From Candidatus Omnitrophota bacterium (GTDB taxonomy: Bacteria; Omnitrophota; Gorgyraeia; Gygaellales; Profunditerraquicolaceae), in contig JBAZKC010000001.1 of assembly GCA_041651035.1 (NCBI GenBank), forward strand, positions 259,244 to 323,243: a stretch of DNA of 64,000 bases, read 5' to 3'. The notes below the pieces were generated by a model. It was given only the letters and a program-made list of their open reading frames with translations, ran no database searches and had not been told where the DNA came from. Below, in pieces: positions 1 through 64,000 of the stretch (position 1 is its first letter; every line of letters begins with the position of its first letter). The translations under genes were made by a program, and so were the position numbers.

Positions 1-92
1 TAATCTCCGCCTTGATCTTCCCTTTTCTTGCCGCCCTTAAGATCGCGGAGAAATTCGTCCCTCTTCCTGAAGCAAAGATCGCTATATTCATA

Positions 93-911
93 CTAATCTA
101 TCCTATTCTTCCAGACTTTATCTACTTTCTGGGCTATCGCGTTTACAGGGCAAGCCTTAAAACACTCCGCGCGATTATCACAAATATTATAGTCTATCAC
201 CGGAAGATTGTCTACTATCTTGATCGCCTGAATAGGGCAGGCCTTCTCGCACTTACGGCAGGTAATGCATCCTACGGAGCAGGCATCCATCACTTTCTTA
301 CCGGAGTCTAAGGATTTACAGCGCACCGCGTACGCCTTAACTACAGGGATCAGCGTAAAGAGCCTCTTCGGGCATATCCCCACACATTTCCCGCAGGCCG
401 TGCATTTATCCGCGTTTATTACCGGCAAGCCTTCATTACTCATGGTGATCGCGCCAAAAGGGCATACTCCTACACACGTCCCGTAACCGATACAGCCATA
501 ACCGCAGGCCTTGGGCCCGCCGTGCAGCATATTTGCCGCCACGCAATCCTTTATGCCTTCATAATTGAATTTGTCTTTGGCGCGCTTGCTCCCTCCGTGG
601 CAGTGTAAGACCGCGACTCTCTTTTCCAGCTTGTCTAATTTCTTACCCAGGAGTACGGCGATCTGCTCTTTTACCGCTTCCGCGCTGACCCTGCAGGCAT
701 CTATACTTAGTTTTCCGCTAAGTATAGACTCGGCAAAACCAAAACACCCCGCTCCTCCGCAGGCGCCGCAATTAGCACCCGGAAGAAGGCCGATGATCTT
801 GTCTAATTTTGGATCTGTCTTAACGGCAAGCTTTTTGGAAGCGACAGCTAATCCTATCCCAAATAGCAACCCTAAAACAGCCAAAGTTAAAACCGGTATG
901 AGTATTTCCAT
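93..911 (-). CDS. rnfB: Rnf electron transport complex subunit B (polyferredoxin)
   Basis: 272 aa ORF with an N-terminal membrane anchor, a CGACGGAGC cysteine cluster and several CxxCxxCxxxCP 4Fe-4S ferredoxin motifs. It is the last gene of the rnfCDGEAB array. Confidence 0.85.
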   Translation of the reverse strand: MEILIPVLTLAVLGLLFGIGLAVASKKLAVKTDPKLDKIIGLLPGANCGACGGAGCFGFAESILSGKLSIDACRVSAEAVKEQIAVLLGKKLDKLEKRVAVLHCHGGSKRAKDKFNYEGIKDCVAANMLHGGPKACGYGCIGYGTCVGVCPFGAITMSNEGLPVINADKCTACGKCVGICPKRLFTLIPVVKAYAVRCKSLDSGKKVMDACSVGCITCRKCEKACPIQAIKIVDNLPVIDYNICDNRAECFKACPVNAIAQKVDKVWKNRID

Positions 912-912
912 A

Positions 913-1521
913 TTAAAATTTGAACCCGTTGAACCCCATAAAACTTAAAGACATAATTGAGGCGATAACAAAGGCGAGCGGGAACTCCTTTACCGCCTTA
1001 GGAATATTGCATAATTCCAGCCTCTCTCTTATCCCTGACATTAAAAGCATGGCGAGGGTATAACCTAACCCCACGCATATGCCCTGAAATACGGAATAAT
1101 AAAAACTGCCCGGCACCGCCTTGTTGTTAACAAAAAACATATCGGCGTTCAGCACTGCTACGCCTAATACCGCGCAGTTTACCGTAATCAATGGCAGGTA
1201 TATCCCAAAGAACCTGTACATAGGCGGGCTTATCTTCCTGATGGCCATTTCTACCAATTGCACAAATGTAGCTATGACCAGGATAAAGGATATGGTCCGC
1301 AAGTAAGCCAGATTAAAAGGTATAAGCAGGAACCTGTAAATAAGCCAGGTGATCATGGAAGACATGACAATAACAAACATCACGGCTAAACTCATTGCCA
1401 GCGCGGGCTTTGTCTCTTTAGAAATAGCGATAAAAGAACACAGCCCCAAGAAACGGGAGAGTATAACATTGTAGATAAATACCGCCGAAATAAATATAGT
1501 TAAGAATTCAGCCGCGTTCAT
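913..1521 (-). CDS. rnfA: Rnf complex subunit A
   Basis: 202 aa polytopic membrane protein with RnfA/NqrE-type sequence. It lies adjacent to rnfE and rnfB. Confidence 0.85.
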   Translation of the reverse strand: MNAAEFLTIFISAVFIYNVILSRFLGLCSFIAISKETKPALAMSLAVMFVIVMSSMITWLIYRFLLIPFNLAYLRTISFILVIATFVQLVEMAIRKISPPMYRFFGIYLPLITVNCAVLGVAVLNADMFFVNNKAVPGSFYYSVFQGICVGLGYTLAMLLMSGIRERLELCNIPKAVKEFPLAFVIASIMSLSFMGFNGFKF

Positions 1522-2117
1522 ATCTTTGATTTCCTGTTCTTTAATATGTTAAAGAATCCCAGTAATAACCCTATGACCAGCAGCGCTCCGGAAGGCATGC
1601 CCAAAACAAATACCGGCTCAAACCCTTTGGCTATGCTTAATCCAAATATTTTCCCCGATCCCAATATCTCTCTTATCCCCGATATCAACATCAGGGCTAA
1701 AGTAAAACCCGCCCCCATGCCTAAGCCGTCAAACAGAGAATTCAATACCGAGTTCTTCCGGGCATAAGCCTCGGCCCTGCCTAAGACCATGCAGTTTACC
1801 ACTATTAAAGGAACGTATATGCCCAAGGCGCGGTCTAACGCGGGGCTGTATGCCTTCATGGCCATTTCTACGGTGGTAACAAAAGTAGCGATGACCACGA
1901 TAAAACAAGGAATGCGTATCCTGTCAGGAACAATATTCTTTATCATCGCGATTATCATATTCGAGCCCAAGAGCACAAATGTCGCCGCGATACCCATACC
2001 TATACCGTTTGTCAGCGAAACAGAGACAGCCAGCGTCGGGCATAGACCCAGGACCAGGATAAAAGTAGGGTTTTCTTTAATGATGCCTTTTAAGAATTCC
2101 TGAAAAAGTTTTCTCAT
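1518..2117 (-). CDS. rnfE: Rnf complex subunit E
   Basis: 199 aa membrane protein with RnfE/NqrD-like sequence (GLCPTLAVS.. VPLIVVNCMVLGRAEAYA). Its stop overlaps the rnfA start by 4 nt. Confidence 0.85.
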   Translation of the reverse strand: MRKLFQEFLKGIIKENPTFILVLGLCPTLAVSVSLTNGIGMGIAATFVLLGSNMIIAMIKNIVPDRIRIPCFIVVIATFVTTVEMAMKAYSPALDRALGIYVPLIVVNCMVLGRAEAYARKNSVLNSLFDGLGMGAGFTLALMLISGIREILGSGKIFGLSIAKGFEPVFVLGMPSGALLVIGLLLGFFNILKNRKSKI

Positions 2118-3055
2118 TTTCTTCCGTAGACCTGGCTCCTGGTAAAACGGTCGATTATAGGCGCGGCAGCGTTCATCATTAATATGGCATAGGATACGCC
2201 TTCAGGATAACCACCCCAGAGGCGGATAACCGCGGTAATTATCCCGCAACCGAAACCAAATATAACCTGGCCTTTATAAGTTAAAGGACTGGTAACATAA
2301 TCCGTGGCCATAAAAAACGCCCCCAGTATGAGCCCGCCTGATAAAACATGGAATAACCAGTCCCCTTTAAAGAAACCTTGCGGGCTGAATATAAATGTAA
2401 AAGCTGCTACCGTAGCAATATAAGTTACAGGAATATGCCAGGAAATATATCCTCTGGAAAAAAGAAACAACGCTCCTAAAAGAAGCGCTAAGATGCATAC
2501 TTCTCCTATACAGCCTCCCCTTTTACCTAAAAATAGATCCAGATAGGAAATATGCTCCAGTATTTTACCTTCCCTGATCGCTGCCAGCGGCGTGGCGGAA
2601 GTTATGGCATCGTAATTTAAGGGCTGGGTAAAAGTAGTCATATACTTTGGCCAGGAGGCCATAAGAAAAACTCTTCCTACTAACGCGGGATTAAATATAT
2701 TCTGGCCCAGGCCTCCGAAAATTTGTTTGCCTATGGCAATGGAAAAAATTGAGCCGATGACCGGTATCCAGAAAGGGACATGCGGCGGCAGATTATAAGC
2801 AAGTAATATTCCGGTTATAACCGCGCTTCCATCTAAAATAGATATTTTTCTCTTGGTTAATGCCTGCAAGATCACTTCTGTTGCTACCGCGGAAATTACC
2901 CCTAAAGCAATTACCCACAGCGCGCTAACTCCAAAGATAAACACGCCGGCTATGCCCGCGGGTATCAGGCTGATAACCACCATCCACATGATCTTGCTTA
3001 CCGACTCATTCTTATGCAAATGAGGAGAAGCACTGACTATAAGATTATTTCTCAT
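2114..3055 (-). CDS. rnfD: Rnf complex subunit D
   Basis: 313 aa membrane protein with RnfD/NqrB-like sequence. It sits between rnfG and rnfE. Confidence 0.85.
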   Translation of the reverse strand: MRNNLIVSASPHLHKNESVSKIMWMVVISLIPAGIAGVFIFGVSALWVIALGVISAVATEVILQALTKRKISILDGSAVITGILLAYNLPPHVPFWIPVIGSIFSIAIGKQIFGGLGQNIFNPALVGRVFLMASWPKYMTTFTQPLNYDAITSATPLAAIREGKILEHISYLDLFLGKRGGCIGEVCILALLLGALFLFSRGYISWHIPVTYIATVAAFTFIFSPQGFFKGDWLFHVLSGGLILGAFFMATDYVTSPLTYKGQVIFGFGCGIITAVIRLWGGYPEGVSYAILMMNAAAPIIDRFTRSQVYGRK

Positions 3056-3569
3056 TTTTTATCAATTCCTTTATCTCTTGGGCTCTTTTAGATACCGAAT
3101 CTATTACTGCCTTTGAAGATATTGTCGCCCCGGTTATCGCCTGGACATCTTGTAGGGCCGGAATATTCTTATGGGAAAATTGACCGGTAAAAGACGGCTC
3201 AATAACATTAGCCCCTAAACCGGGGGTCTCATTCTGGTTTACTATTTTTATAGCGCTGATACTACCATCCGGAAGCAGGCCTGTCATTGTTTCAACGACG
3301 CTGGAATAGCCTTTGCCGTAAGCCTTAAAAGCCGCCCCGGCAAATTTACCGTCTTTAGCGTAGGCTTTATAATAAACAACATCCTCTCCGGATTTTACCG
3401 GCTCAAAGCGCTCGGCAAGAGGCAATACTTCTTTAAGGCTGGCTTCCTCTTCTGCTTTAGCCTGAGCAATGATCTTAGGCTTGGTTACTGAATTCATCGC
3501 TGCCAGCGACGCGCTAGCCGCAGCACATATCAATGATAAGATCAATCCATAACGGACCATCTCTTTCAT
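3045..3569 (-). CDS. rnfG: Rnf complex subunit G (FMN-binding)
   Basis: 174 aa protein with an N-terminal anchor and an FMN-binding-domain-like sequence (AITGATISSKAV). It sits between rnfC and rnfD. Confidence 0.8.
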   Translation of the reverse strand: MKEMVRYGLILSLICAAASASLAAMNSVTKPKIIAQAKAEEEASLKEVLPLAERFEPVKSGEDVVYYKAYAKDGKFAGAAFKAYGKGYSSVVETMTGLLPDGSISAIKIVNQNETPGLGANVIEPSFTGQFSHKNIPALQDVQAITGATISSKAVIDSVSKRAQEIKELIKNEK

Positions 3570-4840
3570 TTATTCCCCTCTAATTTCGCTCTTTTTACAG
3601 ACTGGGTTAACTTTCTTTTTGCCGGGCACACATAATTGCATAAACCGCACTCAATACAGTCCATCGCGTTATAATTTAAAGCCTCTGCCCACATCTTCTT
3701 TTCCGAAGCCAGGTTTATCAAACACGGCATAAGCCCAATGGAGCAGGCCCTCACGCAGGCGCCGCAGCGTATACAAACTTCTTCTTCCTGGGCCTTAGCC
3801 TCTTTTTTATTAAGCAGGAGCACCCCTGTGGTGGATTTTATAACCGGCACCTCATCTGTATATTGGGCGATGCCCATCATCGGCCCGCCGATAATGATCT
3901 TGGAAGGTTCCTCTTTTAAGGGGCCGCACAAATCTATCAATTCTTTTATAGGCGTGCCTATCCGCGCTAATAGATTCTTAGGGTTAGATAAAATGCTGCC
4001 GGTTACAGTTACCACGCGCTCATACAAAGGCTTATTCAAATAAACTGCTTCATAAATAGCGTATACCGTAGCCACGTTATGCACTACTACGCCTATGTCA
4101 AAAGGAAGTTTACCAAAAGGCACTTCTTTGCCTAAAATATTTTTTATAAGCTGCTTCTCTCCGCCTTGCGGATACTCCGATTTTAATATTTTAACTACAA
4201 GCCCCAAGCCATGAGCCTTAAGCTGCTTTATCGCTTCCAGTTTATTATCTTCTATGGCTATGTATATATTTTTAACTCCCAGGCACCGCGCGATAAGGTT
4301 GATACCTTTTATGACCTCCTTTGTCTTTTCTATCATCAGCCGGGAGTCGCCGGTTAAATAGGGCTCGCATTCCGCTCCGTTAATAATTAAGGTATCCACC
4401 GGTTTAGGCGGATTCAGCTTGATGTGCGCCGGGAAGCTGGCACCGCCCATTCCCACAATGCCGGCTTCAAAAATCATATTCCTTATTTGTTCTGCGCTTA
4501 AATTATCTATTTCGTTTTGGGGGCGGGGAGGCGGGAATTGGGTTTTGTCTAAACCATCGCTTTCAATGATCACTGCCGCGCATTTTCCCAGCACCGGATG
4601 CGGCCAATCCTGGATGGAGGTAACTTTTCCCGATACAGAAGCATGTATAGGAGAATAGACGTGTGCTACGGCTTGCGCGATCTTTTGTCCGGTAAGTACG
4701 GTATCCCCCGCTTTTACCTGAAGGGCGTTACAAATTTTGCCCAAATGCTGGCTTAAGGGGATATAAACATGGGAAGGCAACGGCGCCTTCTCTATGTTTT
4801 TATTTTCCGTGCTGTGTTTATGTTCCTCTAATTTAACCAT
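3566..4840 (-). CDS. rnfC: Rnf complex subunit C (NADH-binding, 2x[4Fe-4S])
   Basis: 424 aa protein with RnfC-type sequence and a C-terminal CIRCGACVRACS...CIECGLCNYVCP ferredoxin pair. It is the first gene of the operon. Confidence 0.85.
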   Translation of the reverse strand: MVKLEEHKHSTENKNIEKAPLPSHVYIPLSQHLGKICNALQVKAGDTVLTGQKIAQAVAHVYSPIHASVSGKVTSIQDWPHPVLGKCAAVIIESDGLDKTQFPPPRPQNEIDNLSAEQIRNMIFEAGIVGMGGASFPAHIKLNPPKPVDTLIINGAECEPYLTGDSRLMIEKTKEVIKGINLIARCLGVKNIYIAIEDNKLEAIKQLKAHGLGLVVKILKSEYPQGGEKQLIKNILGKEVPFGKLPFDIGVVVHNVATVYAIYEAVYLNKPLYERVVTVTGSILSNPKNLLARIGTPIKELIDLCGPLKEEPSKIIIGGPMMGIAQYTDEVPVIKSTTGVLLLNKKEAKAQEEEVCIRCGACVRACSIGLMPCLINLASEKKMWAEALNYNAMDCIECGLCNYVCPAKRKLTQSVKRAKLEGNK

Positions 4841-6081
4841 GGAATTTTATGTTTCTTTAACAGGTTTACGAGGCCTAAAAGGCTGATCAAACAACCTACG
4901 ACGACAAGGATCGCCAGGTGCGAAAATCTCTCCGCCAAAAGGCTGCTTATAAACATAAATAATAAAAACCCTAAATGCATCACTATCTCCAGGGAACTGA
5001 AGATCTTGCCCATCATCCCGTTTTCGCTTGCGTTATGAATAATGGTATTTGTGGCGATCATGTTAGGCGCAATCACCAGGCCCAGGAAAAAAGACAGCAT
5101 TGCCGCGATCGCGAAACTAGGATAACGGCTGAGGCATAAAGCAAAAACAACCAGCATCATACCGCTTAACACCAAGGAAACAAATATTATCCTGTATTGT
5201 GATAACTTTTGGCCAAAACGCCCGTAGAAAAGGGAACCTGAGAATAAACCTAGCCCCAAAAACATGATCAAAAGCCCCAGGTCCTTGGTCGCTGAATGCA
5301 GGGTCTTTTGCACAAATACGATCAGCACTACGTAAACCGCTCCCAACGCCGACCACAATATGAAGATCATCCAGGCGGCAAACCTTATATCTTTCTTTTG
5401 AAAAAAATACAAGAAACCTTCCTTGATCTCCTGTATCACGGATTTTCCGATAACCTCCACTATTTCCTGGCTTACCTTCCTGAAACTCATCACCGAGCTT
5501 GCTTTCTTAATGATGAAGAAAATAAGCGCCCCGGAGATCAAAAAACTTAAACTATCCATATAAAAACCGCTCTTAGCGCCCAGCCATTCTATCAGCACGC
5601 CGCTTACGCCAAAACCTACGATCGCCGCGATCATGCCGGTAGTATTTACCAGGGAATTCGCCATTAACAGGTCTTTTTTCTGGACCAGGTCCGGGATAAT
5701 GGATAACTTTGCCGGCACAAAGAATCTTCCTATAGAGAACATCACGAATATGATAAGGTATATGGGGATCAGGCTCTTACTGTAAAACAAAAATAGCGGT
5801 ATGGCCAATACCAAAGCCGACCTCAGGAAATCGCAGACATACATCGTCCGGCGCCTGTCCCATCTGTCTACATATACCCCGGCAATAGGGCCGATCAGGA
5901 ATACGGGGATTATGGTAAAAGAAAGGATCTTGGCGACTTCCCAGGTGGAACCCGGAGCCCTCTGGTACACAAAGTAGATCAAAGCCATCTGATTAAGCCT
6001 GTCGCCTAATTGCGAGATGATCTGGCCGAGCCACAATAAGGAAAAATTACGGTTTTTTAAGACCTCGGTGAATTTAGACAT
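4828..6081 (-). CDS. MFS transporter
   Basis: Protein with about 12 TM segments and MFS-like repeats. The track ORF runs to 6150 and overlaps tRNA-Thr, so I chose the internal Met (MSKFTEV) at 6081 as the start. Confidence 0.6.
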   Translation of the reverse strand: MSKFTEVLKNRNFSLLWLGQIISQLGDRLNQMALIYFVYQRAPGSTWEVAKILSFTIIPVFLIGPIAGVYVDRWDRRRTMYVCDFLRSALVLAIPLFLFYSKSLIPIYLIIFVMFSIGRFFVPAKLSIIPDLVQKKDLLMANSLVNTTGMIAAIVGFGVSGVLIEWLGAKSGFYMDSLSFLISGALIFFIIKKASSVMSFRKVSQEIVEVIGKSVIQEIKEGFLYFFQKKDIRFAAWMIFILWSALGAVYVVLIVFVQKTLHSATKDLGLLIMFLGLGLFSGSLFYGRFGQKLSQYRIIFVSLVLSGMMLVVFALCLSRYPSFAIAAMLSFFLGLVIAPNMIATNTIIHNASENGMMGKIFSSLEIVMHLGFLLFMFISSLLAERFSHLAILVVVGCLISLLGLVNLLKKHKIPWLN

Positions 6082-6092
6082 AAAAATAAAAG

Positions 6093-6165
6093 AGCCGATG
6101 AGTGGAATTGAACCACCGACCTTGACTTTACGAAAGTCCTGCTCTACCAACTGAGCTACATCGGC
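6093..6165 (-). tRNA. tRNA-Thr (anticodon CGU)
   Basis: Reverse complement reads GCCGATGTAGCTCAGTTGGTAGAGCAGGACTTTCGTAAAGTCAAGGTCGGTGGTTCAATTCCACTCATCGGCT. It has a 7-bp acceptor stem, a D arm, an anticodon loop TTCGTAA and a T arm GGTGG/TTCAATT/CCACT. No CCA is encoded. Confidence 0.8.
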
Positions 6166-6199
6166 ACGACAATTGTATGATTATACCACAAAAAAGAAA

Positions 6200-6227
6200 T
6201 TGACAAAATCAAAAAAGATGCTATATT
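6200..6227 (+). promoter_or_regulatory. sigma70-type promoter for cspA (TTGACA-16-TATATT)
   Basis: TTGACA at 6200-6205 and TATATT at 6222-6227, separated by a 16-nt spacer, about 120 nt upstream of the csp ATG. Confidence 0.5.
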
Positions 6228-6280
6228 ATTTTTCGTAAGGAAAACAAGGAGAAGTAAAGATTTTGGAAGCGCTCATTACA

Positions 6281-6321
6281 CCGTAAAGTCAGAATTTAAA
6301 TATGAACTTTACGGTTTTTTT
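6281..6321 (+). promoter_or_regulatory. terminator-like hairpin plus U-run in the csp 5' leader (candidate attenuator)
   Basis: CCGTAAAGT (6281-6289) pairs with ACTTTACGG (6306-6314) as a 9-bp perfect stem with a 16-nt loop, followed by TTTTTTT (6315-6321). It ends 7 nt before the GGAGGAGGTG RBS. Confidence 0.5.
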
Positions 6322-6348
6322 ATTGTGGAGGAGGTGAATAAGTAACAG

Positions 6349-6549
6349 ATGGCAAAAGGCAAAGTTAAGTGGTTCAGCAATCAAAAAGGTTATGGATTCA
6401 TCACATCTACGGACGGCAAAGACGTATTCGTGCATTACAGCGCGGTAAAAGGAGACGGTTATAAGACCTTAGAGGAAGGCCAGGAAGTTGAATTTGAGGT
6501 CACTCAAGGCCCTAAAGGAGAGCAGGCGACAAACGTCACCAGGCTGTAA
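6349..6549 (+). CDS. cspA: cold-shock protein (CspA family)
   Basis: 66 aa [21 protein letters not shown]...[17 protein letters not shown], with a canonical cold-shock domain carrying RNP1 and RNP2 motifs. Confidence 0.9.
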
Positions 6550-6574
6550 CTCCGATTAACCCGATAAAAAATTA

Positions 6575-6607
6575 CCCCGTGCCCACTAAACTGGGTGCGG
6601 GGTTTTT
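6575..6607 (+). terminator. rho-independent terminator after cspA
   Basis: 10-bp stem (CCCCGTGCCC/GGGTGCGGGG, two G.U pairs) with an 8-nt loop, followed by TTTTT. Confidence 0.7.
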
Positions 6608-6611
6608 CTAG

Positions 6612-6770
6612 CTATTTCTGTCTTAACAGGACAATGCCGCTTAGCACAGAGAATATTATCGTTACGTAATTATAGCCAGCCCAATAGGTGTTATTATTAA
6701 TAGCTATACCTACGATTGTGAAAAACGCCAAAACCAACAACAGCAGCCCAATTATTTTATTCTTTTTCAT
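6612..6770 (-). CDS. small hydrophobic membrane protein (52 aa, unannotated in the ORF track)
   Basis: ATG at 6770 is preceded by a GGGAGG RBS. Translation is MKKNKIIGLLLLVLAFFTIVGIAINNNTYWAGYNYVTIIFSVLSGIVLLRQK. It lies directly downstream of the DUF1622 gene on the same strand. Confidence 0.45.
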   Translation of the reverse strand: MKKNKIIGLLLLVLAFFTIVGIAINNNTYWAGYNYVTIIFSVLSGIVLLRQK

Positions 6771-6796
6771 ATCTGCCTCCCATTTGATCTTGCGGC

Positions 6797-7123
6797 TTAG
6801 ATCTTTTTTAAATCCTTAGTTAAAAAATAACTTAACACCGTCCTTATAACTACAATCGCCCCCAATATCCCTAAGCTTTGCCAAGTAGGAGTGATAACTG
6901 TTTTAACAATGTCTCCGGCAATAAAAAACTCTAAAGCCAAAACTAAATAACTGCCCAGCTGAAGACGGATAGCTTCATTAAGCTGTATTGTCTGGCTTCT
7001 ATTAAAGATCTCTTTTTTCAAGAAACTAAACAAAGAAATAACTATGCCCCAGATAGTAACTAAAGCGCCGATGATATTTAACGAAAAGCTGATATTATTA
7101 ATAACGCAGTGGAAGGCATCCAT
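6797..7123 (-). CDS. DUF1622-family membrane protein
   Basis: 108 aa ORF with 3 predicted TM segments. The sequence resembles the DUF1622 small membrane protein family. Confidence 0.55.
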   Translation of the reverse strand: MDAFHCVINNISFSLNIIGALVTIWGIVISLFSFLKKEIFNRSQTIQLNEAIRLQLGSYLVLALEFFIAGDIVKTVITPTWQSLGILGAIVVIRTVLSYFLTKDLKKI

Positions 7124-7327
7124 ATTTTTAAACTCCTTTCGAATAAAAAGGCAACCCCCATTTTAGAGAGTTGCCTTTGGATTAAACCTACTTTAAGCCC
7201 ATTCATACCCCTTTGTAATAATAATATTATCCTACTCACATAGAAGAAAAGCAATGTATTTTTGGGGGGTATGCGAAATTGTTATGTGATTTATACGTGT
7301 GGTAGGTGTCCCACCTTATAAGATGTG

Positions 7328-7648
7328 CTAAAATGTAACAACTTTATCGCTCTCTTTGACGATTTCATACATATCTTTCATCGTATTTATCGGGCACATC
7401 TCGGTGCCTTCTTGATTTCGAGACTTTATGCATGTACCGCAGGCAAAAATCTTGCCGCCCGATTCTATAAATTTCTTTGCCTGTTCAGCTGTATTAAATT
7501 TCTCCGTGCTTATCGCCTGATATTCCACGCCTTTGCCCATAAAGAAAACTTTAGCCTCATCCTTCTGGCCAATGGCAAAATTAGCATACCTAAGCGCGTT
7601 CCAGCATGTTTCTGCATCGTTGATAGAAATAATGATCCCTATCCTCAT
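7328..7648 (-). CDS. DsrE/DsrF-like sulfur-relay family protein
   Basis: 106 aa ORF, MRIGIIISINDAE...FACGTCIKSR, matching the DsrE/TusD fold signature with a conserved Cys. Confidence 0.6.
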   Translation of the reverse strand: MRIGIIISINDAETCWNALRYANFAIGQKDEAKVFFMGKGVEYQAISTEKFNTAEQAKKFIESGGKIFACGTCIKSRNQEGTEMCPINTMKDMYEIVKESDKVVTF

Positions 7649-7663
7649 TTTAGCCCTCCTATA

Positions 7664-7852
7664 TTAAATAACCTTTAAAGCGTTAACAGGACAAATCTTC
7701 TCGCACCCACGCAGACGGTCGCATTTTGATTCGTCACCTACCTTACATTTTCCACTTTTTTCATCAATATACAATATTTTATTAGGGCAAAGCGAAACAC
7801 AAGCCCCACAACCAATACAAAGCTCTTCATCAATAATCACTATCTTATTCAC
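7664..7852 (-). CDS. 2x[4Fe-4S] ferredoxin
   Basis: CIGCGACVSLCP and CDRLRGCEKICP motifs. The track ORF extends to 7939 and overlaps the MBL gene. I placed the start at GTG 7852, which overlaps the upstream TGA stop (GTGA) in a translational-coupling arrangement. Confidence 0.6.
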   Translation of the reverse strand: MNKIVIIDEELCIGCGACVSLCPNKILYIDEKSGKCKVGDESKCDRLRGCEKICPVNALKVI

Positions 7853-8559
7853 AGCTGTATAGTATCTCCTTCCTTGGCTCTTATAAAATCTTGTCCAAAC
7901 GCCTGGTGTATCATTTCTGTCGCGCGCTTTCCTGTACAATGCATTGGCGCAATCCTACGTATACCAAACTCTTGCAGGTTTTTTATAATACGTTTATTCA
8001 TTTCGCCTGTGTTATTTTTCAAGTGGAAACCCCCGATAAGCGTATGCACATCCACCTGAAAACGCTCCTTAACATACCTGGCGATATCCACTACCCCGGG
8101 ATGCGCGCACCCACATATTACCGCTAATCCACCGTCCGTCTTTATTACTATGGACTGCTCATATATCTTACGGCCTTCCGATTCTCCGTAAAGTTCTCCG
8201 GTAGAATAAATATTGTCTTTTATCAAGACGGCCTCTCCAACCTCAATAACCTTTACCCCAAATGAGGCAATCCTTTTCTTTATACCCTGCTTGGAGCCGG
8301 AGCAAATATAAACCGTAATATCTCTCCGGTTATTCAGCAAATACCATAACCCCGCGATATGGTCCCAGTCATCGTGTGATAGAAAAATATGCCTGATCTT
8401 GGCCGCGTCAATATTAAACTTCCGCAGATTATATAAAAATACGCCCGGGTCGCCAAAGGTATCAAAAAGCACATCCTCGCCGATTAAAAATGAAACTCCC
8501 CATCTACGGGTGAACCGCTCCCATTTACTTGAACCTGTAGCTATAATCTTAATGCGCAT
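7849..8559 (-). CDS. MBL-fold metallo-hydrolase
   Basis: 236 aa ORF with the HDDWDHIAG (HxHxDH) metallo-beta-lactamase zinc motif. Confidence 0.75.
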   Translation of the reverse strand: MRIKIIATGSSKWERFTRRWGVSFLIGEDVLFDTFGDPGVFLYNLRKFNIDAAKIRHIFLSHDDWDHIAGLWYLLNNRRDITVYICSGSKQGIKKRIASFGVKVIEVGEAVLIKDNIYSTGELYGESEGRKIYEQSIVIKTDGGLAVICGCAHPGVVDIARYVKERFQVDVHTLIGGFHLKNNTGEMNKRIIKNLQEFGIRRIAPMHCTGKRATEMIHQAFGQDFIRAKEGDTIQL

Positions 8560-8562
8560 TAT

Positions 8563-8964
8563 CTATGCCTTTAATAAGTAATCCGCGATAGCCCGGTAAA
8601 GTGTACTTACCGAGAGTATTGAACAGTGCAGATGGTCTTCGGGCAAGCCTTTAAGCCTTGCAATCACTTCTCCCGCAGATATAGAAAGAGCCTCTTTTAT
8701 GGCCTTTCCCTCTGCTAGCTTTGCCGCCATGGTTGCGCAGGCCCGCGTGGCATTACATCCTTCGGTATAATATTTAATCCTGGTAATCTTACCTTTATCA
8801 ATCACTAGATAAAATTCCATCGTGTCACCGCAAGGCCCCTTTAAATAAGAGGAACTTACCGGGTCATTCATCCTGCCGAAGTATTTTTTATCGTTAATTA
8901 AGCTTACAATTTCTTTGGGATAACCAGAAAGGCTTTCCGCAGCATCTTTATGTGTTTTTCTCAT
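8563..8964 (-). CDS. IscU/NifU N-terminal-domain-like Fe-S cluster scaffold protein
   Basis: GPCGDTMEF...GCNATRACATMA...HCSILSVSTLYRAIADYL parallels the IscU three-Cys pattern (GAPACGD...GCGSAIAS...HCSILA). I placed the start at MRKTHKD because a GGGAGG RBS lies 8 nt upstream. The stop overlaps the start of the next gene. Confidence 0.7.
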   Translation of the reverse strand: MRKTHKDAAESLSGYPKEIVSLINDKKYFGRMNDPVSSSYLKGPCGDTMEFYLVIDKGKITRIKYYTEGCNATRACATMAAKLAEGKAIKEALSISAGEVIARLKGLPEDHLHCSILSVSTLYRAIADYLLKA

Positions 8965-9809
8965 TTTATTGCCTCCCAAATCTTCCTTACTTGGGCCCCT
9001 GCCGCGCACTGCGCGTATTCAACAATAGTTTTACCTTCGACCAACGCCTTAACAACTGCCTTATCAAAAGGAATCTTTCCTATAACAGGTATATCATTCT
9101 CCCGGCAAAATGTTTCAATCCTTTCAGTCATTACCGGGTTTAAATCATATTTGTTTACTGCTAACTTAACGGGAATATTAAAATGCTTAGCCACTCCTAT
9201 TACGCGCTGGGCGTCATGCAAGCCTGAAAGCGTCGGTTCAGTCACAATTAAAGCGCAGTCAACCCCTGATAATGATGCGATAACCGGACACCCTATCCCC
9301 GGAGGGCCGTCAATAATTATATGATCTAGCGCTTGCTTCTCTGCTAATTCTTTTGCAACCTGCTTTATTTTAGCTACCAGTTTACCTGAATTTTCCTCTG
9401 CTATGCCAAGCTTTGCATGCACAAAGAGGCCATATTTGGTATCGGAAACAAACCATTCACCCGCAATATTTTCTTCCATGCGTATTGCTCCATACGGACA
9501 TATATGACTACAGAGAACGCATCCTTCGCAGGAAAAACGCTCAACCGTACAGTCAGCTCTTATTGCCCCGAACCTGCATACTGAAATACACTTTCCGCAT
9601 TTCTTGCAGAGTCCCTTATCAATAACCGCGGTTTGCCCGCTTCTAAACTCATGGCGCTCTCGAATATCAGGATGCAGTAATAAATGCAGATCTGCCGCAT
9701 CTACATCGCAATCAACCATAATCTTATTTTTGGCTAAAGCCGCGAGAGACCCTGTAACAACGGTCTTGCCTGTCCCGCCCTTTCCGCTAATTACGGCTAT
9801 TTGCTTCAT
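8961..9809 (-). CDS. MinD/Mrp-superfamily P-loop ATPase with inserted 2x[4Fe-4S] ferredoxin domain (COG1149-like)
   Basis: SGKGGTGKT Walker A motif, followed by the CKKCGKCISVC and CEGCVLCSHICP insert and then a ParA/MinD-like C-terminal half. Confidence 0.8.
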   Translation of the reverse strand: MKQIAVISGKGGTGKTVVTGSLAALAKNKIMVDCDVDAADLHLLLHPDIRERHEFRSGQTAVIDKGLCKKCGKCISVCRFGAIRADCTVERFSCEGCVLCSHICPYGAIRMEENIAGEWFVSDTKYGLFVHAKLGIAEENSGKLVAKIKQVAKELAEKQALDHIIIDGPPGIGCPVIASLSGVDCALIVTEPTLSGLHDAQRVIGVAKHFNIPVKLAVNKYDLNPVMTERIETFCRENDIPVIGKIPFDKAVVKALVEGKTIVEYAQCAAGAQVRKIWEAIK

Positions 9810-10671
9810 TCATTACTCCACAGATATGGATGTATAAGTTAATAAATTTATCCTGGTAAAAAACATCTTTTTCTACAATAGGTATGCCTTCGGAATAGCT
9901 GACCGCTATTTTTTTACTAAAAGGAATCCGCATTAAAACAGGGATATTCTCTTTACTACAATAATCCTCAACTTTTCCATCCCCGATATCAGCGCGGTTG
10001 ATGACCACGCCAAACGGTATATGTAATTTACGCAATACCTCAACTGTTAAAATAAGATCATTCAACCCAAAAGGCGTTGGTTCTGTGACTAAAACACAAA
10101 AATCGCTTCCTTTAACTGCCGTAATCACCGGGCAAGACGTTCCGGGTGGAGCATCAATGATCACCGTCTTTGTAGGATCAATATACTTTTTTACCTGCCG
10201 GATTAAAGGCGGCGACATAGCTTCGCCGATATTTAAGCGGCCGTGGACAAACCGCATATCTCCTTTTTCGCCGATCTCAATAATGCCGATTTCTTTATTG
10301 ATTTCTTTTATCGCGCCTTGAGGGCAAAGAATACTGCATGCGCCGCATCCGTGGCAAAGATGCGGGAAAATTAAAACACTGCCCTTTTTGCCTTCGCTTC
10401 CCGGCAATACGGCAATCGCATGATATGCGCAAACTTCCCGGCACCTGCCGCAATAGGTACACTTTCCCTCATCAACCTCCGGCACGGAAATATATGCCTT
10501 AGCTTTCTCTTTTATACGAGGTTTAAGAAAGAGATGGGCATTTGGCTCTTCTACATCGCAGTCAAGAAACTGGATATTCTTAAGCGACAACGCAAGATTA
10601 ACCGCAACCGTAGTCTTTCCCGTCCCGCCTTTTCCGCTGGCAATTGAAATAATCATATTAATTGACGGCAT
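9787..10671 (-). CDS. MinD/Mrp-superfamily P-loop ATPase with inserted ferredoxin domain (paralog)
   Basis: SGKGGTGKTT Walker A, CTYCGRCREVC and CHGCGACSILCP motifs. It has the same architecture as the downstream gene and overlaps it by 23 nt. Confidence 0.8.
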   Translation of the reverse strand: MPSINMIISIASGKGGTGKTTVAVNLALSLKNIQFLDCDVEEPNAHLFLKPRIKEKAKAYISVPEVDEGKCTYCGRCREVCAYHAIAVLPGSEGKKGSVLIFPHLCHGCGACSILCPQGAIKEINKEIGIIEIGEKGDMRFVHGRLNIGEAMSPPLIRQVKKYIDPTKTVIIDAPPGTSCPVITAVKGSDFCVLVTEPTPFGLNDLILTVEVLRKLHIPFGVVINRADIGDGKVEDYCSKENIPVLMRIPFSKKIAVSYSEGIPIVEKDVFYQDKFINLYIHICGVMNEANSRN

Positions 10672-11330
10672 GCAATCAAAACTTCCTGAAACTTGCTGCT
10701 TGCTTTGCTAATGATAAAATCCTTGCCTGCTAAATACCTTTCTATACCGGATAACGTGGTTTTACAAACCTCATGCTTGTTCCCTTCGCTAGTATGGATT
10801 TTATCCATTAACGTTAATCCTTCTTTGGTAAAGTCGCTTAATATAAGCTTACCTTCAAGAGAAAGCACGCGTAAGAACTCATTGATAACTTTATAGGGAT
10901 TGATTAAATGGTGCAGGGTATTGATCAAAAAGATGATGTCAAAGCTTTTATCTTTAAAGCTTAAGGACTCGCCGTTTTCAATGCGAAAATCAACCTGTTT
11001 GTCTAAGCCAAAATACCGCAGATTGAGCTTCGCGAAAACCTGTTCGGTTTCCGAGATATCAAAGGTAGTAAAACTATAACCGGCCTTTGCCAGCTCAAGC
11101 GTAAAATGGCCCTTGCCCGTCCCGGCTTCAAGTATATCACCGTAAAGAGGCTGGGCCTTCTCTAAGATGAAGGCCCGCTCTTTATCTACTTCGTAACCAA
11201 GGCTGCTATATAACGCTTTACGCTCTAAATAGCGTTTATGATTCGCTAAAAGCTCTTCTTCCAATCCTATTGTTCCTAATCGTGCTCCTTGAACATCTTG
11301 TCTTGCGTCGGATCGTTTTTCCTGATCCAC
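10653..11330 (-). CDS. class I SAM-dependent methyltransferase
   Basis: Motif I ILEAGTGKGHFTLELA plus an acidic residue after beta-2 (TFDISE). The N-terminal 55 nt overlap the upstream ferritin-like gene, so the true start may be a downstream non-ATG codon. Confidence 0.7.
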   Translation of the reverse strand: MDQEKRSDARQDVQGARLGTIGLEEELLANHKRYLERKALYSSLGYEVDKERAFILEKAQPLYGDILEAGTGKGHFTLELAKAGYSFTTFDISETEQVFAKLNLRYFGLDKQVDFRIENGESLSFKDKSFDIIFLINTLHHLINPYKVINEFLRVLSLEGKLILSDFTKEGLTLMDKIHTSEGNKHEVCKTTLSGIERYLAGKDFIISKASSKFQEVLIACRQLI

Positions 11331-11527
11331 TCCACAAGCATTGCTGTATGCTCTTTTTCCTCATTCATATTGTGCGTAAGGAGTTTCTTTAATGACTCAT
11401 CATCGGTTGCGTCAATCCGCTCCTGATAAAAATCGATTGCTTCAAGCTCTTCGCGCAGAGATTTTCTTGCTCTTTCCAAATCAACGTGCTTAGGTTCCAT
11501 CTTTTCTAATGGTTCGAAAAACGGCAT
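11276..11527 (-). CDS. ferritin-like protein resembling encapsulated ferritin (EncFtn/half-ferritin)
   Basis: 83 aa ORF, ...LREELEAIDFYQERIDATDDESLKKLLTHNMNEEKEHTAMLVEWIRKND. It shares the Glu/Glu-x-x-His di-iron layout and overall pattern with the EncFtn fold. It ends without a Gly/Ser-rich targeting tail. Confidence 0.55.
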   Translation of the reverse strand: MPFFEPLEKMEPKHVDLERARKSLREELEAIDFYQERIDATDDESLKKLLTHNMNEEKEHTAMLVEWIRKNDPTQDKMFKEHD

Positions 11528-11543
11528 CTCGTCCTCCTCTTTC

Positions 11544-11921
11544 TTAATTATCCTTGCCCGGCATACCGAATTTTGAACTTACGCTCGGAGCATCCACCGC
11601 TTTATATTTCCCATTTTTATAACCCTCTATCGCCTCTTTTACTGTCCCGGAAACTCCGGTAAAAACGCTTACTCCCGCGGCAGATAAAACCTGATGCGCA
11701 TTGGGCCCAACGTTTCCGGTAAGGACTACTTTAACGCCTTTGGATACCACAAGCTGGCCCGATTGAATACCAGCCCCACCTTGAAACTGAAAGCTGGTAT
11801 TTTCCTGTGCCTCAAAATTACCAGTATCGGTATCAAAGAAAATGAAATTCTGGCACCGGCCAAAGCGCGGATCAACCTTAGAATCCAAAACCTTACCTTC
11901 TGAAGTAATGCATATTTTCAT
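11544..11921 (-). CDS. NifX/NafY-like dinitrogenase FeMo-cofactor-family (PF02579-like) protein
   Basis: MKICITSEG...DPRFGRCQNFIFFD...GAGIQSGQLVVSKGVKVVLTGNVGPNA matches the NifB/NifX-type fold. I placed the start at 11921 because an AAGGAAGG RBS precedes it. The track ORF starts at 11948. Confidence 0.65.
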   Translation of the reverse strand: MKICITSEGKVLDSKVDPRFGRCQNFIFFDTDTGNFEAQENTSFQFQGGAGIQSGQLVVSKGVKVVLTGNVGPNAHQVLSAAGVSVFTGVSGTVKEAIEGYKNGKYKAVDAPSVSSKFGMPGKDN

Positions 11922-11938
11922 TTTTAACCTGCCCTTCC

Positions 11939-12325
11939 TTAATGACACGCGCCACCTTCACCATGACCCTTATGATCCTTGCACGCATCAAGACCACCCA
12001 AGGTATTATTCATAAAATCATCCAGCGCTTTTTGCACATTACCAGAATAACCAAACACCTGAACTCCTGCTTGCGCGAATTTCTGCTGGGCGCCCATCCC
12101 CATACCTCCGGCAATAACATGGGTTATCTTATACTTTAGAATCTCATCAACCGCGACACACCCGCCTCCGCCATGCACAGCAGTATTCGGTACAATGCGG
12201 GTGCCTGTAATTTTCTTCTTATCTTTATCAATATCCGCCAAGAAGAAAAACTTACACTGCCCGAAATGCGCGCAGACATTGCCATGCACACCATTCTCAT
12301 CTTCCAATACGACTCCGACTCTCAT
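11939..12325 (-). CDS. NifX/NafY-like FeMo-cofactor-family protein (paralog) with Cys/His-rich tail
   Basis: MRVGVVLEDENGVHGNVCAHFGQCKFFFLAD...VIAGGMGMGA, with a C-terminal CKDHKGHGEGGACH metal-binding-like tail. Confidence 0.65.
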   Translation of the reverse strand: MRVGVVLEDENGVHGNVCAHFGQCKFFFLADIDKDKKKITGTRIVPNTAVHGGGGCVAVDEILKYKITHVIAGGMGMGAQQKFAQAGVQVFGYSGNVQKALDDFMNNTLGGLDACKDHKGHGEGGACH

Positions 12326-12361
12326 ATTTAAATCTCCTTCCTTAATAAAGCTTTGTGACAG

Positions 12362-12712
12362 CTATTTTTCCTCTTCTTTTTTACCCTCTAAATCCTGAAC
12401 ACGTGCCTGTACAGCATCAAGCTCATCTTTGAGATAACCAGCCTGATCTTTAAGAATCGCTAATTCGTCGTCCTTTGATCCTATACGGCCAAAACCGCCA
12501 AACGCCTGCATGCCTCTTTGAGTCCTCATCCAACCCGGAAGCCCGGTCGCATTGAAACAATTCCTAAAACCACGGCCCCCTCCTCTTCCAAAAGAACCCC
12601 TGCTATTACCCGGCCGAACGTCTGCGCCATTTACTACTACCGCACAATATCCTCTACCACCGCCTGTCATCGCACCTTGCCCTATAGGGCCTGTTCCATC
12701 TTTATTCGGCAT
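12362..12712 (-). CDS. DUF5320-like glycine/arginine-rich small protein with C-terminal coiled coil
   Basis: 116 aa ORF starting MPNKDGTGPIGQGAMTGGGRGYC, followed by a GRGG-rich stretch and then an acidic coiled-coil tail. Confidence 0.5.
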   Translation of the reverse strand: MPNKDGTGPIGQGAMTGGGRGYCAVVVNGADVRPGNSRGSFGRGGGRGFRNCFNATGLPGWMRTQRGMQAFGGFGRIGSKDDELAILKDQAGYLKDELDAVQARVQDLEGKKEEEK

Positions 12713-12757
12713 TTTACTTTCCTCCCATGCTTGATTTTCTCTTAATTAAAATAAACA

Positions 12758-12892
12758 TTACCGACAGTTTCCTTTTTCCCCACCCTTCTTTTTCCCTATT
12801 CCTTTTCCAGAAGATCTTCCCTTACCCTGTCCTTTTCCGACTCTTGCTCCTTTTGAGCCACTCCTTGGGCCTGTTCCATCAAAACGCGGCAT
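12758..12892 (-). CDS. DUF5320-like mini-protein (44 aa, not in the ORF track)
   Basis: ATG at 12892 with a GGGAGGTG RBS 6 nt upstream. Translation is MPRFDGTGPRSGSKGARVGKGQGKGRSSGKGIGKKKGGEKGNCR. It shares the MPxxDGTGP N-terminus with the downstream paralog. Confidence 0.45.
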   Translation of the reverse strand: MPRFDGTGPRSGSKGARVGKGQGKGRSSGKGIGKKKGGEKGNCR

Positions 12893-12951
12893 ATCACACC
12901 TCCCTTTGTTATTGAAAACCATTTCCATTACAAGAGAAAAAAATATAGCGG

Positions 12952-13425
12952 TTATTTCTTACCGCTACATTTGTCGCATAAACCGTAAAATTGGATAACG
13001 TGATTAGTGATCTTGAAATTGTATTTGGCCCCTAAACCCTTCTCGGTTTCCCTTAAAAGCTCAACCTCTTCATCAATGAAGTCTGTATAATCAACTACCT
13101 TGTTGCAATCGGTGCAAACCAAATGATGGTGATGGTGCGCTCCTTTGGGGCCTTCTGCCAATTCATAACGGGCCCTCCCATCTCCGAAATCAAGCTTATA
13201 CACCATCCCAAGGCTGGATAATACGTCTAATGTCCTGTAAATAGTGGTAAGGCCGACATTAGGATATTTCGGATGAACCTTCATGTAAATATCTTCAGCG
13301 CTTAAGTGGCCTTCTGATCTAGATAAGATATCCAGGATTGCTTCCCGGCCTATAGTAAGCCTGTAGCCGCAGCCCCTGAATTTACCATGCCACCAGCCCT
13401 GCCCTTGACAATTGCCTCTTGACAT
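12952..13425 (-). CDS. fur: Fur-family transcriptional regulator
   Basis: 157 aa ORF with a winged-helix half plus the HHHHHLVCTDC...CDKC metal site typical of Fur, Zur and PerR. A GGGAG RBS precedes it. Confidence 0.8.
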   Translation of the reverse strand: MSRGNCQGQGWWHGKFRGCGYRLTIGREAILDILSRSEGHLSAEDIYMKVHPKYPNVGLTTIYRTLDVLSSLGMVYKLDFGDGRARYELAEGPKGAHHHHHLVCTDCNKVVDYTDFIDEEVELLRETEKGLGAKYNFKITNHVIQFYGLCDKCSGKK

Positions 13426-13468
13426 ATTTAATATTACTCCCTGCCTGCCGGTAGGCAGGCTTAATGAA

Positions 13469-13514
13469 AATGGTTACCATTATTAAATATACACTATGCG
13501 ACTATTTTTGTCAA
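13469..13514 (-). promoter_or_regulatory. fur promoter (TTGACA-17-TATATT) with a Fur-box-like 6-1-6 palindrome AATGGTtACCATT at the start site
   Basis: Read on the minus strand: -35 TTGACA at 13514-13509, -10 TATATT at 13491-13486 and a perfect palindrome at 13481-13469. Confidence 0.5.
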
Positions 13515-13792
13515 GCTCTTTTTTTAAGCAAAGAGAGCGCTGCCTCGTTTATTGCTATCTCTTGACTAAGCGCTCGAAAATTCTTTTCGCTTCGCTCAAC
13601 AATTTTCTTCGCAGGCTGTGAGAGGGCCCCAAAAAAGAAAATTCCCGCCTCGTAAGATATGCCAAAATTTTCTTCGTTCCCTTTAAGGAACTCTGATAAT
13701 TTTGGCATACTCGGCGGGATAATTCGCGCATATAACTTACGTCGGAGCAAGCCGCAAAAGCGGCGAGCCCTCCGTAAGTTATGCGCTTATTA

Positions 13793-13864
13793 TGCCGAGG
13801 GAGGGAATCGGACCCCCCACGCCGGCCTTTTCAGGGCCGCGCTCTACCACTGAGCTACCTCGGC
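13793..13864 (-). tRNA. tRNA-Phe (anticodon GAA)
   Basis: Reverse complement reads GCCGAGGTAGCTCAGTGGTAGAGCGCGGCCCTGAAAAGGCCGGCGTGGGGGGTCCGATTCCCTCCCTCGGC plus discriminator A. Anticodon stem CGGCC/GGCCG with loop CTGAAAA. The T-loop reads TCCGATT. Confidence 0.75.
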
Positions 13865-13884
13865 TGATTATCGATTAATATATT

Positions 13885-14550
13885 TTACACAAATTTCTTC
13901 AAAAAGAAAGAACAAAATATTAAATAGCTAACAAATAGCGCGAAGACGGTTATTTCCGGTATAAAAACAAATGCGATCAAGGCAGCCGGAAAAAGGAATA
14001 ATACCTTTCTGCCTAAGATCTGTTTTAAGGCGTCTAAGTCCGGGTATCTTATTTTTGAAACCATCAAGAACGACAGGCATAAAATTATCGGCAAGAATAT
14101 AAACGGCGATGGCAGCCGGGTGTATTTTATACTTATTAAAATAACTGTGGCTAATATGCCTCCGCTGACAGTAGTCGGCAGGCCGTAAAAATAATCGGCT
14201 AATTTATCCTTGGGCATAATGTTATATTTTGCCAGCCGCGTTACGCTGCAAACCAGATAAACAAATAAGACAGCAACCGCAAGGAGGCTAAAACCCCGGC
14301 AGATAAAAATATAAGCTAATACAGACGGAGCGATACCGAAAGAAACGACATCAGCCAATGAATCTAGCTGTTTGCCAAATTCGCTGGGGACGGGGTTACG
14401 CCTTGCTGCCTGGCCGTCTAATCCATCAAAGATAACAGATAGGATTATCGCCCAGCAGGCAGAGGCAAAGCGGCCCTCCAGAGAGAAGATGACCGCGGCA
14501 AAACCGCTGGCCAGGCTTAAGCCGGTAAGAAAATTAGCTAAATAGTTCAT
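13885..14550 (-). CDS. pssA: CDP-alcohol phosphatidyltransferase (phosphatidylserine synthase-like)
   Basis: DGLDGQAARRNPVPSEFGKQLDSLADVVSFG fits the D-G-x2-A-R-x8-G-x3-D-x3-D signature. The protein has multiple TM segments. Confidence 0.7.
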   Translation of the reverse strand: MNYLANFLTGLSLASGFAAVIFSLEGRFASACWAIILSVIFDGLDGQAARRNPVPSEFGKQLDSLADVVSFGIAPSVLAYIFICRGFSLLAVAVLFVYLVCSVTRLAKYNIMPKDKLADYFYGLPTTVSGGILATVILISIKYTRLPSPFIFLPIILCLSFLMVSKIRYPDLDALKQILGRKVLFLFPAALIAFVFIPEITVFALFVSYLIFCSFFLKKFV

Positions 14551-14930
14551 TTGGCCTCTTCCATTATTTGCACAAATATACGTTGGGCTAAGTCTAAGTT
14601 GGGAAAATGGTACTTGCGGGCGGAGATCTTTATACGGGTAGTGGCCTGGGTCATCCTGATCAATTTAATCCATACATGGCTTGAATCCGCCTGGAACTCA
14701 ATATAACCTTTTAAATTATCTTCCTGTATTATCGTGCCGCGCTGCCTGCTTACCGCCAAAGTGGAACTCCAGAGCATATCATACGGCTTATCTGTATCGG
14801 CCTGTATCGTGTCCCTGCTTATCCCGTAAGCGCCTAACGCGCCTGCCGCGCCTCCTAAAACAAACACACAGCCGGTTATACTTAAAAACAACACGGATAG
14901 AAAACAATAAAGAAATGCTGTCTTTTTCAT
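14547..14930 (-). CDS. hypothetical lipoprotein
   Basis: Signal peptide with a lipobox (ITGC). No recognisable catalytic motif. The stop overlaps the pssA start. Confidence 0.45.
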   Translation of the reverse strand: MKKTAFLYCFLSVLFLSITGCVFVLGGAAGALGAYGISRDTIQADTDKPYDMLWSSTLAVSRQRGTIIQEDNLKGYIEFQADSSHVWIKLIRMTQATTRIKISARKYHFPNLDLAQRIFVQIMEEAK

Positions 14931-15027
14931 TTTATCTCCTTCTTAGAAAACACCTTTACGAAACAAAACGCGGTAAGTCCGAAAATTATCCCCCATGAAA
15001 CAACCAAAAATAACCATCCGCCTGATC

Positions 15028-16596
15028 TCATCGCGTCTTCTCCGTTCCTATTCTCTTCTTCCGCCAGGCGATCTTCACCATGACCGCCAGGACCAGGAAT
15101 ATTAATACCAAACCCAGCCTCGTCCCCAGGATAAACGGCTTATTTCCTGAAGAGATGTTCTTCATGAATATTATAGGCAGCCACTCCTGCCAAAACCACA
15201 TCCCTAAAATAAGAAATAAGAATACCGGCGTAATATACTTAATGATGAACTTATAAATCTTGGGAACCCGCATATCCGCGCCCTTATGTATTTCATCCCA
15301 GGCCGGTTCCATGCCGAATATCCAGCCAAAGAGCAGGGTTTCTATAGTGGCAAATAATACCAGGAAGAATGTACCTCCCCAAAAGTCCAATTCATCTACC
15401 ACGCCGTTCTTTAAGAAGAATACCACCGGCTGGCACAATATAAACGCGATAATTCCGAATATCCACACCGCTTTCTTCCTGCCGATATTAAACTCATCTT
15501 CCAAAAACGCCACTGCCGGCTGGGCCAGGGATACTGAAGAAGTCACGCCTGCCAAAAATAATAGAAAAAACCAGATGAATCCGAACATCTCTGCCAGAGG
15601 AAGTTTATTTAATACCAGAGGCATGGTCACAAACCCTAGATTAAACACCCCGGAGCGCGCGATAGACTGTATATCCACGGGGCCGAAAAAAACAAATGCC
15701 GCCGGAATAATAATGCTACTGCCTAATATTATCTCAGCGGCTTCATTGGTTCCGGCCGCGGTTAGCCCGGAAAGCACCACGTCATCCCCCTTTGATAAAT
15801 AACTGGCATAAGTAAGGATCACGCCGATGCCCACACTGAGAGTAAAAAATATCTGGCCTGCCGCTTCCAGCCAGACCTTGGCGGACTTCAGGGCGGAAAA
15901 ATCCGGATTCCACAAGAAACCAAACCCGTTAGAGATATTCCAATCAGGCCTGGCCATATCCGGCGTACCTAAGGTCATAACCCTTATCATTAACACCATG
16001 CCAAAGATAAATAAAAGCGGCATTGCCCATTTGCAAAGCTTCTCTATCCCGCCTTTTATCCCGTAGTATATGACCCGTACATTAATAAAAAACGTGACCA
16101 GGAAGAACAAATATGCCAGGCCCATGCCCTGGAAATACTGATTCTTGCTAAGCCCCTGAAAACCGCTTAGGAAAGCCTGCATCGAAGCCTGGTCCGCCAG
16201 TTTACTATATTTACCTATGAGCGCGAAAAAACTATACGCCAGCGCCCATGATTCTATGTAGGTATAATAAATAAAAATAACCAGCGGCCCGAATATGCCG
16301 ATGATGCCGAAATATTTAATAAAACGGTTCTTCTTCCAGATGCTGTGGAATATTCCGGGGGCGGTCCCATGCCCGAAGCCTCCGCCGTAACGGCCTAAGG
16401 TCCATTCGATCCACATCAAGGGTATCCCTAACAAAAACAAAGACACGAAATAGGGGATCATGAATGCCCCGCCGCCATTTGAAGCGGCCTTGGCAGGGAA
16501 CCTTAAGAAATTCCCCAATCCGATGGCAGAACCTGCCACAGCCATGATAATCCCCAGGCGGGAACCCCACCTGTCTCTCTTATTTACCTGACTCAT
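15028..16596 (-). CDS. sodium-dependent transporter (NSS/SNF family)
   Basis: The N-terminus GSRLGIIMAVAGSAIGLGNFLRFP...GGGAFMIPYF is the hallmark of NSS transporters. The protein has about 12 TM segments. Confidence 0.85.
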   Translation of the reverse strand: MSQVNKRDRWGSRLGIIMAVAGSAIGLGNFLRFPAKAASNGGGAFMIPYFVSLFLLGIPLMWIEWTLGRYGGGFGHGTAPGIFHSIWKKNRFIKYFGIIGIFGPLVIFIYYTYIESWALAYSFFALIGKYSKLADQASMQAFLSGFQGLSKNQYFQGMGLAYLFFLVTFFINVRVIYYGIKGGIEKLCKWAMPLLFIFGMVLMIRVMTLGTPDMARPDWNISNGFGFLWNPDFSALKSAKVWLEAAGQIFFTLSVGIGVILTYASYLSKGDDVVLSGLTAAGTNEAAEIILGSSIIIPAAFVFFGPVDIQSIARSGVFNLGFVTMPLVLNKLPLAEMFGFIWFFLLFLAGVTSSVSLAQPAVAFLEDEFNIGRKKAVWIFGIIAFILCQPVVFFLKNGVVDELDFWGGTFFLVLFATIETLLFGWIFGMEPAWDEIHKGADMRVPKIYKFIIKYITPVFLFLILGMWFWQEWLPIIFMKNISSGNKPFILGTRLGLVLIFLVLAVMVKIAWRKKRIGTEKTR

Positions 16597-16610
16597 AGGG
16601 ACGCGCTTAA

Positions 16611-16922
16611 TTAGAACTTCTTGCCGTGCCGGTATGGCCGGGTCTTATTGTATTCTATTTTTTTAAGGAGGGCGCCTTCCAGATCTATGTTCTTGGCGCC
16701 GCAATAATCAAATATACGGATACAACAATCCGCCAGCTCTTCGGCGATAGCCGCCTCCGCGTGGCGGTTGCGCATAGCCTCTAATGCCTCGGATAATTCC
16801 GAATGCATAAGCGCGATCAACTCTCCTTCGTTACGCTCTTCTTCCCACCAGCCTTTTTCTTTGGCGATACGGTGGCACTCTTTAATAAAATCATTTATTG
16901 ATTGCTTCTGCTGGGAGGGCAT
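16611..16922 (-). CDS. MazG-like nucleotide pyrophosphohydrolase domain protein
   Basis: 103 aa all-alpha protein with EGELIALMHSELSEALEA...EELADCCIRIFDY, matching the MazG EExxE/D metal-binding helices. Confidence 0.65.
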   Translation of the reverse strand: MPSQQKQSINDFIKECHRIAKEKGWWEEERNEGELIALMHSELSEALEAMRNRHAEAAIAEELADCCIRIFDYCGAKNIDLEGALLKKIEYNKTRPYRHGKKF

Positions 16923-17346
16923 CAGTTTTTCCTTTCTCTGTTTCCGTTTTTAATTCTTGGGCTAATGTGCTAAAAACAAGCTTGGATATATTCTCTTTCC
17001 CGTAAGTACTGGGGCTGGAGACTTCTATAAGAGTAATATCCTTGTTTTTCTCGGTTAAAAATATGCCTACAGGAGCAGTATCCTCATTAGAAAGATACAA
17101 CGCCAGCATATTCTTACTTAAATCATCCCTGTAAATATAGGAACCATTATTCTTTAAGATCGCCTTGATCTTATCGTGGCAGGCAACCAAGTTGCAGTTG
17201 AATTCTTTCTTTATAGCCCCAGAGCGGCCGTCTTCTAAAACCTTGGTAGAAACTCCCAAGATACCTTTACAGGCTTCTTTTGTAGCCGCGCATCCTAATA
17301 AAACAGCAGCTGCCAATAAAACAACGGATATTTTGAAATTATTCAT
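16891..17346 (-). CDS. hypothetical lipoprotein/secreted protein
   Basis: Signal peptide with an LLGCA lipobox. No recognisable domain. Co-oriented between the patatin gene and the MazG-like gene. Confidence 0.4.
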   Translation of the reverse strand: MNNFKISVVLLAAAVLLGCAATKEACKGILGVSTKVLEDGRSGAIKKEFNCNLVACHDKIKAILKNNGSYIYRDDLSKNMLALYLSNEDTAPVGIFLTEKNKDITLIEVSSPSTYGKENISKLVFSTLAQELKTETEKGKTDALPAEAINK

Positions 17347-17355
17347 CTTACCTCC

Positions 17356-19371
17356 TTATTCATTTATGATCTGCCAAATTTTATTTAGGTTCCGGCGCGC
17401 CTCTTCCTCTCCTCTTTTGGCGAATTCTTCGGCCTTATGCAATTCCAACCAATAAAGCCCCGAGGTATCCGGATGTAAAACAATATCCGCCAGCTGCCCT
17501 TCTTTTTGCGCCACTTCAGACTGCAGTATCTCAACACTGCTGAATATTATATCCAGTATATTCGTCTGAAAACTGTCCTTAAAATGCCTGCCCAGGTTAA
17601 ACCATCTTTTCTTTCCGGCGGCCTCCTGGACAGGAGTGGAGATCTTCTCTTTCATCTTCTCATATTGGCGGAGCACGTCTTCTCTGGAGGGCGTGACATT
17701 TACCGCGATGATTTTTTTTATGCCCGCCTTCCACAATGCTTCCGTAGGCAGTGGATTGATTATCCCGCCGTCAAAGAGCATCTCTTCTTTGAACTTAAAA
17801 GGCGAGAATACCCCCGGCATAGTACAGCTTGCCATAACCGCGTCCACCAATAGGCCCTTATCCAGCACCTTTGATTCTTTATGTTTAACGTCGCTGGCAA
17901 TGATCTTCAAGGGCATTTTTGTATCATAGAAAGTTTTATTGCCCAGGTATTTCTTCAACAGCCTACGCAGTTTAATGCCTTTGATAAATCCCAACTTGGG
18001 GAATGTCAGGTCTATAAGCCCCCAGATGTGTTTTGGTTCCCTGAATTCTTTAGTGATCTCCAGTATCTCTTGGCTTGACCTGCCGCTTGCCCAGAGGCTG
18101 GCGATAAGTGCTCCGACGCTGGAACCGGCAATAATATCTATGGGGATCTTTTCTTCCTCGATCACCTTTAATACGCCGATATGGCAAAACCCGTAGCCTA
18201 CGCCCACGCCTAATACCAAACCCACAAGGCTCTCGGTTAAATTCCGGACAATCCTCTTTATCGCCCTGGCATATTCAGAGTCCGGCTCATCCAAAACAAG
18301 CCTGTCAATAGCTCCAAAATCTATTCTAGGCAGAGTAGCAAATACTTTTTTGTCCAGCATCTGGACCTGTTCTTCATGCGTCAGTTTGGAGAATTTATAT
18401 TCATTGATAACTATCTTTATCTTATCCCCGCTGAAATTAAATTCTGTCTTAAGCCTCTCTATTAAATTATGCGTCCTTTTTAAATCCACTGGCTCGGGGC
18501 TGGTTAAGATATGTATAAGGTCCGACTGATTCAGTATGTTAAAAATAGGCCTGTCCATCAGGGAAGGCAGGTCCAGGATCAGGTAGTGGTAATCATTGAC
18601 TAACAGGCTTAAAATACCCAGTAATCTTCTTACGCAAGATTCATCCTCCTGGGTATAATGAAAACAAGCCAGGTCTACGCCGAACTTGCTCTTTACGATA
18701 AGATCTTTTATTACGCCCGGATTATCCGCCTCCGCGGAAGACAAGTCAAGAACGCCGGCTGCGGCGATCTCTAATTTCTGCGGCAGGCTATGGGCTTTAT
18801 CCTGAGGGACGATATCCAGGATAATTACCGACTTATGGGTTTCTTTCCGGATACTTAAAGCAAGATTAAGGGCATAGACGGTTTTACCCGCGGAGGAATA
18901 AGAACTGAACACGGAGACAACCGTGCTTTCAAAGATGGTCTTATGGTGCGTATCTTTGCGCTTAAGCCTGCGGGATAACGTCTGGCTTAAATCAATAGAC
19001 AGCCGGGGGATGCTCTTTAAAATAAAATCAAAGTCATCTTTCTTGATGCTTAAAAGCAGGCAGTCATTTAAGGCCTCGGCGGTTACTGAATGCGTTTCAT
19101 TGGTTAAAAGCGAAATGATCCCAAAGTACTTTCCCCGGTGCAGGTATTCTAAAATATTCCTGCTGCCATGTTGATCCTCGGTATATATTACCACCCTGCC
19201 TGAGACAAGCAGGTAAAAAGAGCTGGGCGGAGAACCTTCTTTATAGATGATCCCGCCTTTCTTATATTCCAGGATACTGGATCTTTCTCTTATAATATCG
19301 CGTTCCTCTATAGAAAGATCAGCGAATAAGGGTATCTCTTTTAATATTAGATCGCTGGTTATTAGTTCCAT
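17356..19371 (-). CDS. multidomain protein: N-terminal cyclic-nucleotide-binding domain, degenerate ParA/MinD-like middle domain, C-terminal patatin-like phospholipase
   Basis: Residues about 20-130 form a cNMP-binding/CAP-like region (FYLLVSGRV...GKYFGIISLL). Residues about 150-370 form a ParA-like fold with an altered Walker A (SSYSSAGKT). Residues about 385-560 carry the patatin GxGxxG (GVGVGYG), GxSxG (AGSSVGA) and DGG motifs. Confidence 0.7.
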   Translation of the reverse strand: MELITSDLILKEIPLFADLSIEERDIIRERSSILEYKKGGIIYKEGSPPSSFYLLVSGRVVIYTEDQHGSRNILEYLHRGKYFGIISLLTNETHSVTAEALNDCLLLSIKKDDFDFILKSIPRLSIDLSQTLSRRLKRKDTHHKTIFESTVVSVFSSYSSAGKTVYALNLALSIRKETHKSVIILDIVPQDKAHSLPQKLEIAAAGVLDLSSAEADNPGVIKDLIVKSKFGVDLACFHYTQEDESCVRRLLGILSLLVNDYHYLILDLPSLMDRPIFNILNQSDLIHILTSPEPVDLKRTHNLIERLKTEFNFSGDKIKIVINEYKFSKLTHEEQVQMLDKKVFATLPRIDFGAIDRLVLDEPDSEYARAIKRIVRNLTESLVGLVLGVGVGYGFCHIGVLKVIEEEKIPIDIIAGSSVGALIASLWASGRSSQEILEITKEFREPKHIWGLIDLTFPKLGFIKGIKLRRLLKKYLGNKTFYDTKMPLKIIASDVKHKESKVLDKGLLVDAVMASCTMPGVFSPFKFKEEMLFDGGIINPLPTEALWKAGIKKIIAVNVTPSREDVLRQYEKMKEKISTPVQEAAGKKRWFNLGRHFKDSFQTNILDIIFSSVEILQSEVAQKEGQLADIVLHPDTSGLYWLELHKAEEFAKRGEEEARRNLNKIWQIINE

Positions 19372-19373
19372 CT

Positions 19374-20603
19374 TTAACAGTTCTCATCAAGCGCTCCGGT
19401 CCTTAAGACCTCGGAGAATTTTCTGGCGCTTTCCCTTATAGAACGTTTATAGGTATGGTAATCTACCTCGATAAGGCCAAAACGGGGGCCAAAGCCCTTG
19501 TCCCATTCATAATTATCTATCAACGACCAGTAAATATACCCTAAAACCTTAACGCCTTTTTCCATCGCCAGGTGCATATTCTTTAAATGCTCGCGGATAA
19601 AATCCCATCTTAAGGAATCATCGTCAGTGCAGATGCCGTTTTCCAGGATAAATACGGGCAGGTTAAACCTTTTCAGCTCTAAGAGTAAATTATGCAGGCC
19701 CGGCGGGTATATATCCCAACCTAAAGAATTCTTTTTAAGCCGGCTGCAGCCATCCTGGCAAGTATCCAGCAGCAGGTTTTTAAGGCGCCAGCCCCCGGCG
19801 TCTATCAAGGAACGGCTATAATAATTTACGCCGATGAAATCAAGCGATCTATGGCTGGCCAGTTTGCTTATAAATTCAAGGTTGTATAATCTATCCCTTA
19901 AATAAACAGCGAGTTTGTTCTTCAGGTTACTCCTGCATGCCTGGAATTCCTGGATATTTTTGGCAATACTGACAAAAGGAGAAGGCAGCCCTTTTCGCGC
20001 GCAAGCCGCGTGTATGGACCTATAGGCCTTTATATGCGATATCATAAGCCTGTCTGTTACTATTCTGGCGTTCCGGAAAGACTTCTGCTGCGGCGGCCAG
20101 AAACCAAGGACATAGGCATGATACACATACACCATGGGTTCATTTATAGTTACCCAGAAACGCACCTTATCGCATAACGCGCCTACGACTACATTCACAT
20201 AACGCAAGAAATACTCGCTTGCCTTCTTATTGAGCCAGCCCCCTGACCGCGCGAACCACAGAGGAATGGTGAAATGATACAAAGTAACTATGGGCTCGAT
20301 ATTACGTTCTTTTAAAGAAATTATAACGTCCCGGTAATGGTCTAATTCTTTCTGGGAAAATTCGCCTTCCTTAGGCTCAATACGGCTCCATTCGATGGAT
20401 AAGCGGTGGGCATTGTGGCAGAGAAGTTTGGCTAGATCAAAATCTTCTTTATAAAGCTCGTAACTGCGGCAGGCCTGTCCGGATGATTCTTTTAAACCAG
20501 CCCTCTTCTCCCATTCCCACCAGTCGCTATTTATATTATTGCCCTCTACCTGATAGGAGGAAGTGGCCGCGCCCCAGAGAAAATCTCCTGGAAATTTAAT
20601 CAT
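19374..20603 (-). CDS. glycoside hydrolase family 1 beta-glucosidase
   Basis: N-terminal FPGDFLWGAATSSYQVEG, TLYHF and ILENG (catalytic nucleophile Glu) motifs. No SD sequence precedes the ATG. Confidence 0.85.
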   Translation of the reverse strand: MIKFPGDFLWGAATSSYQVEGNNINSDWWEWEKRAGLKESSGQACRSYELYKEDFDLAKLLCHNAHRLSIEWSRIEPKEGEFSQKELDHYRDVIISLKERNIEPIVTLYHFTIPLWFARSGGWLNKKASEYFLRYVNVVVGALCDKVRFWVTINEPMVYVYHAYVLGFWPPQQKSFRNARIVTDRLMISHIKAYRSIHAACARKGLPSPFVSIAKNIQEFQACRSNLKNKLAVYLRDRLYNLEFISKLASHRSLDFIGVNYYSRSLIDAGGWRLKNLLLDTCQDGCSRLKKNSLGWDIYPPGLHNLLLELKRFNLPVFILENGICTDDDSLRWDFIREHLKNMHLAMEKGVKVLGYIYWSLIDNYEWDKGFGPRFGLIEVDYHTYKRSIRESARKFSEVLRTGALDENC

Positions 20604-20628
20604 GGTTGCTATTATACCATCTTAAAAT

Positions 20629-20810
20629 AAAAAATCCCAACAAATAAATGTTGGGACTAACATAAAAAACAGCCGATAAAGGTCTTTGGGCTCATCATCC
20701 CTTTTACCTTTAACTTCGGTAACCCAGCCACCATGTCCCTGTTGTTATCCGGGATTTAGGTCTGTGGCTTTGCGCCCCCCGGTTTCCCGGGGTTTACCTT
20801 TATCGGCCTA
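20629..20810 (-). ncRNA. candidate structured RNA or leader with its own promoter and two intrinsic terminators
   Basis: On the minus strand, a 12-bp long-range stem (20807-20796 with 20683-20672) encloses about 110 nt that include a CCCCGG-GAAA-CCGGGG tetraloop hairpin. A UUUUUU run follows. A second hairpin (TCCCAACA/TGTTGGGA) follows, then another UUUUUU at 20634-20629. Confidence 0.35.
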
Positions 20811-20815
20811 TAGTA

Positions 20816-20844
20816 AGTATACAACAAGAATGCCTGTTTTTCAA
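20816..20844 (-). promoter_or_regulatory. sigma70-type promoter (TTGAAA-17-TATACT) driving the structured element
   Basis: -35 at 20844-20839 and -10 at 20821-20816 on the minus strand. The predicted start falls at the 5' arm of the long stem. Confidence 0.45.
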
Positions 20845-20856
20845 GGCTGCGTACTT

Positions 20857-21324
20857 TTATCTTTTAGCCGGAGCAGCTGGAATTGCTTTAGCAGTAAGAT
20901 GTTTGCTTAATAACGACCAGGTTTTAGGGCCGACTTTGCCGTCTACCTTAAGGCCGTTGTCCTTCTGGAATTCTTCAACCGCCTTCTTGGTTCCGGGGCC
21001 GATCTTTCCGTCAATAGAGCCGTTATATAAACCCGCGTTCTTAAGCGCTGTCTGGATCTCAATGGGAGTGGGTTTATAAGGCCCGGCTGGCGGAACTGGC
21101 TCAAGATTGGCCTTAGGGGCCGGGACAGAAACAGTTACTTGCGCGTCTTGGGCCTTTGGTTCAAGAGACTTGGCTTCGGGCACTGCCGGGACATTGGTGC
21201 TCATCACACTCATTGCTTCCATGGAAAGGGCATCCTGGGACTCTTCCATATTTGCTTTCTTTCCGCAACCTAAAATATAAAGGCCAAAAAACATTACCGT
21301 GGCGATCAATAAATATTTCTTCAT
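20857..21324 (-). CDS. lipoprotein with C-terminal peptidoglycan-binding (PG_binding_1-like) domain
   Basis: Signal peptide plus lipobox (ILGCG), a Pro/Ala-rich linker and a C-terminal IQTALKNAGLYNGSIDGKIGPGTKKAVEEFQKDNGLKVDGKVGPKTW peptidoglycan-binding repeat. Confidence 0.65.
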   Translation of the reverse strand: MKKYLLIATVMFFGLYILGCGKKANMEESQDALSMEAMSVMSTNVPAVPEAKSLEPKAQDAQVTVSVPAPKANLEPVPPAGPYKPTPIEIQTALKNAGLYNGSIDGKIGPGTKKAVEEFQKDNGLKVDGKVGPKTWSLLSKHLTAKAIPAAPAKR

Positions 21325-21446
21325 GACATTCTCCTTTGTTATAAGATTATTCCGGTTTTTTAAGAGATGATATTTAGCCTTTTCACCTCCTTACAGCTAT
21401 AATTGTAACAAAATGTTTTTAAAAATCAAATAAAAAACTTTATTTC

Positions 21447-21908
21447 TTACGAAGAAGGGGCGGGCAAAGAGAGCTTCTGTTTAACTAAATCACTGACTAA
21501 TCTCCCATCCGCTTTGCCGGCGATCTTTAACCCCGCCTCTTTCATAACTTTACCCATATCTTTTATCCCTGATGCCTGAGTGGCGATAACAGCTTCATCA
21601 ATTATTTTCTTTATTTCCTCAAGAGGGAGCTCCTGGGGCAGATACGCCTTTAATATTTGAAGCTCTCCTGCTTCTTTGTCCGCTAAGTCCTGGCGGTTCC
21701 CCTGCTTGAACTGCTCGATGGAGTCTTCACGCTGTTTTATCTGCTTTCTTATGACCGCTACGGCATCGCTGTCCTCAAGGTTATTTTTCTTTTTCGCCAG
21801 CGCTGTGTTCATAAATTCCGCGCGCAGGAAACTCAACACGGAACTCTTCAGCCCGTCCTTGCTCTTCATAGCTTCTTTATAATCATTAAAAATCTTCTCT
21901 TCCAGCAT
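21447..21908 (-). CDS. GatB/YqeY domain protein
   Basis: 153 aa protein with a YqeY-like helical sequence (LKAYLPQ...). Confidence 0.6.
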   Translation of the reverse strand: MLEEKIFNDYKEAMKSKDGLKSSVLSFLRAEFMNTALAKKKNNLEDSDAVAVIRKQIKQREDSIEQFKQGNRQDLADKEAGELQILKAYLPQELPLEEIKKIIDEAVIATQASGIKDMGKVMKEAGLKIAGKADGRLVSDLVKQKLSLPAPSS

Positions 21909-21931
21909 GATACTCCTCCTTATTTCTCCGG

Positions 21932-22831
21932 TCAGAATAAAATATATCCCTTGAATTCCGCTAACCTGTCTTTTATTTCTTTTAATTTCAACCTGCTGGT
22001 CCTGGCAGGGCCAAAACCCTCAATATTAAAAGAAGCGGCGATCGTCCCGTAGGCGAGCGCTTTCTTTATATTTACCGCGTTTATTTTTCCTGCCCTGGCT
22101 AAATACCCCATGAAACCGCCGGCGAAAGTATCGCCTGCGCCCGTAGGGTCAATGACCTTATCCGTAGGATAAGCGGGCAGGGAAAATATGAACTTATCGC
22201 CATAAAACAAAACACCGTGCTCGCCCTTCTTTATTAAGACCATCCTGGGGCCGCGGGCGCGCAGGCATTTAGCCGCTTTTATAAGATTGTGTTCTCCGGA
22301 CAGATCCCTGGCTTCCTGGTCATTAGCAACATAAATATCTACGCGCTTTAACAGGCGCAGGAGCGAACTACGCTTATTCTTTATCCAATAATTCATGCTG
22401 TCTAAACCCACCAGCGCCGGGGAACGCATTTTTTCCAGGAGATGCCTCTGTATATCGGGGTCAACATTAGCCAGGAATATATGCTTTATCTTCCTCTGTT
22501 CCTCTGAAATAAAAGGAGTAAAAACAGAAAGCACTCCTAATTCGGTATTCAAAGTAAAAGCGGTATTTAAATCCCCCTTATATTCGCCTTCCCATCTGAA
22601 CGTCTTGCCTTTACCCTGAATAAGCGAAGTCAGGTTTATCCCCTTTTGCCTTAAGAAACGGATGTGTTCCTGAGGGAAGTCTTTGCCGATGATAGCCACA
22701 AGATTAACGCTGGTAAATAAACGCGCGGCCATGGCAAAATGCACTGCCGAACCTCCCAGCATATGTTTCTTTTTGCCGAAAGGCGTCTTTACGGTATCTA
22801 AAGCGACTGTCCCTAAAACAACTATACTCAT
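21932..22831 (-). CDS. PfkB-family carbohydrate/nucleoside kinase
   Basis: Ribokinase-like fold with the C-terminal DPTGAGDTFAGGF anion-hole motif. Confidence 0.75.
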   Translation of the reverse strand: MSIVVLGTVALDTVKTPFGKKKHMLGGSAVHFAMAARLFTSVNLVAIIGKDFPQEHIRFLRQKGINLTSLIQGKGKTFRWEGEYKGDLNTAFTLNTELGVLSVFTPFISEEQRKIKHIFLANVDPDIQRHLLEKMRSPALVGLDSMNYWIKNKRSSLLRLLKRVDIYVANDQEARDLSGEHNLIKAAKCLRARGPRMVLIKKGEHGVLFYGDKFIFSLPAYPTDKVIDPTGAGDTFAGGFMGYLARAGKINAVNIKKALAYGTIAASFNIEGFGPARTSRLKLKEIKDRLAEFKGYILF

Positions 22832-22832
22832 T

Positions 22833-23318
22833 TTAAGACCCCTCTGATTTATGGTTTCTTAGATATTTTACAAAATAAAAACCCAGAACTGTCATAATAA
22901 TGGAAATTAATACGCTGCCGATGGCATCAATTATGTGATGCACGCCGGCATACACCCGGGAAAAACCTACAAATAACGTTAAAGCCCACAACAGCAGGCC
23001 TAGGCGCCGGCTAAAGATAAAGACTACCGCTGAAACAGCAGAAACTAATAAAACATGGTGGGAAGGAAAACCATTATTCGCTTCATGGGGAATTAAAGGC
23101 TTAAAACCTCCCAGGACAAACGGCCGGGGGCTATAATAGATATGGCTGGCCAATAGAGAAACAAGCAAAACCAGCGGCAGACAGGCGCAAAAAACAGCCA
23201 AAACTTCTTTTTGCCTCAGGCGGGGCTGGACCATTAACCAGGCAAAGGTAATAAGAATTACAGCCACGTGCGAATATTTAGCGCCAAAGATAAAAACCGG
23301 ATCAAAGATATTGTTCAT
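22833..23318 (-). CDS. PAP2-family phosphatase (membrane)
   Basis: PSHHV...SRVYAGVHHIID acid-phosphatase motifs in a protein with several TM segments. Confidence 0.7.
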   Translation of the reverse strand: MNNIFDPVFIFGAKYSHVAVILITFAWLMVQPRLRQKEVLAVFCACLPLVLLVSLLASHIYYSPRPFVLGGFKPLIPHEANNGFPSHHVLLVSAVSAVVFIFSRRLGLLLWALTLFVGFSRVYAGVHHIIDAIGSVLISIIMTVLGFYFVKYLRNHKSEGS

Positions 23319-23321
23319 AGC

Positions 23322-23948
23322 TTAACCGTGGTTCTCTAAGAATTTATTGAGGTCTTCCGGTAATGCCTTAGACAGCCGTATCGTTTTTCCCGTAACAGGA
23401 TGCCTGAATTCTAAATCCCGCGCGTGCAGGCAAAGCCTTTTAGCGCGCAGTTTAAAATCCTTGCGGAAGGCGTATTTCTCCTCTCCAACTATTGGGTGGC
23501 CTATTGTTTTAAGATGTATCCTTATCTGATTGGTGCGGCCGGTCAAAGGCATGACCTCTACGATACTAAAATCTTTTCTTCTTTGGAGGACTTTATATTT
23601 AGTTATTGCCGCCTGCCCTTCGATGGAACCCTGTATCTGGCCTTGATCAAGAGGCAGCACCCCTTGCGCGAAAGCAACGTAGGCCTTCTTTATTTTCTTT
23701 TGCCTGAACTCATCCATCATTTTCTTCTGGATGGACTTGCCTTTGGCGTAAATTATCAAACCCGAAGTCCCGCAATCAAGACGGTGGCAGGGATGCAGGC
23801 GGTAAGATACGCCCCTGCTTTCTAGATCTTCATTGAGGATGCTCGTGAGCGTGCGTTTTTCGTTCCTGGGCGTAGGTATCACCAGAAGCCCTGAAGGTTT
23901 ATCTAACACCATCAGCCAATCATCCTCGTAGACTACCGGGATATTCAT
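23322..23948 (-). CDS. RluA-family pseudouridine synthase
   Basis: HRLDCGTSGLIIYAK catalytic Asp motif. Confidence 0.8.
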   Translation of the reverse strand: MNIPVVYEDDWLMVLDKPSGLLVIPTPRNEKRTLTSILNEDLESRGVSYRLHPCHRLDCGTSGLIIYAKGKSIQKKMMDEFRQKKIKKAYVAFAQGVLPLDQGQIQGSIEGQAAITKYKVLQRRKDFSIVEVMPLTGRTNQIRIHLKTIGHPIVGEEKYAFRKDFKLRAKRLCLHARDLEFRHPVTGKTIRLSKALPEDLNKFLENHG

Positions 23949-24865
23949 CAGATTATCTCAAACATCCTGTCTATCGCCTTTTTAGCCTGCAGGCGTATGT
24001 TATCAGGGACCTTCACTTCTTCTTTCATCTCCTCCAGGGCCCAGAATATCTTTTCCTGGGTAGTGCGTTTCATATTCGGGCATACTGCCCGTTCCGAAGC
24101 GGGATAAAATTCCTTAGTGGGGTTATCTTCTTTAAGGCGGTAGATCAGGCCGACTTCCGTAGCTACAATCAATTCTTTTGCCTCGGTTTCCCTGGCAAAT
24201 TTTACCATCTGGCTCGTAGAAAGCACCGCGTCAGCTAAAGCTGAAACCTGCGGCAGGCACTCCGGATGAGCCATGACCTTGGCAAAAGGATGGAATTTCT
24301 TTTCTCTTTTTACGTCTTCGGGCAATATATTGACGTGCGTGGGACAATGGCCCTTCCAGGATATGAGTTTTCTGCCGGTCTGCCTGGATACATAATCAGC
24401 AAGGTATTTATCAGGCACAAATATAATTTCTTTTTCGTTTTTTAAGGCATTGACCACCGCTATAGCGTTTGTAGAAGTGCAGCAATAGTCTAATTCCGCT
24501 TTTACCTCCGCGGAAGTATTCACGTAACCCACCACCACCGCTCCGGGATGCTCTTTTTTTAATTTCTTTAGATCCTCGGCAGTGATCATATTGGCCATGG
24601 GGCAGGCGGCTAACATATCCGGCATGATCACCCGCTTTTCAGGGCAGAGAATAGAAGCTGTCTCAGCCATAAAATGCACACCGCAGAAAATAATCACCTT
24701 GGCATCAGTTTTCGCGGCCATCCTGCTTAATTCCAGGGAATCACCCCGGAAATCCGCCACATCCTGGACTTCAGGAAGCTGGTAATTATGGACCAAGATA
24801 ATAGCATCGCGCTTTTTCTTTAATGCCCTGATCTTTTCTTCTAACTCTTTAAATCCCTTAGCCAT
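23948..24865 (-). CDS. nadA: quinolinate synthase
   Basis: 305 aa ORF with NadA-type sequence throughout (ILVHNYQ...FMAET...). Confidence 0.85.
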   Translation of the reverse strand: MAKGFKELEEKIRALKKKRDAIILVHNYQLPEVQDVADFRGDSLELSRMAAKTDAKVIIFCGVHFMAETASILCPEKRVIMPDMLAACPMANMITAEDLKKLKKEHPGAVVVGYVNTSAEVKAELDYCCTSTNAIAVVNALKNEKEIIFVPDKYLADYVSRQTGRKLISWKGHCPTHVNILPEDVKREKKFHPFAKVMAHPECLPQVSALADAVLSTSQMVKFARETEAKELIVATEVGLIYRLKEDNPTKEFYPASERAVCPNMKRTTQEKIFWALEEMKEEVKVPDNIRLQAKKAIDRMFEII

Positions 24866-24866
24866 T

Positions 24867-25943
24867 TTAAATTAACACCTCGTCAATGATGCCTCCGCCG
24901 ATAACTATGCCTTTATTATAGAGCACCGCCGATTGGCCGGGGGTTATCGCGAACTGCGGTTTCCTGAATTTGATCTTTAGCTTATTTTTAACGGGAATGG
25001 CATCTGCTAAATCTTCTTTATGATTATACCTTATCTTTACTCTAAGGACAACTTTCTTTTTTAAGGGTTCCTGGATAAAATGCGGCTCATTTATTAAAAA
25101 TACCGTTCCTGAGGCATCCTCTTTTTTACCGGCAGTTATCCGGTTTTGCCGTGAGTCTATCTTATTTATATACAAAGGATAGCCTCTGGCGATGCCTAAA
25201 CCCTCGCGCTGGCCGATAGTATAAAAAGCGATACCTTTATGCCGGCCTAAAATATTACCTTCTTTATCTACGACCAGGCCGGGTTTTATGCCCTGTTTGA
25301 TCTGTTGGCTAAGAAACTCCCGATAATCACCTTTAGGCAAAAAGCATATCTCCTGGCTGTCTAATTTATCCGCCACAGGCAAGTTGAATCCTCTGGCTAA
25401 TTCCCTTACTTCTTTCTTGGTATAATCGCCCAAAGGAAAAAGTATATGCTTAAGCTGGCTAGCGCCCAGCCGGTATAAGAAATAAGACTGGTCCTTAAAT
25501 AGATCTTTGGCTTTCTTAAGTTGATACCCCTGCCTTGCCTTAACGATCCTGGCATAATGGCCGGTAGCCAGGAATCCCGCGCCTAAGGCAAGCGCTTTTT
25601 TTAAAAGCAGGCCAAATTTTATAAATTGATTGCAGCGCACGCAGGGGTTAGGGGTCCTGCCCCTGGCATATTCATCGCAGAAATCCTTAATGACACGCTC
25701 CTTAAGGATCTTTTGCATGTTCAAGACATAATGCTTGATGCCTAATTTATGCGCTACTCTCCGGGCATCTTCTATCCCCTGGATCCCGCAGCAAGCCGGC
25801 CTTTTCCCCGCGGTATCACTGAGGCCAAAACACATAGTTATCCCGACGACCTCATAACCCTGTTTTTTTAATAAAGCGGCAGCTACCGAGGAATCTACGC
25901 CGCCGCTCATGGCCACAACTACGCGTTCTTTTTTCATTATCAT
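24867..25943 (-). CDS. mnmA: tRNA 2-thiouridine(34) synthase
   Basis: PP-loop AMSGGVDSSVAA, a catalytic Cys and the MnmA C-terminal beta-barrel region. Confidence 0.85.
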   Translation of the reverse strand: MIMKKERVVVAMSGGVDSSVAAALLKKQGYEVVGITMCFGLSDTAGKRPACCGIQGIEDARRVAHKLGIKHYVLNMQKILKERVIKDFCDEYARGRTPNPCVRCNQFIKFGLLLKKALALGAGFLATGHYARIVKARQGYQLKKAKDLFKDQSYFLYRLGASQLKHILFPLGDYTKKEVRELARGFNLPVADKLDSQEICFLPKGDYREFLSQQIKQGIKPGLVVDKEGNILGRHKGIAFYTIGQREGLGIARGYPLYINKIDSRQNRITAGKKEDASGTVFLINEPHFIQEPLKKKVVLRVKIRYNHKEDLADAIPVKNKLKIKFRKPQFAITPGQSAVLYNKGIVIGGGIIDEVLI

Positions 25944-26033
25944 AAGTAAATAACTTAAAACCTCGCTTCCATTATAGCAGTGAATTTATTGAACTAAAGA
26001 AAAATATATCGTGCCTGTGGATAAAAGGAGTTT

Positions 26034-27341
26034 CTAGGAGGTTTTTGGTGAAGCGGACGGCTGGACCAACCAATGCATATTGCTGTTATGTTCTTTCCAT
26101 TTATTAATTATTGAATACCCCATAAGATTAAACAACGCGTTCCTGAAGCGCCACTTTAAAAGTAAGCCCAGGGACCTGGAAAGCGAATAAAACTTAGCAT
26201 AAGCCATAATCACGTGCGATTGAAGCTCCCTGGCTGATACCAGCTTGGGGAAAAAGACAATATGCTGCCCGTTATAAAGGCTCCAATCCTTGCTGAATAT
26301 CCGTTTTTCTTTCTCTAGGAACTCGTGGACCTTTGTGCCCGGGAAAGGAGTCAATATGCTCATTTGCATCGTATCGATCTTCTCTTTTATGGCGAATCTC
26401 ACGGTATCCCAGACTGTCTTTATATTATCATCCTCTCCGCCTAACACAAACATCCCGTGGACCTTGATCTTTTTCTTATGGAAAGAACGGATAGCGTCTA
26501 TAATTTGAGCGACGGTCTGGTTCTTTTGGTATGCCTGCAGCGTCTTCTGGTTAATAGATTCAAAACCCACGCATACCACACTGCATCCCGCTTCAGCCAT
26601 CAGGTTAAGCAGTTTAGCATCTTTTGTCGCGTCGCAGCGGACCTGGCATGACCAGCTGCGTATCTTATCCTTAAGCATAAGGTTCAACAGCTTATAGGTG
26701 CGTTCAGGGTTAGCTGTAAAGTTATCGTCACAGAAGAAAAACTGCCTGCTTCGCCCAGACCTTAATTCCCCTATAACATTTTCCGCGCTGCGGAAACGGT
26801 ATTTGCGGCCGAAGATCTTGGTTACGGAGCAAAAACTGCAATCAAAAGGGCACCCTCTTGAAGTAGAAATAGGCGTAATTAAAGAAGGTGCCCTGAAACC
26901 TTTGATCAAAGAAAAATCGGGATACGGCAATGAATCGAGGTCCTCTACCGGTTTCCCGTAGACAAAAGCATCCTTTATCTTTCCCTCAACAACATCAGCG
27001 ATGACTTCTTCAGCCTCTCCGATAACCACCTGCCCGGCAAACTGGATCGCCTCTTCAGGCAGAAGCGTGGCGTGGACTCCCCCCATAATAACCTTATCCT
27101 TGGGGAATTTTTTGGCTATCTCGTAGCCCCGCCTGGCACTTGAGGTCAAAATGGAAATACCGATATAATCAGCTTTTAACTTTGAATAATCGGGAGGACA
27201 AATATCCTCGTGGTATATTTCGACTTGATGCCCTCTATTCCTTAGGATAGTTCCCAGATATATCGGGCCCAAAAGAGGCATGGGTAACTTGCTGTAGATA
27301 TTTGCTTCTGATGAGCGCGGTTCGATAAGCACTACTTTCAT
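26034..27341 (-). CDS. B12-binding-domain radical SAM protein
   Basis: N-terminal cobalamin-binding-like domain followed by CPFDCSFCS (CxxxCxxC). Confidence 0.75.
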   Translation of the reverse strand: MKVVLIEPRSSEANIYSKLPMPLLGPIYLGTILRNRGHQVEIYHEDICPPDYSKLKADYIGISILTSSARRGYEIAKKFPKDKVIMGGVHATLLPEEAIQFAGQVVIGEAEEVIADVVEGKIKDAFVYGKPVEDLDSLPYPDFSLIKGFRAPSLITPISTSRGCPFDCSFCSVTKIFGRKYRFRSAENVIGELRSGRSRQFFFCDDNFTANPERTYKLLNLMLKDKIRSWSCQVRCDATKDAKLLNLMAEAGCSVVCVGFESINQKTLQAYQKNQTVAQIIDAIRSFHKKKIKVHGMFVLGGEDDNIKTVWDTVRFAIKEKIDTMQMSILTPFPGTKVHEFLEKEKRIFSKDWSLYNGQHIVFFPKLVSARELQSHVIMAYAKFYSLSRSLGLLLKWRFRNALFNLMGYSIINKWKEHNSNMHWLVQPSASPKTS

Positions 27342-27393
27342 CTTAGGCTTTCTTACCTTGTATATGTATGCGCAGCGGCGCGGTAGGGGTTAC

Positions 27394-27600
27394 TTACGAC
27401 TTGACAACACCTACATTGATGGCGCGCGGGCCTTTTGGCGACTTTTCAATCTCAAATTCAACTTCCTGCTCTTCATTTAAAGCGTCGAATTTAAGGTCGA
27501 TAAGGCTGCTCTGGTGAAAAAATACCTCGCTGCCGTCTGTGTCGCTGATAAAACCAAATCCTCTTTCACGAACTAACTTCTTTATTTTTCCTTTATGCAT
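27394..27600 (-). CDS. cold-shock-domain protein (divergent CspA paralog)
   Basis: 68 aa ORF, GFGFISDTDGSEVFFHQS...VEFEIEKSPKGPRAINV. Confidence 0.75.
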   Translation of the reverse strand: MHKGKIKKLVRERGFGFISDTDGSEVFFHQSSLIDLKFDALNEEQEVEFEIEKSPKGPRAINVGVVKS

Positions 27601-27617
27601 TTTTCCCCCTCTTGGTT

Positions 27618-27654
27618 AAAAAAAATAAGGCCCGGCCATAGAATGCCGGGCCCC
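27618..27654 (-). terminator. rho-independent terminator after cspA copy
   Basis: On the minus strand: GGCCCGGC hairpin (8-bp stem, 8-nt loop) followed by TTATTTTTTTT. Confidence 0.7.
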
Positions 27655-27671
27655 TTTGCTTCTTTCCTAGG

Positions 27672-27872
27672 TTATAACTTAACTACTTTTGTAGCTTGTT
27701 CGCCTTTAGGGCCTTTTTCGATCTCGAATTCAACTTCCTGGCCTTCCTCTAAAGTCTTATAGCCTTCACCCTGTATCGCGCTATGATGCACGAACACATC
27801 ACTGCCAGATTCAGGAGTAATAAATCCATAACCTTTTTGGTTTGAGAACCACTTTACTTTTCCTCTTGCCAT
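27672..27872 (-). CDS. cspA: cold-shock protein (CspA family)
   Basis: 66 aa [36 protein letters not shown]..., about 85% identical to the csp gene at 6349. Confidence 0.9.
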
Positions 27873-28050
27873 TACTTACCAACCTCCTTTCCACTAGATT
27901 TTATAGTAAATAACGGCAGAAATTACTTCCTCCGAAGCCATTTTAGGCTGATTAACAGCCTTAAAGGCAAAGGGGGGACAAAAAAACCGCAAGGCGAGTC
28001 TTTCTCTACCTTACGGCCAAAGATTTCTACTCCCTTATTTACTAGGAGGA

Positions 28051-28079
28051 AGTATATATTAGATTTAAGTATTTGTCAA
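28051..28079 (-). promoter_or_regulatory. promoter TTGACA-17-TATACT with ~175-nt 5' UTR for cspA
   Basis: -35 at 28079-28074 and -10 at 28056-28051 on the minus strand. Long structured 5' UTRs are typical of cspA-type genes. Confidence 0.5.
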
Positions 28080-28102
28080 TAGCTTTTTTCATATAATTAT
28101 TT

Positions 28103-29917
28103 TTACCACTCCAGGCTCAAACCCGCTTCAACATACCTGCCGGGCTGGGGTATACCTTCAATATCCTGATACTCAACATTCAGGATATTGGCAGCGTTCA
28201 GGAAAATCCGGGAATGCCGGTTTAAACCATAGTTTAAGCCGGCATTCATAAGCAGCCATCCGCGCCGGCCAGGCCTCTTCTTGTAGCTAAAGCCTATCTC
28301 CTGCCTGCCGAAAGAAAAATGAATATTAAAAACGGTATTCACTAAATGCCGGGCGTAATTAGGGCCGTATTTATAGAGATAGCCCTGCGTATCCATGCTT
28401 TTATCCGTATAAGTGTAGTTAGCATCCAGGCTTAATACCTCGTTGATCTTCTTACGCAGGTAATATTCTACGCCAAAGACATTGTCCCGGGTAATGTTTT
28501 TTGCCTGCCAAAGCTGGCTGGGGTCAGACTTAACCCAATCAATCATGCCTCTTTCTCTGCGCAGGAAAAATGCCAGGCTCGAAAATAACTCTTCTGTATT
28601 ATATTCCAGGCCAACCTGGTAATTCCAGGCCTTCTCCGCGGTTAATCCGGAGTTGCCCAGCGTGGTAGGATCGCTATAATACAGTTCTGTAAAGGAAGGC
28701 ACGCGCATATTTCTGGAAATCCCGAAATTAAGCGCTAGGGGATCCATGAATTTGAATTTAGCGCTGGCAGAGCCGGTGCACACTTTACCAAAATCCGAGA
28801 AATCATCCAGGCGCAAAGAAAAACCGGTGCCCCACCGGGAGCCGAAATCTTTACTATCGTCTAAAGATACGCTGGCGTGATCACGGATATGCCTGCCTAA
28901 ATTAGTGGAACTGATCTTCTCCCTGCCCCACTCCAGGCCTAAACCGGCTTTGCCTAATGCCCCGAGTTCTTTTTGCAGGTAAACTCCGGGCGTAAACATA
29001 TCCGTACGGTGCTGGTTAACGGAAGTTGAACGCGCCCCCGTACTGTCCAGCGTGAATTTATCAAAATGCCTGCGCCAGAGAAAACTCGGCTTGATCAATA
29101 AGCCATCCCGGTCTAAGGAAAAGCTGCTACTTAATAGATATGTCTTGGTAGCGTCCCTGGAAGGATACCCTAAGCCCGGAGTATAAAAATCATATGCTCC
29201 GTACTCTTTATCTTGATACCCGAAATTATTTTCCCAGGCTGCCCCGGGCAATTCCAGATACGCGCCTAAAGAAGTCGTAAATTTACTGTAGTCCGTATCA
29301 TAACGAAGCCCTCTTGACCGCGCGTCCTCCACAGAATACCTTAATCCCAGGTTATTCAACTTGCCGCTTACGCTGCATAGCCCGTATCCGTCGCGGAAGC
29401 TGCCCATGCCGGATTCCAGGAGTATCTTATTCTCCTTAGGCTGCTCCAACGCGAAATTCACCGCCCCTCCGATAGCATCCGGGCCGAATAAAGAAGAACC
29501 TGCCCCGGGCATTACCTCTGTTTTCTTTATGTCGGCTTTGGTAAAAGGGATATCGCAATTATAATGGCCGGTCTGCGGGTCATTGATCCTCTGTCCGTTA
29601 AGTAAAACCAAAACCTGCTGCCAGGTAGAGCCGCGCAGGGAGAAATCCGCCTGTATCCCTCCTTTTAGAGACCGGCTTTGTAAGTCTAAAGGCAGGTTGC
29701 TTAATTCTTCTAAGGCTGACTGATAATTAAAAGCGCGGATTTCCGGGAACGGTAAAGAATATGAATTTAAAGACGGCTGCTTCTGCTTAGTGATCACCAG
29801 CGTCATAAGGTCTTCGTGCTTATCTTCGCCTGAGAAACAGGAACGCGGCAGAAAAAAGGTAAGTATAATTAAAAGGCCGCATAGCTTTATTTTAAACATA
29901 GGATAATTATAAAGCAC
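28103..29917 (-). CDS. TonB-dependent outer-membrane receptor
   Basis: Signal peptide, a plug region (TEVMPGAGSSLFGPDAIGGAVNF), a long beta-barrel and a terminal aromatic residue (…SLEW). Confidence 0.75.
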   Translation of the reverse strand: MLYNYPMFKIKLCGLLIILTFFLPRSCFSGEDKHEDLMTLVITKQKQPSLNSYSLPFPEIRAFNYQSALEELSNLPLDLQSRSLKGGIQADFSLRGSTWQQVLVLLNGQRINDPQTGHYNCDIPFTKADIKKTEVMPGAGSSLFGPDAIGGAVNFALEQPKENKILLESGMGSFRDGYGLCSVSGKLNNLGLRYSVEDARSRGLRYDTDYSKFTTSLGAYLELPGAAWENNFGYQDKEYGAYDFYTPGLGYPSRDATKTYLLSSSFSLDRDGLLIKPSFLWRRHFDKFTLDSTGARSTSVNQHRTDMFTPGVYLQKELGALGKAGLGLEWGREKISSTNLGRHIRDHASVSLDDSKDFGSRWGTGFSLRLDDFSDFGKVCTGSASAKFKFMDPLALNFGISRNMRVPSFTELYYSDPTTLGNSGLTAEKAWNYQVGLEYNTEELFSSLAFFLRRERGMIDWVKSDPSQLWQAKNITRDNVFGVEYYLRKKINEVLSLDANYTYTDKSMDTQGYLYKYGPNYARHLVNTVFNIHFSFGRQEIGFSYKKRPGRRGWLLMNAGLNYGLNRHSRIFLNAANILNVEYQDIEGIPQPGRYVEAGLSLEW

Positions 29918-29958
29918 GCGGCTTAACTGTCAACCAATATGTTAGATATGGTTTACAT

Positions 29959-30939
29959 TTAACGGCAGTGTATTACGTCTCCGGCCATGACCTTAGCCAA
30001 TATGCCGGAATCTTTCCTTATCAACAATCCCCCATCCTTATCAATATCCACGGCAGAGCCTTCTATATGTTTGTTGTGGCAGTACACTTTTACCCTTTTC
30101 CCCAGTGTAAGGGAATACTGGCGCCATTTATCAAGTATCACAGCAGGGCCTTTTAATTCCCAGAGAGAATAGTTCTGCTCGATCCTGCGCAGCATCTCCT
30201 GGAGCAGTAAAACGCGGTTCAGTTTTTCACGCGCGTGTTCTTTTAATGACGTCGCCCCGCTTATCAGGGACTTTTTGTCGTTATTTACATTTAAGCCTAC
30301 TCCCATGACTATAAAATTTATCTTATCCGCCTCGGCATTCATCTCCGTAAGGATACCGGCTACCTTTTTATTGCCCAGGAACAGGTCATTGGGCCATTTG
30401 ATCTGGGGGTTTAAGCCTGATATATTCTTTACTGCCTCAGCTATGCTTACGGCAAGCATAATGGTTAAGACCGGTGAACCTTCCGGCAATATATCCGGCT
30501 TAAGCAGCAGAGAAAAATAAATACCTTTGTATTTCGGTGAAAACCAGCTTCTGCCTAACCTGCCGCGGCCTTTTGTCTGCGATTCCGCGACGACCAGCGT
30601 GCCGGAAGGAGCGTTTTGCATGCCTAACTGCATAGCCAGGTCATTAGTTGAAGAGAGATACTCAAAATAATGTATCTGCCTGCCGATGAATTTCGTATTC
30701 AATTGATACCTTATTTCCAGATCAAGCAAGGCATCCGGGCATGATTCCAGCCGGTATCCCAAATGCGGGACAGCGGCAAAATCATACCCCATCTCCTTAA
30801 GTTCCTGGATATGTTTCCATAACCCCTGGCGGCTGATACCGAGATGCTGGCTGATCTCATCTCCGGAAAGGTATCCCTGTTTTTTCTTCAAAAAATCAAG
30901 TATTCTTTCTTTCATTTCTCTTTTTAAGATACTCCTCAA
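29959..30939 (-). CDS. birA: bifunctional biotin operon repressor / biotin-[acetyl-CoA-carboxylase] ligase
   Basis: N-terminal HTH (LSGDEISQHLGISRQGLWKHI) plus the BPL catalytic core (QTKGRGRLGRSW, GIYFS). Confidence 0.85.
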   Translation of the reverse strand: MRSILKREMKERILDFLKKKQGYLSGDEISQHLGISRQGLWKHIQELKEMGYDFAAVPHLGYRLESCPDALLDLEIRYQLNTKFIGRQIHYFEYLSSTNDLAMQLGMQNAPSGTLVVAESQTKGRGRLGRSWFSPKYKGIYFSLLLKPDILPEGSPVLTIMLAVSIAEAVKNISGLNPQIKWPNDLFLGNKKVAGILTEMNAEADKINFIVMGVGLNVNNDKKSLISGATSLKEHAREKLNRVLLLQEMLRRIEQNYSLWELKGPAVILDKWRQYSLTLGKRVKVYCHNKHIEGSAVDIDKDGGLLIRKDSGILAKVMAGDVIHCR

Positions 30940-30977
30940 ACTTTCCCTGGAACGGGCCTATGCCGGATTTCGGCAGT

Positions 30978-32141
30978 TTATTTTTCTTCATAAAGCGGGC
31001 TCATCGCGCGTAATTTCTTTACGACCGGAGGAAGTTCTCGCAAAAGATAATCGATGTCGCCGGTTTTTGTCCACCGGCCCAGGGTTATGCGCAATGAACC
31101 GTGCGCGGTTTCATGATCCAGGCCTATAGCCAAGAGGACATGCGACGGTTCCAGCGAACTGGAAGTGCAGGCAGAGCCCGTGGAACAGGCTATACCGAGC
31201 ATATCCAGGCTTAAAAGTATGGATTCACCTTCAATATATCTTATAGAAAAGTTAACATTATTGGGCAGCCTGTTTACAGGATGGCCGTTAAGCCTTACCT
31301 CCGGGATCCTGTCCGGAATTTCCTTGATCAACCTGTCACGCAAAGCGCTTAAGGTTTTTATTTCGCTTTCCATTTCCCGGTTGCAGATCTCCATGGCCTT
31401 GCCTAAACCGACTATCCCTGTCGTATTATGGGTTGAAGCGCGCCTGCCTCTTTCCTGATCGCCGCCGCGCAAGAAAGTTTCTACGCGCGTGCCTTTTCTG
31501 ATATACAAGGCGCCTACGCCTTTGGGCCCGTAAAATTTATGCCCGGAGAGCGCCAGCAAATCAACATTCAGCTCATCTACATTAATAGGAATATGCCCTA
31601 CGGTCTGCACGGCATCCGTATGGAAATAGACGCCTTTTTCTTTGGCGATCCTGCCGATTTCAGCTATGGGTTGTATTGTGCCGATCTCATTATTAGCGTG
31701 CATTACAGAAATTAATATGGTCTTATCGGTAATTGCCTTCTTTATGTCTTCAGGTGAGACCAGGCCGTATTTATCGACAGGTATATATGTAAGATTAAAC
31801 CCTTTTTTCTCCAGGAACTTAGCGGGCTCGCTTATCGCGTGATGCTCGATGCCGGTAGTAATAATGTGGCTGCCTTTTTTTTCCAGGGCATACGCCACCC
31901 CTAAAAGAGCGAAGCTGTCTGACTCTGTGCCACCGGAGGTAAAAACTATTTCTTCCGGGCTAGCCCCGAGGCTGGAAGCAAGTATCTGGCGGCTGTCTTC
32001 AACCGCGGCCTTAGCTTCCTGTCCATAACTATGTATACTGGAGGCATTGCCGAATTTCTCAAAGAAATACGGCTCCATTGCCTTGAGGACCTCCGGGTCG
32101 CAAGGCGTGGTTGCCGCGTAATCTAAGTATACTCGTTTCAT
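30978..32141 (-). CDS. cysteine desulfurase (NifS/IscS family)
   Basis: Class V aminotransferase with the PLP-Lys motif SGHKFYGPKG and a C-terminal catalytic Cys loop (STGSACTS). Confidence 0.85.
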   Translation of the reverse strand: MKRVYLDYAATTPCDPEVLKAMEPYFFEKFGNASSIHSYGQEAKAAVEDSRQILASSLGASPEEIVFTSGGTESDSFALLGVAYALEKKGSHIITTGIEHHAISEPAKFLEKKGFNLTYIPVDKYGLVSPEDIKKAITDKTILISVMHANNEIGTIQPIAEIGRIAKEKGVYFHTDAVQTVGHIPINVDELNVDLLALSGHKFYGPKGVGALYIRKGTRVETFLRGGDQERGRRASTHNTTGIVGLGKAMEICNREMESEIKTLSALRDRLIKEIPDRIPEVRLNGHPVNRLPNNVNFSIRYIEGESILLSLDMLGIACSTGSACTSSSLEPSHVLLAIGLDHETAHGSLRITLGRWTKTGDIDYLLRELPPVVKKLRAMSPLYEEK

Positions 32142-32944
32142 TTTTTGATCACCTCATTTAAACTGCCGGTACGGTAACCTTCCAGATCTAAAGTTATATA
32201 ATTATAACCTATTTTCTTTAATTTGTCGATTACCTGCTCGCGTTTGTTTACCAGCCGCCTGATATCGCTTTTTAAAACCTCTATACGGCAGAGGCCGTTG
32301 TAGTGCCTGGCCCTTACCTGCCTAAAACCTATTTTTCTTAAATATATTTCTGCCTGATTAACGCGCTTTAATAAGGGAAGAGATATCTTTGTGCCATAAG
32401 GTATCCTGGAAGCAAGGCAGGCAAGGCTGGGTTTATTCCAGGTGTTAAGTCTAAGCGACTTACTTAATTTACGGATATCTTCCTTGGTAAAGCCTGCCTC
32501 GGCAAGCGGAGAGCGTATTCTTAACTCCTGTTTGGCAATGCTGCCCGGCCGGAAATCTGATCTATCCGACGCGGAGCTAGCGTCCAAAACAAAATTTAAT
32601 TTAGACCTCCAGGCAATGTCTTTGAGCTTTAAGAAAAGCTCTTTTTTACAGAAATAGCAGCGGTTAACCGGATTAGAAGTAAATTCTTTGTCTTTTAGTT
32701 CCCGGGTCCTGATCACTTTATGCCTTATGCCGATACGCTTGGCAATGCTACAGGCATTCAGCAGTTCTTCTCTGGGATAAGTAGGTGAGCAGGCGGTAAC
32801 AGCAAGGATTTTGTTCTTAGGTAATACCAGCGCGGCAACTTTTAAGAGCAGGGTGCTATCCACCCCGCCTGAAAAAGCGATCAGGCAGGAATCGCACCTT
32901 AAAATTATCTTGGTCAGCCTGGCTAATTTTTGCTTCAGTGCCAT
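32138..32944 (-). CDS. larE: PP-loop ATP pyrophosphatase of LarE/TIGR00268 type (sulfur transferase)
   Basis: FSGGVDS PP-loop and LarE-like length and C-terminus. Its stop overlaps the cysteine desulfurase start. Confidence 0.65.
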   Translation of the reverse strand: MALKQKLARLTKIILRCDSCLIAFSGGVDSTLLLKVAALVLPKNKILAVTACSPTYPREELLNACSIAKRIGIRHKVIRTRELKDKEFTSNPVNRCYFCKKELFLKLKDIAWRSKLNFVLDASSASDRSDFRPGSIAKQELRIRSPLAEAGFTKEDIRKLSKSLRLNTWNKPSLACLASRIPYGTKISLPLLKRVNQAEIYLRKIGFRQVRARHYNGLCRIEVLKSDIRRLVNKREQVIDKLKKIGYNYITLDLEGYRTGSLNEVIKK

Positions 32945-32947
32945 TTC

Positions 32948-33355
32948 CTAAAAATGTACTTCCATCGCGCGGGTAGGGCAGATCTTAACGCAGAGTTCGC
33001 AGGCGATACATTTATTATTGTAGAAATGCACTTTACGCGTCTGTGGGTCAACTACCAGAGCGCCGGTAGGGCATATGGGGACGCATACTCCGCAGTCAGT
33101 GCACTTTTCCTCATTGCGCACGACATCCTGGCTTAAAGGCTGGACCTTTACCCCGCAGGATGCTAAATATTCCAGGCCCTTGTCAAAACCCTCTTTCTTC
33201 CCGGATAATTCCAATACCATAAGGCCTTCTTCCTGAGGAGTAACATAGGCCTTCAGAATGTTGAATCTAAGGTCGTAGTCTTTAACCAATTTATACACGA
33301 TCGGCTGATCAACCAATCGATGCGGAAAACGCAATACGATCCTTTTGGAAACCAT
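32948..33355 (-). CDS. NIL-domain/4Fe-4S ferredoxin protein (MA1822-type partner of COG1900)
   Basis: N-terminal NIL-like domain, then CTDCGVCVPICP and CIACELCVKICP motifs. Confidence 0.7.
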   Translation of the reverse strand: MVSKRIVLRFPHRLVDQPIVYKLVKDYDLRFNILKAYVTPQEEGLMVLELSGKKEGFDKGLEYLASCGVKVQPLSQDVVRNEEKCTDCGVCVPICPTGALVVDPQTRKVHFYNNKCIACELCVKICPTRAMEVHF

Positions 33356-33383
33356 AACCTGCTCCTTTTTTTAAGGACAGCCC

Positions 33384-34586
33384 CTATATGATCGGCCTTT
33401 CTTTTAACGGCTTAAAAGCATACCCTGATCCTGCGCCAGGTAAAGGCGCTACAGGCTCAGTTAAAAGAAAATCGCCTTTTTTAATCCAGGACTTCAGCTG
33501 CTCGGCTATTTCGCGTGCCTTAGAATAACTGGATAAATTACCGGTAGGCACAGCCTTACCCTGCACCGTGATCTTTCCGGACTTTAATTGAGCGTAATTT
33601 ACCTCGCCTAAGGAACCTGCTAGGCCCTCGGGATAGTTTATACCGTAATCTACGATCTGAGTATAGATCTCTTCGTCGCGGCTGGCGGCGTATTTGATCG
33701 TATCTTCGTCTAATATAGGTATGGGGACACCGATGCCTACGCTCAGACTAACCCCATAACCAAGCATACGCGTGCCCACAAGCCATTCCGGCTTCATTTG
33801 TTTTAGATCACCGATGACGGCAAGCGTTCCTGCCGGTGCCTGGGGGATCCCGTTATCCTTCCGGGGGACGGCCGGATTATGCTGCGTGCCCTGCCAGGCG
33901 ACAAAACCTATTCCTCCGCCTAAGAATATCTTTGTGCCGATGCCTATTGTTTTATAGCAGGGGTCTTTTAAAAGCGGGGACAGCTGCCCTGCCGAACAAT
34001 AATTCGCGTTTCCCAGATCTGGTTTTAACGCCCCCATGTAGGTATAGATCATCTTGTCTGATAAATTCACCGCCACGTTGTAATTCTGATAGCAGTTACG
34101 GATGTTGAATAATACCGCTTCATTTAAATCTTTGATATTAATAAATGTCTCCAATTTCTTGCGGGGATAGCAATCGGTGCCATAGGAAGTCGCCTCCAGG
34201 CGGATATCCCGCCCGGCCACTATCTCCTGGATAACGTGAGCGCCGCCGTATTTAAATTCGCCCGGAAAAACTTGATTGCGCGGGTCATCATCGGGTATGG
34301 CAGTCGCGCCCAGATAAATATCTACTGCCGCAAAACCGGTATAGCAGGGGACATCGTTTAATTTACAGGCCCCGCCGCCCAGTTTTATTTTAGGCTTGGA
34401 ATGGCCGATGTTAAAATAGGCGCCTGAAGAACACATCGGGCCAAATGTCCCGGTAGTAACCACATCCACTTCTCTGGCTGCGGCCTTAGCGCCTTTTTTC
34501 TCCACCAGTTCGATGACCTCTTCGGCGGTAACTACAACCACTTCCCCTTTTTTTATCTTGTCATTTATTTCTTTTATCGTTTTCAT
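33384..34586 (-). CDS. COG1900/DUF39 homocysteine-biosynthesis (sulfide incorporation) protein
   Basis: 400 aa ORF, MKTIKEINDKIKKGEVVVVTAEEV...VTTGTFGPMCSSGA, typical of the methanogen MA1821-type family. It is paired with the NIL-ferredoxin gene immediately downstream. Confidence 0.7.
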   Translation of the reverse strand: MKTIKEINDKIKKGEVVVVTAEEVIELVEKKGAKAAAREVDVVTTGTFGPMCSSGAYFNIGHSKPKIKLGGGACKLNDVPCYTGFAAVDIYLGATAIPDDDPRNQVFPGEFKYGGAHVIQEIVAGRDIRLEATSYGTDCYPRKKLETFINIKDLNEAVLFNIRNCYQNYNVAVNLSDKMIYTYMGALKPDLGNANYCSAGQLSPLLKDPCYKTIGIGTKIFLGGGIGFVAWQGTQHNPAVPRKDNGIPQAPAGTLAVIGDLKQMKPEWLVGTRMLGYGVSLSVGIGVPIPILDEDTIKYAASRDEEIYTQIVDYGINYPEGLAGSLGEVNYAQLKSGKITVQGKAVPTGNLSSYSKAREIAEQLKSWIKKGDFLLTEPVAPLPGAGSGYAFKPLKERPII

Positions 34587-34597
34587 GTGCGCTTAGA

Positions 34598-34819
34598 TTA
34601 TATTGCGATAACCTCTTTTATTTCCGGCACTTCCTGTTTCAATATTTTTTCAATTCCCATCTTTAAAGTCATCTGGCTCATGGGACAACAGCCGCAGGTG
34701 CCGGTCAGTTTTAATTTAACTACCCCTTCCTTGCTGACATCCACCAGGTCCACATTCCCTCCGTCAGCCGCAAGCATGGGCCGCACTTTATTCAAAGCCT
34801 GTTCCACTTTTTCTCTCAT
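34598..34819 (-). CDS. NifU C-terminal (Nfu-type) Fe-S cluster carrier domain protein
   Basis: 73 aa ORF with VRPMLAADGGNVDLVDV...GTCGCCPMS, carrying the Nfu CxxC motif. Confidence 0.8.
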   Translation of the reverse strand: MREKVEQALNKVRPMLAADGGNVDLVDVSKEGVVKLKLTGTCGCCPMSQMTLKMGIEKILKQEVPEIKEVIAI

Positions 34820-34831
34820 TTTACGCTCCTT

Positions 34832-35758
34832 TTATTTGGCGAACAATTCCGTGCTTAAGTACCGTTCACCTGTATCCGGTAATATCACGACTATAAGCTT
34901 TCCTTCATTCTTCTTTCTTTTAGCTAACTCTAAAGCGGCAAATACCGCGGCACCCGAAGAGATCCCCGCTAAGATCCCTTCTTCTTTAGCAAGCCTTCTG
35001 GCCGTATCAAAAGCATCCTGGTTAGAAACCTGAATAACCTCGTCTATGATCCTGGTGTTTAAGACCTTGGGGATAAATCCCGCTCCGATGCCCTGGATCT
35101 TATGCGGGCTGGGCTTGCCCCCGGATAGAACCGGGGAATCTTTCGGTTCAACCGCGACAGCTAAAAAACGCGGGTTTTTTTTCTTTATCGCCTCTGCTAC
35201 TCCGGTGATCGTACCGCCGGTCCCCACCCCTGAAACCAGGATATCAACCTTGCCATCCGTATCTTCCCAGATCTCTTTAGCGGTAGTAGAACGGTGGGCT
35301 TGAGGGTTAGCCGGATTATCAAACTGCTGGGGAACAAAATAACGCTTATCGTTCTTAGCCAGCGCTTCCGCTTTCCTTACTGCTCCGGACATGCCTTCAG
35401 CTCCCGGGGTTAAAATAATTTCAGCGCCAAAAGCTGTCAAAAGCTGCCGCCGCTCAACGCTCATTGTTTCCGGCATGGTTAAAACTAATTTATATCCTTT
35501 GACGGCGCAGACAAACGCTAAGGCAATCCCCGTGTTACCCGACGTAGGCTCGAGGATCACCGTATCTTTGGTGATCTTGCCTTCCTTCCTGGCCCGCTCG
35601 ATCATGCTCAGGCCGATCCTGTCTTTGATCGAAGAGCAGGGATTAAAAGACTCTAATTTAGCCGCAACCGCAGCAGTGCAGTCCCGCGTAATCTTGTTTA
35701 AACGCACCAAAGGGGTGTTTCCAATAAGCTCTGTAATATCTTTAGCTATCCGCGGCAT
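34832..35758 (-). CDS. cysK: cysteine synthase (O-acetylserine sulfhydrylase)
   Basis: PLP fold type II protein with [17 protein letters not shown] and GIGAGF motifs. Confidence 0.85.
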
Positions 35759-35817
35759 TTAATTATGCTCTTTATTATAACACTGTCTTGTTTTAATTAC
35801 TATAATTTCTCTTGAGA

Positions 35818-36591
35818 TTACAGCCTTTTAATCAACTCCTTGGCTACCTTTTCTCCGGAAAGAAGCATGCCTCCGAATATCGGCCCCATGCGCGGCCCCC
35901 CGAATATGGCATTCGCGCACATACCGCAGGCGTAAAATCCGCTGCAGACCTCTTTGGAATTCTTTACAATGGTCTCTTCGCCCGCGTCCGCCCACATTGA
36001 CTGCTCACCCATGATCTTGCCTGTTCTTGTATTAAGCCTTATACCGGACTTCTTTTCTATTATACGCGCGATCTCCGCGCTGTGGCCGGTAGCATCAACT
36101 ACGAATTTCGCCCTCATAGTTATCGGGTCAACATGCAAATTCGCCATTTCTACCGCGGTCCAGTTCAATACCAGCCCGCATACGCGCTTTGCCCTCACCA
36201 TCACGTCTTCAGCGCTGATCAAGTTAAAAATCCTGGCTCCGGCTTTTACTGTTCTAGCGCAGATCACAGACACCGTTTCTATAGAATCGGCCAGATAATA
36301 ACCTTTTTCATAACGCCTTGTCCTTACGCCGAATTCATCAAGAATGCCTTTGGCTTTATCCTGCACTACAATTTCATTAAACATTATCCCGCCGCCCCAC
36401 ATCCCGCCGCCGACGGATAATTTCCTTTCAAAGATGACGACCTTTTTACCCGCTTTTGCTAAATAATAAGCGCAGGCCATTCCCGCCGGGCCCGCCCCTA
36501 CTATTGCTACGTCGGTATCCAGGGCATTGATCAATTTATCTTTATAAGACCCTATTATTGCCTTTGATATCTTTATCTCATCCAGCTTCAT
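35818..36591 (-). CDS. thi4: thiamine thiazole synthase, Thi4 family (sulfide-dependent type)
   Basis: [18 protein letters not shown] dinucleotide fold and Thi4-type sequence throughout. Confidence 0.8.
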
Positions 36592-36617
36592 GCAAATCCT
36601 CCCCTAAAATAAACCTG

Positions 36618-37058
36618 CTAAATCTGGTATATTAACGCTTCTTTCTTGCCGCGGGCCTGTTTTGCCAGGTCTTCAAAAGTCAAATGGTCTACGATGCCCG
36701 AAACCGCCGAAGCCACTTCTTTCCATACTTTTCTAAAAGAACACTTATATAGGTCCTTGCAATTCGCGTACCCCTCGTTAACGCACCCTATAGGCTCTAT
36801 GGGCCCGTCTATGAACCGTATAACCTGGCCCAGCTCTATCTGAGAAGGGGGCCTGGCTAGAGCATAACCGCCTATTTTACCGCGCCTGCTCTCTACGAAT
36901 CCGCCCCTTTTTAAATCAAGGAGCACTTGCTCCAGGAATTTTACAGGCGCGTCGATACGTTCTGCCAGCTCATGTATAGGCACCACTCCCGCCTCGTAGT
37001 TTAAAGCCAGATCCAAAACCGCCTTAAGGGCGTAATCCCCTTTATAAGTTATACGCAT
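36618..37058 (-). CDS. Rrf2-family transcriptional regulator (IscR/CymR-like)
   Basis: N-terminal wHTH (YALKAVLDLA...) with a Cys cluster (CVNEGYANC...C). Confidence 0.8.
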   Translation of the reverse strand: MRITYKGDYALKAVLDLALNYEAGVVPIHELAERIDAPVKFLEQVLLDLKRGGFVESRRGKIGGYALARPPSQIELGQVIRFIDGPIEPIGCVNEGYANCKDLYKCSFRKVWKEVASAVSGIVDHLTFEDLAKQARGKKEALIYQI

Positions 37059-37130
37059 TTATCCTCGCTTGTCTATAATATCTATAATGATAGTAGAGTT
37101 TAACATAAAAATAAAAATTGTCAAGTATTT

Positions 37131-38669
37131 TTATTTACAGGAGCCGCTTGCCTCTATATCAATACCCTTAAATTCTTTAAGCCCCGCCTTTAATTCCGCC
37201 AGGCTCACAAACCTACGCTGATTCTCCCAGAGTATTGTGGGGCTGGCGTTGATATGCAACTCCTCCGCTAAGCCCATATCTTCTTCAAGCAACTTTTCCC
37301 CTTCCTGGCTCTGGCATTTTTTTATTGCAGCTTCCGCGTCTTTACCCAGCATCGCAACGGCTGCTTTCTCCCAGTGAGGATTACTGATATCTTTATTCCT
37401 ATCCAGGATGTAATCAAAATATTTCTGCGGGAAATATTTCCTGGCACATAGCTGGCGTATATCCTCTTCTACCTCGGTTTGTCCGTGCAGGCTAGAAAGC
37501 GCGTAAGCCTTTTTACCAGAAGCGGGGCCTGAATTCGGGCGGAAGTTAGCGATGTAGCGGATGTCCAGGCTGATCCCTGCTTTTCTGGCTATAGGATAAA
37601 TCACCTGCTCCGCCTTTATCCCAAAAGGGCACTTACTCATTACGAATAAATCCATATGCCGGGGCTTCCTTTCTCTCTTAAGATAGAACCTGACCGCGTC
37701 TCTTGTATTATTGACAAGATAATATTCCCGGCCGCCTTGTTTTATTTTATCCTGCCCGGCAGAAATAATCTGGGAAAAGGCCCGGTTAAGGTCCTTTATC
37801 TTTTCTACAGAAGAAGATATTAAATACACAGGGAGGGTCTGCGCGGATACCTTTTCTATAATAGACCTCGCTTCATCTGACCGGTAATCCAGGAAGGAAA
37901 CTTTAAGGCCGGGAAGGGACCTCTTAATGGCGTTATAGGCCTGGTCATGCACATAAGCCTTATCTTTTATATCTATTATTCTTAAATATACATCGAGAGG
38001 CTCGCACCTGGCGCCGGCTGTCGCAGGGTCCCGGCATATGCCTACGGAATTAGAACCCATACAATCTGTGTCAGAAAAACATCGGGGTAAGCTGGCTGAA
38101 ACTTGTTTATCGCCTGACTCTTTAGCCAATTTTAGGAATAACGAAGGGAAGCTGCGGCTGCCTTCATACTTCTTGCCATTGATGTATATCGTAGGAGATG
38201 CATTAACACCGAGGCTAGCGGCTTTTTGAATATTTTCCCGCAGGAGATCTTTACCTTTTGTATCCATAAGGCTTTCTAACTGCCGGGCATCTATATCCGC
38301 CATATACGCGTGTGCCTTCCACTCTGGCTTAGTATAATCCGTATTACGGCTGTTAATATACGTCCAGAACTTATCCGGGAAGAATTTAAGGATAGCCAGC
38401 TGCCGCATATCCTCTTCTACCTCAGCCGGCCCCTGCGGGCTAAGAATATTGCCTTTTATATCCTCGCTGGCAATAAAGTAAAGGTTAAGCTTCATTTTGT
38501 CTTTTAAACGCTGGGATAGCATATAAAAGACATTCTCTACCTGGGCTGCGTGCGGGCACTGGCTCATCACGAACAAGTCCACATTGATTTTCTCGCAGAA
38601 GCCGGGAGAAGAAAATATACTTAAAACCATTAATGTTAATACAGCCGTGTAAATAAGTTTTGCTTTCAT
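37131..38669 (-). CDS. secreted protein with two tandem DsbA/FrnE-like thioredoxin-fold domains carrying monothiol CPHA/CPFG motifs
   Basis: Signal peptide. Repeat 1 is DLFVMSQCPHAAQ and repeat 2 is DLFVMSKCPFGIKAEQ, where the DsbA family has CPxC. A Cys-rich linker joins the two repeats. Confidence 0.5.
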   Translation of the reverse strand: MKAKLIYTAVLTLMVLSIFSSPGFCEKINVDLFVMSQCPHAAQVENVFYMLSQRLKDKMKLNLYFIASEDIKGNILSPQGPAEVEEDMRQLAILKFFPDKFWTYINSRNTDYTKPEWKAHAYMADIDARQLESLMDTKGKDLLRENIQKAASLGVNASPTIYINGKKYEGSRSFPSLFLKLAKESGDKQVSASLPRCFSDTDCMGSNSVGICRDPATAGARCEPLDVYLRIIDIKDKAYVHDQAYNAIKRSLPGLKVSFLDYRSDEARSIIEKVSAQTLPVYLISSSVEKIKDLNRAFSQIISAGQDKIKQGGREYYLVNNTRDAVRFYLKRERKPRHMDLFVMSKCPFGIKAEQVIYPIARKAGISLDIRYIANFRPNSGPASGKKAYALSSLHGQTEVEEDIRQLCARKYFPQKYFDYILDRNKDISNPHWEKAAVAMLGKDAEAAIKKCQSQEGEKLLEEDMGLAEELHINASPTILWENQRRFVSLAELKAGLKEFKGIDIEASGSCK

Positions 38670-38671
38670 AT

Positions 38672-39574
38672 TTAGTTATGCTGGAGAAGGTATCTAAACG
38701 CGCTAAGGCAGGCCTTAGAGCCCTCACCCGCGGCGATAATGATCTGTTTTTCCGGAACATCTGTAACGTCTCCGGCGGCAAAAATACCTCCGGCATTGGT
38801 TTCATTGCGGCAATTTACCTTGATCTCCCCAAGCTCATTCTTTTCTACGCCTTTTACAAACCCGGAATTAGGTATCAGGCCGATCTCAACGAATACGCCG
38901 CCTACAGCCAGGGCTTCCTCTTTATTATTTCTTTTAATACTGATCCCGGTAACAAATTTGTCCCCCGTTACTCCGGTGACCCGCGTGTCGTTTAACACTG
39001 TTATGATACTGCTCTTTCTAACCTGCTCCTCCATAACCGGATCTCCGGTAATTTCCGGGGCAATGTTGACAAGATAGATACGCCTGGCTATCTTCGTCAG
39101 TTGCAAAGCGGCATCCAACCCGGAGTTGCCTCCTCCGACTACCGCCACGTCTTTGCCGGAAAATAGAGGCGCGTCACAGGTAGCGCAATAGGTAAGCCCC
39201 TTGTTCTTAAATTCTTTTTCTCCGGGGACATTGAGTTCCCTGGTTTTCTTGCCTGAGGCGACAATAACGGTCTTTGCCTCATACGCGCTTTTATCGCTGG
39301 CCACTGAAATTATACCGTCCAGTTTTTTTACTTCCCGGACTTCCTCATTATCCTTGACTGTAATATCGTACTGCCGCATATGATCTTCAAACTTAGAGGC
39401 TAACTCCGGCCCGGAGATAAACTGATAACCCGTATAATTTTCTATATCTCCGCTCCAAGCAGCCTGGCCTCCGATATCTTTGCTGATAACCAAAAAATCC
39501 ATTTTCTTGCGGGCGGCATATACGCTGGCAGTAATGCCGGCAGGCCCGGCGCCGATAACAATTAAATCTAACAT
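38672..39574 (-). CDS. trxB: thioredoxin-disulfide reductase
   Basis: FAD GxGxxG (VIGAGPAG), the redox CATCD and an NAD(P) GGGNSG motif. Confidence 0.85.
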   Translation of the reverse strand: MLDLIVIGAGPAGITASVYAARKKMDFLVISKDIGGQAAWSGDIENYTGYQFISGPELASKFEDHMRQYDITVKDNEEVREVKKLDGIISVASDKSAYEAKTVIVASGKKTRELNVPGEKEFKNKGLTYCATCDAPLFSGKDVAVVGGGNSGLDAALQLTKIARRIYLVNIAPEITGDPVMEEQVRKSSIITVLNDTRVTGVTGDKFVTGISIKRNNKEEALAVGGVFVEIGLIPNSGFVKGVEKNELGEIKVNCRNETNAGGIFAAGDVTDVPEKQIIIAAGEGSKACLSAFRYLLQHN

Positions 39575-39578
39575 TTTT

Positions 39579-39815
39579 CTATATCCCTAATACTGCTTTT
39601 ATCTTCTCTTTATCAAACCCCACGATAATCTCGCCGTCAATATCCAATACCGGCACACCCATCTGGCCTGACTTTTTGATCATTTCTTGCGCGGCCTGCT
39701 GGTTTGAGGCAACATCAAGATCCTGAAAAGCTATATTGCCCTCTTTTAAAAATTGCTTGACCCTCAAGCACCATGGACAGCTCGGGGTGCTGTATACTGT
39801 AACATTTTTATCCAT
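39579..39815 (-). CDS. glutaredoxin-like/NrdH-type small redoxin
   Basis: 78 aa ORF with the CPWC active site. Confidence 0.75.
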   Translation of the reverse strand: MDKNVTVYSTPSCPWCLRVKQFLKEGNIAFQDLDVASNQQAAQEMIKKSGQMGVPVLDIDGEIIVGFDKEKIKAVLGI

Positions 39816-39829
39816 ATCAATCTCCTTTT

Positions 39830-40291
39830 CTATTTTAGGTGCTGCGGAGTAAGATCCACGATCTCCTCGATCTCCATGCCAATCATATATTCCGGCCCGG
39901 GCAGGAGGACCTCGGGATGGCGGGGATGGCCTTTTTCTTCATGGATATTCTTTAATAACCTGCTGGTTAATCTGCTGTTAATCCTGTCTTCCCAGGCTTT
40001 GATAATCTTAGACGGCAGCTTATCTTCCTGCACTATCTTGACCCTGCCTTTAAGGCAATACCCGGTAAATTTATGTTCATCAATAGCGGTGATACTAATG
40101 TGCGGATTACGCTTTAAGTTCTCATACGTCCTTGCTTTATAAAGGTCCAGCAGATAAACTGAACCTCGGCTGTCTATTTCGATTATTCCTTTACAGGAAT
40201 TATGCACGGATCCCTCTTTGTCAACGGTAGAGACAACCACGCAACCCTGGTTCTGGAAAAACCGCATTATTTCATCGCTTATTTTTTTCAT
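39830..40291 (-). CDS. pyridoxamine 5'-phosphate oxidase-like FMN-binding split-barrel protein
   Basis: 153 aa protein with a PNPOx-like pattern (VVVSTVDKEGSVHNS...). Confidence 0.6.
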   Translation of the reverse strand: MKKISDEIMRFFQNQGCVVVSTVDKEGSVHNSCKGIIEIDSRGSVYLLDLYKARTYENLKRNPHISITAIDEHKFTGYCLKGRVKIVQEDKLPSKIIKAWEDRINSRLTSRLLKNIHEEKGHPRHPEVLLPGPEYMIGMEIEEIVDLTPQHLK

Positions 40292-40294
40292 CGC

Positions 40295-40471
40295 CTATTT
40301 GGTCATTTCGTAAATTCTCTTTTCAAGCAGCTGCCTGTGCTTCTCTTCTTGATTAACCAAAAAAGAGAAAACATCCTTTAATCCGGGATATTCCAGGCTC
40401 AGTTTATTATACAATATTATTGCCTCTGTTTCTTTGGATAACGCTAACTTTAAGGCCTCAATAGGCAACAT
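40295..40471 (-). CDS. ferritin/rubrerythrin-like mini-protein (58 aa, not in the ORF track)
   Basis: ATG at 40471 with a GGGAGGGAA RBS. Translation is MLPIEALKLALSKETEAIILYNKLSLEYPGLKDVFSFLVNQEEKHRQLLEKRIYEMTK. It shows an ExxH-containing helix pair. Confidence 0.45.
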   Translation of the reverse strand: MLPIEALKLALSKETEAIILYNKLSLEYPGLKDVFSFLVNQEEKHRQLLEKRIYEMTK

Positions 40472-40497
40472 CAGTTCCCTCCCTGCCTGACCGGCAG

Positions 40498-41688
40498 TCA
40501 GGCTTTTATTATTTTAGCAAAATCACGCCCAAATTCAACACAATGCTTAATTTCAGATTCATCCGGGGCATATTGCGCGGATAGGCTCGGCAGCGCGGAT
40601 CCTATGCCCGCCTCTTTAAGCAAGGCCTCTATTTCTTTTACCGCGCCTCCAGCCCAGCCATAAGAACCGAATACGCAGCCCAGCCTGTTTTTCGGCTTCA
40701 ATCCTTTGACAAACTCCAGGAAACCGGCAAAGTTAGGAAGCATACCATTATCGTGGGTTGAGGAACCAAACATAAACCCTCCTGCATCCAGCATCTCTTT
40801 GATTATCTCGGTGCGGTCGGAAGTCGCTACGTCAAAGAGTTTTACATCTACCCCCGCGTCGATTATTCCTTCGGCTATTTTTCTGGCCATCTTTGCCGTA
40901 GCACCCCACATAGTTTCATACATAATTACGGCTTTAGGCTTAACTTCGTTCTTTGCCCAGGAAATATAAGCATTGATTATTTTCATCGGCTCGCTTTGCC
41001 AGATAACCCCATGGCTGGGAGCTATCATCTTTATAGGAAGATCCATCTTCAGGATCTCCTCAATTTTCCTTAAAATAACCGAGCTTAACGGCCAGAGGAT
41101 ATTACCGTAGTATTTTGCCGCCTCATCCATAAGCGCGCAGGGGTCTACTTCATCATCAAACCTTTGGCTTGTAGCATAATGCTGGCCAAACGCGTCGTTA
41201 GGCAGAAGTAATTCTTCTTCAGGGCAATACGTAAACATACTATCCGGCCAATGGATCATGGGCGCTTCGATAAAAGTCAGGGTTTTCTTACCCAATTTCA
41301 ATTTATCTCCGGTCTTTACCGCCTGAAAATCCCAATTCCCGTAATAATGCCTGTACAACCCCTCTTTACATTTCTGCGTGCCAAAAACCTTTGCTTTAGG
41401 CGCGAGCTTTAAGATCTCAGGCAACGCTCCGGAATGGTCTGTTTCCACGTGGTTGGCAATAATGTAATCGATCTTCTCCACGGGGATAACCTGCCTTATA
41501 TTATCTATTAACTCACCGGCAAAAGAACCCAGGACAGTATCTATGAGGGTAACCTTGTCATCCAGGATAAGATACGCGTTATAGGTAGTGCCCCGGCTCG
41601 TGGAATAAGTGTGGCCGTGGAATGTGCGCACATTCCAATCCAGGACACCTACCGAGTAAATATCCGGCAATATTTTAAGGATAGACAT
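40498..41688 (-). CDS. FprA-family flavodiiron protein (A-type flavoprotein)
   Basis: MBL-like N-terminal domain with HxExDH (NHVETDHSG) and a C-terminal flavodoxin-like domain. Confidence 0.85.
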   Translation of the reverse strand: MSILKILPDIYSVGVLDWNVRTFHGHTYSTSRGTTYNAYLILDDKVTLIDTVLGSFAGELIDNIRQVIPVEKIDYIIANHVETDHSGALPEILKLAPKAKVFGTQKCKEGLYRHYYGNWDFQAVKTGDKLKLGKKTLTFIEAPMIHWPDSMFTYCPEEELLLPNDAFGQHYATSQRFDDEVDPCALMDEAAKYYGNILWPLSSVILRKIEEILKMDLPIKMIAPSHGVIWQSEPMKIINAYISWAKNEVKPKAVIMYETMWGATAKMARKIAEGIIDAGVDVKLFDVATSDRTEIIKEMLDAGGFMFGSSTHDNGMLPNFAGFLEFVKGLKPKNRLGCVFGSYGWAGGAVKEIEALLKEAGIGSALPSLSAQYAPDESEIKHCVEFGRDFAKIIKA

Positions 41689-41706
41689 TTCCCGCCTCCT
41701 TTTTTT

Positions 41707-42411
41707 CTAATACCCTTGAAACTGTTCAGTAATAATATTCCCTTTAGGTAAGGCTAATTCCTCAGTCAGGATCCTTTCCATTTCTACTACCATTAAAGGA
41801 GGGCCGCAGATATAGAATTTTCTTTGCGCGTAATCAGTAATTTCGTTTTTAATAATCTGGGCGTTGATCAGGCCTACCGCGCATTTAAACCCGGGCGCCG
41901 GTTCGCAAAGGACGTGGCTGACCTTTAGCTTGGAGTATTGTTCCTGCATCAGGTCAAAGTCTTCTTTAAAAATAATGTCTCTGATGGAACGGTTGGCGTA
42001 AACCAAAACCATATCTGTACCCAGTTGCTTATCAACTACGTATTTAGAGATGCTTCTTATAGGCGTGATCCCGATACCTCCGGAAAGAAAGGCTATTTTA
42101 GCCAACGGGTCATCCAGAGTGAATTTGCCAAAGGGGTATTGTATGTTTAGCCGATCCCCGGGCTTTAGAGTATTTAATGTTTTGGAAAAATCGCTCTGCG
42201 TGATCCTCTTGGTAAACTCAATATAGCCCTTTTCCGTAGGAGAACTGGATATTGAAAGATACCTCTTAGACTCATTATCTTTTAAAAGACGCGCGCGGAG
42301 GAACTGGCCGGCTTTAAAATCAACCCCTCCCTCAACGCGGAAGCGGAAACTTTTTACATCAGGGCCCCTCTGGATTATTTCTTTAATATTCAGCTCTAAC
42401 TCATCTGCCAT
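41707..42411 (-). CDS. FNR-like FAD/NAD(P)-binding oxidoreductase
   Basis: RYLSIS (RxYS FAD-binding) and GGIGITP motifs. Confidence 0.75.
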   Translation of the reverse strand: MADELELNIKEIIQRGPDVKSFRFRVEGGVDFKAGQFLRARLLKDNESKRYLSISSSPTEKGYIEFTKRITQSDFSKTLNTLKPGDRLNIQYPFGKFTLDDPLAKIAFLSGGIGITPIRSISKYVVDKQLGTDMVLVYANRSIRDIIFKEDFDLMQEQYSKLKVSHVLCEPAPGFKCAVGLINAQIIKNEITDYAQRKFYICGPPLMVVEMERILTEELALPKGNIITEQFQGY

Positions 42412-43312
42412 CTTCGGCTCCTAATTCATCAATTATCCCGGCCATAATAAAATCATTTTCCGTTAAACCGCCGGCGGCATGAGTGGTCAAAGTAATCTTT
42501 AATTTATTATAGTTCAAAGTGAGTACCGGATGATGCCCTTGTTCTTGGGCAATAAATGATACCAGGTCCAGGAAATATTTTGCTTCCTGAAAATCCCTGA
42601 ACTTTAATTCCTTAACCAGTTTTTTATCCTCAATTACTTCCCAGCCGCGATATTTAGCGAGTAATCTCTCCACCGTATCGCGGGGTAACGACGCTACAGC
42701 CCCTGCGCAGGGCTTGCATTGGGAAGGCAATTCTTCTTTTACTGTTAATGAGGGGTCTTTTATGGTTTCTGCCAGGTTATTCAAGGCGTCTTCATAATCC
42801 GGCGGCGTAGTTAATTCTTCTACCGTCCTAAAATACCTTATTATATCGTTTTTATCTATGATAACCACGCCCCTTGCCAGGAGGTTAATTTCTTTTACCA
42901 GGACGCCGTAATTTATTCCGAAAGAAGAAGATTTATAATCCGAAAGGGTTAATACATTCTTAATGTCATTTTCCTGGCAAAACCTCTTCTGGGCAAAAGG
43001 AAGGTCTTTACTTATCCCCAAGACAACGACATCGGAAGAAAATCCCACAGCTCTTTTATTGAATTCTTTTACCTGCAAATCGCAAACCGGGGTATCTAAA
43101 GAAGGGAAAAAAATGATGAGCTTTATTTTCCCTTTTCCCTCAGAAAGCGGCATACTGCTTTCTGATTTATTGCCTGAACCGGAAAAATCAGACAATCTTA
43201 CTTCTTTTAGATCCGGCGAAACTACCTTAAAATCAGGAGCCGGCATTCCTGTTTTTACGCGCCTTCCTACCAATGTCAGGGGATCCCCTTTAAAAGTTAT
43301 TTTTCTCGGCAT
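42401..43312 (-). CDS. fusion protein: thiol peroxidase (Tpx-type peroxiredoxin) + pterin-4a-carbinolamine dehydratase (PCD/DCoH) domain
   Basis: The N-terminal ~185 aa match Tpx (ITFKGDPLTLVG...PSLDTPVCDLQVKEFN). The C-terminal ~100 aa carry the PCD signature EQGHHPVLTLNYNKLKITLTTH. Confidence 0.65.
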   Translation of the reverse strand: MPRKITFKGDPLTLVGRRVKTGMPAPDFKVVSPDLKEVRLSDFSGSGNKSESSMPLSEGKGKIKLIIFFPSLDTPVCDLQVKEFNKRAVGFSSDVVVLGISKDLPFAQKRFCQENDIKNVLTLSDYKSSSFGINYGVLVKEINLLARGVVIIDKNDIIRYFRTVEELTTPPDYEDALNNLAETIKDPSLTVKEELPSQCKPCAGAVASLPRDTVERLLAKYRGWEVIEDKKLVKELKFRDFQEAKYFLDLVSFIAQEQGHHPVLTLNYNKLKITLTTHAAGGLTENDFIMAGIIDELGAEDGR

Positions 43313-43324
43313 CTTCTTCCCCTT

Positions 43325-43486
43325 TTAATTTATTTTTTCAAACTGGCTTTTATCCACGCCGCATTCAGGGCAAACCCAGCTATCCGGCAGCTTCTCAAAC
43401 GGCGTGCCCGGAGGAATATTTTGTGTCGCGTCCCCCGCCGCAGGGTCGTAAATATAACCGCAAACCATACATCTGTATTTATCCAT
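43325..43486 (-). CDS. rubredoxin
   Basis: [15 protein letters not shown]...WVCPECGV with two CxxCG knuckles. I placed the start at 43486 because an AAAGGAGG RBS precedes it. The track ORF extends to 43552. Confidence 0.8.
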
Positions 43487-43560
43487 TCCCAGCCTCCTTT
43501 TTTGCCCACAAGGGCACACCCGGCAATCCGATAAGCCGGGGTGTAACCACAAGATGTAAA

Positions 43561-44400
43561 TTATACAAAATCTTTTAAGGCAGCGCTTATGTCTATATTT
43601 TCTATATTCTCTTCTGCCAAAGGGCCCCTCTTATTAACGCCGCTTTTATCCTCGTAAGTTTCTTTCTCGATTTGATAAATTATACCAATAGGGATCTTAT
43701 CTTCCCATTCAGAGGTTTTTTGAAAAGCCAGGGCAATATCCCGGGGGTTATAAGACGGGTCTTCATTAATTTTATATATCCTTTTGGAATACCACTCATA
43801 GGTATTCTTTTTGTTAAACGTAACGCAGGGCTGCAATACATCAATAAGGCTGAACCCCTTGTGTTTTATACCCTCCAAGATCAACCAGGAAAGGTGTTCG
43901 GAATCCGCTGAATACCCCCGGCCGATAAATCCAGCGCCCAACGCGAGCGCCATTCGTAAGGGATAGAGAGGTTCCAGAATAACCCCCGCGCCCTGAACCT
44001 TCGTCACCTCTCCGGAGTCTGTTGTAGGTGAAGCTTGTCCTTTGGTGAGCCCGTATATCTGATTATTATGGACTATGACAGTTATATCGAGATTTCTCCT
44101 TATGTTATGTATGAAATGATTGCCGCCTTCTCCGTAGCAATCTCCATCCCCGGTAGTAACTAAGACCGTTAATGCGTGATTGGCGATCTTTACTCCTGCC
44201 GCCGGCGGTAGCGCTCTTCCGTGAAGGCCGTTAAAACAATTACATTTTATATAATGCGGTAACTTTGCCGCCTGCCCAATACCGGAGACAAGCACGATAT
44301 CCTTAGGCTGTTTACCGAGTTTAACCAGCGCCTTCTTTAGCGCGTTTAATATTCCAAAGTCTCCGCATCCGGGGCACCAGCTAATCTGGTCATTACTCAT
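43561..44400 (-). CDS. korB: 2-oxoacid:ferredoxin oxidoreductase beta subunit (TPP-binding)
   Basis: [12 protein letters not shown] and the TPP motif GDGD...N. The start is uncertain and the track ORF extends to 44481. Confidence 0.75.
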
Positions 44401-44422
44401 AAAATCTTTTATTTCTGACACG

Positions 44423-46135
44423 CTATGCCTCCGCCTTAATACGCTCCACAAGAAAATCCAAGTTAAAAGGCCTGCCGTCAAACTTTAGTATGGATCTGTC
44501 AATTTTTATTCCGGTCTCCCTGCGTATAAGCCTGGCAAGTTGCCCCGCGGCATTATTCTCAACTGTTATGGTCTTCTTCGCGTTCTTTAACAGCCGCGTA
44601 ATCTCCTTGGCGGGAAAAGGCCAAACCTGGGAAAGATGCAGGAAGCCTATTTTCTTATTTTTTAATGTGTCGCTGGCCTCTTTCATTACGCCGTAGGTTG
44701 ACCCAAACCCGATAAGAATAACCTTAGCCCCTTTTAAATTACGGGCAGTAGGCTTTTGTATCTCTTTTGACAGGCCTGCCATTTTCTTATAAAACCTTTT
44801 TTCCACCATCTTTGTGCGTATTGCCGCGTCCTCGGTGATATGGCCTTCTTCTGTATGCTCATCGCTGTCAACGTAAATAACATCCTCGATCCAGGAGGGT
44901 ATGGCGCGGGGGGATATCCCTGATGCGGTAAGCCGGTATCTTTTATAATCTGCTATTTTCTTAGAATCCTCTTTTGAAATAATAAACCGCTCGGCCTTGG
45001 CCTGGTTAAGATCAAACATCCCGATATTGCGATAAGACTCCGCCAGATGCTGGTCAGTCATGATCAAGACCGGGACCTGGTATTTTTCAGCCAGGTTAAA
45101 TGCCTTTACTGTTAAATAAAAAGCCTCTTCTATGGTGCCGGGAGAAAAAACTACTCTGGCAAATTCTCCGTGTCCGGAGTGAATAAGATAATCCAGGTCT
45201 GCCTGCTCAGTCCTGGTAGGTAATCCCGTGGCAGGCGCGGGCCTCTGGGCATCAACTACTACGATCGGAGTCTCAGTCATTCCGGATAGGCTCAATCCCT
45301 CTACCATAAGCGCGAATCCTCCTCCGGAAGTCGCGCACATGGAGCGGGCTCCCGCGAAAGACGCGCCCAAGATCATATTTATCGCCGCGATCTCATCTTC
45401 CGCCTGTTCAACCACAATATTAAAATCTTTTGCGTATCCGGCTACAACATTCATAATGGAAGTAGAGGGCGACATAGGATAACCCGAGTAGAATTTGCAG
45501 CCTGCCCTGATCGCCCCTAAGGCAACCGCGTCGTGCCCGTTCATTAAAAGACCTTCTTTAAAAGTGCCTGTTTTAACCGCGAAGGCGCCCTGTTTAAACT
45601 TAGCTCTTGAAAAATCGTATCCTGCCCTGGCTGTCTCGATATTCTTGCTGATGATATCTTCGCTCTTGCCAAGAAGCGTATTCGTTAATACTTCAGCTGT
45701 ATTATTAAACTCGATGCCGGTAAGGCCTGCCAGTATCCCCAGGCCGGCCGAGTTAATAAACAACTCGCTTCCGCCCACATTTTTTGCCATATCATAAAAC
45801 GGGGCGTCAAAAAAGACGCTGTCTTCATCACTGATATTAAACGCTTTTTTGTCCAGGATGAGTAAACCTCCGGAAGCCATATTCTGCCTATGCAACGCCA
45901 CGCTATTCTTGTCTAAGGCTACAACAATATCGCTTAAACTCCGTAAAGTATGTGCCGGTTTGTTAGAGACGCGCACCTGCGTAAAGTTATTTCCTCCTCT
46001 TATCCTGGACATAACGTCCTGGTGGGAGAAAATATTCAATCCTGCCATCTTAAATAGCCTGCATAAAGCCATTCCTATGGTCTGCGTACCCTGGCCCGCT
46101 TCTCCGGCGATCTTTATAGTAAGCTCATCCCTCAT
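44423..46135 (-). CDS. korA: 2-oxoacid:ferredoxin oxidoreductase alpha subunit with fused gamma domain
   Basis: The N-terminal ~180 aa form a gamma-type domain (KIAGEAGQG). The remainder is the alpha subunit. Confidence 0.8.
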   Translation of the reverse strand: MRDELTIKIAGEAGQGTQTIGMALCRLFKMAGLNIFSHQDVMSRIRGGNNFTQVRVSNKPAHTLRSLSDIVVALDKNSVALHRQNMASGGLLILDKKAFNISDEDSVFFDAPFYDMAKNVGGSELFINSAGLGILAGLTGIEFNNTAEVLTNTLLGKSEDIISKNIETARAGYDFSRAKFKQGAFAVKTGTFKEGLLMNGHDAVALGAIRAGCKFYSGYPMSPSTSIMNVVAGYAKDFNIVVEQAEDEIAAINMILGASFAGARSMCATSGGGFALMVEGLSLSGMTETPIVVVDAQRPAPATGLPTRTEQADLDYLIHSGHGEFARVVFSPGTIEEAFYLTVKAFNLAEKYQVPVLIMTDQHLAESYRNIGMFDLNQAKAERFIISKEDSKKIADYKRYRLTASGISPRAIPSWIEDVIYVDSDEHTEEGHITEDAAIRTKMVEKRFYKKMAGLSKEIQKPTARNLKGAKVILIGFGSTYGVMKEASDTLKNKKIGFLHLSQVWPFPAKEITRLLKNAKKTITVENNAAGQLARLIRRETGIKIDRSILKFDGRPFNLDFLVERIKAEA

Positions 46136-46138
46136 TTT

Positions 46139-47248
46139 TTATCCTTTACAGGCGACATTTTTCTTTTTCTCTATAGAACCCAGGAGAGAATCAAATGATC
46201 TCTCAAACGCAAGGACACCTTCTTTAAGCAATTGCGCGCAGACAACATTTATATCAATACCCAGATCCATTAGGGCAGAGATATTTTTTCGCGCTTCCGA
46301 CGCATCGGAAGTTAAAGCCTCTTCTACTTTACCATGGCTTAAGAATGAGTTAAGCGTTTGTTCAGGCATGGTATTTACCGTATCCCTGGCGATAAGCTCT
46401 GAGACGTATTTTATATTGCTATAGCCGGGATTTTTTGTGCCGGTGGAAGCCCAAAGCACTCTCTGCGGATGCGCACCTGATTCCCGCAGCTGCTTAAAAT
46501 CTTCGGAAGAAAAGATCTCTGAATATTTTTGATAAATTAAGCCTGTGTTGCTTACGGCTGCCCTGCCTTTTAAAGATACCCAAGACGCCTGTTTATTTTG
46601 TTCCAGCAGATTGTCTATAACAGTATCTATCCTGCTTACAAAAACGCTGGCTACGCCATGAAGCTTAGTTATATCGCCTTCATTTTTAAGAAGCCGCCTG
46701 GCACCCCTTATATAGGCATAGGCTGTATTAATGTATTGCTCTAAAGAAAATATTAACGTGGTGTTGATGTTTATTCCCAAGCTCAAGAGTTCTTCTATGG
46801 CAGAAAACCCGGGCGGGGTCGCCGGGACCTTTAACATCACATTAGGACGATTTACCTTTTGATAAAGCCTCCTGCCCTCTTTTATGGTTTCTTTGGCCTT
46901 ATAAGCAAGCCGGGGATCTATTTCCAGGCTTACGTAACCATCTAAGCCGCTGGTTTCTTTATAAACGGGTAAGAATATGTCCGCGGCGTCCTGGACGTCT
47001 TGAACAGTTAAATCATCATAGATCTCAAAAGTTGATTTACCCGCGCCGCATAATTCTAATATTTTTTCATCGTAATCAACACTGGAACTGATCGCCTTAT
47101 CAAATATTGTCGGATTTGAAGTCATTCCGCGCAGGCCCAGCGCGATCATTTCTTTGATTTTCCCGGTTTTAATCATAGACCTGTTGATATTATCCAGCCA
47201 GGCACTCTGGCCAAACATGTTCAGGCCGTAAATACTATTCTCAGCCAT
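46139..47248 (-). CDS. tal: transaldolase (long type)
   Basis: GQSIWLDNI-type N-terminus (GQSAWLDNI), GMTSNP and the Schiff-base Lys region. I placed the start at 47248 because an AGGAGGGAAG RBS precedes it. Confidence 0.75.
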   Translation of the reverse strand: MAENSIYGLNMFGQSAWLDNINRSMIKTGKIKEMIALGLRGMTSNPTIFDKAISSSVDYDEKILELCGAGKSTFEIYDDLTVQDVQDAADIFLPVYKETSGLDGYVSLEIDPRLAYKAKETIKEGRRLYQKVNRPNVMLKVPATPPGFSAIEELLSLGININTTLIFSLEQYINTAYAYIRGARRLLKNEGDITKLHGVASVFVSRIDTVIDNLLEQNKQASWVSLKGRAAVSNTGLIYQKYSEIFSSEDFKQLRESGAHPQRVLWASTGTKNPGYSNIKYVSELIARDTVNTMPEQTLNSFLSHGKVEEALTSDASEARKNISALMDLGIDINVVCAQLLKEGVLAFERSFDSLLGSIEKKKNVACKG

Positions 47249-47360
47249 TACTTCCCTCCTGGGCGTAAATACTACTGGCGGGGCCTCCGGCATGATCCTC
47301 AATCCAACAGCAATTAAGCCGGCGGCCTTGCCAGTATCTTCATAAACACTCTTTATCTTA

Positions 47361-47672
47361 TCACCGTTTCATCATGGGAGCATCAGCCTTACCCTGCATC
47401 ATCGGCATAGGCGCCTTTCCATCCATCATCATGCCTTTCATTTGGCATTTCATCATTTCTTTCATCGGACAACGGCCCGTAGACAAGGTGTAGGACCCCA
47501 TTGAAAGGACCAGCAATACGCCAACCCAGAGAAGCGCGGCAATAACATAACCGAACGCCTTAAGCCCCGCAGCTTCTGCCTTACGCAGCGCCAACAATAC
47601 AAAGAAGCTGATAGTCAACAACACCGTTGCGGGAATAATAGCCAACAACCCAGCCAGCCTAAACATTCCCAT
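47361..47672 (-). CDS. small membrane protein with Met-rich C-terminal tail (possible Cu(I)/Ag(I) binding)
   Basis: Two TM helices followed by CPMKEMMKCQMKGMMMDGKAPMPMMQGKADAPMMKR. Confidence 0.5.
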   Translation of the reverse strand: MGMFRLAGLLAIIPATVLLTISFFVLLALRKAEAAGLKAFGYVIAALLWVGVLLVLSMGSYTLSTGRCPMKEMMKCQMKGMMMDGKAPMPMMQGKADAPMMKR

Positions 47673-47728
47673 ATGCCACCTCCTTGTTATACGGGCCTCT
47701 TTTCTTGCCGGTAATAACCTTTACGGCT

Positions 47729-47758
47729 AAATGATACCATAAAAGTATCATTTGTCAA
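47729..47758 (-). promoter_or_regulatory. promoter (TTGACA-16-TATCAT) overlapped by the 9-7-9 palindrome AAATGATAC-N7-GTATCATTT
   Basis: On the minus strand, -35 at 47758-47753 and -10 at 47736-47731. The perfect inverted repeat at 47729-47753 spans the spacer and the -10 element. Confidence 0.45.
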
Positions 47759-47773
47759 GAAAAACCCGGCCCG

Positions 47774-48943
47774 TTACCTGAATATCATATTGGCGATATA
47801 ACCCAATATAACCACCTGCGGCACAGTTACAACCGGAAGCCACATAGCTGTGCGTTTTCCTACATTGCTCCACAAAAGCCCTATCTCGGTATAATCCGTA
47901 GCTACGCCTGCCATCAGGAACACAAAACTATTTCCCATGGCGCCGGTCTGGCGGTATATTTCAAAGGACAGCGGCGAGGAACCTTCAGAACAGACTTCTA
48001 TGATCGTAGCCAAAGCCAGGGTTACCATCAAGCCAAGCAGCGTCGGGCCCATGAACCTATGGAAAAAATGCACCGGAATGTAGGCCCCGGCCAAGCCCGC
48101 TATTAACATACCCAATATAATCCACCACAATACCATATCGGCAAGCGCTAAAGTGCCATTGATAACGCCTTTAAGATCGCTAAGCACGGCTCTTAGCCCA
48201 AATTTGTATTGCTTTATGCGTTTGGATATATCTGCCGGAATAGAAAACCCTTCCGGGACCTCCACGATATTTTTATTCTTCTCAATAAGGCCTCGCTTTT
48301 CCAGGAACATGAATATAAACCCGGTGTTAAGCGCTATTATAATAGCGGCTATAATAATAAATAGCCCCTTCAGGCCAAAAAAACCGATCAGCATTATAGT
48401 TATAGTAATATTTGCCCAGGGGCTGGCAAGAAGAAAACTTACCACTGCCGGATTGGAAGCGCCTTTTTTATGCAGCTGCATGGATAAGGCAAGTATGCCA
48501 TGGCTGCAGGCGCTCATCAGGAATCCCAGGAATACCGCGTTGAATATCGTGGAAGGCTTCTTGCGCGAGAGGATCTTTGATATATATTCCCGCGGCACAT
48601 AATAATCTATCAGGCCTCCTAAAAATAAACCTAAAGCCACTGCCCACCATACAGCCTTCAGATAAAGAAAGAAAATTCCGCGAAAAGAAGCAAGAAAGGG
48701 GATAAAATAAGAAAGAAGGATAATGGAACCGGTGAGGATGGTTATAACAAATAATTTATTCTTTAAAAATGATGCTTTGGCAGCAGGATAACAAACTGTG
48801 CTTCCGGTTATGCTTTCTTGCCGCGAATGTATAAATTTATCCCTGCAGCGGGAACTGCAGAAGAAATAATCCTTCCCGTTCTCATTTACCCTGATAGCCA
48901 CGCGTTCATCTACATCCATTCCGCAAACCGGATCTTTAACCAT
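47774..48943 (-). CDS. YHS/TRASH-domain protein fused to a COG0701-type permease
   Basis: N-terminal VKDPVCGMDV...FCSSRCRDKF (YHS metal-binding domain), then about 8 TM segments in a two-repeat permease pattern. Confidence 0.6.
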   Translation of the reverse strand: MVKDPVCGMDVDERVAIRVNENGKDYFFCSSRCRDKFIHSRQESITGSTVCYPAAKASFLKNKLFVITILTGSIILLSYFIPFLASFRGIFFLYLKAVWWAVALGLFLGGLIDYYVPREYISKILSRKKPSTIFNAVFLGFLMSACSHGILALSMQLHKKGASNPAVVSFLLASPWANITITIMLIGFFGLKGLFIIIAAIIIALNTGFIFMFLEKRGLIEKNKNIVEVPEGFSIPADISKRIKQYKFGLRAVLSDLKGVINGTLALADMVLWWIILGMLIAGLAGAYIPVHFFHRFMGPTLLGLMVTLALATIIEVCSEGSSPLSFEIYRQTGAMGNSFVFLMAGVATDYTEIGLLWSNVGKRTAMWLPVVTVPQVVILGYIANMIFR

Positions 48944-48949
48944 AATTTT

Positions 48950-49411
48950 TTAGTCTATGATATCTAACTCGGTCCTTAAGGCGATCTCAGGATAGGCAGG
49001 GTCGTTGCTGGCTACGAAAATATCCCTGATCACCCTGCCGGTCCCCATAGAAGGATGGACCAAATCCGCCACTACCTCTAATTCACCGCTCGCCTGCGGC
49101 TTAATGACTGCCTGCCAGCCAGGGTTGGCTCCGGCTATGCCGAAATAAGGGCTTCTATTTCTGCCTGCCTTTAAAGAAGCGGTTACACAGCTGCAGGATA
49201 CCCTTATATTCGTAATAATTAGATCCGCATTGCCTTTATTATATAATTTAAAAACCTTGGTTTTGCTGCCTTCGCTTTTGCTGACCTTGCCGAAATTAAA
49301 AGAACCAGGCTCTAAAACTACCTGCGGCCTTTTCTCTGCGTCCGCGCCAAAAGCGCAACCGGTAAAAAATAAGACTACAAAAACAGCGGCGAATATTTTA
49401 CAACGCTTCAT
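48950..49411 (-). CDS. DUF1573-domain lipoprotein
   Basis: Lipobox (FTGC) and the FNFGKV...NKGNADLIITNIRVSCSCV pattern. Confidence 0.6.
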   Translation of the reverse strand: MKRCKIFAAVFVVLFFTGCAFGADAEKRPQVVLEPGSFNFGKVSKSEGSKTKVFKLYNKGNADLIITNIRVSCSCVTASLKAGRNRSPYFGIAGANPGWQAVIKPQASGELEVVADLVHPSMGTGRVIRDIFVASNDPAYPEIALRTELDIID

Positions 49412-49414
49412 TTT

Positions 49415-50686
49415 CTAATTTTTGCCCCAGATAAACCAGACAAATAAATAAGCCGCGCTAACCGCAGCAAGGGTAAACGGCAGGCCTATTTTCACAAACT
49501 CTTTAAATTTGACTTCATAGCCCTCTTTCTTAAGTAAGCCGCAGGCAACGATGTTTGCCGAGGCGCCTATAGGGGTAATATTGCCGCCGAGGCTGGCTCC
49601 GATAAGCAGGCCGAAAAGAAACAGGGAAGGATTTATGTGCAGCTTATCCGACATAGAAATAGCCACCGGAAGCATAGCAGCCAAAAACGGCACATTATCA
49701 ATAAAGGCGGAAAGAAAGACTGAAATAAAAACCAGTAAAGTATACCCTAAGAATATGTTTTGCCCCACCAGCCCGGAAAGAAAGCTTGAGATTATATCAA
49801 GCCAGCCGGTAATGGCAATGCTGCCTACAATTATAAATATCCCCATAAGGAAAAAGGTAGTTTCCCAATCCAAGGACCTTATGCCTTTTATAATGGAGGC
49901 GCGGTCTATAAACTTTTTCCAGATTATGGAAATAATGCCGAACACCATGCAAATTATGCCCGCCATATAAGAAAACCCCGTATCCAGGAATGAAGACGCA
50001 GCTAATAAAACAATTAACGCAACCAGCAGGCCCGTCGGCACCCATGATCTTACTTTCTCCACGCTGACCAGGCAGACTTTTTCTTTATGGCCCCTGAATA
50101 TATAATATAAAACCAGGAGGGAAACTGCCGCGCCTAATTCCACCGCGAAAAATATGCCCGGCCTGCCTTTATAGAAAAAGAAGTCTCCGAAGTTCATTTT
50201 GGCAAATCCGCCTAAAAGCATACTAGGCGGATCGCCTATCAAAGTGGCCGCGCCCTGAAGATTGCTGGATACAGCGATAGCGATCATCATATTCACCGGG
50301 CTGATCTTTAATTTCCTGGCCAGCGATAAGGCGATAGGAGCGACAATTAATACCGTAGCCACATTTTCTACGAACGCCGAAATAAACCCTGTCAACAGGC
50401 AGATAAACAATATTGACCAGGCGGTATTCTTGGCGCGGTTCACAATGAGTTCGGCCATATAAGCCGGGACACGGCTTTCCATAAAAATATCGGCAACTAT
50501 TAATGTCCCCACAAATATACCCATGACATTCCAATTAATAGAAAATAATGCCTCTTTGAAAGAAACCACGCCGATAAGGACAAGCAAGGCCGCCGAGACG
50601 ACCGCGATATATGTTCTTCTCTTGGGCAAAAATATGAAGAGCAGGTAGGCAACGATAAAGATTATAAGAGAAATTGATTTTTGCAT
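49415..50686 (-). CDS. ArsB/NhaD-superfamily permease
   Basis: 423 aa protein with about 11 TM segments. It is a paralog of the gene at 61671-63053. Confidence 0.65.
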   Translation of the reverse strand: MQKSISLIIFIVAYLLFIFLPKRRTYIAVVSAALLVLIGVVSFKEALFSINWNVMGIFVGTLIVADIFMESRVPAYMAELIVNRAKNTAWSILFICLLTGFISAFVENVATVLIVAPIALSLARKLKISPVNMMIAIAVSSNLQGAATLIGDPPSMLLGGFAKMNFGDFFFYKGRPGIFFAVELGAAVSLLVLYYIFRGHKEKVCLVSVEKVRSWVPTGLLVALIVLLAASSFLDTGFSYMAGIICMVFGIISIIWKKFIDRASIIKGIRSLDWETTFFLMGIFIIVGSIAITGWLDIISSFLSGLVGQNIFLGYTLLVFISVFLSAFIDNVPFLAAMLPVAISMSDKLHINPSLFLFGLLIGASLGGNITPIGASANIVACGLLKKEGYEVKFKEFVKIGLPFTLAAVSAAYLFVWFIWGKN

Positions 50687-50784
50687 TATGTTTATATTTT
50701 ACCACAAAATAGGCGATCTGCGAAGCATCTTATAACGCGAAATTTTTCTTGCATTTTAACATGCTTTATGTATAATTCAATCAA

Positions 50785-51369
50785 ATGAAAAAAGCAGGCT
50801 TTCTTGTCGTTTTAGTTAGCCTGAGCTTCTTGATGGCAAGCTCGGGTTTTGCGGACGAAACAGGGCCCAAATGCCTGGAAGGCATAGAATACCTCACTGG
50901 TTTCGGATGGGGAAAGCTACGCGCGAAAGACAATTACAACCTCTACCCTCTTCTGGTTGATTTCGATTTCAATCTCAAGCCTCTGGCCCAAAAATTAAAT
51001 TTTAACCCAAGACAGTTACTGCAATTCCAGATCGAGCCGTTTATTTCTTTTGTGTCCTCGCCTGATGCCAATATAGAAACAGGGATGTCATTCTTTTTAA
51101 AAATGGGGGTCCTGCCGGATACCTCCAAATTGCAACCCTATGTCAAAGTAGGCTTAGGCATAGACTATATTACGCAGCATACGGTAGAACAATCCACTCA
51201 GTTCAATTTTATCGAGCAAGGCGGGGTAGGCATGCATTACTTCTTCCAGAAAGATATTGCCCTTACCTTGGAAGGCCGCATCCGGCACCTTTCTAATTCC
51301 GGCATAAAACATCCGAATAAAGGCATAAATACCTATTTTGTGGTTACCGGGATATCTTATCAATTTTAA
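50785..51369 (+). CDS. outer-membrane acyloxyacyl hydrolase / lipid A deacylase (PagL-like)
   Basis: Signal peptide, an 8-strand beta-barrel pattern ending in ...ISYQF, and the PagL-type catalytic motif RHLSNSG (His/Ser). Confidence 0.5.
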   Translation: MKKAGFLVVLVSLSFLMASSGFADETGPKCLEGIEYLTGFGWGKLRAKDNYNLYPLLVDFDFNLKPLAQKLNFNPRQLLQFQIEPFISFVSSPDANIETGMSFFLKMGVLPDTSKLQPYVKVGLGIDYITQHTVEQSTQFNFIEQGGVGMHYFFQKDIALTLEGRIRHLSNSGIKHPNKGINTYFVVTGISYQF

Positions 51370-51408
51370 GCAAAGATTTTTTTAGGCGGGAAGATTTCTA
51401 GGAACGGA

Positions 51409-51792
51409 TCAGGCTAAGCTCACCAGGATTATCCCCATAATAATACAGATTGTCCCTGCCCAGCGCATTAACCCGACTTTTTCTTTTAAGATAATCCCTG
51501 AGCCAAGGGCAATAAAGATATAGTGCATGCTGTCTGCGGAAAAGGCGAAATTCAGGTCCGATTTTGACAAAACAAAAAGCCAGATGCATAAAGATACTAC
51601 AGTAAACAGAAAGCCGATCCAAATCTGGGGAATCTTAATTAACTTGATAATAAACTGTAATATTTTAAAGATATTGGCGGTATGCGGGATCTTTAAAGAA
51701 TCTATTGAGGATTTTAAGAAAAGTTGATTTATCGTATCGCAGATACCGGTAAGGGCTATCAGGAATAAAATAAAGATCAGGTCCGGATTCAT
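51409..51792 (-). CDS. 4-TM EamA/SMR-like small transporter subunit (ArnE/ArnF-like)
   Basis: 127 aa protein with 4 TM segments. Confidence 0.5.
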   Translation of the reverse strand: MNPDLIFILFLIALTGICDTINQLFLKSSIDSLKIPHTANIFKILQFIIKLIKIPQIWIGFLFTVVSLCIWLFVLSKSDLNFAFSADSMHYIFIALGSGIILKEKVGLMRWAGTICIIMGIILVSLA

Positions 51793-52205
51793 TATGGGAC
51801 AGCCTTTCTTTCTTTACTGCTCAGCGAGACAAATACCACTCCTGCCAATATAAAAGATATCCCTACCCATTTTAAAGCGTTTATTTTCTCATGCAGAAAA
51901 ATTATGGAAACCAGGGGGACAAGTATATAGCTAAAACTGGCTATGGGGACCGCTACGCTTAGATCTATTTTAGAAAGAATCGCTGACCAGATAATAAATG
52001 TGAGCAGCACCGATAAGAGCCCGATCCATAAAAACGGGGACGCGGAAACCCCCTTTAAGAAAGTCGCTACATCCGCTAATTCCCTTATGTAAAATCCGCT
52101 TTGCGAAAGGGAACTTTTCTTAAAACAGAATTGAGTAAAAGTCTCAAGAAAATCGGAGAAAACAAGGAATAATAATATTTTGAGGGTAAGGTTTTTTTTA
52201 AACAT
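51792..52205 (-). CDS. 4-TM EamA/SMR-like small transporter subunit (ArnE/ArnF-like, partner)
   Basis: 137 aa protein with 4 TM segments. Its stop overlaps the start of the downstream paralog. Confidence 0.5.
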   Translation of the reverse strand: MFKKNLTLKILLFLVFSDFLETFTQFCFKKSSLSQSGFYIRELADVATFLKGVSASPFLWIGLLSVLLTFIIWSAILSKIDLSVAVPIASFSYILVPLVSIIFLHEKINALKWVGISFILAGVVFVSLSSKERKAVP

Positions 52206-53331
52206 GCTCGGCGTCCCTTATGTCCTGGTCAAAATTCTCCGGCCTTAAGAATACCGCCAGCAACTTAAACAAGGAATTTACTACTGGATTTTTATGTTTT
52301 AAATAGGCATACAGGGGAATAAGCTTTCCACCGAGCCTTGCCTTCGGGCAGTAATCAGTCTGTCCACTCTGGTAAGAACGTATGGAATTCTTTATGCACC
52401 ACTCTATATTAAAACACCAGCTCACGAAATACAGGCTGTATTGGTTTGATATATCATAATCGAACCCGATGAATTTATCAATAAATAAATCTTTATACAC
52501 AAAACAGAGATTAAAAGCCCCCAGTTTGCCATTGACATAATAAAGGAAGAATTTGGCGTGAGGGTAAAGATCCCTGCCGGCATTAATAAAGAATTCCTTG
52601 GTCAATTTCTCAAATTTTGTCGCGCCGTTATGGTAGGTATTCACATAGAGCCTGTGCAGATCGTCGATTAAGTCATCAGCCCGGTCTACTATTTTTACCA
52701 TAATATCCGCTTGAGAATAAGCCTTCTTGAGTTTGCGGCGCAAGCTCTTTCTGGTAGAATGCCCCAGGCTGCTCAAATATTCGTCAAAGGAGTTAAAATT
52801 CAATTCCGTTACCGCGGAAGGGAAGCTTTTCACTTTAAAGAACCCGCGCGTACCAAGGGAGGCCGGCAGCAAAGGCTCTCCTCCTAAAAAATCCTTAAAG
52901 ATAATAAAAGAAGCGCCTTTAACTGCGGAGAATTTATCCACTACCTTTATCAATTCATTAATAAGCCCCTCTTTATCTTCTACGGCCTTCCTGATGCCCA
53001 AAATACCGTGTTCTCTGAAAGGCGAACCGCAAAATAAAGTCTTAAGGACCAGGAAACCGGGGCTAAACCTGCGTATGAGCCGTATTATTTTCTCCATAAC
53101 TCCGCTTACCGCGATATCCAGGTTAAAATCAGCGATAAATAACGGCGCGATCAAAAGACAGGTATCCTCTTGATACAGCGATATATAATAAAAGGTGAAA
53201 TCCTCCAGCCCAGACTCTTCGATAGCCTTATAAAACTGGTATCCTTCGGGGATGTCGCCAAAAACCGAGTCCCAATCGTCCTTACCTATATCGGTAACAG
53301 AATTTACAACCTTATGAGTTATATTTTTCAT
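52198..53331 (-). CDS. FemAB/BioF2-like GNAT-fold acyl/aminoacyl transferase
   Basis: 377 aa protein with an Acetyltransf_6-like sequence. AT-rich codon usage. Confidence 0.45.
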   Translation of the reverse strand: MKNITHKVVNSVTDIGKDDWDSVFGDIPEGYQFYKAIEESGLEDFTFYYISLYQEDTCLLIAPLFIADFNLDIAVSGVMEKIIRLIRRFSPGFLVLKTLFCGSPFREHGILGIRKAVEDKEGLINELIKVVDKFSAVKGASFIIFKDFLGGEPLLPASLGTRGFFKVKSFPSAVTELNFNSFDEYLSSLGHSTRKSLRRKLKKAYSQADIMVKIVDRADDLIDDLHRLYVNTYHNGATKFEKLTKEFFINAGRDLYPHAKFFLYYVNGKLGAFNLCFVYKDLFIDKFIGFDYDISNQYSLYFVSWCFNIEWCIKNSIRSYQSGQTDYCPKARLGGKLIPLYAYLKHKNPVVNSLFKLLAVFLRPENFDQDIRDAEHV

Positions 53332-53374
53332 CTTGAATTTTGGAACATTTTAGCATAGAATAGATAAAATAAAA

Positions 53375-54595
53375 ATGAATATGTTTAAAGAAATCCCCCC
53401 TACGGCAGGATTCCCCCTTTATAGCAAAGATTTCCTACCCTTAATCACAGGGAGAACGCGGCAGGGCCCCCTGGAAGACGATTTTAAAGGCTATCTTGAT
53501 GTGCCTTACGCGCGGATAACCTGTTCCGGAACCGCGGCTTTCTATCTTATATTAGAAAGCCTTAAAACCATATCCCGCAGAAAAACCGTAGTTATTCCCT
53601 CCTTTGTATGCCCCCTTGTTCCGCTGGCTATAAAAAGAGCTGGTTTAAACGCCATTGTATGTGATATAAACAGGGATAATTTTAATTTCGATAACCAGCA
53701 GCTGCGTGATCTGTGTTCCAGGAACCCCGATATCCTGGCCATTGTAGCTGTGCATTTAGGGGGGGTACCTCTGGATTTTGAAGCTATCCAGCAAGCGGCC
53801 AAGGAAGCCGGGGCATTTATCATAGAAGATTGCGCCCAGTCCTTGGGAGCGGAGCATAAAGGCAAAAAGGTAGGCACGCTGGGAGAATTCTCTTTTTTTA
53901 GCCTCTGCCGCGGGAAAGGTTTGACTATTTATGAAGGGGGCCTTATAACCGCCAAAGAAAAGGGACACTGCGCGATAATTAATGCTACCATAGAACGCTT
54001 AGTAAATGATGACCTTGTTTCCGAAAGCATAAAGATACTGGAATTATTCGGATACTGGCTCTTCTACAGGCCGCAGCTCTTCTGGACTGTTTTCAGGCTG
54101 CCTCAAATCTTCTGGAATTGGCAAGGCCAACCCTTAAGAGCTCAAACAGAATATTTTACGGCTGACTTTCCCGTGCATAAAGTTTCCCGGATAAGAGAAT
54201 CAATAGGGCGGGCTGTTTTACCACGCCTGGACCAAGAAATAAACAAACAAAGGCAAAAGGCATTTGATTATATGGAAAGGCTGAAGGATATCCCAGGAAT
54301 AAAGCTGATTACAGAAGCCCCGGGAGACCTGGCTACTTATCCTTATTTAACACTGCTTTTTAATGAGCCTGCCAGGCGCCGCGAGGCTTTAAACACATTC
54401 ATAAACTCGGGGCTGGGGGTATCTCAAATTTATGTCTCCGCCATCACGGATTATGATTATTTAAGCGGCATAATAGGAAATAAGGCCTGTCCCAACGGCC
54501 GCTATTTGGCAGAAAGACAGATCTCTTTAACCACAAGCACATTCTTGAAGAATAAGGACATTGCTACTATTGTAGAAATGATAAAAAAACTATGA
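53375..54595 (+). CDS. DegT/DnrJ/EryC1/StrS-family PLP-dependent sugar aminotransferase
   Basis: Characteristic N-terminal fold and PLP-Lys region (SFFSLCRGKGL). Confidence 0.75.
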   Translation: MNMFKEIPPTAGFPLYSKDFLPLITGRTRQGPLEDDFKGYLDVPYARITCSGTAAFYLILESLKTISRRKTVVIPSFVCPLVPLAIKRAGLNAIVCDINRDNFNFDNQQLRDLCSRNPDILAIVAVHLGGVPLDFEAIQQAAKEAGAFIIEDCAQSLGAEHKGKKVGTLGEFSFFSLCRGKGLTIYEGGLITAKEKGHCAIINATIERLVNDDLVSESIKILELFGYWLFYRPQLFWTVFRLPQIFWNWQGQPLRAQTEYFTADFPVHKVSRIRESIGRAVLPRLDQEINKQRQKAFDYMERLKDIPGIKLITEAPGDLATYPYLTLLFNEPARRREALNTFINSGLGVSQIYVSAITDYDYLSGIIGNKACPNGRYLAERQISLTTSTFLKNKDIATIVEMIKKL

Positions 54596-55455
54596 TCATC
54601 TTTTCACTTAAAGAAGACTATAAGAATGGCCCGGTCATCCCTGACTCAAGTTTCTTCTTAGGGGGAGATAACAACCTCTGCTTCCTTATCCACGGGCTTA
54701 CCGGCACTGCTAAAGAAATGAGCTCCATAGCCCAGCGCTTAAACGAAAAAGGTTATTCCGTGGCCTGCCCTCTAATGGACGGACATGATAGGTCTATTTC
54801 TGTCTTAAAGAGAAAAAGCTGGCAGGAATTATACGCCTCCGTAAAAAAAGAATACCTGAAATACGAATCCTCTTATCGCAACATATTTGTGGCAGGCTTA
54901 TCCTTTGGGGCATTATTAGGAATGCTTCTTGCCTATGAGTTCCCTGAAAAAATAAGGGCGGTCAATTGCTTCTCCCCTACCCTGTTTTTTGACGGATGGG
55001 GCACGCCGAAATTAAGGGTTATTCTCCCTTTGGTCTATATGACTCCTTTAAAATATTGGCTCTATCTTAAGGAAGGATACCCCTATGGCATAAAGAACGA
55101 GAGGTTAAGGTCCAGGATTGAAAGCTACTACAAGAAATCGCTGTTATTTGATTATAGCAAAGCCCATCTTTACGGATACCCGGTAATTCCCGTATCCTGT
55201 ATGCAGCAAAACCATCTGTTGGCAAAATATGTCATGTCTGTATTAGGTAAAATAAATACCCCCATTCAGCTCCTTCAGGCAAAAAATGATGATGTAACCA
55301 GCCCCAGAAATTCCCGCTATATATACGATCACATTGCTTCCCCAGACAAGGAAATCGTGCTTTTTGAAGATTCCTACCACATTATTATAGCCGACCAGGA
55401 AAGAGATAAGGTAGCGGAAAAAACAATCGCATTTTTTGAGAAATATAAGAAATAG
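54592..55455 (+). CDS. alpha/beta-hydrolase fold protein
   Basis: GLSFG nucleophile elbow and HGLTG oxyanion region. Confidence 0.65.
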   Translation: MIIFSLKEDYKNGPVIPDSSFFLGGDNNLCFLIHGLTGTAKEMSSIAQRLNEKGYSVACPLMDGHDRSISVLKRKSWQELYASVKKEYLKYESSYRNIFVAGLSFGALLGMLLAYEFPEKIRAVNCFSPTLFFDGWGTPKLRVILPLVYMTPLKYWLYLKEGYPYGIKNERLRSRIESYYKKSLLFDYSKAHLYGYPVIPVSCMQQNHLLAKYVMSVLGKINTPIQLLQAKNDDVTSPRNSRYIYDHIASPDKEIVLFEDSYHIIIADQERDKVAEKTIAFFEKYKK

Positions 55456-55483
55456 CTAACTGCGGCGAGGTCTACGCGGTATT

Positions 55484-56410
55484 TTAGATGAGAAGCTCTA
55501 AGATCTTAAGATTGGCTTCTTCGTTTGTAGCGGTTATAAAAGATTCAGGGAATTCTTGCGCGTTAATTTCTTTAGGATGGTCTAATCTTGAAAAGAACCC
55601 CTTACATTTTCCTGCCAGGGAAATCTTAGAATAATCCCCGGTTATATCCATCCCGATTATATCCAGATTATCTTTTATCAGCCTAAGCATTAAAAGAAGC
55701 TCGTCCAAAGATAATCCCCCCTCTTCCCAATTGGTTAAAGCATGCTCCTGCTTCAGGCAATCTTTATCTATTGAGACATAAACCTGTTTTACGGGGAGGC
55801 GTTTTAGAATAGACGTAAAGAATCCCGTTAAGTCTTTGCCTTTGATCTGGTCCCAGTAAATTTCATCATAAAGAAACCTTTTCTTTGTCTCTATGGAGAT
55901 ATTCTGGGGGATCCTTTTCAGGAAAACCGAAGATGGCCCGTGTGAATAAGGATAAATTTCTACTCTGTTGTCCTTAAGGGAACCTAGATTACCGGTTTGT
56001 ATCCGCCAGCTCGATATATCGCTGGAAGATATTCCCAGGAGGATGCATTTTAAAATATTCTTGTTTCTTAAAGTCCGCGTTACCCAGGAACCGCAGCCAA
56101 GGGACGGAGGCAGAATATCCCAATCCGGATGAGAATCAAAAACGATCAAACAAAAGGGTTCTTTAAACCGGCTGGCCAGGATATTGCTGATATGATGGAA
56201 ATCTCCGGAGCCTAAAAATGTTATAGAATTACTTGCCGAACCCTGTATCCGGAGGCTGACCTCATCCATCGCCTTCTTATCCATCCACAACCTTACTAAA
56301 GGGCCAAGATCAGACAGGTCTATGATCTCGGCTTTATACCGCGAAATGACCTTTTGTTGTTTTGTCAGGCTGTCGTCAAGATTAAGTATGCGGATAGATT
56401 TATTCAGCAT
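55484..56410 (-). CDS. arginase/deacetylase-fold (UPF0489-like) protein
   Basis: GSGDFHH, VFDSHPDWD and SIDKDCL motifs loosely parallel the arginase-family metal ligands. Confidence 0.4.
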   Translation of the reverse strand: MLNKSIRILNLDDSLTKQQKVISRYKAEIIDLSDLGPLVRLWMDKKAMDEVSLRIQGSASNSITFLGSGDFHHISNILASRFKEPFCLIVFDSHPDWDILPPSLGCGSWVTRTLRNKNILKCILLGISSSDISSWRIQTGNLGSLKDNRVEIYPYSHGPSSVFLKRIPQNISIETKKRFLYDEIYWDQIKGKDLTGFFTSILKRLPVKQVYVSIDKDCLKQEHALTNWEEGGLSLDELLLMLRLIKDNLDIIGMDITGDYSKISLAGKCKGFFSRLDHPKEINAQEFPESFITATNEEANLKILELLI

Positions 56411-56434
56411 AAGAAACGGCAGGAAAAACCTTGA

Positions 56435-56617
56435 TTAAGATTCTTTTGTTGCTTTGGAAAGCGCTTCTTCAAATAGATCTACACCAAGGTCTATCTCTTT
56501 TTCAGTAATGTATAGTGAAGGAGCTACGGTAAAGACGTTTTTATAATATCCGCCCACATCCAATATCAGGCCGCGCCGCTTGCCTGCAGTATTTGGCTTC
56601 CAGTTCCAGGAGCTCAT
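56435..56617 (-). pseudogene. C-terminal relic of a class-III (acetylornithine/GABA-type) aminotransferase
   Basis: The 60 aa ORF ...GLILDVGGYYKNVFTVAPSLYITEKEIDLGVDLFEEAL matches only the last ~50 residues of class-III aminotransferases. No upstream portion is present. Confidence 0.45.
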
Positions 56618-56668
56618 CCTGCTTTACCGGATTATCTATTTTAGGGCGGATGGCTATTTGTTTACTAC

Positions 56669-57340
56669 TCATCCTATGCTCCTTTTAAAATAATTATATA
56701 CGTCTTTTAAACTTTTATACGCGAAGCAGGTTGATTTAGTATCTCTATAATGCTTCAATAGGTCCGCTTTAGCAAATACAATATCCGCGTATTGGGAAGG
56801 GCAAACATCTGAATGCCCGTCTCCAATATAAATAATTATAGATTCTTTGTCCACGTTTGCCAAGAGGTTTTTTGTTTTACAATGAGCGCAGATCTGGCAG
56901 TTCTTGCTCCGGAAAGGAAAATACGGGATAAGCCTGTCTTTAGCGAAACGTAATTTGTTGGAATATATCTTCAGTTTCCTGATCCCGTGGTTATAATTTA
57001 ATACGCGCCTGAGAATGTAATCAAAGTTATCGCTTAAAACTATAGCCTTGACCTTTCTGGAGCTTAAGAGTTTGACCAGCTTTTTAAAGTAGGGATCCAG
57101 CTTAATACCTGCCAGATACTTATCCAGGGCGGCCTTGGTTATGTTCATTCCTCTTATCTGGCCTTCAAGGCAATCCCTAGAGCCGATCTTACCGCCTTGC
57201 CATTTCTTCTCCAATTCTACCCATAGCTCATCCCTGGAAAAGCAAGGAAGCATACTATCAAAAACATCGAATGTCGAGATAGTATTATCGAAATCAAAGA
57301 ATACGATACACTTATCCGGGTTTATTATTCTCATTGCCAT
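56669..57340 (-). CDS. HAD-superfamily phosphatase (MtnX-like)
   Basis: FDFDNT motif I and GDGHSD motif IV. I placed the start at the internal Met at 57340. The track ORF extends to 57397. Confidence 0.65.
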   Translation of the reverse strand: MAMRIINPDKCIVFFDFDNTISTFDVFDSMLPCFSRDELWVELEKKWQGGKIGSRDCLEGQIRGMNITKAALDKYLAGIKLDPYFKKLVKLLSSRKVKAIVLSDNFDYILRRVLNYNHGIRKLKIYSNKLRFAKDRLIPYFPFRSKNCQICAHCKTKNLLANVDKESIIIYIGDGHSDVCPSQYADIVFAKADLLKHYRDTKSTCFAYKSLKDVYNYFKRSIG

Positions 57341-57365
57341 AAGGTTATCTTTTCCGGCCTCTTTC

Positions 57366-58406
57366 TTAAGTTTCGTAGACGCCCGGCAGGGGAACATTAC
57401 AGAATGAACATCTGCCTTGCTTTATATTATACTCTAAAATACTAAAAATCTCCCGCTTAATCAATAACTTCCTGCAGCTAGGGCAGAATGTATCATCCCC
57501 TAAGCCATAAACATTGCCCGCGTATATATAGGCAAGACCGTATTTTTTACCTATATCCTGGGCTCTCTTAAGAGACGACTCAGGGGTAGGTTCATAGCCG
57601 GTAAATTTATAATCCGGATGGAACCGAGAGACATGCCAGGGCATATTCTTATCAACTCCGGCGATAAACCGGGCAATGCCGCTTAATTCTTCTTCGGAAT
57701 CATTCTCACCCGGCACAATCAGAGTGGTTATCTCCACCCATATGCCGTATTCCTTCATGGCCTTAATGGAATCTAATACCGGCTCTAAACTCCCTGCGCA
57801 GATCTTTTTGTAAGAACTATCTTTGAAAAATTTAAGGTCCACGTTTGCCGCGTCCAGGTACGGCCTTATCAGTTTAAGGCAGTCTTTAGTCATGAACCCA
57901 TTAGTAACAAAATTATTATAGAGGCCTTTCTCCCGCGCTAATTTGGCGGTCTCATAAGCGTATTCAAAGAATATTGTCGGTTCAGTATAAGTATAAGAGA
58001 CGCTCTTACACTTATTCCTTAGCGCGGCACTGACTATATCTTCCGGAGATAATTCTTCTCCGGGGGTAGCTTCCTCCGGGGACAATACCTGTTTCTGGCC
58101 TCCAAATGCGGCCTGCGAAATTTCCCAATTCTGGCAGAATCCACAGCGAAAATTACACCCGATGGTAGCTATGGAAAAGCTGAACGATCCCGGAAGAAAA
58201 TGATACAACGGTTTTTTCTCAATAGGGTCAACGTGCGCGGCGATAACCCTGCCATAAGCGCGCGTGTATAACTGTCCGCCGATATTCTGCCTTACCCCGC
58301 AAAAGCCAAGCTCCTTATCAATGATACGGCAGTGATGGCTGCAGAGATAACAATGGACCAGCCCATTATCCAATTTCTCGTAAAGTAAGGCTTCTTTCAC
58401 CGGCAC
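57366..58406 (-). CDS. AmmeMemoRadiSam-system radical SAM enzyme
   Basis: An N-terminal Cys cluster (CYLCSHHC) plus CNFRCGFC is typical of the AMMECR1/MEMO1-associated radical SAM family. Confidence 0.7.
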   Translation of the reverse strand: MPVKEALLYEKLDNGLVHCYLCSHHCRIIDKELGFCGVRQNIGGQLYTRAYGRVIAAHVDPIEKKPLYHFLPGSFSFSIATIGCNFRCGFCQNWEISQAAFGGQKQVLSPEEATPGEELSPEDIVSAALRNKCKSVSYTYTEPTIFFEYAYETAKLAREKGLYNNFVTNGFMTKDCLKLIRPYLDAANVDLKFFKDSSYKKICAGSLEPVLDSIKAMKEYGIWVEITTLIVPGENDSEEELSGIARFIAGVDKNMPWHVSRFHPDYKFTGYEPTPESSLKRAQDIGKKYGLAYIYAGNVYGLGDDTFCPSCRKLLIKREIFSILEYNIKQGRCSFCNVPLPGVYET

Positions 58407-58454
58407 CTTCTTAGATATTCGCCCCGGCCTTTTTTTAGTACAGTGTAGCGGAGC

Positions 58455-59459
58455 TTATACACGCAGGCCTATAAGTTCTTTTTCTTCGATGGGCGAAACA
58501 TTCAACAACTTATCTTCTGTTCCGGGGACCTTTCTATAAATTATATCCGCGTTGGCTGCGCTATTAAGGTCGCAATACCGGCTGGTTATACTGCAAGAGA
58601 GCCTGATCGACTCTTCATTAAAAATACCTCTTCCCAGGGAAGTGGGGCCCGCCAATTTATCATTAGGGAAAAATAAATAATCATCCCCTCTGGCTAAATT
58701 CAGCAGCCGCTCATTTTCTTTTTCATTTCTTCCCACCACCAGCTTAACTTTATCGCTCAGCCTGAAATGCCTGCCTACCTTAAGCAGCCAGACATTATCC
58801 AGATCCAGCTGATCATGGCGCATAAGTTCTTTTAAACGCTTGCTAAATTCCGGATCAGTCAAAAGGCAGCCTCCGCTGGGACAAGGATAATCGTTAACCC
58901 CTAATTCGCGGGCAAAAGCTATCTGCTCCCGCCTGCCTCTGCCGCTTATAGCAAGAAGTTTATCTTTCATGACCCAGCCTTGTTTTTCCGGGATACTCGG
59001 CTCCAAGACCTTAGCCGATAACGGGCGCAACACTAATCCTTCCAGGCCCGATTCCTTTTCAATAAGCCTCATTGTGTTTAATTTCTGGGACATCGGCCGC
59101 TGGCCCAACACCTCTCCGGTAATGACAAAAGACGCGCCCTCTTGCTGCATAGCGTCCTTGGCTTTCTTAAACAAAAGTATACGGCAGTCAATGCAGGGGT
59201 TCATATTTGAACCATACCCGTGCCTGGGCTTCTTTACGATCTCCAGGATCTCCTTTGACACGTTAACGCTGATTAACTTCAAGCCCAGGTCTTTAGCTAC
59301 CTGGGCTGCCCCGTGAAGGCAGCCTGTAGAGGATGGGTGGTTACAAAGGCAAAAAGGGCTTACTGTATTCAGGCAGACTAATTCTATGCCCAAATTCTTG
59401 ATCAATTTTGCGGCTAACGTACTATCTAAGCCTCCGGAAATCAAAGCAATGGCTTTCAT
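58455..59459 (-). CDS. PP-loop ATP pyrophosphatase family protein (ThiI/MnmA-like, no THUMP domain)
   Basis: SGGLDS PP-loop, NPCIDC and an extended C-terminal domain. Confidence 0.5.
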   Translation of the reverse strand: MKAIALISGGLDSTLAAKLIKNLGIELVCLNTVSPFCLCNHPSSTGCLHGAAQVAKDLGLKLISVNVSKEILEIVKKPRHGYGSNMNPCIDCRILLFKKAKDAMQQEGASFVITGEVLGQRPMSQKLNTMRLIEKESGLEGLVLRPLSAKVLEPSIPEKQGWVMKDKLLAISGRGRREQIAFARELGVNDYPCPSGGCLLTDPEFSKRLKELMRHDQLDLDNVWLLKVGRHFRLSDKVKLVVGRNEKENERLLNLARGDDYLFFPNDKLAGPTSLGRGIFNEESIRLSCSITSRYCDLNSAANADIIYRKVPGTEDKLLNVSPIEEKELIGLRV

Positions 59460-59751
59460 AGTTTTTGTTTATTATGAAGAAAAGAATTGGTTACCTGTCC
59501 GATAGGTTGGAAGCCGTCCTGTACTAGATTAAGCTAACAGGGGCCTGACGATTGACTTACTTATAGGCATAACAATACTTAAACCTTGCCAATCTTTTTC
59601 CTGCGCATAGGCCCTCATTCAGGCCGTCAATAAAGGTTATTCCGCTTGAATAGTTAATGATGCGGCCTTTATCCTAAGCAGGGTTTTCTTCCTTTGTTGG
59701 CCCGTTTTGAACGCCAGTTGAGTTTGCCTCTACGTTTACGTTTTCCCATAA

Positions 59752-60402
59752 TTAATATTTGTAGTAAGTTGTGGGCGTGGTTTTAGCTATATACTTCACT
59801 GCCTCAATAACACATACGCGTATTGCTTTCTCCATGGGCGTATTGGCGTAAGTAGATAATCCGCCAGCCAGTGTCCCAATACCAAGAGAACCCATCATAA
59901 CATTGCTGGAAACATCCGGTGCCTGGCCTTGAACCGAGTTTACCGCCAAGACCCCAGAAGTAGATGCCTCTACAATGCGTATATCCAGGCTTAGGTGCGC
60001 CTTATTCAAAGAAGAGCCCGATAATCCTCCCAGGCGGCCGCTGCTTGCTCCGCCGCCGCCGCCTATCCCCGCCCGGCCTCCCGAAAATTGAGGTTCGAAT
60101 TCTGTAACCGCTACGGTGATGATCAAATCCGCGTTCAATGCCTGGCGTTCAACCACGTTGAAACGATTGCTTTTAACCAGGGCGGTTACCAGCATTGAGC
60201 GTAAGTCGGAGCCCATCGCTCCGTTTGCCTTTGCTGTCTTGACATCAAAATCCGCTACCGCTATTCTTGCTTTAGCTCCGCTATAAGGGGCTAAATCCGC
60301 TATACCCGCGGCAGGAGGCCATATAATAGACTTAAGGCTGGAACAACCGGATAAGCCGATGATTAATAAGGAATAACCGACCAGGCATAAAATCTTCTTC
60401 AT
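59752..60402 (-). CDS. CsgG/LpoB-family periplasmic lipoprotein
   Basis: Lipobox (LSGC) and the RIAVADFDVKT...GSDLRSMLVTALVKSNRFNVVER family signature. Confidence 0.65.
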   Translation of the reverse strand: MKKILCLVGYSLLIIGLSGCSSLKSIIWPPAAGIADLAPYSGAKARIAVADFDVKTAKANGAMGSDLRSMLVTALVKSNRFNVVERQALNADLIITVAVTEFEPQFSGGRAGIGGGGGASSGRLGGLSGSSLNKAHLSLDIRIVEASTSGVLAVNSVQGQAPDVSSNVMMGSLGIGTLAGGLSTYANTPMEKAIRVCVIEAVKYIAKTTPTTYYKY

Positions 60403-60453
60403 CTGTTTTTTAATATATTACCAAATCCCGGATATGTCAAGATAAAACCGGCC

Positions 60454-61095
60454 TTAGAGCATATTTAACAATTCCGCGATCCGGGAGATAATCCGGTATG
60501 GTTTTTCTTTCCTTGCTTCCATAACGGTGCTTGATCCGGTGGTGACGATTACGGTGGTGATCCCGGCGCGCCTGCCGGCTTGGGCGTCTATGGCCATATC
60601 GCCCACATACACAGCCTGGGTTGGTTTGATAATAAGCCTGCGCGTGATCTTATTAAGGATGCCCGGACAAGGCTTGCCGCATTTTAATTTATCCGCGCAA
60701 AGGACATAGTCAAAATACCCTCTTAGTCCCAGGCTGCGGATGAGGATCCAGGAGAACTGCGTAGGGCGGTTACTGGCCACGGCAAGTTTATAACCTTTGC
60801 CCTTAAGGCAGTGTAATACTTTCTCTGCCCCGGGCAATAAACGAGAATATTTAACTAAGGCTGTTTTATGGTGCCGACGGTACAGAATAAGCGCTTTTTT
60901 AAGGTCTTTAGATTTTACAAACGGCTCTAAAAGGTTACTGTCTCCCCAGCCTACTGCCCTGCGGATAGTTAAGCTGTCCTGAGCTGAATAACCCAGTTTT
61001 TGCATGGTAAAATTAAAACTTTTGATTATCGCCCGGTAGGCGTCAACCAAAGTGCCGTCTAAATCAAAAATAACTAGTTTGATATTCTTAATCAT
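60454..61095 (-). CDS. HAD-family hydrolase (phosphoglycolate phosphatase-like)
   Basis: Begins VIFDLDGTL and ends GDMAID. Confidence 0.75.
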   Translation of the reverse strand: MIKNIKLVIFDLDGTLVDAYRAIIKSFNFTMQKLGYSAQDSLTIRRAVGWGDSNLLEPFVKSKDLKKALILYRRHHKTALVKYSRLLPGAEKVLHCLKGKGYKLAVASNRPTQFSWILIRSLGLRGYFDYVLCADKLKCGKPCPGILNKITRRLIIKPTQAVYVGDMAIDAQAGRRAGITTVIVTTGSSTVMEARKEKPYRIISRIAELLNML

Positions 61096-61187
61096 AAGGA
61101 GTATAAATTGTGCCCCCGCTTAAAAACAAAGGCAGGGAGTTAACCCCGCCTAATTATTTTTGGTAACTATAGCGCCGGCTGCCTCAA

Positions 61188-61607
61188 TTACTCGGCAGGC
61201 ACGGCTGCCTTTTGTTCCGTAATACTGCCTTCCTGCGCACCCTGCATATTCTCGATCTTCTCTACGCTTATATTCTTGGCAATGTTCTTACCGTCCGGGC
61301 TGACTACGTAATCAATGCTTACGGCGTCGCTTAGCTTTAATTCATCTAAGGATTTGATATTTTCATAGGTTGTCGCGTCAGCTATGCTGACATTAATATC
61401 TTTTTCCTGGTCTGTCTCGTAATCTAAGTATTTGACCAAGATCGTTCTAGCCTGCGCGTCCAGAGCGCTTACCTCGCCCCAGACCCATTGCGTATCCGGA
61501 TTATCCTGGCCCTCCTGGCTAAAAACTAAATTCGTGCTTATAAATACTAAGAAAACCGCGATACATAAAATCAGGATTCTTCTATTTTTCATCCCCCACC
61601 TCCTCAA
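61188..61607 (-). CDS. hypothetical secreted protein
   Basis: Signal peptide present. No recognisable domain. Confidence 0.4.
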   Translation of the reverse strand: MRRWGMKNRRILILCIAVFLVFISTNLVFSQEGQDNPDTQWVWGEVSALDAQARTILVKYLDYETDQEKDINVSIADATTYENIKSLDELKLSDAVSIDYVVSPDGKNIAKNISVEKIENMQGAQEGSITEQKAAVPAE

Positions 61608-61670
61608 ACAAAATCAGCTTATCACGGAAGGAATATCTTGTCAAGTTCATATCCCCGCTTTATTAGCTGA

Positions 61671-63053
61671 TCATCTATAAAAAGGCAGGAATATTAAAGC
61701 GGCCCACACCACCACAGTCGTGACTACTCCAACCGTAAGGCCCACCCAGAACCAACGAAAGAACGTTATATGGATATTCTTTTCTTTTTCTAAAATCCCC
61801 AGGGCAACGATATTAGCGGTTGAACCAACAATGGTAATGTTCCCGCCAAAACAGCCGCCAAAAAGCAAGGCCCACCATAGAGGTGATAAGTTTAAGCCCA
61901 GGTTTTGGAAGCTCTGAATAACCGGGATAAACGCCGCTACCAGCACCACATTGTCTAAGATACTGGAACCTATGGCTGAGAACCAAAGGATTGCCCCGAT
62001 TAAAACCGAAATGTTGTTTTTCGCCAGGCCCGCTAAGTTCGCGGCTAAAACATCCGTGGTGCCGGTAAATTTAAGGGCGCCTGCCTGGGCAAAAAGGAAC
62101 ATGAAGAACAACAACGTCCACCACTCCACATCCTTTTCAATATACTCACGGGCTTTCTTCCATTTCCAGATCATCACACATCCGCTTGCTAAAAGCGGCA
62201 TGGTAAATAATATCGTATTGGGCTCCAGGTTCAAAAGGAGCTCAAGGCGATGGTGAAGCGCGATAAAAAACAGGGTCAGCCCGAAGATCACCAGGCTTAA
62301 TTTCAATTCCTTCTCCGGAGGAACAGATATAAGCCTGACCAGTATATCGTTGGCTCCCAGATATTTTATATGTTCATCCATTTGCCTGATTGATTTCCTG
62401 TACCATAGGATAACCAGGAATATCGCCACAACTAAACACACCGCCGCCAAAGGAAATGCCTTCATAATAAAATCTTCGAAAGTAAGGCCTGCCTTTGAGG
62501 CAATTAATATGCCTATGGGGTTGCCTAATACAGTGGCAGCGCTGCCGATATTGGTAGCAAGCACGGAAATAATTATAAAGGGGACCGCGTCAACCTCAAA
62601 GTAATCGCAAATTTCTAAAACCGCGGCGACTATAAAAATAATGGAGACAACTTCAGAGGTCACCGAAGAAAGAACCGCAGAAATAACGGATATGACCACA
62701 ATGAATTTAATAGCGGTCATGTTCTTTGTCATTAAAATCAGCTGGACTATCCAGGCAAAAAAACCTGCCCCCTTTAATAGCCCGACTAACACCATCATAC
62801 CGACCAAGAAAAGAATAACATCCAGAGAAGCGAATTTTATCACGTGTTCTAAGTCGATTGTATGGGTTAGTAACAATACGGATGTGCCTAAGAAAACGAA
62901 GCCTAAGCGGAAGTCCCAAAAGAATAATGTCCCTAATATGGAAACGGTAAAGATTGATATGGCCAGCGATTGCTGGAAGTTTAAACCGGAGAGCTTAGTT
63001 ATGATCCCTAAGCCTGCTGACCCTATGATAAGAATAGCGAATTTTCTAAACAT
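61671..63053 (-). CDS. ArsB/NhaD-superfamily permease (paralog)
   Basis: 460 aa protein with about 12 TM segments. Confidence 0.65.
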   Translation of the reverse strand: MFRKFAILIIGSAGLGIITKLSGLNFQQSLAISIFTVSILGTLFFWDFRLGFVFLGTSVLLLTHTIDLEHVIKFASLDVILFLVGMMVLVGLLKGAGFFAWIVQLILMTKNMTAIKFIVVISVISAVLSSVTSEVVSIIFIVAAVLEICDYFEVDAVPFIIISVLATNIGSAATVLGNPIGILIASKAGLTFEDFIMKAFPLAAVCLVVAIFLVILWYRKSIRQMDEHIKYLGANDILVRLISVPPEKELKLSLVIFGLTLFFIALHHRLELLLNLEPNTILFTMPLLASGCVMIWKWKKAREYIEKDVEWWTLLFFMFLFAQAGALKFTGTTDVLAANLAGLAKNNISVLIGAILWFSAIGSSILDNVVLVAAFIPVIQSFQNLGLNLSPLWWALLFGGCFGGNITIVGSTANIVALGILEKEKNIHITFFRWFWVGLTVGVVTTVVVWAALIFLPFYR

Positions 63054-63067
63054 TGTTTCCTGTTTGA

Positions 63068-63526
63068 CTATTCTAAAGGCGCTGCTGTTTCTTTTGCCAG
63101 TGCCCTTAATATATCGCAGCGGGCGACAATTCCTGACATTCTGCCTGCCTTATCTAAAACGGGTATACGGCGGGCCTTCTGAGTAAGCATAACCCTGGCT
63201 ACCTCGCATAAAGTGGCGTCTTCAGTGGTCGTAACTACAAGCTTACGCATCAACTGGGAAACCTTTACTTTATTTAACTCGGCAAATTTCTTAGTGGCTG
63301 ACTTAGGATCCTCTTCATAAACAAACCTTCCTACTTTTTCTATATAGCCGGGCAATATATAAGAGAGGATATCTTTCTCCGTAAACATCCCCATCAACTT
63401 TCCTTGCGCGTCAATTACCGGCAAACCGCTGATCTTTTTGCTGAACAATAAGGCTAATGCTTCCTGGGCATCGACATCGGGATTGATACCGACTACATCC
63501 TTTGTCATTATCTCTTTCACTTTCAT
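63068..63526 (-). CDS. CBS-domain pair protein
   Basis: Two CBS motifs. Confidence 0.8.
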   Translation of the reverse strand: MKVKEIMTKDVVGINPDVDAQEALALLFSKKISGLPVIDAQGKLMGMFTEKDILSYILPGYIEKVGRFVYEEDPKSATKKFAELNKVKVSQLMRKLVVTTTEDATLCEVARVMLTQKARRIPVLDKAGRMSGIVARCDILRALAKETAAPLE

Positions 63527-63560
63527 TTAGCCCTCCCTTTTCTTGCGCAACCCCCCCCGG

Positions 63561-64000
63561 TCAAAAAATCTCTTTTAAGCGGGATCTTAGTTTCACATAA
63601 ATAAAAGCCGCAACCAGCGCCTTTAATAAATCTCCAGGTATGAAAGGGATAAAACCCATAAATAATGATTTCATCAAGGACTGCCTGAAGATAAAGCTAA
63701 GCCATATAATGCCGCTGGATAAAATAATCAGGGCTCCTATGAATAATATGGAGAAGGCCGCGAATAGATTATCCCGGCTGTATTTCATAAATTTGCCCAA
63801 AAAGAAAGCGGCGAGGATAAAACCAAAGAGATAGCCGCCCGTAGGCCCGAATAAATAAGATAACCCGCTTCCTGCCCCGGTAAATACCGGCAGGCCAAGC
63901 ACACCTAAGAAAATATAACTTAATTGGGTCACTGCGCCCAGCCTGCTTCCCAGGAACACACCCGAGAGTAAAACAAAAAAGGTCTGCAGCGTTAACGGCA
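63561..64000 (-). CDS. bioY: biotin transporter BioY (5' end beyond the window edge)
   Basis: BioY-like multi-TM sequence. The reading frame stays open from 63959 to the window edge and encodes ...PLTLQTFFVLLSGVFLG. Confidence 0.7.
   Translation of the reverse strand, partial: PLTLQTFFVLLSGVFLGSRLGAVTQLSYIFLGVLGLPVFTGAGSGLSYLFGPTGGYLFGFILAAFFLGKFMKYSRDNLFAAFSILFIGALIILSSGIIWLSFIFRQSLMKSLFMGFIPFIPGDLLKALVAAFIYVKLRSRLKEIF

Follow-up and report, generated by a model that had tools for sequence, protein, structure and literature searches.

A Fur-led gene array in an uncultured Omnitrophota bacterium is related to the orange protein clusters of anaerobes and may serve iron–sulfur handling

Two described systems are referred to below, the orange proteins (ORPs) of Desulfovibrio and the IssA-type proteins. 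When isolated, D. gigas ORP contained a non-covalently bound Mo-Cu-S cluster, [S2MoS2CuS2MoS2], and not an Fe-S species (PMC6345978). In D. vulgaris the ORP proteins were linked to cell morphology, with redox control through OrpR rather than control by iron (PMC8359166). IssA carries its tail in cis, and MTH1175 is listed as an IssA-type protein that has no tail (PMC5524996).

Here, we analysed 64,000 nucleotides of DNA (the whole stretch, hereafter the window) from an uncultured Omnitrophota MAG. Its minus strand, on which all features named below lie, harbours thirteen tightly packed, co-oriented genes at positions 7328–13425, each with a ribosome-binding site (RBS). We are moderately confident that this locus represents a Fur-governed variant of the anaerobe-specific ORP system, which would work as a Fur-repressed iron-sulfide or Fe-S carrier. 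The gene order and the six overlaps given in the preliminary description were borne out by the ORF listing, which runs from 13425 down to 7328 as fur, mini ORF, DUF5320, NifX-like 2, NifX-like 1, EncFtn-like, methyltransferase, ATPase 2, ATPase 1, IscU-like, MBL-fold, ferredoxin and DsrE-like gene. In longest-ORF coordinates, the overlaps fall between NifX-like 2 and NifX-like 1, between the EncFtn-like, methyltransferase, ATPase 2, ATPase 1 and IscU-like genes in succession, and between the MBL-fold and ferredoxin genes, with the other intergenic gaps measuring 3–45 nt. Refinement of gene starts by RBS position and orthologue length placed those of the mini ORF at 12892 (44 aa), NifX-like 1 at 11921, the IscU-like gene at 8964, the ferredoxin gene at GTG 7852 and the methyltransferase gene probably at TTG 11264, and the array stays tight with these starts (overlaps of 4–23 nt or gaps of at most 59 nt). 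Since the same order was found again in many independent metagenome contigs, the arrangement is far beyond chance, and the adjacency is conserved outside the source genome. Pfam profile searches confirmed the family of twelve of the thirteen products, so that the earlier family assignments stand except for the “DUF5320 mini-protein”, which has no Pfam match. As had also been stated before, a canonical Isc, Suf, Nif or Dsr system is absent at 7328–13425, and none of the thirteen genes was found to encode a cysteine desulfurase.

The core of the array, comprising DUF5320, NifX-like 1, NifX-like 2 and the translationally coupled pair of MinD ATPases, each with a 2x[4Fe-4S] ferredoxin insert, is, judged by best matches, one-to-one orthologous to the genes of ORP clusters. 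Contigs encoding proteins 68–75% identical to D. gigas ORP show the order ORP, ATPase, ATPase, second NifX domain, and four core genes of the window match the D. gigas ORP-homologue clusters one to one, each with its best match in the positionally equivalent gene. The ORP/Orp8 homologue NifX-like 1 (11544–11921; Nitro_FeMo-Co, Pfam 1.1e-23), which is tail-less and terminates at the (K/H)FGMxG linker motif, best matches the ORP gene of loci L084/L085 and, among PDB entries, 1rdu (3e-21), D. gigas ORP 2wfb (7e-19) and MTH1175 1eo1 (3e-17). NifX-like 2 (11939–12325; Nitro_FeMo-Co, Pfam 1.7e-17) features a CxHFGxC motif, compared with the published one (PMC6345978), and a Cys/His-rich tail; with its best match in the fourth gene of L084/L085 and a match, below cutoff, to the C-terminal domain of the NCBIfam MrpORP model (4.5e-13), it corresponds by sequence to the second Di-Nase protein of ORP clusters. 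Both ATPases are of the Orp3/Orp4 type (Pfam ParA/CbiA with inserted Fer4) and their genes overlap by 23 nt. ATPase 2 (9787–10671), with a deviant Walker A, two CxxCxxCxxxC motifs and an invariant switch-II Cys, best matches the first ATPase of L084/L085 (1.3e-78), and ATPase 1 (8961–9809) the second (3e-91). The latter shares 77–100% identity with more than 100 clusters, of which those named by source are labelled Omnitrophota/Omnitrophica, and 49–75% identity across phyla, archaea included. The eight ferredoxin Cys residues are invariant with the sole exception of one His in one ATPase 2, and Cys174 of the PPGxxC motif shows no substitution in any of the 145 ATPase sequences compared. These core families fit the published description of Desulfovibrio Orp3/4/5/8/9 (PMC6345978, PMC8359166), so that the earlier view of an operon with no assigned pathway or known function holds for the open role of ORP but not for the core, which is that of a published cluster. 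In comparison to Desulfovibrio, the array differs in its control, being Fur-led, and in its add-on genes, and it contains no MrpORP gene.

The DUF5320 protein (12362–12712; 116 aa; PF17253, 6.9e-20) combines a cationic N-terminal stretch of 80 residues (pI 11.7, 23 Gly) with an acidic C-terminal segment of coiled-coil-like appearance. Its N-terminal part resembles the described IssA tail (PMC5524996) in composition only. In the Omnitrophota array this tail-like protein is separate from the NifX-domain proteins. In other phyla, DUF5320 (PF17253) and an ORP-like NifX domain (PF02579) are fused in one chain. The mini ORF (12758–12892), with a strong RBS before its 12892 start, encodes 44 Gly/Lys/Arg-rich residues (pI 11.5) which start with MPRFDGTGP like DUF5320 and terminate in GNCR; its resemblance to DUF5320 is limited to the MPxxDGTGP signature at the N-terminus and a composition rich in Gly and Lys. 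The mini-protein is probably related, in truncated form, to the “G/R-rich plus zinc-ribbon” proteins of other loci. Look-alikes were seen in L024 and in the tail of NifX1 of L015, and among the relatives inspected the mini ORF itself occurs only in L089.

A comparison of 38 full-flank loci, drawn from many phyla of bacteria and archaea, showed ATPase 2 next to ATPase 1 throughout (38/38), with NifX1 in 35, NifX2 in 21, a linked IscU-like gene in 17, DUF5320 in 14, Fur in nine (eight of the strong orthologue type) and a linked MBL gene in seven, archaeal loci included. The combination of the ATPase pair and an ORP-like NifX gene thus occurs across bacterial and archaeal phyla, and the reported recurrence in anaerobes of ferredoxin-MinD ATPase, NifX-like protein and DUF5320 was recovered in this comparison. 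Among the accessory genes, methyltransferase, DsrE and EncFtn appear confined to Omnitrophota-type loci, whereas the IscU-like and MBL genes recur more widely. The EncFtn-like mini-ferritin (11276–11527; 83 aa; PF22277, 9.9e-31; PDB best match NE0167 3k6c, 8.7e-23) is without the C-terminal extension that encapsulated ferritins have, with alignments to these ending at about residue 80 of chains of 116–140 aa; it was found in L087/88 and several other Omnitrophota-type loci and is absent from all 80 genome loci. The class I SAM-dependent methyltransferase (10653–11264; 203 aa from the probable TTG start, longest ORF from 11330; Methyltransf_11, 2.3e-19; generic NCBIfam and PDB matches only) is conserved in position in Omnitrophota-type loci and rare elsewhere. 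The IscU/NifU_N-type scaffold (8563–8964; 133 aa; NifU_N, 8.9e-21; NCBIfam NifU_clost at 81 bits, below cutoff) carries CGD, GC and HC motifs, and the first 4 nt of its gene are shared with the end of the ATPase 1 gene. The MBL-fold protein (7849–8559), weakly matched by Lactamase_B (8.4e-07), has PDB matches to 7dck (1.6e-33), TM1679 3h3e (2.6e-27) and 2p4z (8.4e-23), from the molecule name of which we take it to be COG1237-type. It is followed by a small ferredoxin (7664–7852; 62 aa from the GTG; Fer4, 3e-14) with one canonical and one atypical 4Fe-4S motif, a succession conserved in L089, L094, L112, L118, L127 and L134. The last gene encodes a DsrE-like small sulfur-carrier-fold protein (7328–7648; 106 aa; DsrE, 1.1e-09) with an ACGTC motif, for which the PDB sequence search gave no relative and which was seen only in Omnitrophota/Elusimicrobia-type loci. 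Of the neighbouring genes, a ZIP transporter inside the operon of L087 and ZnuA/ABC-3 genes just downstream of that of L001 were counted as a link to iron.

A dedicated maturation line for one complex metallocofactor, Nif-like and with methyltransferase and MBL protein tailoring the product for a target enzyme, would agree with the NifX (Nitro_FeMo-Co) domain as a fold carrying FeMo-co precursors, with ATPases combining ferredoxin clusters and an invariant switch-II Cys, with the conserved place of the methyltransferase in Omnitrophota-type loci and with the recurrence of MBL in several phyla. We nevertheless regard it as unlikely, as no candidate target enzyme is conserved beside the cluster in 163 loci, the core occurs in metabolically very different bacteria and archaea, the methyltransferase is essentially of Omnitrophota-type loci only and MBL is found in a minority of full-flank loci. 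The maturation module proposed in the preliminary description must therefore be considered speculation: the Fur-type sensor with its classical-looking boxes speaks for general metal economy, and Fur control together with the NifX-DUF5320 fusions points to general iron/Fe-S handling.

The first gene, fur (12952–13425), encodes a 157-aa Fur-family regulator (Pfam FUR, 4.9e-32) with a conserved N-terminal extension (WWHGKFRGCGYR), a five-His run and two CxxC pairs. Judging from its matches, it is of the Fur type rather than PerR or Zur: the best NCBIfam model is Bacillus-type Fur (134.8 bits, under the 220-bit cutoff) versus 88 bits for PerR, and the top PDB match is Fur 9ire (4e-31) versus PerR 2fe3 (4.7e-22). 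Upstream lies a sigma-70-type promoter (13486–13514; -35 TTGACA at 13514–13509, 17-nt spacer, -10 TATATT at 13491–13486) with 11 of 12 consensus matches, and an equivalent CTTGACA...TATAxT precedes fur in 11 other loci of several phyla. Two predicted operators share the conserved palindrome consensus TAATGAAAATnATTTTCATTA. Fur box 1 (13462–13482; TAATGGTAACCATTTTCATTA; 28.0 bits against a PWM derived solely from other loci) begins 4 nt past the -10 hexamer and would hence cover the expected transcription start, whereas Fur box 2 (12910–12930; TAATGGAAATGGTTTTCAATA; 30.6 bits, the top site of the window) begins 21 nt past the fur stop, shortly before the RBS of the gene that follows. These are the only two strong sites in the 64-kb window, the top score in 100 simulated 64-kb sequences being 23.9 bits, and 1.79 Mb of fetched loci gave a single further site above 22 bits away from fur. 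Sites above 20 bits recur as box 1 in 65 of 68 and as box 2 in 69 of 70 orthologous loci, the latter always 19–22 nt past the fur stop, which supports the Fur control suggested earlier.

Strong-orthologue Fur genes among the 80 genome loci carry Omnitrophota, Clostridia, Atribacteria, Aminicenantes and other labels. Of the Fur orthologues with enough downstream sequence, all 52 are followed by DUF5320/NifX (ORP-type) genes. By this context, the regulator is a cluster-specific subfamily encoded immediately upstream of ORP-type genes. A short 5′-UTR hairpin, GCCTGCC-TACC-GGCAGGC (13443–13460), read from the sequence between box 1 and the fur RBS, is absent from the aligned upstream regions of the relatives inspected. 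A terminator-like hairpin (12941–12972; 12-bp stem, then a T-run) spans the fur stop codon, and its stem is part of the minimum-free-energy fold (region z-score -3.3). A search for a sigma-70-like promoter ahead of box 2 detected none. Both this hairpin and the missing promoter were counted against the Fur model.

As to the signal, iron or peroxide had been left as alternatives. In a peroxide or redox-stress module, a PerR-like regulator would control the repair or replacement of oxidatively damaged Fe-S clusters, and Fur and PerR boxes are indeed similar, PerR models also match the regulator, L002/L003 carry a second Fur-family gene and catalase directly downstream of the operon, and in D. 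vulgaris redox potential affects the orp genes (PMC8359166). Yet Fur models and structures clearly outscore PerR, from which we infer that iron is the likelier signal, and the half-site begins with TGA like Fur boxes. The DNA-reading helix VYRTL is presumably Fur-type, compared with the VYNNL of PerR among the B. subtilis proteins. The separate PerR-like gene beside the L002 catalase further suggests that a different paralogue fills the peroxide role, which altogether makes this module a decidedly unlikely reading.

Under the preferred reading of a Fur-repressed iron-sulfide or Fe-S carrier, metal-loaded Fur (most likely Fe2+, with metal and sign taken from family knowledge) would sit on both boxes, blocking initiation at the fur promoter as well as read-through past the weak terminator after fur, so that the twelve downstream genes would be made when metal is scarce, like E. 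coli suf. The NifX-domain proteins could hold anionic iron-sulfide species or an Fe-S cluster, with the cationic Gly/Arg-rich DUF5320 and mini-proteins supplying an IssA-like tail in trans. Loading, reduction or release of the iron-sulfide or Fe-S species may fall to the ATPase heterodimer, which would draw on ATP, on its four ferredoxin clusters and on a possible site at the dimer interface with the family-invariant switch-II Cys as candidate ligand. The IscU-type scaffold might act as cluster donor or recipient, the ferredoxin could provide electrons and the DsrE-like protein sulfur, and EncFtn, methyltransferase and MBL protein would be add-ons. Several points speak against this reading. 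Induction by iron starvation is hard to reconcile with iron storage, and Pyrococcus furiosus produces IssA when iron and sulfide are replete. The same goes for the Mo-Cu-S cluster of D. gigas ORP, for the morphology link and redox control of the D. vulgaris proteins, for the purely compositional similarity between DUF5320 and the IssA tail, and for the absence of cysteine desulfurase and MrpORP genes from the operon.

A role in cell division or positioning, with MinD-like ATPases placing a structure at pole or septum as proposed for D. vulgaris ORP, appears very unlikely here. In its favour, MinD is the nearest solved structure of the ATPases (1g3q, 8e-13), orpR mutants of D. vulgaris are morphologically defective and MrpORP is polar (PMC6345978, PMC8359166). 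Against it, none of the loci examined links the ATPase pair to division genes, every conserved partner is a metal or sulfur protein, the regulator is a metal sensor, and the D. vulgaris authors themselves term the idea a hypothesis (PMC8359166). Handling or detoxification of thiometallates (Mo/W/Cu-sulfide), suggested by the homology of NifX-like 1 to the Mo-Cu-S-harbouring D. gigas ORP (PMC6345978), is the least probable reading, since neither operon nor relatives contain Mo/W/Cu transport or sensing genes (ModE, CsoR types), the transporters found in linkage belong to the ZIP and ZnuA/ABC-3 types, the regulator is Fur-type and the cluster bound by the MrpORP Di-Nase domain is Fe-S rather than Mo-Cu.

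In the preferred reading of a Fur-led ORP variant, it is the dedicated Fur-type sensor in front of the genes, probably switching the operon, that argues for a role of the ORP complex in iron/Fe-S handling. The array of this uncultured Omnitrophota bacterium would thereby point the ORP complex of anaerobes toward iron and iron-sulfur handling.

The thirteen consecutive minus-strand open reading frames that the preliminary description had reported between 13425 and 7328 were borne out by our analysis, with six overlaps and gaps of 3–45 nt if longest-ORF coordinates are taken. In the order of transcription they encode Fur, a mini-protein (mini ORF), a DUF5320 protein, NifX2, NifX1, an EncFtn-like ferritin, a SAM methyltransferase, two ferredoxin-MinD ATPases (ATPase2 followed by ATPase1), an IscU-type scaffold, an MBL-fold protein, a small ferredoxin and a DsrE-like protein. 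Based on ribosome-binding sites and orthologue lengths, several minus-strand starts were revised, i.e., those of the mini ORF (12892, giving a product of 44 aa), NifX1 (11921), IscU (8964) and the ferredoxin (GTG at 7852), and that of the methyltransferase is probably the TTG at 11264. The operon is still compact after this revision, with the two ATPase genes overlapping by 23 nt and 4-nt overlaps at the ATPase1/IscU and MBL/ferredoxin junctions. Pfam profiles supported the family assigned to twelve of the thirteen products; the exception was the mini-protein, described as a further DUF5320 member, whose 44-aa product had no profile match and has only the MPxxDGTGP start and a Gly/Lys-rich composition in common with this family. 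None of the thirteen products reached an equivalog-level NCBIfam assignment.

At its upstream border, the operon is delimited by a tRNA-Phe gene (13793–13864) and a strong sigma-70-type promoter, and at its downstream border by a gap of 204 nt in front of a DUF1622 gene (6797–7123), which is not kept behind the operon in relatives and was excluded as a member. An imperfect long inverted repeat (AACTTACGGAGGGCTCGCCGC-TTTT-GCGGCTTGCTCCGACGTAAGTT; 13731–13785, minus strand) between the tRNA-Phe gene and the fur promoter may be a tRNA terminator or a repeat element. In the flanking region, the longest-ORF start of an MFS transporter (4828–6150, TTG at 6150) overlaps a tRNA-Thr gene (6092–6165, minus strand), so that its true start must lie further downstream.

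The core of this operon corresponds to the orange protein (ORP) gene set of Desulfovibrio. In a PDB sequence search, NifX1 matched the D. gigas orange protein structure over nearly its full length (2wfb, 7e-19), as well as TM1290 (1rdu) and MTH1175 (1eo1; 3.2e-17). Homologues of 68–75% identity were found with the D. gigas ORP sequence and their contigs were read; it is with the clusters around these proteins that the comparison was made. In them, a gene for a small Gly/Arg-rich protein is followed by ORP, two ferredoxin-MinD ATPase genes in succession and a second Nitro_FeMo-Co gene, and four window genes each have their best match in the positionally equivalent gene of two such clusters (L084 and L085), namely NifX1 in the ORP gene (3.5e-27), ATPase2 (1.3e-78), ATPase1 (3e-91) and NifX2 in the fourth gene (1.6e-15). 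The D. vulgaris ORP complex comprises two MinD-like proteins with ferredoxin motifs (Orp3 and Orp4), the orange protein itself (Orp8), MrpORP (Orp9) and one more protein with a metal cluster (Orp5) (PMC6345978); for our comparison, the identities of Orp7 and Orp5 were drawn from later papers and from gene position.

Like the Desulfovibrio cluster (D. vulgaris Hildenborough and D. gigas; orp3, orp4, orp5, orp7, orp8, orp9 and orpR), the window encodes a homologue of D. gigas ORP that consists of a single Nitro_FeMo-Co domain, a second Di-Nase-domain protein (NifX2, the counterpart of Orp5; Pfam match 1.7e-17), two paralogous MinD-like ATPases with two [4Fe-4S] ferredoxin motifs each (Pfam ParA/CbiA and Fer4, from adjacent, overlapping genes), and a small Gly/Arg-rich protein just 5' of the ORP gene; both gene sets are confined to anaerobes and have archaeal relatives. 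Since this core gene set is that of the published ORP complex, the module is neither unrecognised nor unnamed, and the statement of the preliminary description that it has no known function is fair as to function. Overall, its observation of the operon is confirmed, and its interpretation is partly supported.

Several features distinguish the window from its Desulfovibrio counterpart. In D. vulgaris, the orp genes are split between two divergently oriented sigma-54 operons, for which the redox-sensing OrpR is the activator (PMC8359166), whereas the window holds a single co-directional array behind a sigma-70-type promoter, with a Fur-family repressor gene in first position and two Fur boxes, and no OrpR-type sigma-54 activator gene was found among the thirteen genes. 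Furthermore, the operon contains no gene for MrpORP/Orp9, in which an Mrp/NBP35 P-loop domain with CxxC is fused to a Di-Nase domain, and the corresponding NCBIfam model NF041136 gave only partial matches (39–55 bits, cutoff 450). In turn, the IscU-type scaffold, the MBL-fold protein, the SAM methyltransferase, the EncFtn-like ferritin, the small ferredoxin and the DsrE-like protein are additions of the window. The locus is consequently a variant of the ORP cluster, set apart by its dedicated Fur regulator and by extra modules. In Desulfovibrio-type ORP clusters (L085:6942–7752 and L086:1711–2521), the regulator encoded upstream belongs to DUF134 and has a C-terminus rich in Cys, Arg and Gly (CRGRGRGC), and the next gene encodes a 112-aa GQGRGQG-repeat protein. 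As OrpR, DUF134 and Fur each occur, ORP-type clusters appear with at least three regulators.

A scan of one genome per species, queried with an alignment of the two ATPase paralogues, yielded 80 loci with ATPase1 orthologues of 49–75% identity from bacterial phyla (labels include Omnitrophota, Elusimicrobia, Chloroflexota, Desulfobacterota, Aminicenantes, Ignavibacteria, Atribacteria, Clostridia and Spirochaetes) and archaeal ones (Bathyarchaeia, Methanocellaceae, Methanophagales, Methanohalophilus, Altiarchaeota and Thermoplasmata). ATPase1 itself is 100% identical to a protein of a Candidatus Omnitrophota MAG and 77–90% identical to more than 100 further clusters, whose named sources are Omnitrophota or Omnitrophica. 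An Rnf-type cluster in the window (93–4840, minus strand; RnfC-, RnfD-, RnfA/E- and RnfB-like products) fits an anaerobe.

Gene-neighbourhood conservation was counted by searching the window proteins against six-frame ORFs of the 80 loci, using the 38 loci whose flanks extend for 4 kb or more upstream and 3 kb or more downstream. ATPase2 lies directly upstream of ATPase1 in 38 of 38, and an ORP-like NifX1 is linked to ATPase1 in 35, followed by NifX2-like proteins (21/38), a third, Mrp-like ATPase absent from the window operon (18/38), the IscU-like scaffold (17/38), DUF5320 (14/38, probably undercounted because of its low-complexity sequence), a Fur-family gene (9/38, eight of the strong orthologue type), the MBL protein (7/38), the methyltransferase (3/38), DsrE (1/38) and EncFtn (0/38). 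From these counts, the operon is made up of three layers: a near-universal ORP core, the recurrent companions IscU, MBL, Fur and Mrp-like ATPase, and a layer confined to Omnitrophota-type loci, which comprises the methyltransferase, DsrE, the small ferredoxin, EncFtn and the mini ORF. Close relatives carry yet other genes. The operon of locus L087 (5104–8309 and 8615–10472) has insertions that encode a ZIP metal transporter, a second methyltransferase and proteins with DnaJ and TrmO_N domains, and NikR and an OprB porin come after it; in L001 (13789–15543) ZnuA and ABC-3 metal-uptake genes lie just downstream. One Omnitrophota lineage (L002/L003, 11982–13841) carries, directly 3' of the ORP-type operon, two genes that look like a separate PerR-like unit: a catalase gene and a further Fur-family gene, whose product is shorter (135 aa) and scores only 51 bits against the window Fur.

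Within the core, the two ATPases share with the SIMIBI P-loop ATPases NifH, BchL, Mrp/NBP35 and CooC the deviant Walker A motif (GKGGxGKT), a DxPPG Walker B/switch II followed by an invariant Cys, and the expectation of a dimer, here a predicted heterodimer of two paralogues from overlapping genes. In contrast to this class, a 2x[4Fe-4S] ferredoxin domain is inserted after switch I, and unlike Mrp/NBP35 they are devoid of the CxxC motif. Its eight cysteines are invariant in both ATPases save for one His in one ATPase2, the switch-II Cys of the PPGxxC motif is invariant in 77 ATPase1 and 68 ATPase2 orthologues, and Cys34 is kept in 67 of 68 ATPase2 sequences. The invariance of the switch-II Cys and the retention of Cys34 suggest that the heterodimer interface harbours a nucleotide-gated site for a metal or cluster, like that of NifH, Mrp/NBP35 or CooC, a likeness that we take to be positional. 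A BLASTP comparison of ATPase1 with A. vinelandii NifH aligned only the P-loop and switch I (2e-06), and the proposed equivalence of Cys174 with NifH Cys132, which the alignment did not confirm, is one of position only. As a further lead we considered C. difficile CD2169, a single ferredoxin-MinD gene beside hcp, and rejected it, its level being lower, not higher, in a fur mutant and its context different.

A second line of comparison is offered by IssA of Pyrococcus furiosus, an iron-sulfur/thioferrate storage protein in which a NifX-type domain carries a cationic tail, rich in glycine and aromatic residues, that is suggested to bind anionic thioferrate; MTH1175 is a tail-less IssA-type member, and an uncharacterised "IssX" clade with glycine-rich tails has been noted (PMC5524996). 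The window encodes a NifX-type (IPR003731) domain that matches MTH1175 and may be of the IssA type, and, as in IssA and IssX, this domain is associated with an unstructured segment that is cationic, rich in Gly and similar in composition. In many other phyla, a conserved (H/K)FGMG linker connects the ORP-like NifX1 domain to a Gly/Arg/Met-rich stretch, behind which comes a coiled-coil-like DUF5320 end, with PF02579 and PF17253 in one chain (36–48 bits, Pfam cutoff 27), and this fusion of ORP-like domain and DUF5320 has an IssA-like architecture. The window NifX1, in contrast, stops exactly at the linker, 19 residues past the domain, and no cationic Gly-/aromatic-rich C-terminal tail was found on its chain; the tail-like segment is carried by the separate DUF5320 (residues 1–80: pI 11.7, 23 glycines) and mini (pI 11.5) proteins. 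It also differs from IssA in that the tail ends in a coiled-coil-like segment not described there and in the linkage of its genes to two ATPases and Fur. The resemblance to the IssA tail is compositional, and DUF5320 may be regarded as a detachable IssA-like tail of the orange-protein domain.

Fusions also bear on the mini ORF and on the partnership of the two NifX proteins. In locus L015, outside the Omnitrophota, the NifX1 domain is fused to a Gly/Arg-rich stretch and a zinc ribbon, a tail that exists in L024 as a free 74-aa protein, and the window mini ORF looks like a truncated version of the latter. Its origin by duplication of the DUF5320 5' end is a possibility; as a test for a tandem duplicate, local alignment of the DNA gave a score of 29, not significantly above the 28 reached at most by shuffled sequences. 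Two NifX-type domains occur in one chain in some lineages (L033:387–1232, L043:7626–8516, L014:7057–7818 and L034:4501–5256), in the order ORP-like, coiled coil, NifX2-like or NifX2-like followed by ORP-like, which is further evidence that the two NifX proteins act together. More generally, the overlapping genes and the NifX-DUF5320 fusions suggest that the ORP-type proteins interact.

The regulator heading the operon matches PF01475 (4.9e-32), with the motifs CTDC, CDKC and HHHHH legible in its sequence. Its best NCBIfam match is Bacillus-type Fur (134.8 bits, cutoff 220), followed by PerR (88 bits) and Zur (44 bits), and equivalog-level identity with a characterised Fur, PerR or Zur was not reached in NCBIfam; among solved structures, Fur 9ire (4e-31) precedes PerR 2fe3 (4.7e-22). 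Judged by its sequence, the window Fur is a distinct subfamily with an N-terminal extension, whose motif WWHG(K/R)(F/L)RG.G(Y/F)R is present in all strong orthologues. In some of these (L016:133 and L009:4321; window counterpart 13380–13425), the extension opens with MPRRDGTGP or MPRRDGCGP, i.e., with the signature that opens DUF5320 proteins (MPxxDGTGP...GxGYC). The likeness is short and not universal, and the regulator could share a docking or ligand motif with the small proteins of the cluster.

A metagenome scan with the Fur protein gave 80 loci of 83–97% identity, and in all 52 of these with at least 1.5 kb downstream, DUF5320/NifX genes directly follow fur. Upstream of fur, a near-consensus promoter immediately followed by an AT-rich palindrome and a ribosome-binding site was present in eleven loci from several phyla, and most Omnitrophota-type loci have a second palindrome behind the fur stop codon. 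Scanning the window with a position matrix built from sites of other loci only revealed exactly two strong Fur boxes, box 1 at the fur promoter P_fur (13462–13482, 28.0 bits) and box 2 shortly after the fur stop codon (12910–12930, 30.6 bits), compared to a top score of 23.9 bits in 100 simulated 64-kb sequences. Box 1 occurs in 65 of 68 orthologous loci and box 2 in 69 of 70, always starting 19–22 nt past the stop codon; in the non-Omnitrophota loci L015, L031, L034, L036 and L047, fur adjoins the next gene without a second box. The consensus TAATGAAAATnATTTTCATTA contains the 7-1-7 core TGAAAATnATTTTCA, presumably one position away from the B. subtilis Fur half-site, and box 1 matches the 19-bp consensus of E. 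coli at 15 of 19 positions by manual count. In 1.79 Mb of fetched loci, one further site above 22 bits lay away from any fur gene (L120:379, with no informative neighbour). From the synteny and the conserved boxes, we conclude that the cluster Fur is dedicated to the ORP-type genes, with which it is syntenic, and also regulates itself; across the approximately 1.8 Mb of neighbourhood sequence sampled, it looks like a local and not a global regulator. In several phyla, the ORP gene set is coupled in this way to a Fur-type sensor of its own by two conserved operators.

Overlapping the fur stop codon, there is a 12-bp hairpin that has a T-run, and a search for sigma-70-like promoters gave none ahead of box 2. 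Consequently, transcription from P_fur probably continues into the downstream genes, and box 2 would be a second point of control; an internal promoter may have escaped detection. Elsewhere in the window, a weak box-like site (28324–28344, 16.2 bits) inside a TonB-dependent receptor gene (28103–29917, minus strand) was discarded as chance level, about 0.3 such sites being expected per window, and the matrix scan gave no strong Fur box in front of this gene. A c-di-GMP-I riboswitch (20715–20808, minus strand; 76.9 bits) lies directly upstream of a GH1 glycosidase gene (19374–20603, minus strand), followed by a gene (17356–19371, minus strand) for a protein in which a cyclic-nucleotide-binding domain is combined with a CbiA-like region and with a phospholipase domain of the patatin type.

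Taken together, the most likely reading of the locus is that of a Fur-repressed ORP-type system which holds iron-sulfide or Fe-S species and hands them on. The NifX-domain carriers and their cationic partner proteins would hold such species, the ATP- and ferredoxin-driven heterodimer would load, reduce or release them, and the IscU-type scaffold would be a donor or acceptor of clusters. Homology, synteny, operators and fusions are established from the sequences; the metal effector, the sign of the regulation, the species bound and the part played by the ATPases are proposed. The system resembles E. coli suf, the Fur-repressed assembly system for stress and iron limitation, in being a Fur-box-controlled operon with an Fe-S scaffold and an ATPase and, by inference, in being expressed when iron is scarce. 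It differs from suf in that the core components are not homologous, SufBCD and SufS/SufE being absent, and in that the regulator is encoded in the operon and looks local rather than global within the sampled sequence. No aminotransferase class V domain, as in the cysteine desulfurases IscS, SufS and NifS, was found among the thirteen products or their immediate neighbours, and the NifU_N-type scaffold is the sole element common to the operon and canonical ISC, SUF and NIF. The EncFtn-like protein has 83 aa and ends, with no C-terminal targeting peptide, where encapsulated ferritins (116–140 aa) go on; no encapsulin shell gene is present in the operon, and in the PDB the top match is to NE0167 (3k6c), whose 95-aa chain is described in the entry as an uncharacterised protein.

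A storage role fits poorly with induction at low iron, which weighs against this reading, as does the compositional nature of the IssA resemblance, and a dedicated cofactor-maturation line is a rival explanation. A PerR-like stress module is another, with peroxide as the signal of the Fur-type regulator and other metals as further alternatives; the regulator is, however, more similar to Fur than to PerR or Zur, from which, together with the behaviour of the family, we infer repression in the Fe2+-loaded state. A role in cell division is, to our knowledge, the sole suggestion made so far for ORP, through an indirect link. The redox control of the genes in D. vulgaris and their link to morphology speak against the handling of iron-sulfide. 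Thiometallate handling, finally, is a rival in view of the Mo-Cu cluster with which the D. gigas protein was isolated, a finding that also counts against the iron-sulfide reading.

The reading as a Fur-repressed system for iron-sulfide or Fe-S species can be given a more specific, if rather doubtful, form as a split IssA, in which ORP-type NifX and DUF5320 would constitute a protein-bound iron-sulfide or Fe-S reservoir and carrier, loaded and unloaded by the ATPase heterodimer with ATP and low-potential electrons, and switched on at iron shortage by a dedicated Fur in several phyla. Our literature search found no paper linking a Fur box with the orange protein or with Omnitrophota, DUF5320 was mentioned only in passing in two unrelated papers, and nothing relevant came up for COG1149, COG1433 or 7DCK.

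ORP genes rank among the most conserved anaerobe-specific gene sets. While the finding is not categorically new, it offers a concrete handle on this widespread set and on DUF5320, which gains a context, and it describes a Fur subfamily that looks local. The locus adds that the ORP set repeatedly travels with an IscU scaffold and metal importers, and this linkage, the Fur wiring and DUF5320 as an IssA-like tail lead to a testable hypothesis of iron-responsive iron-sulfide/Fe-S handling, for which Fur boxes and iron-limited expression provide the experimental handle. Were the split-IssA form true, it would represent a fourth, widespread Fe-S trafficking route of strict anaerobes, both bacterial and archaeal, which works from sulfide, not cysteine, and the enigmatic ORP complex would gain a function.
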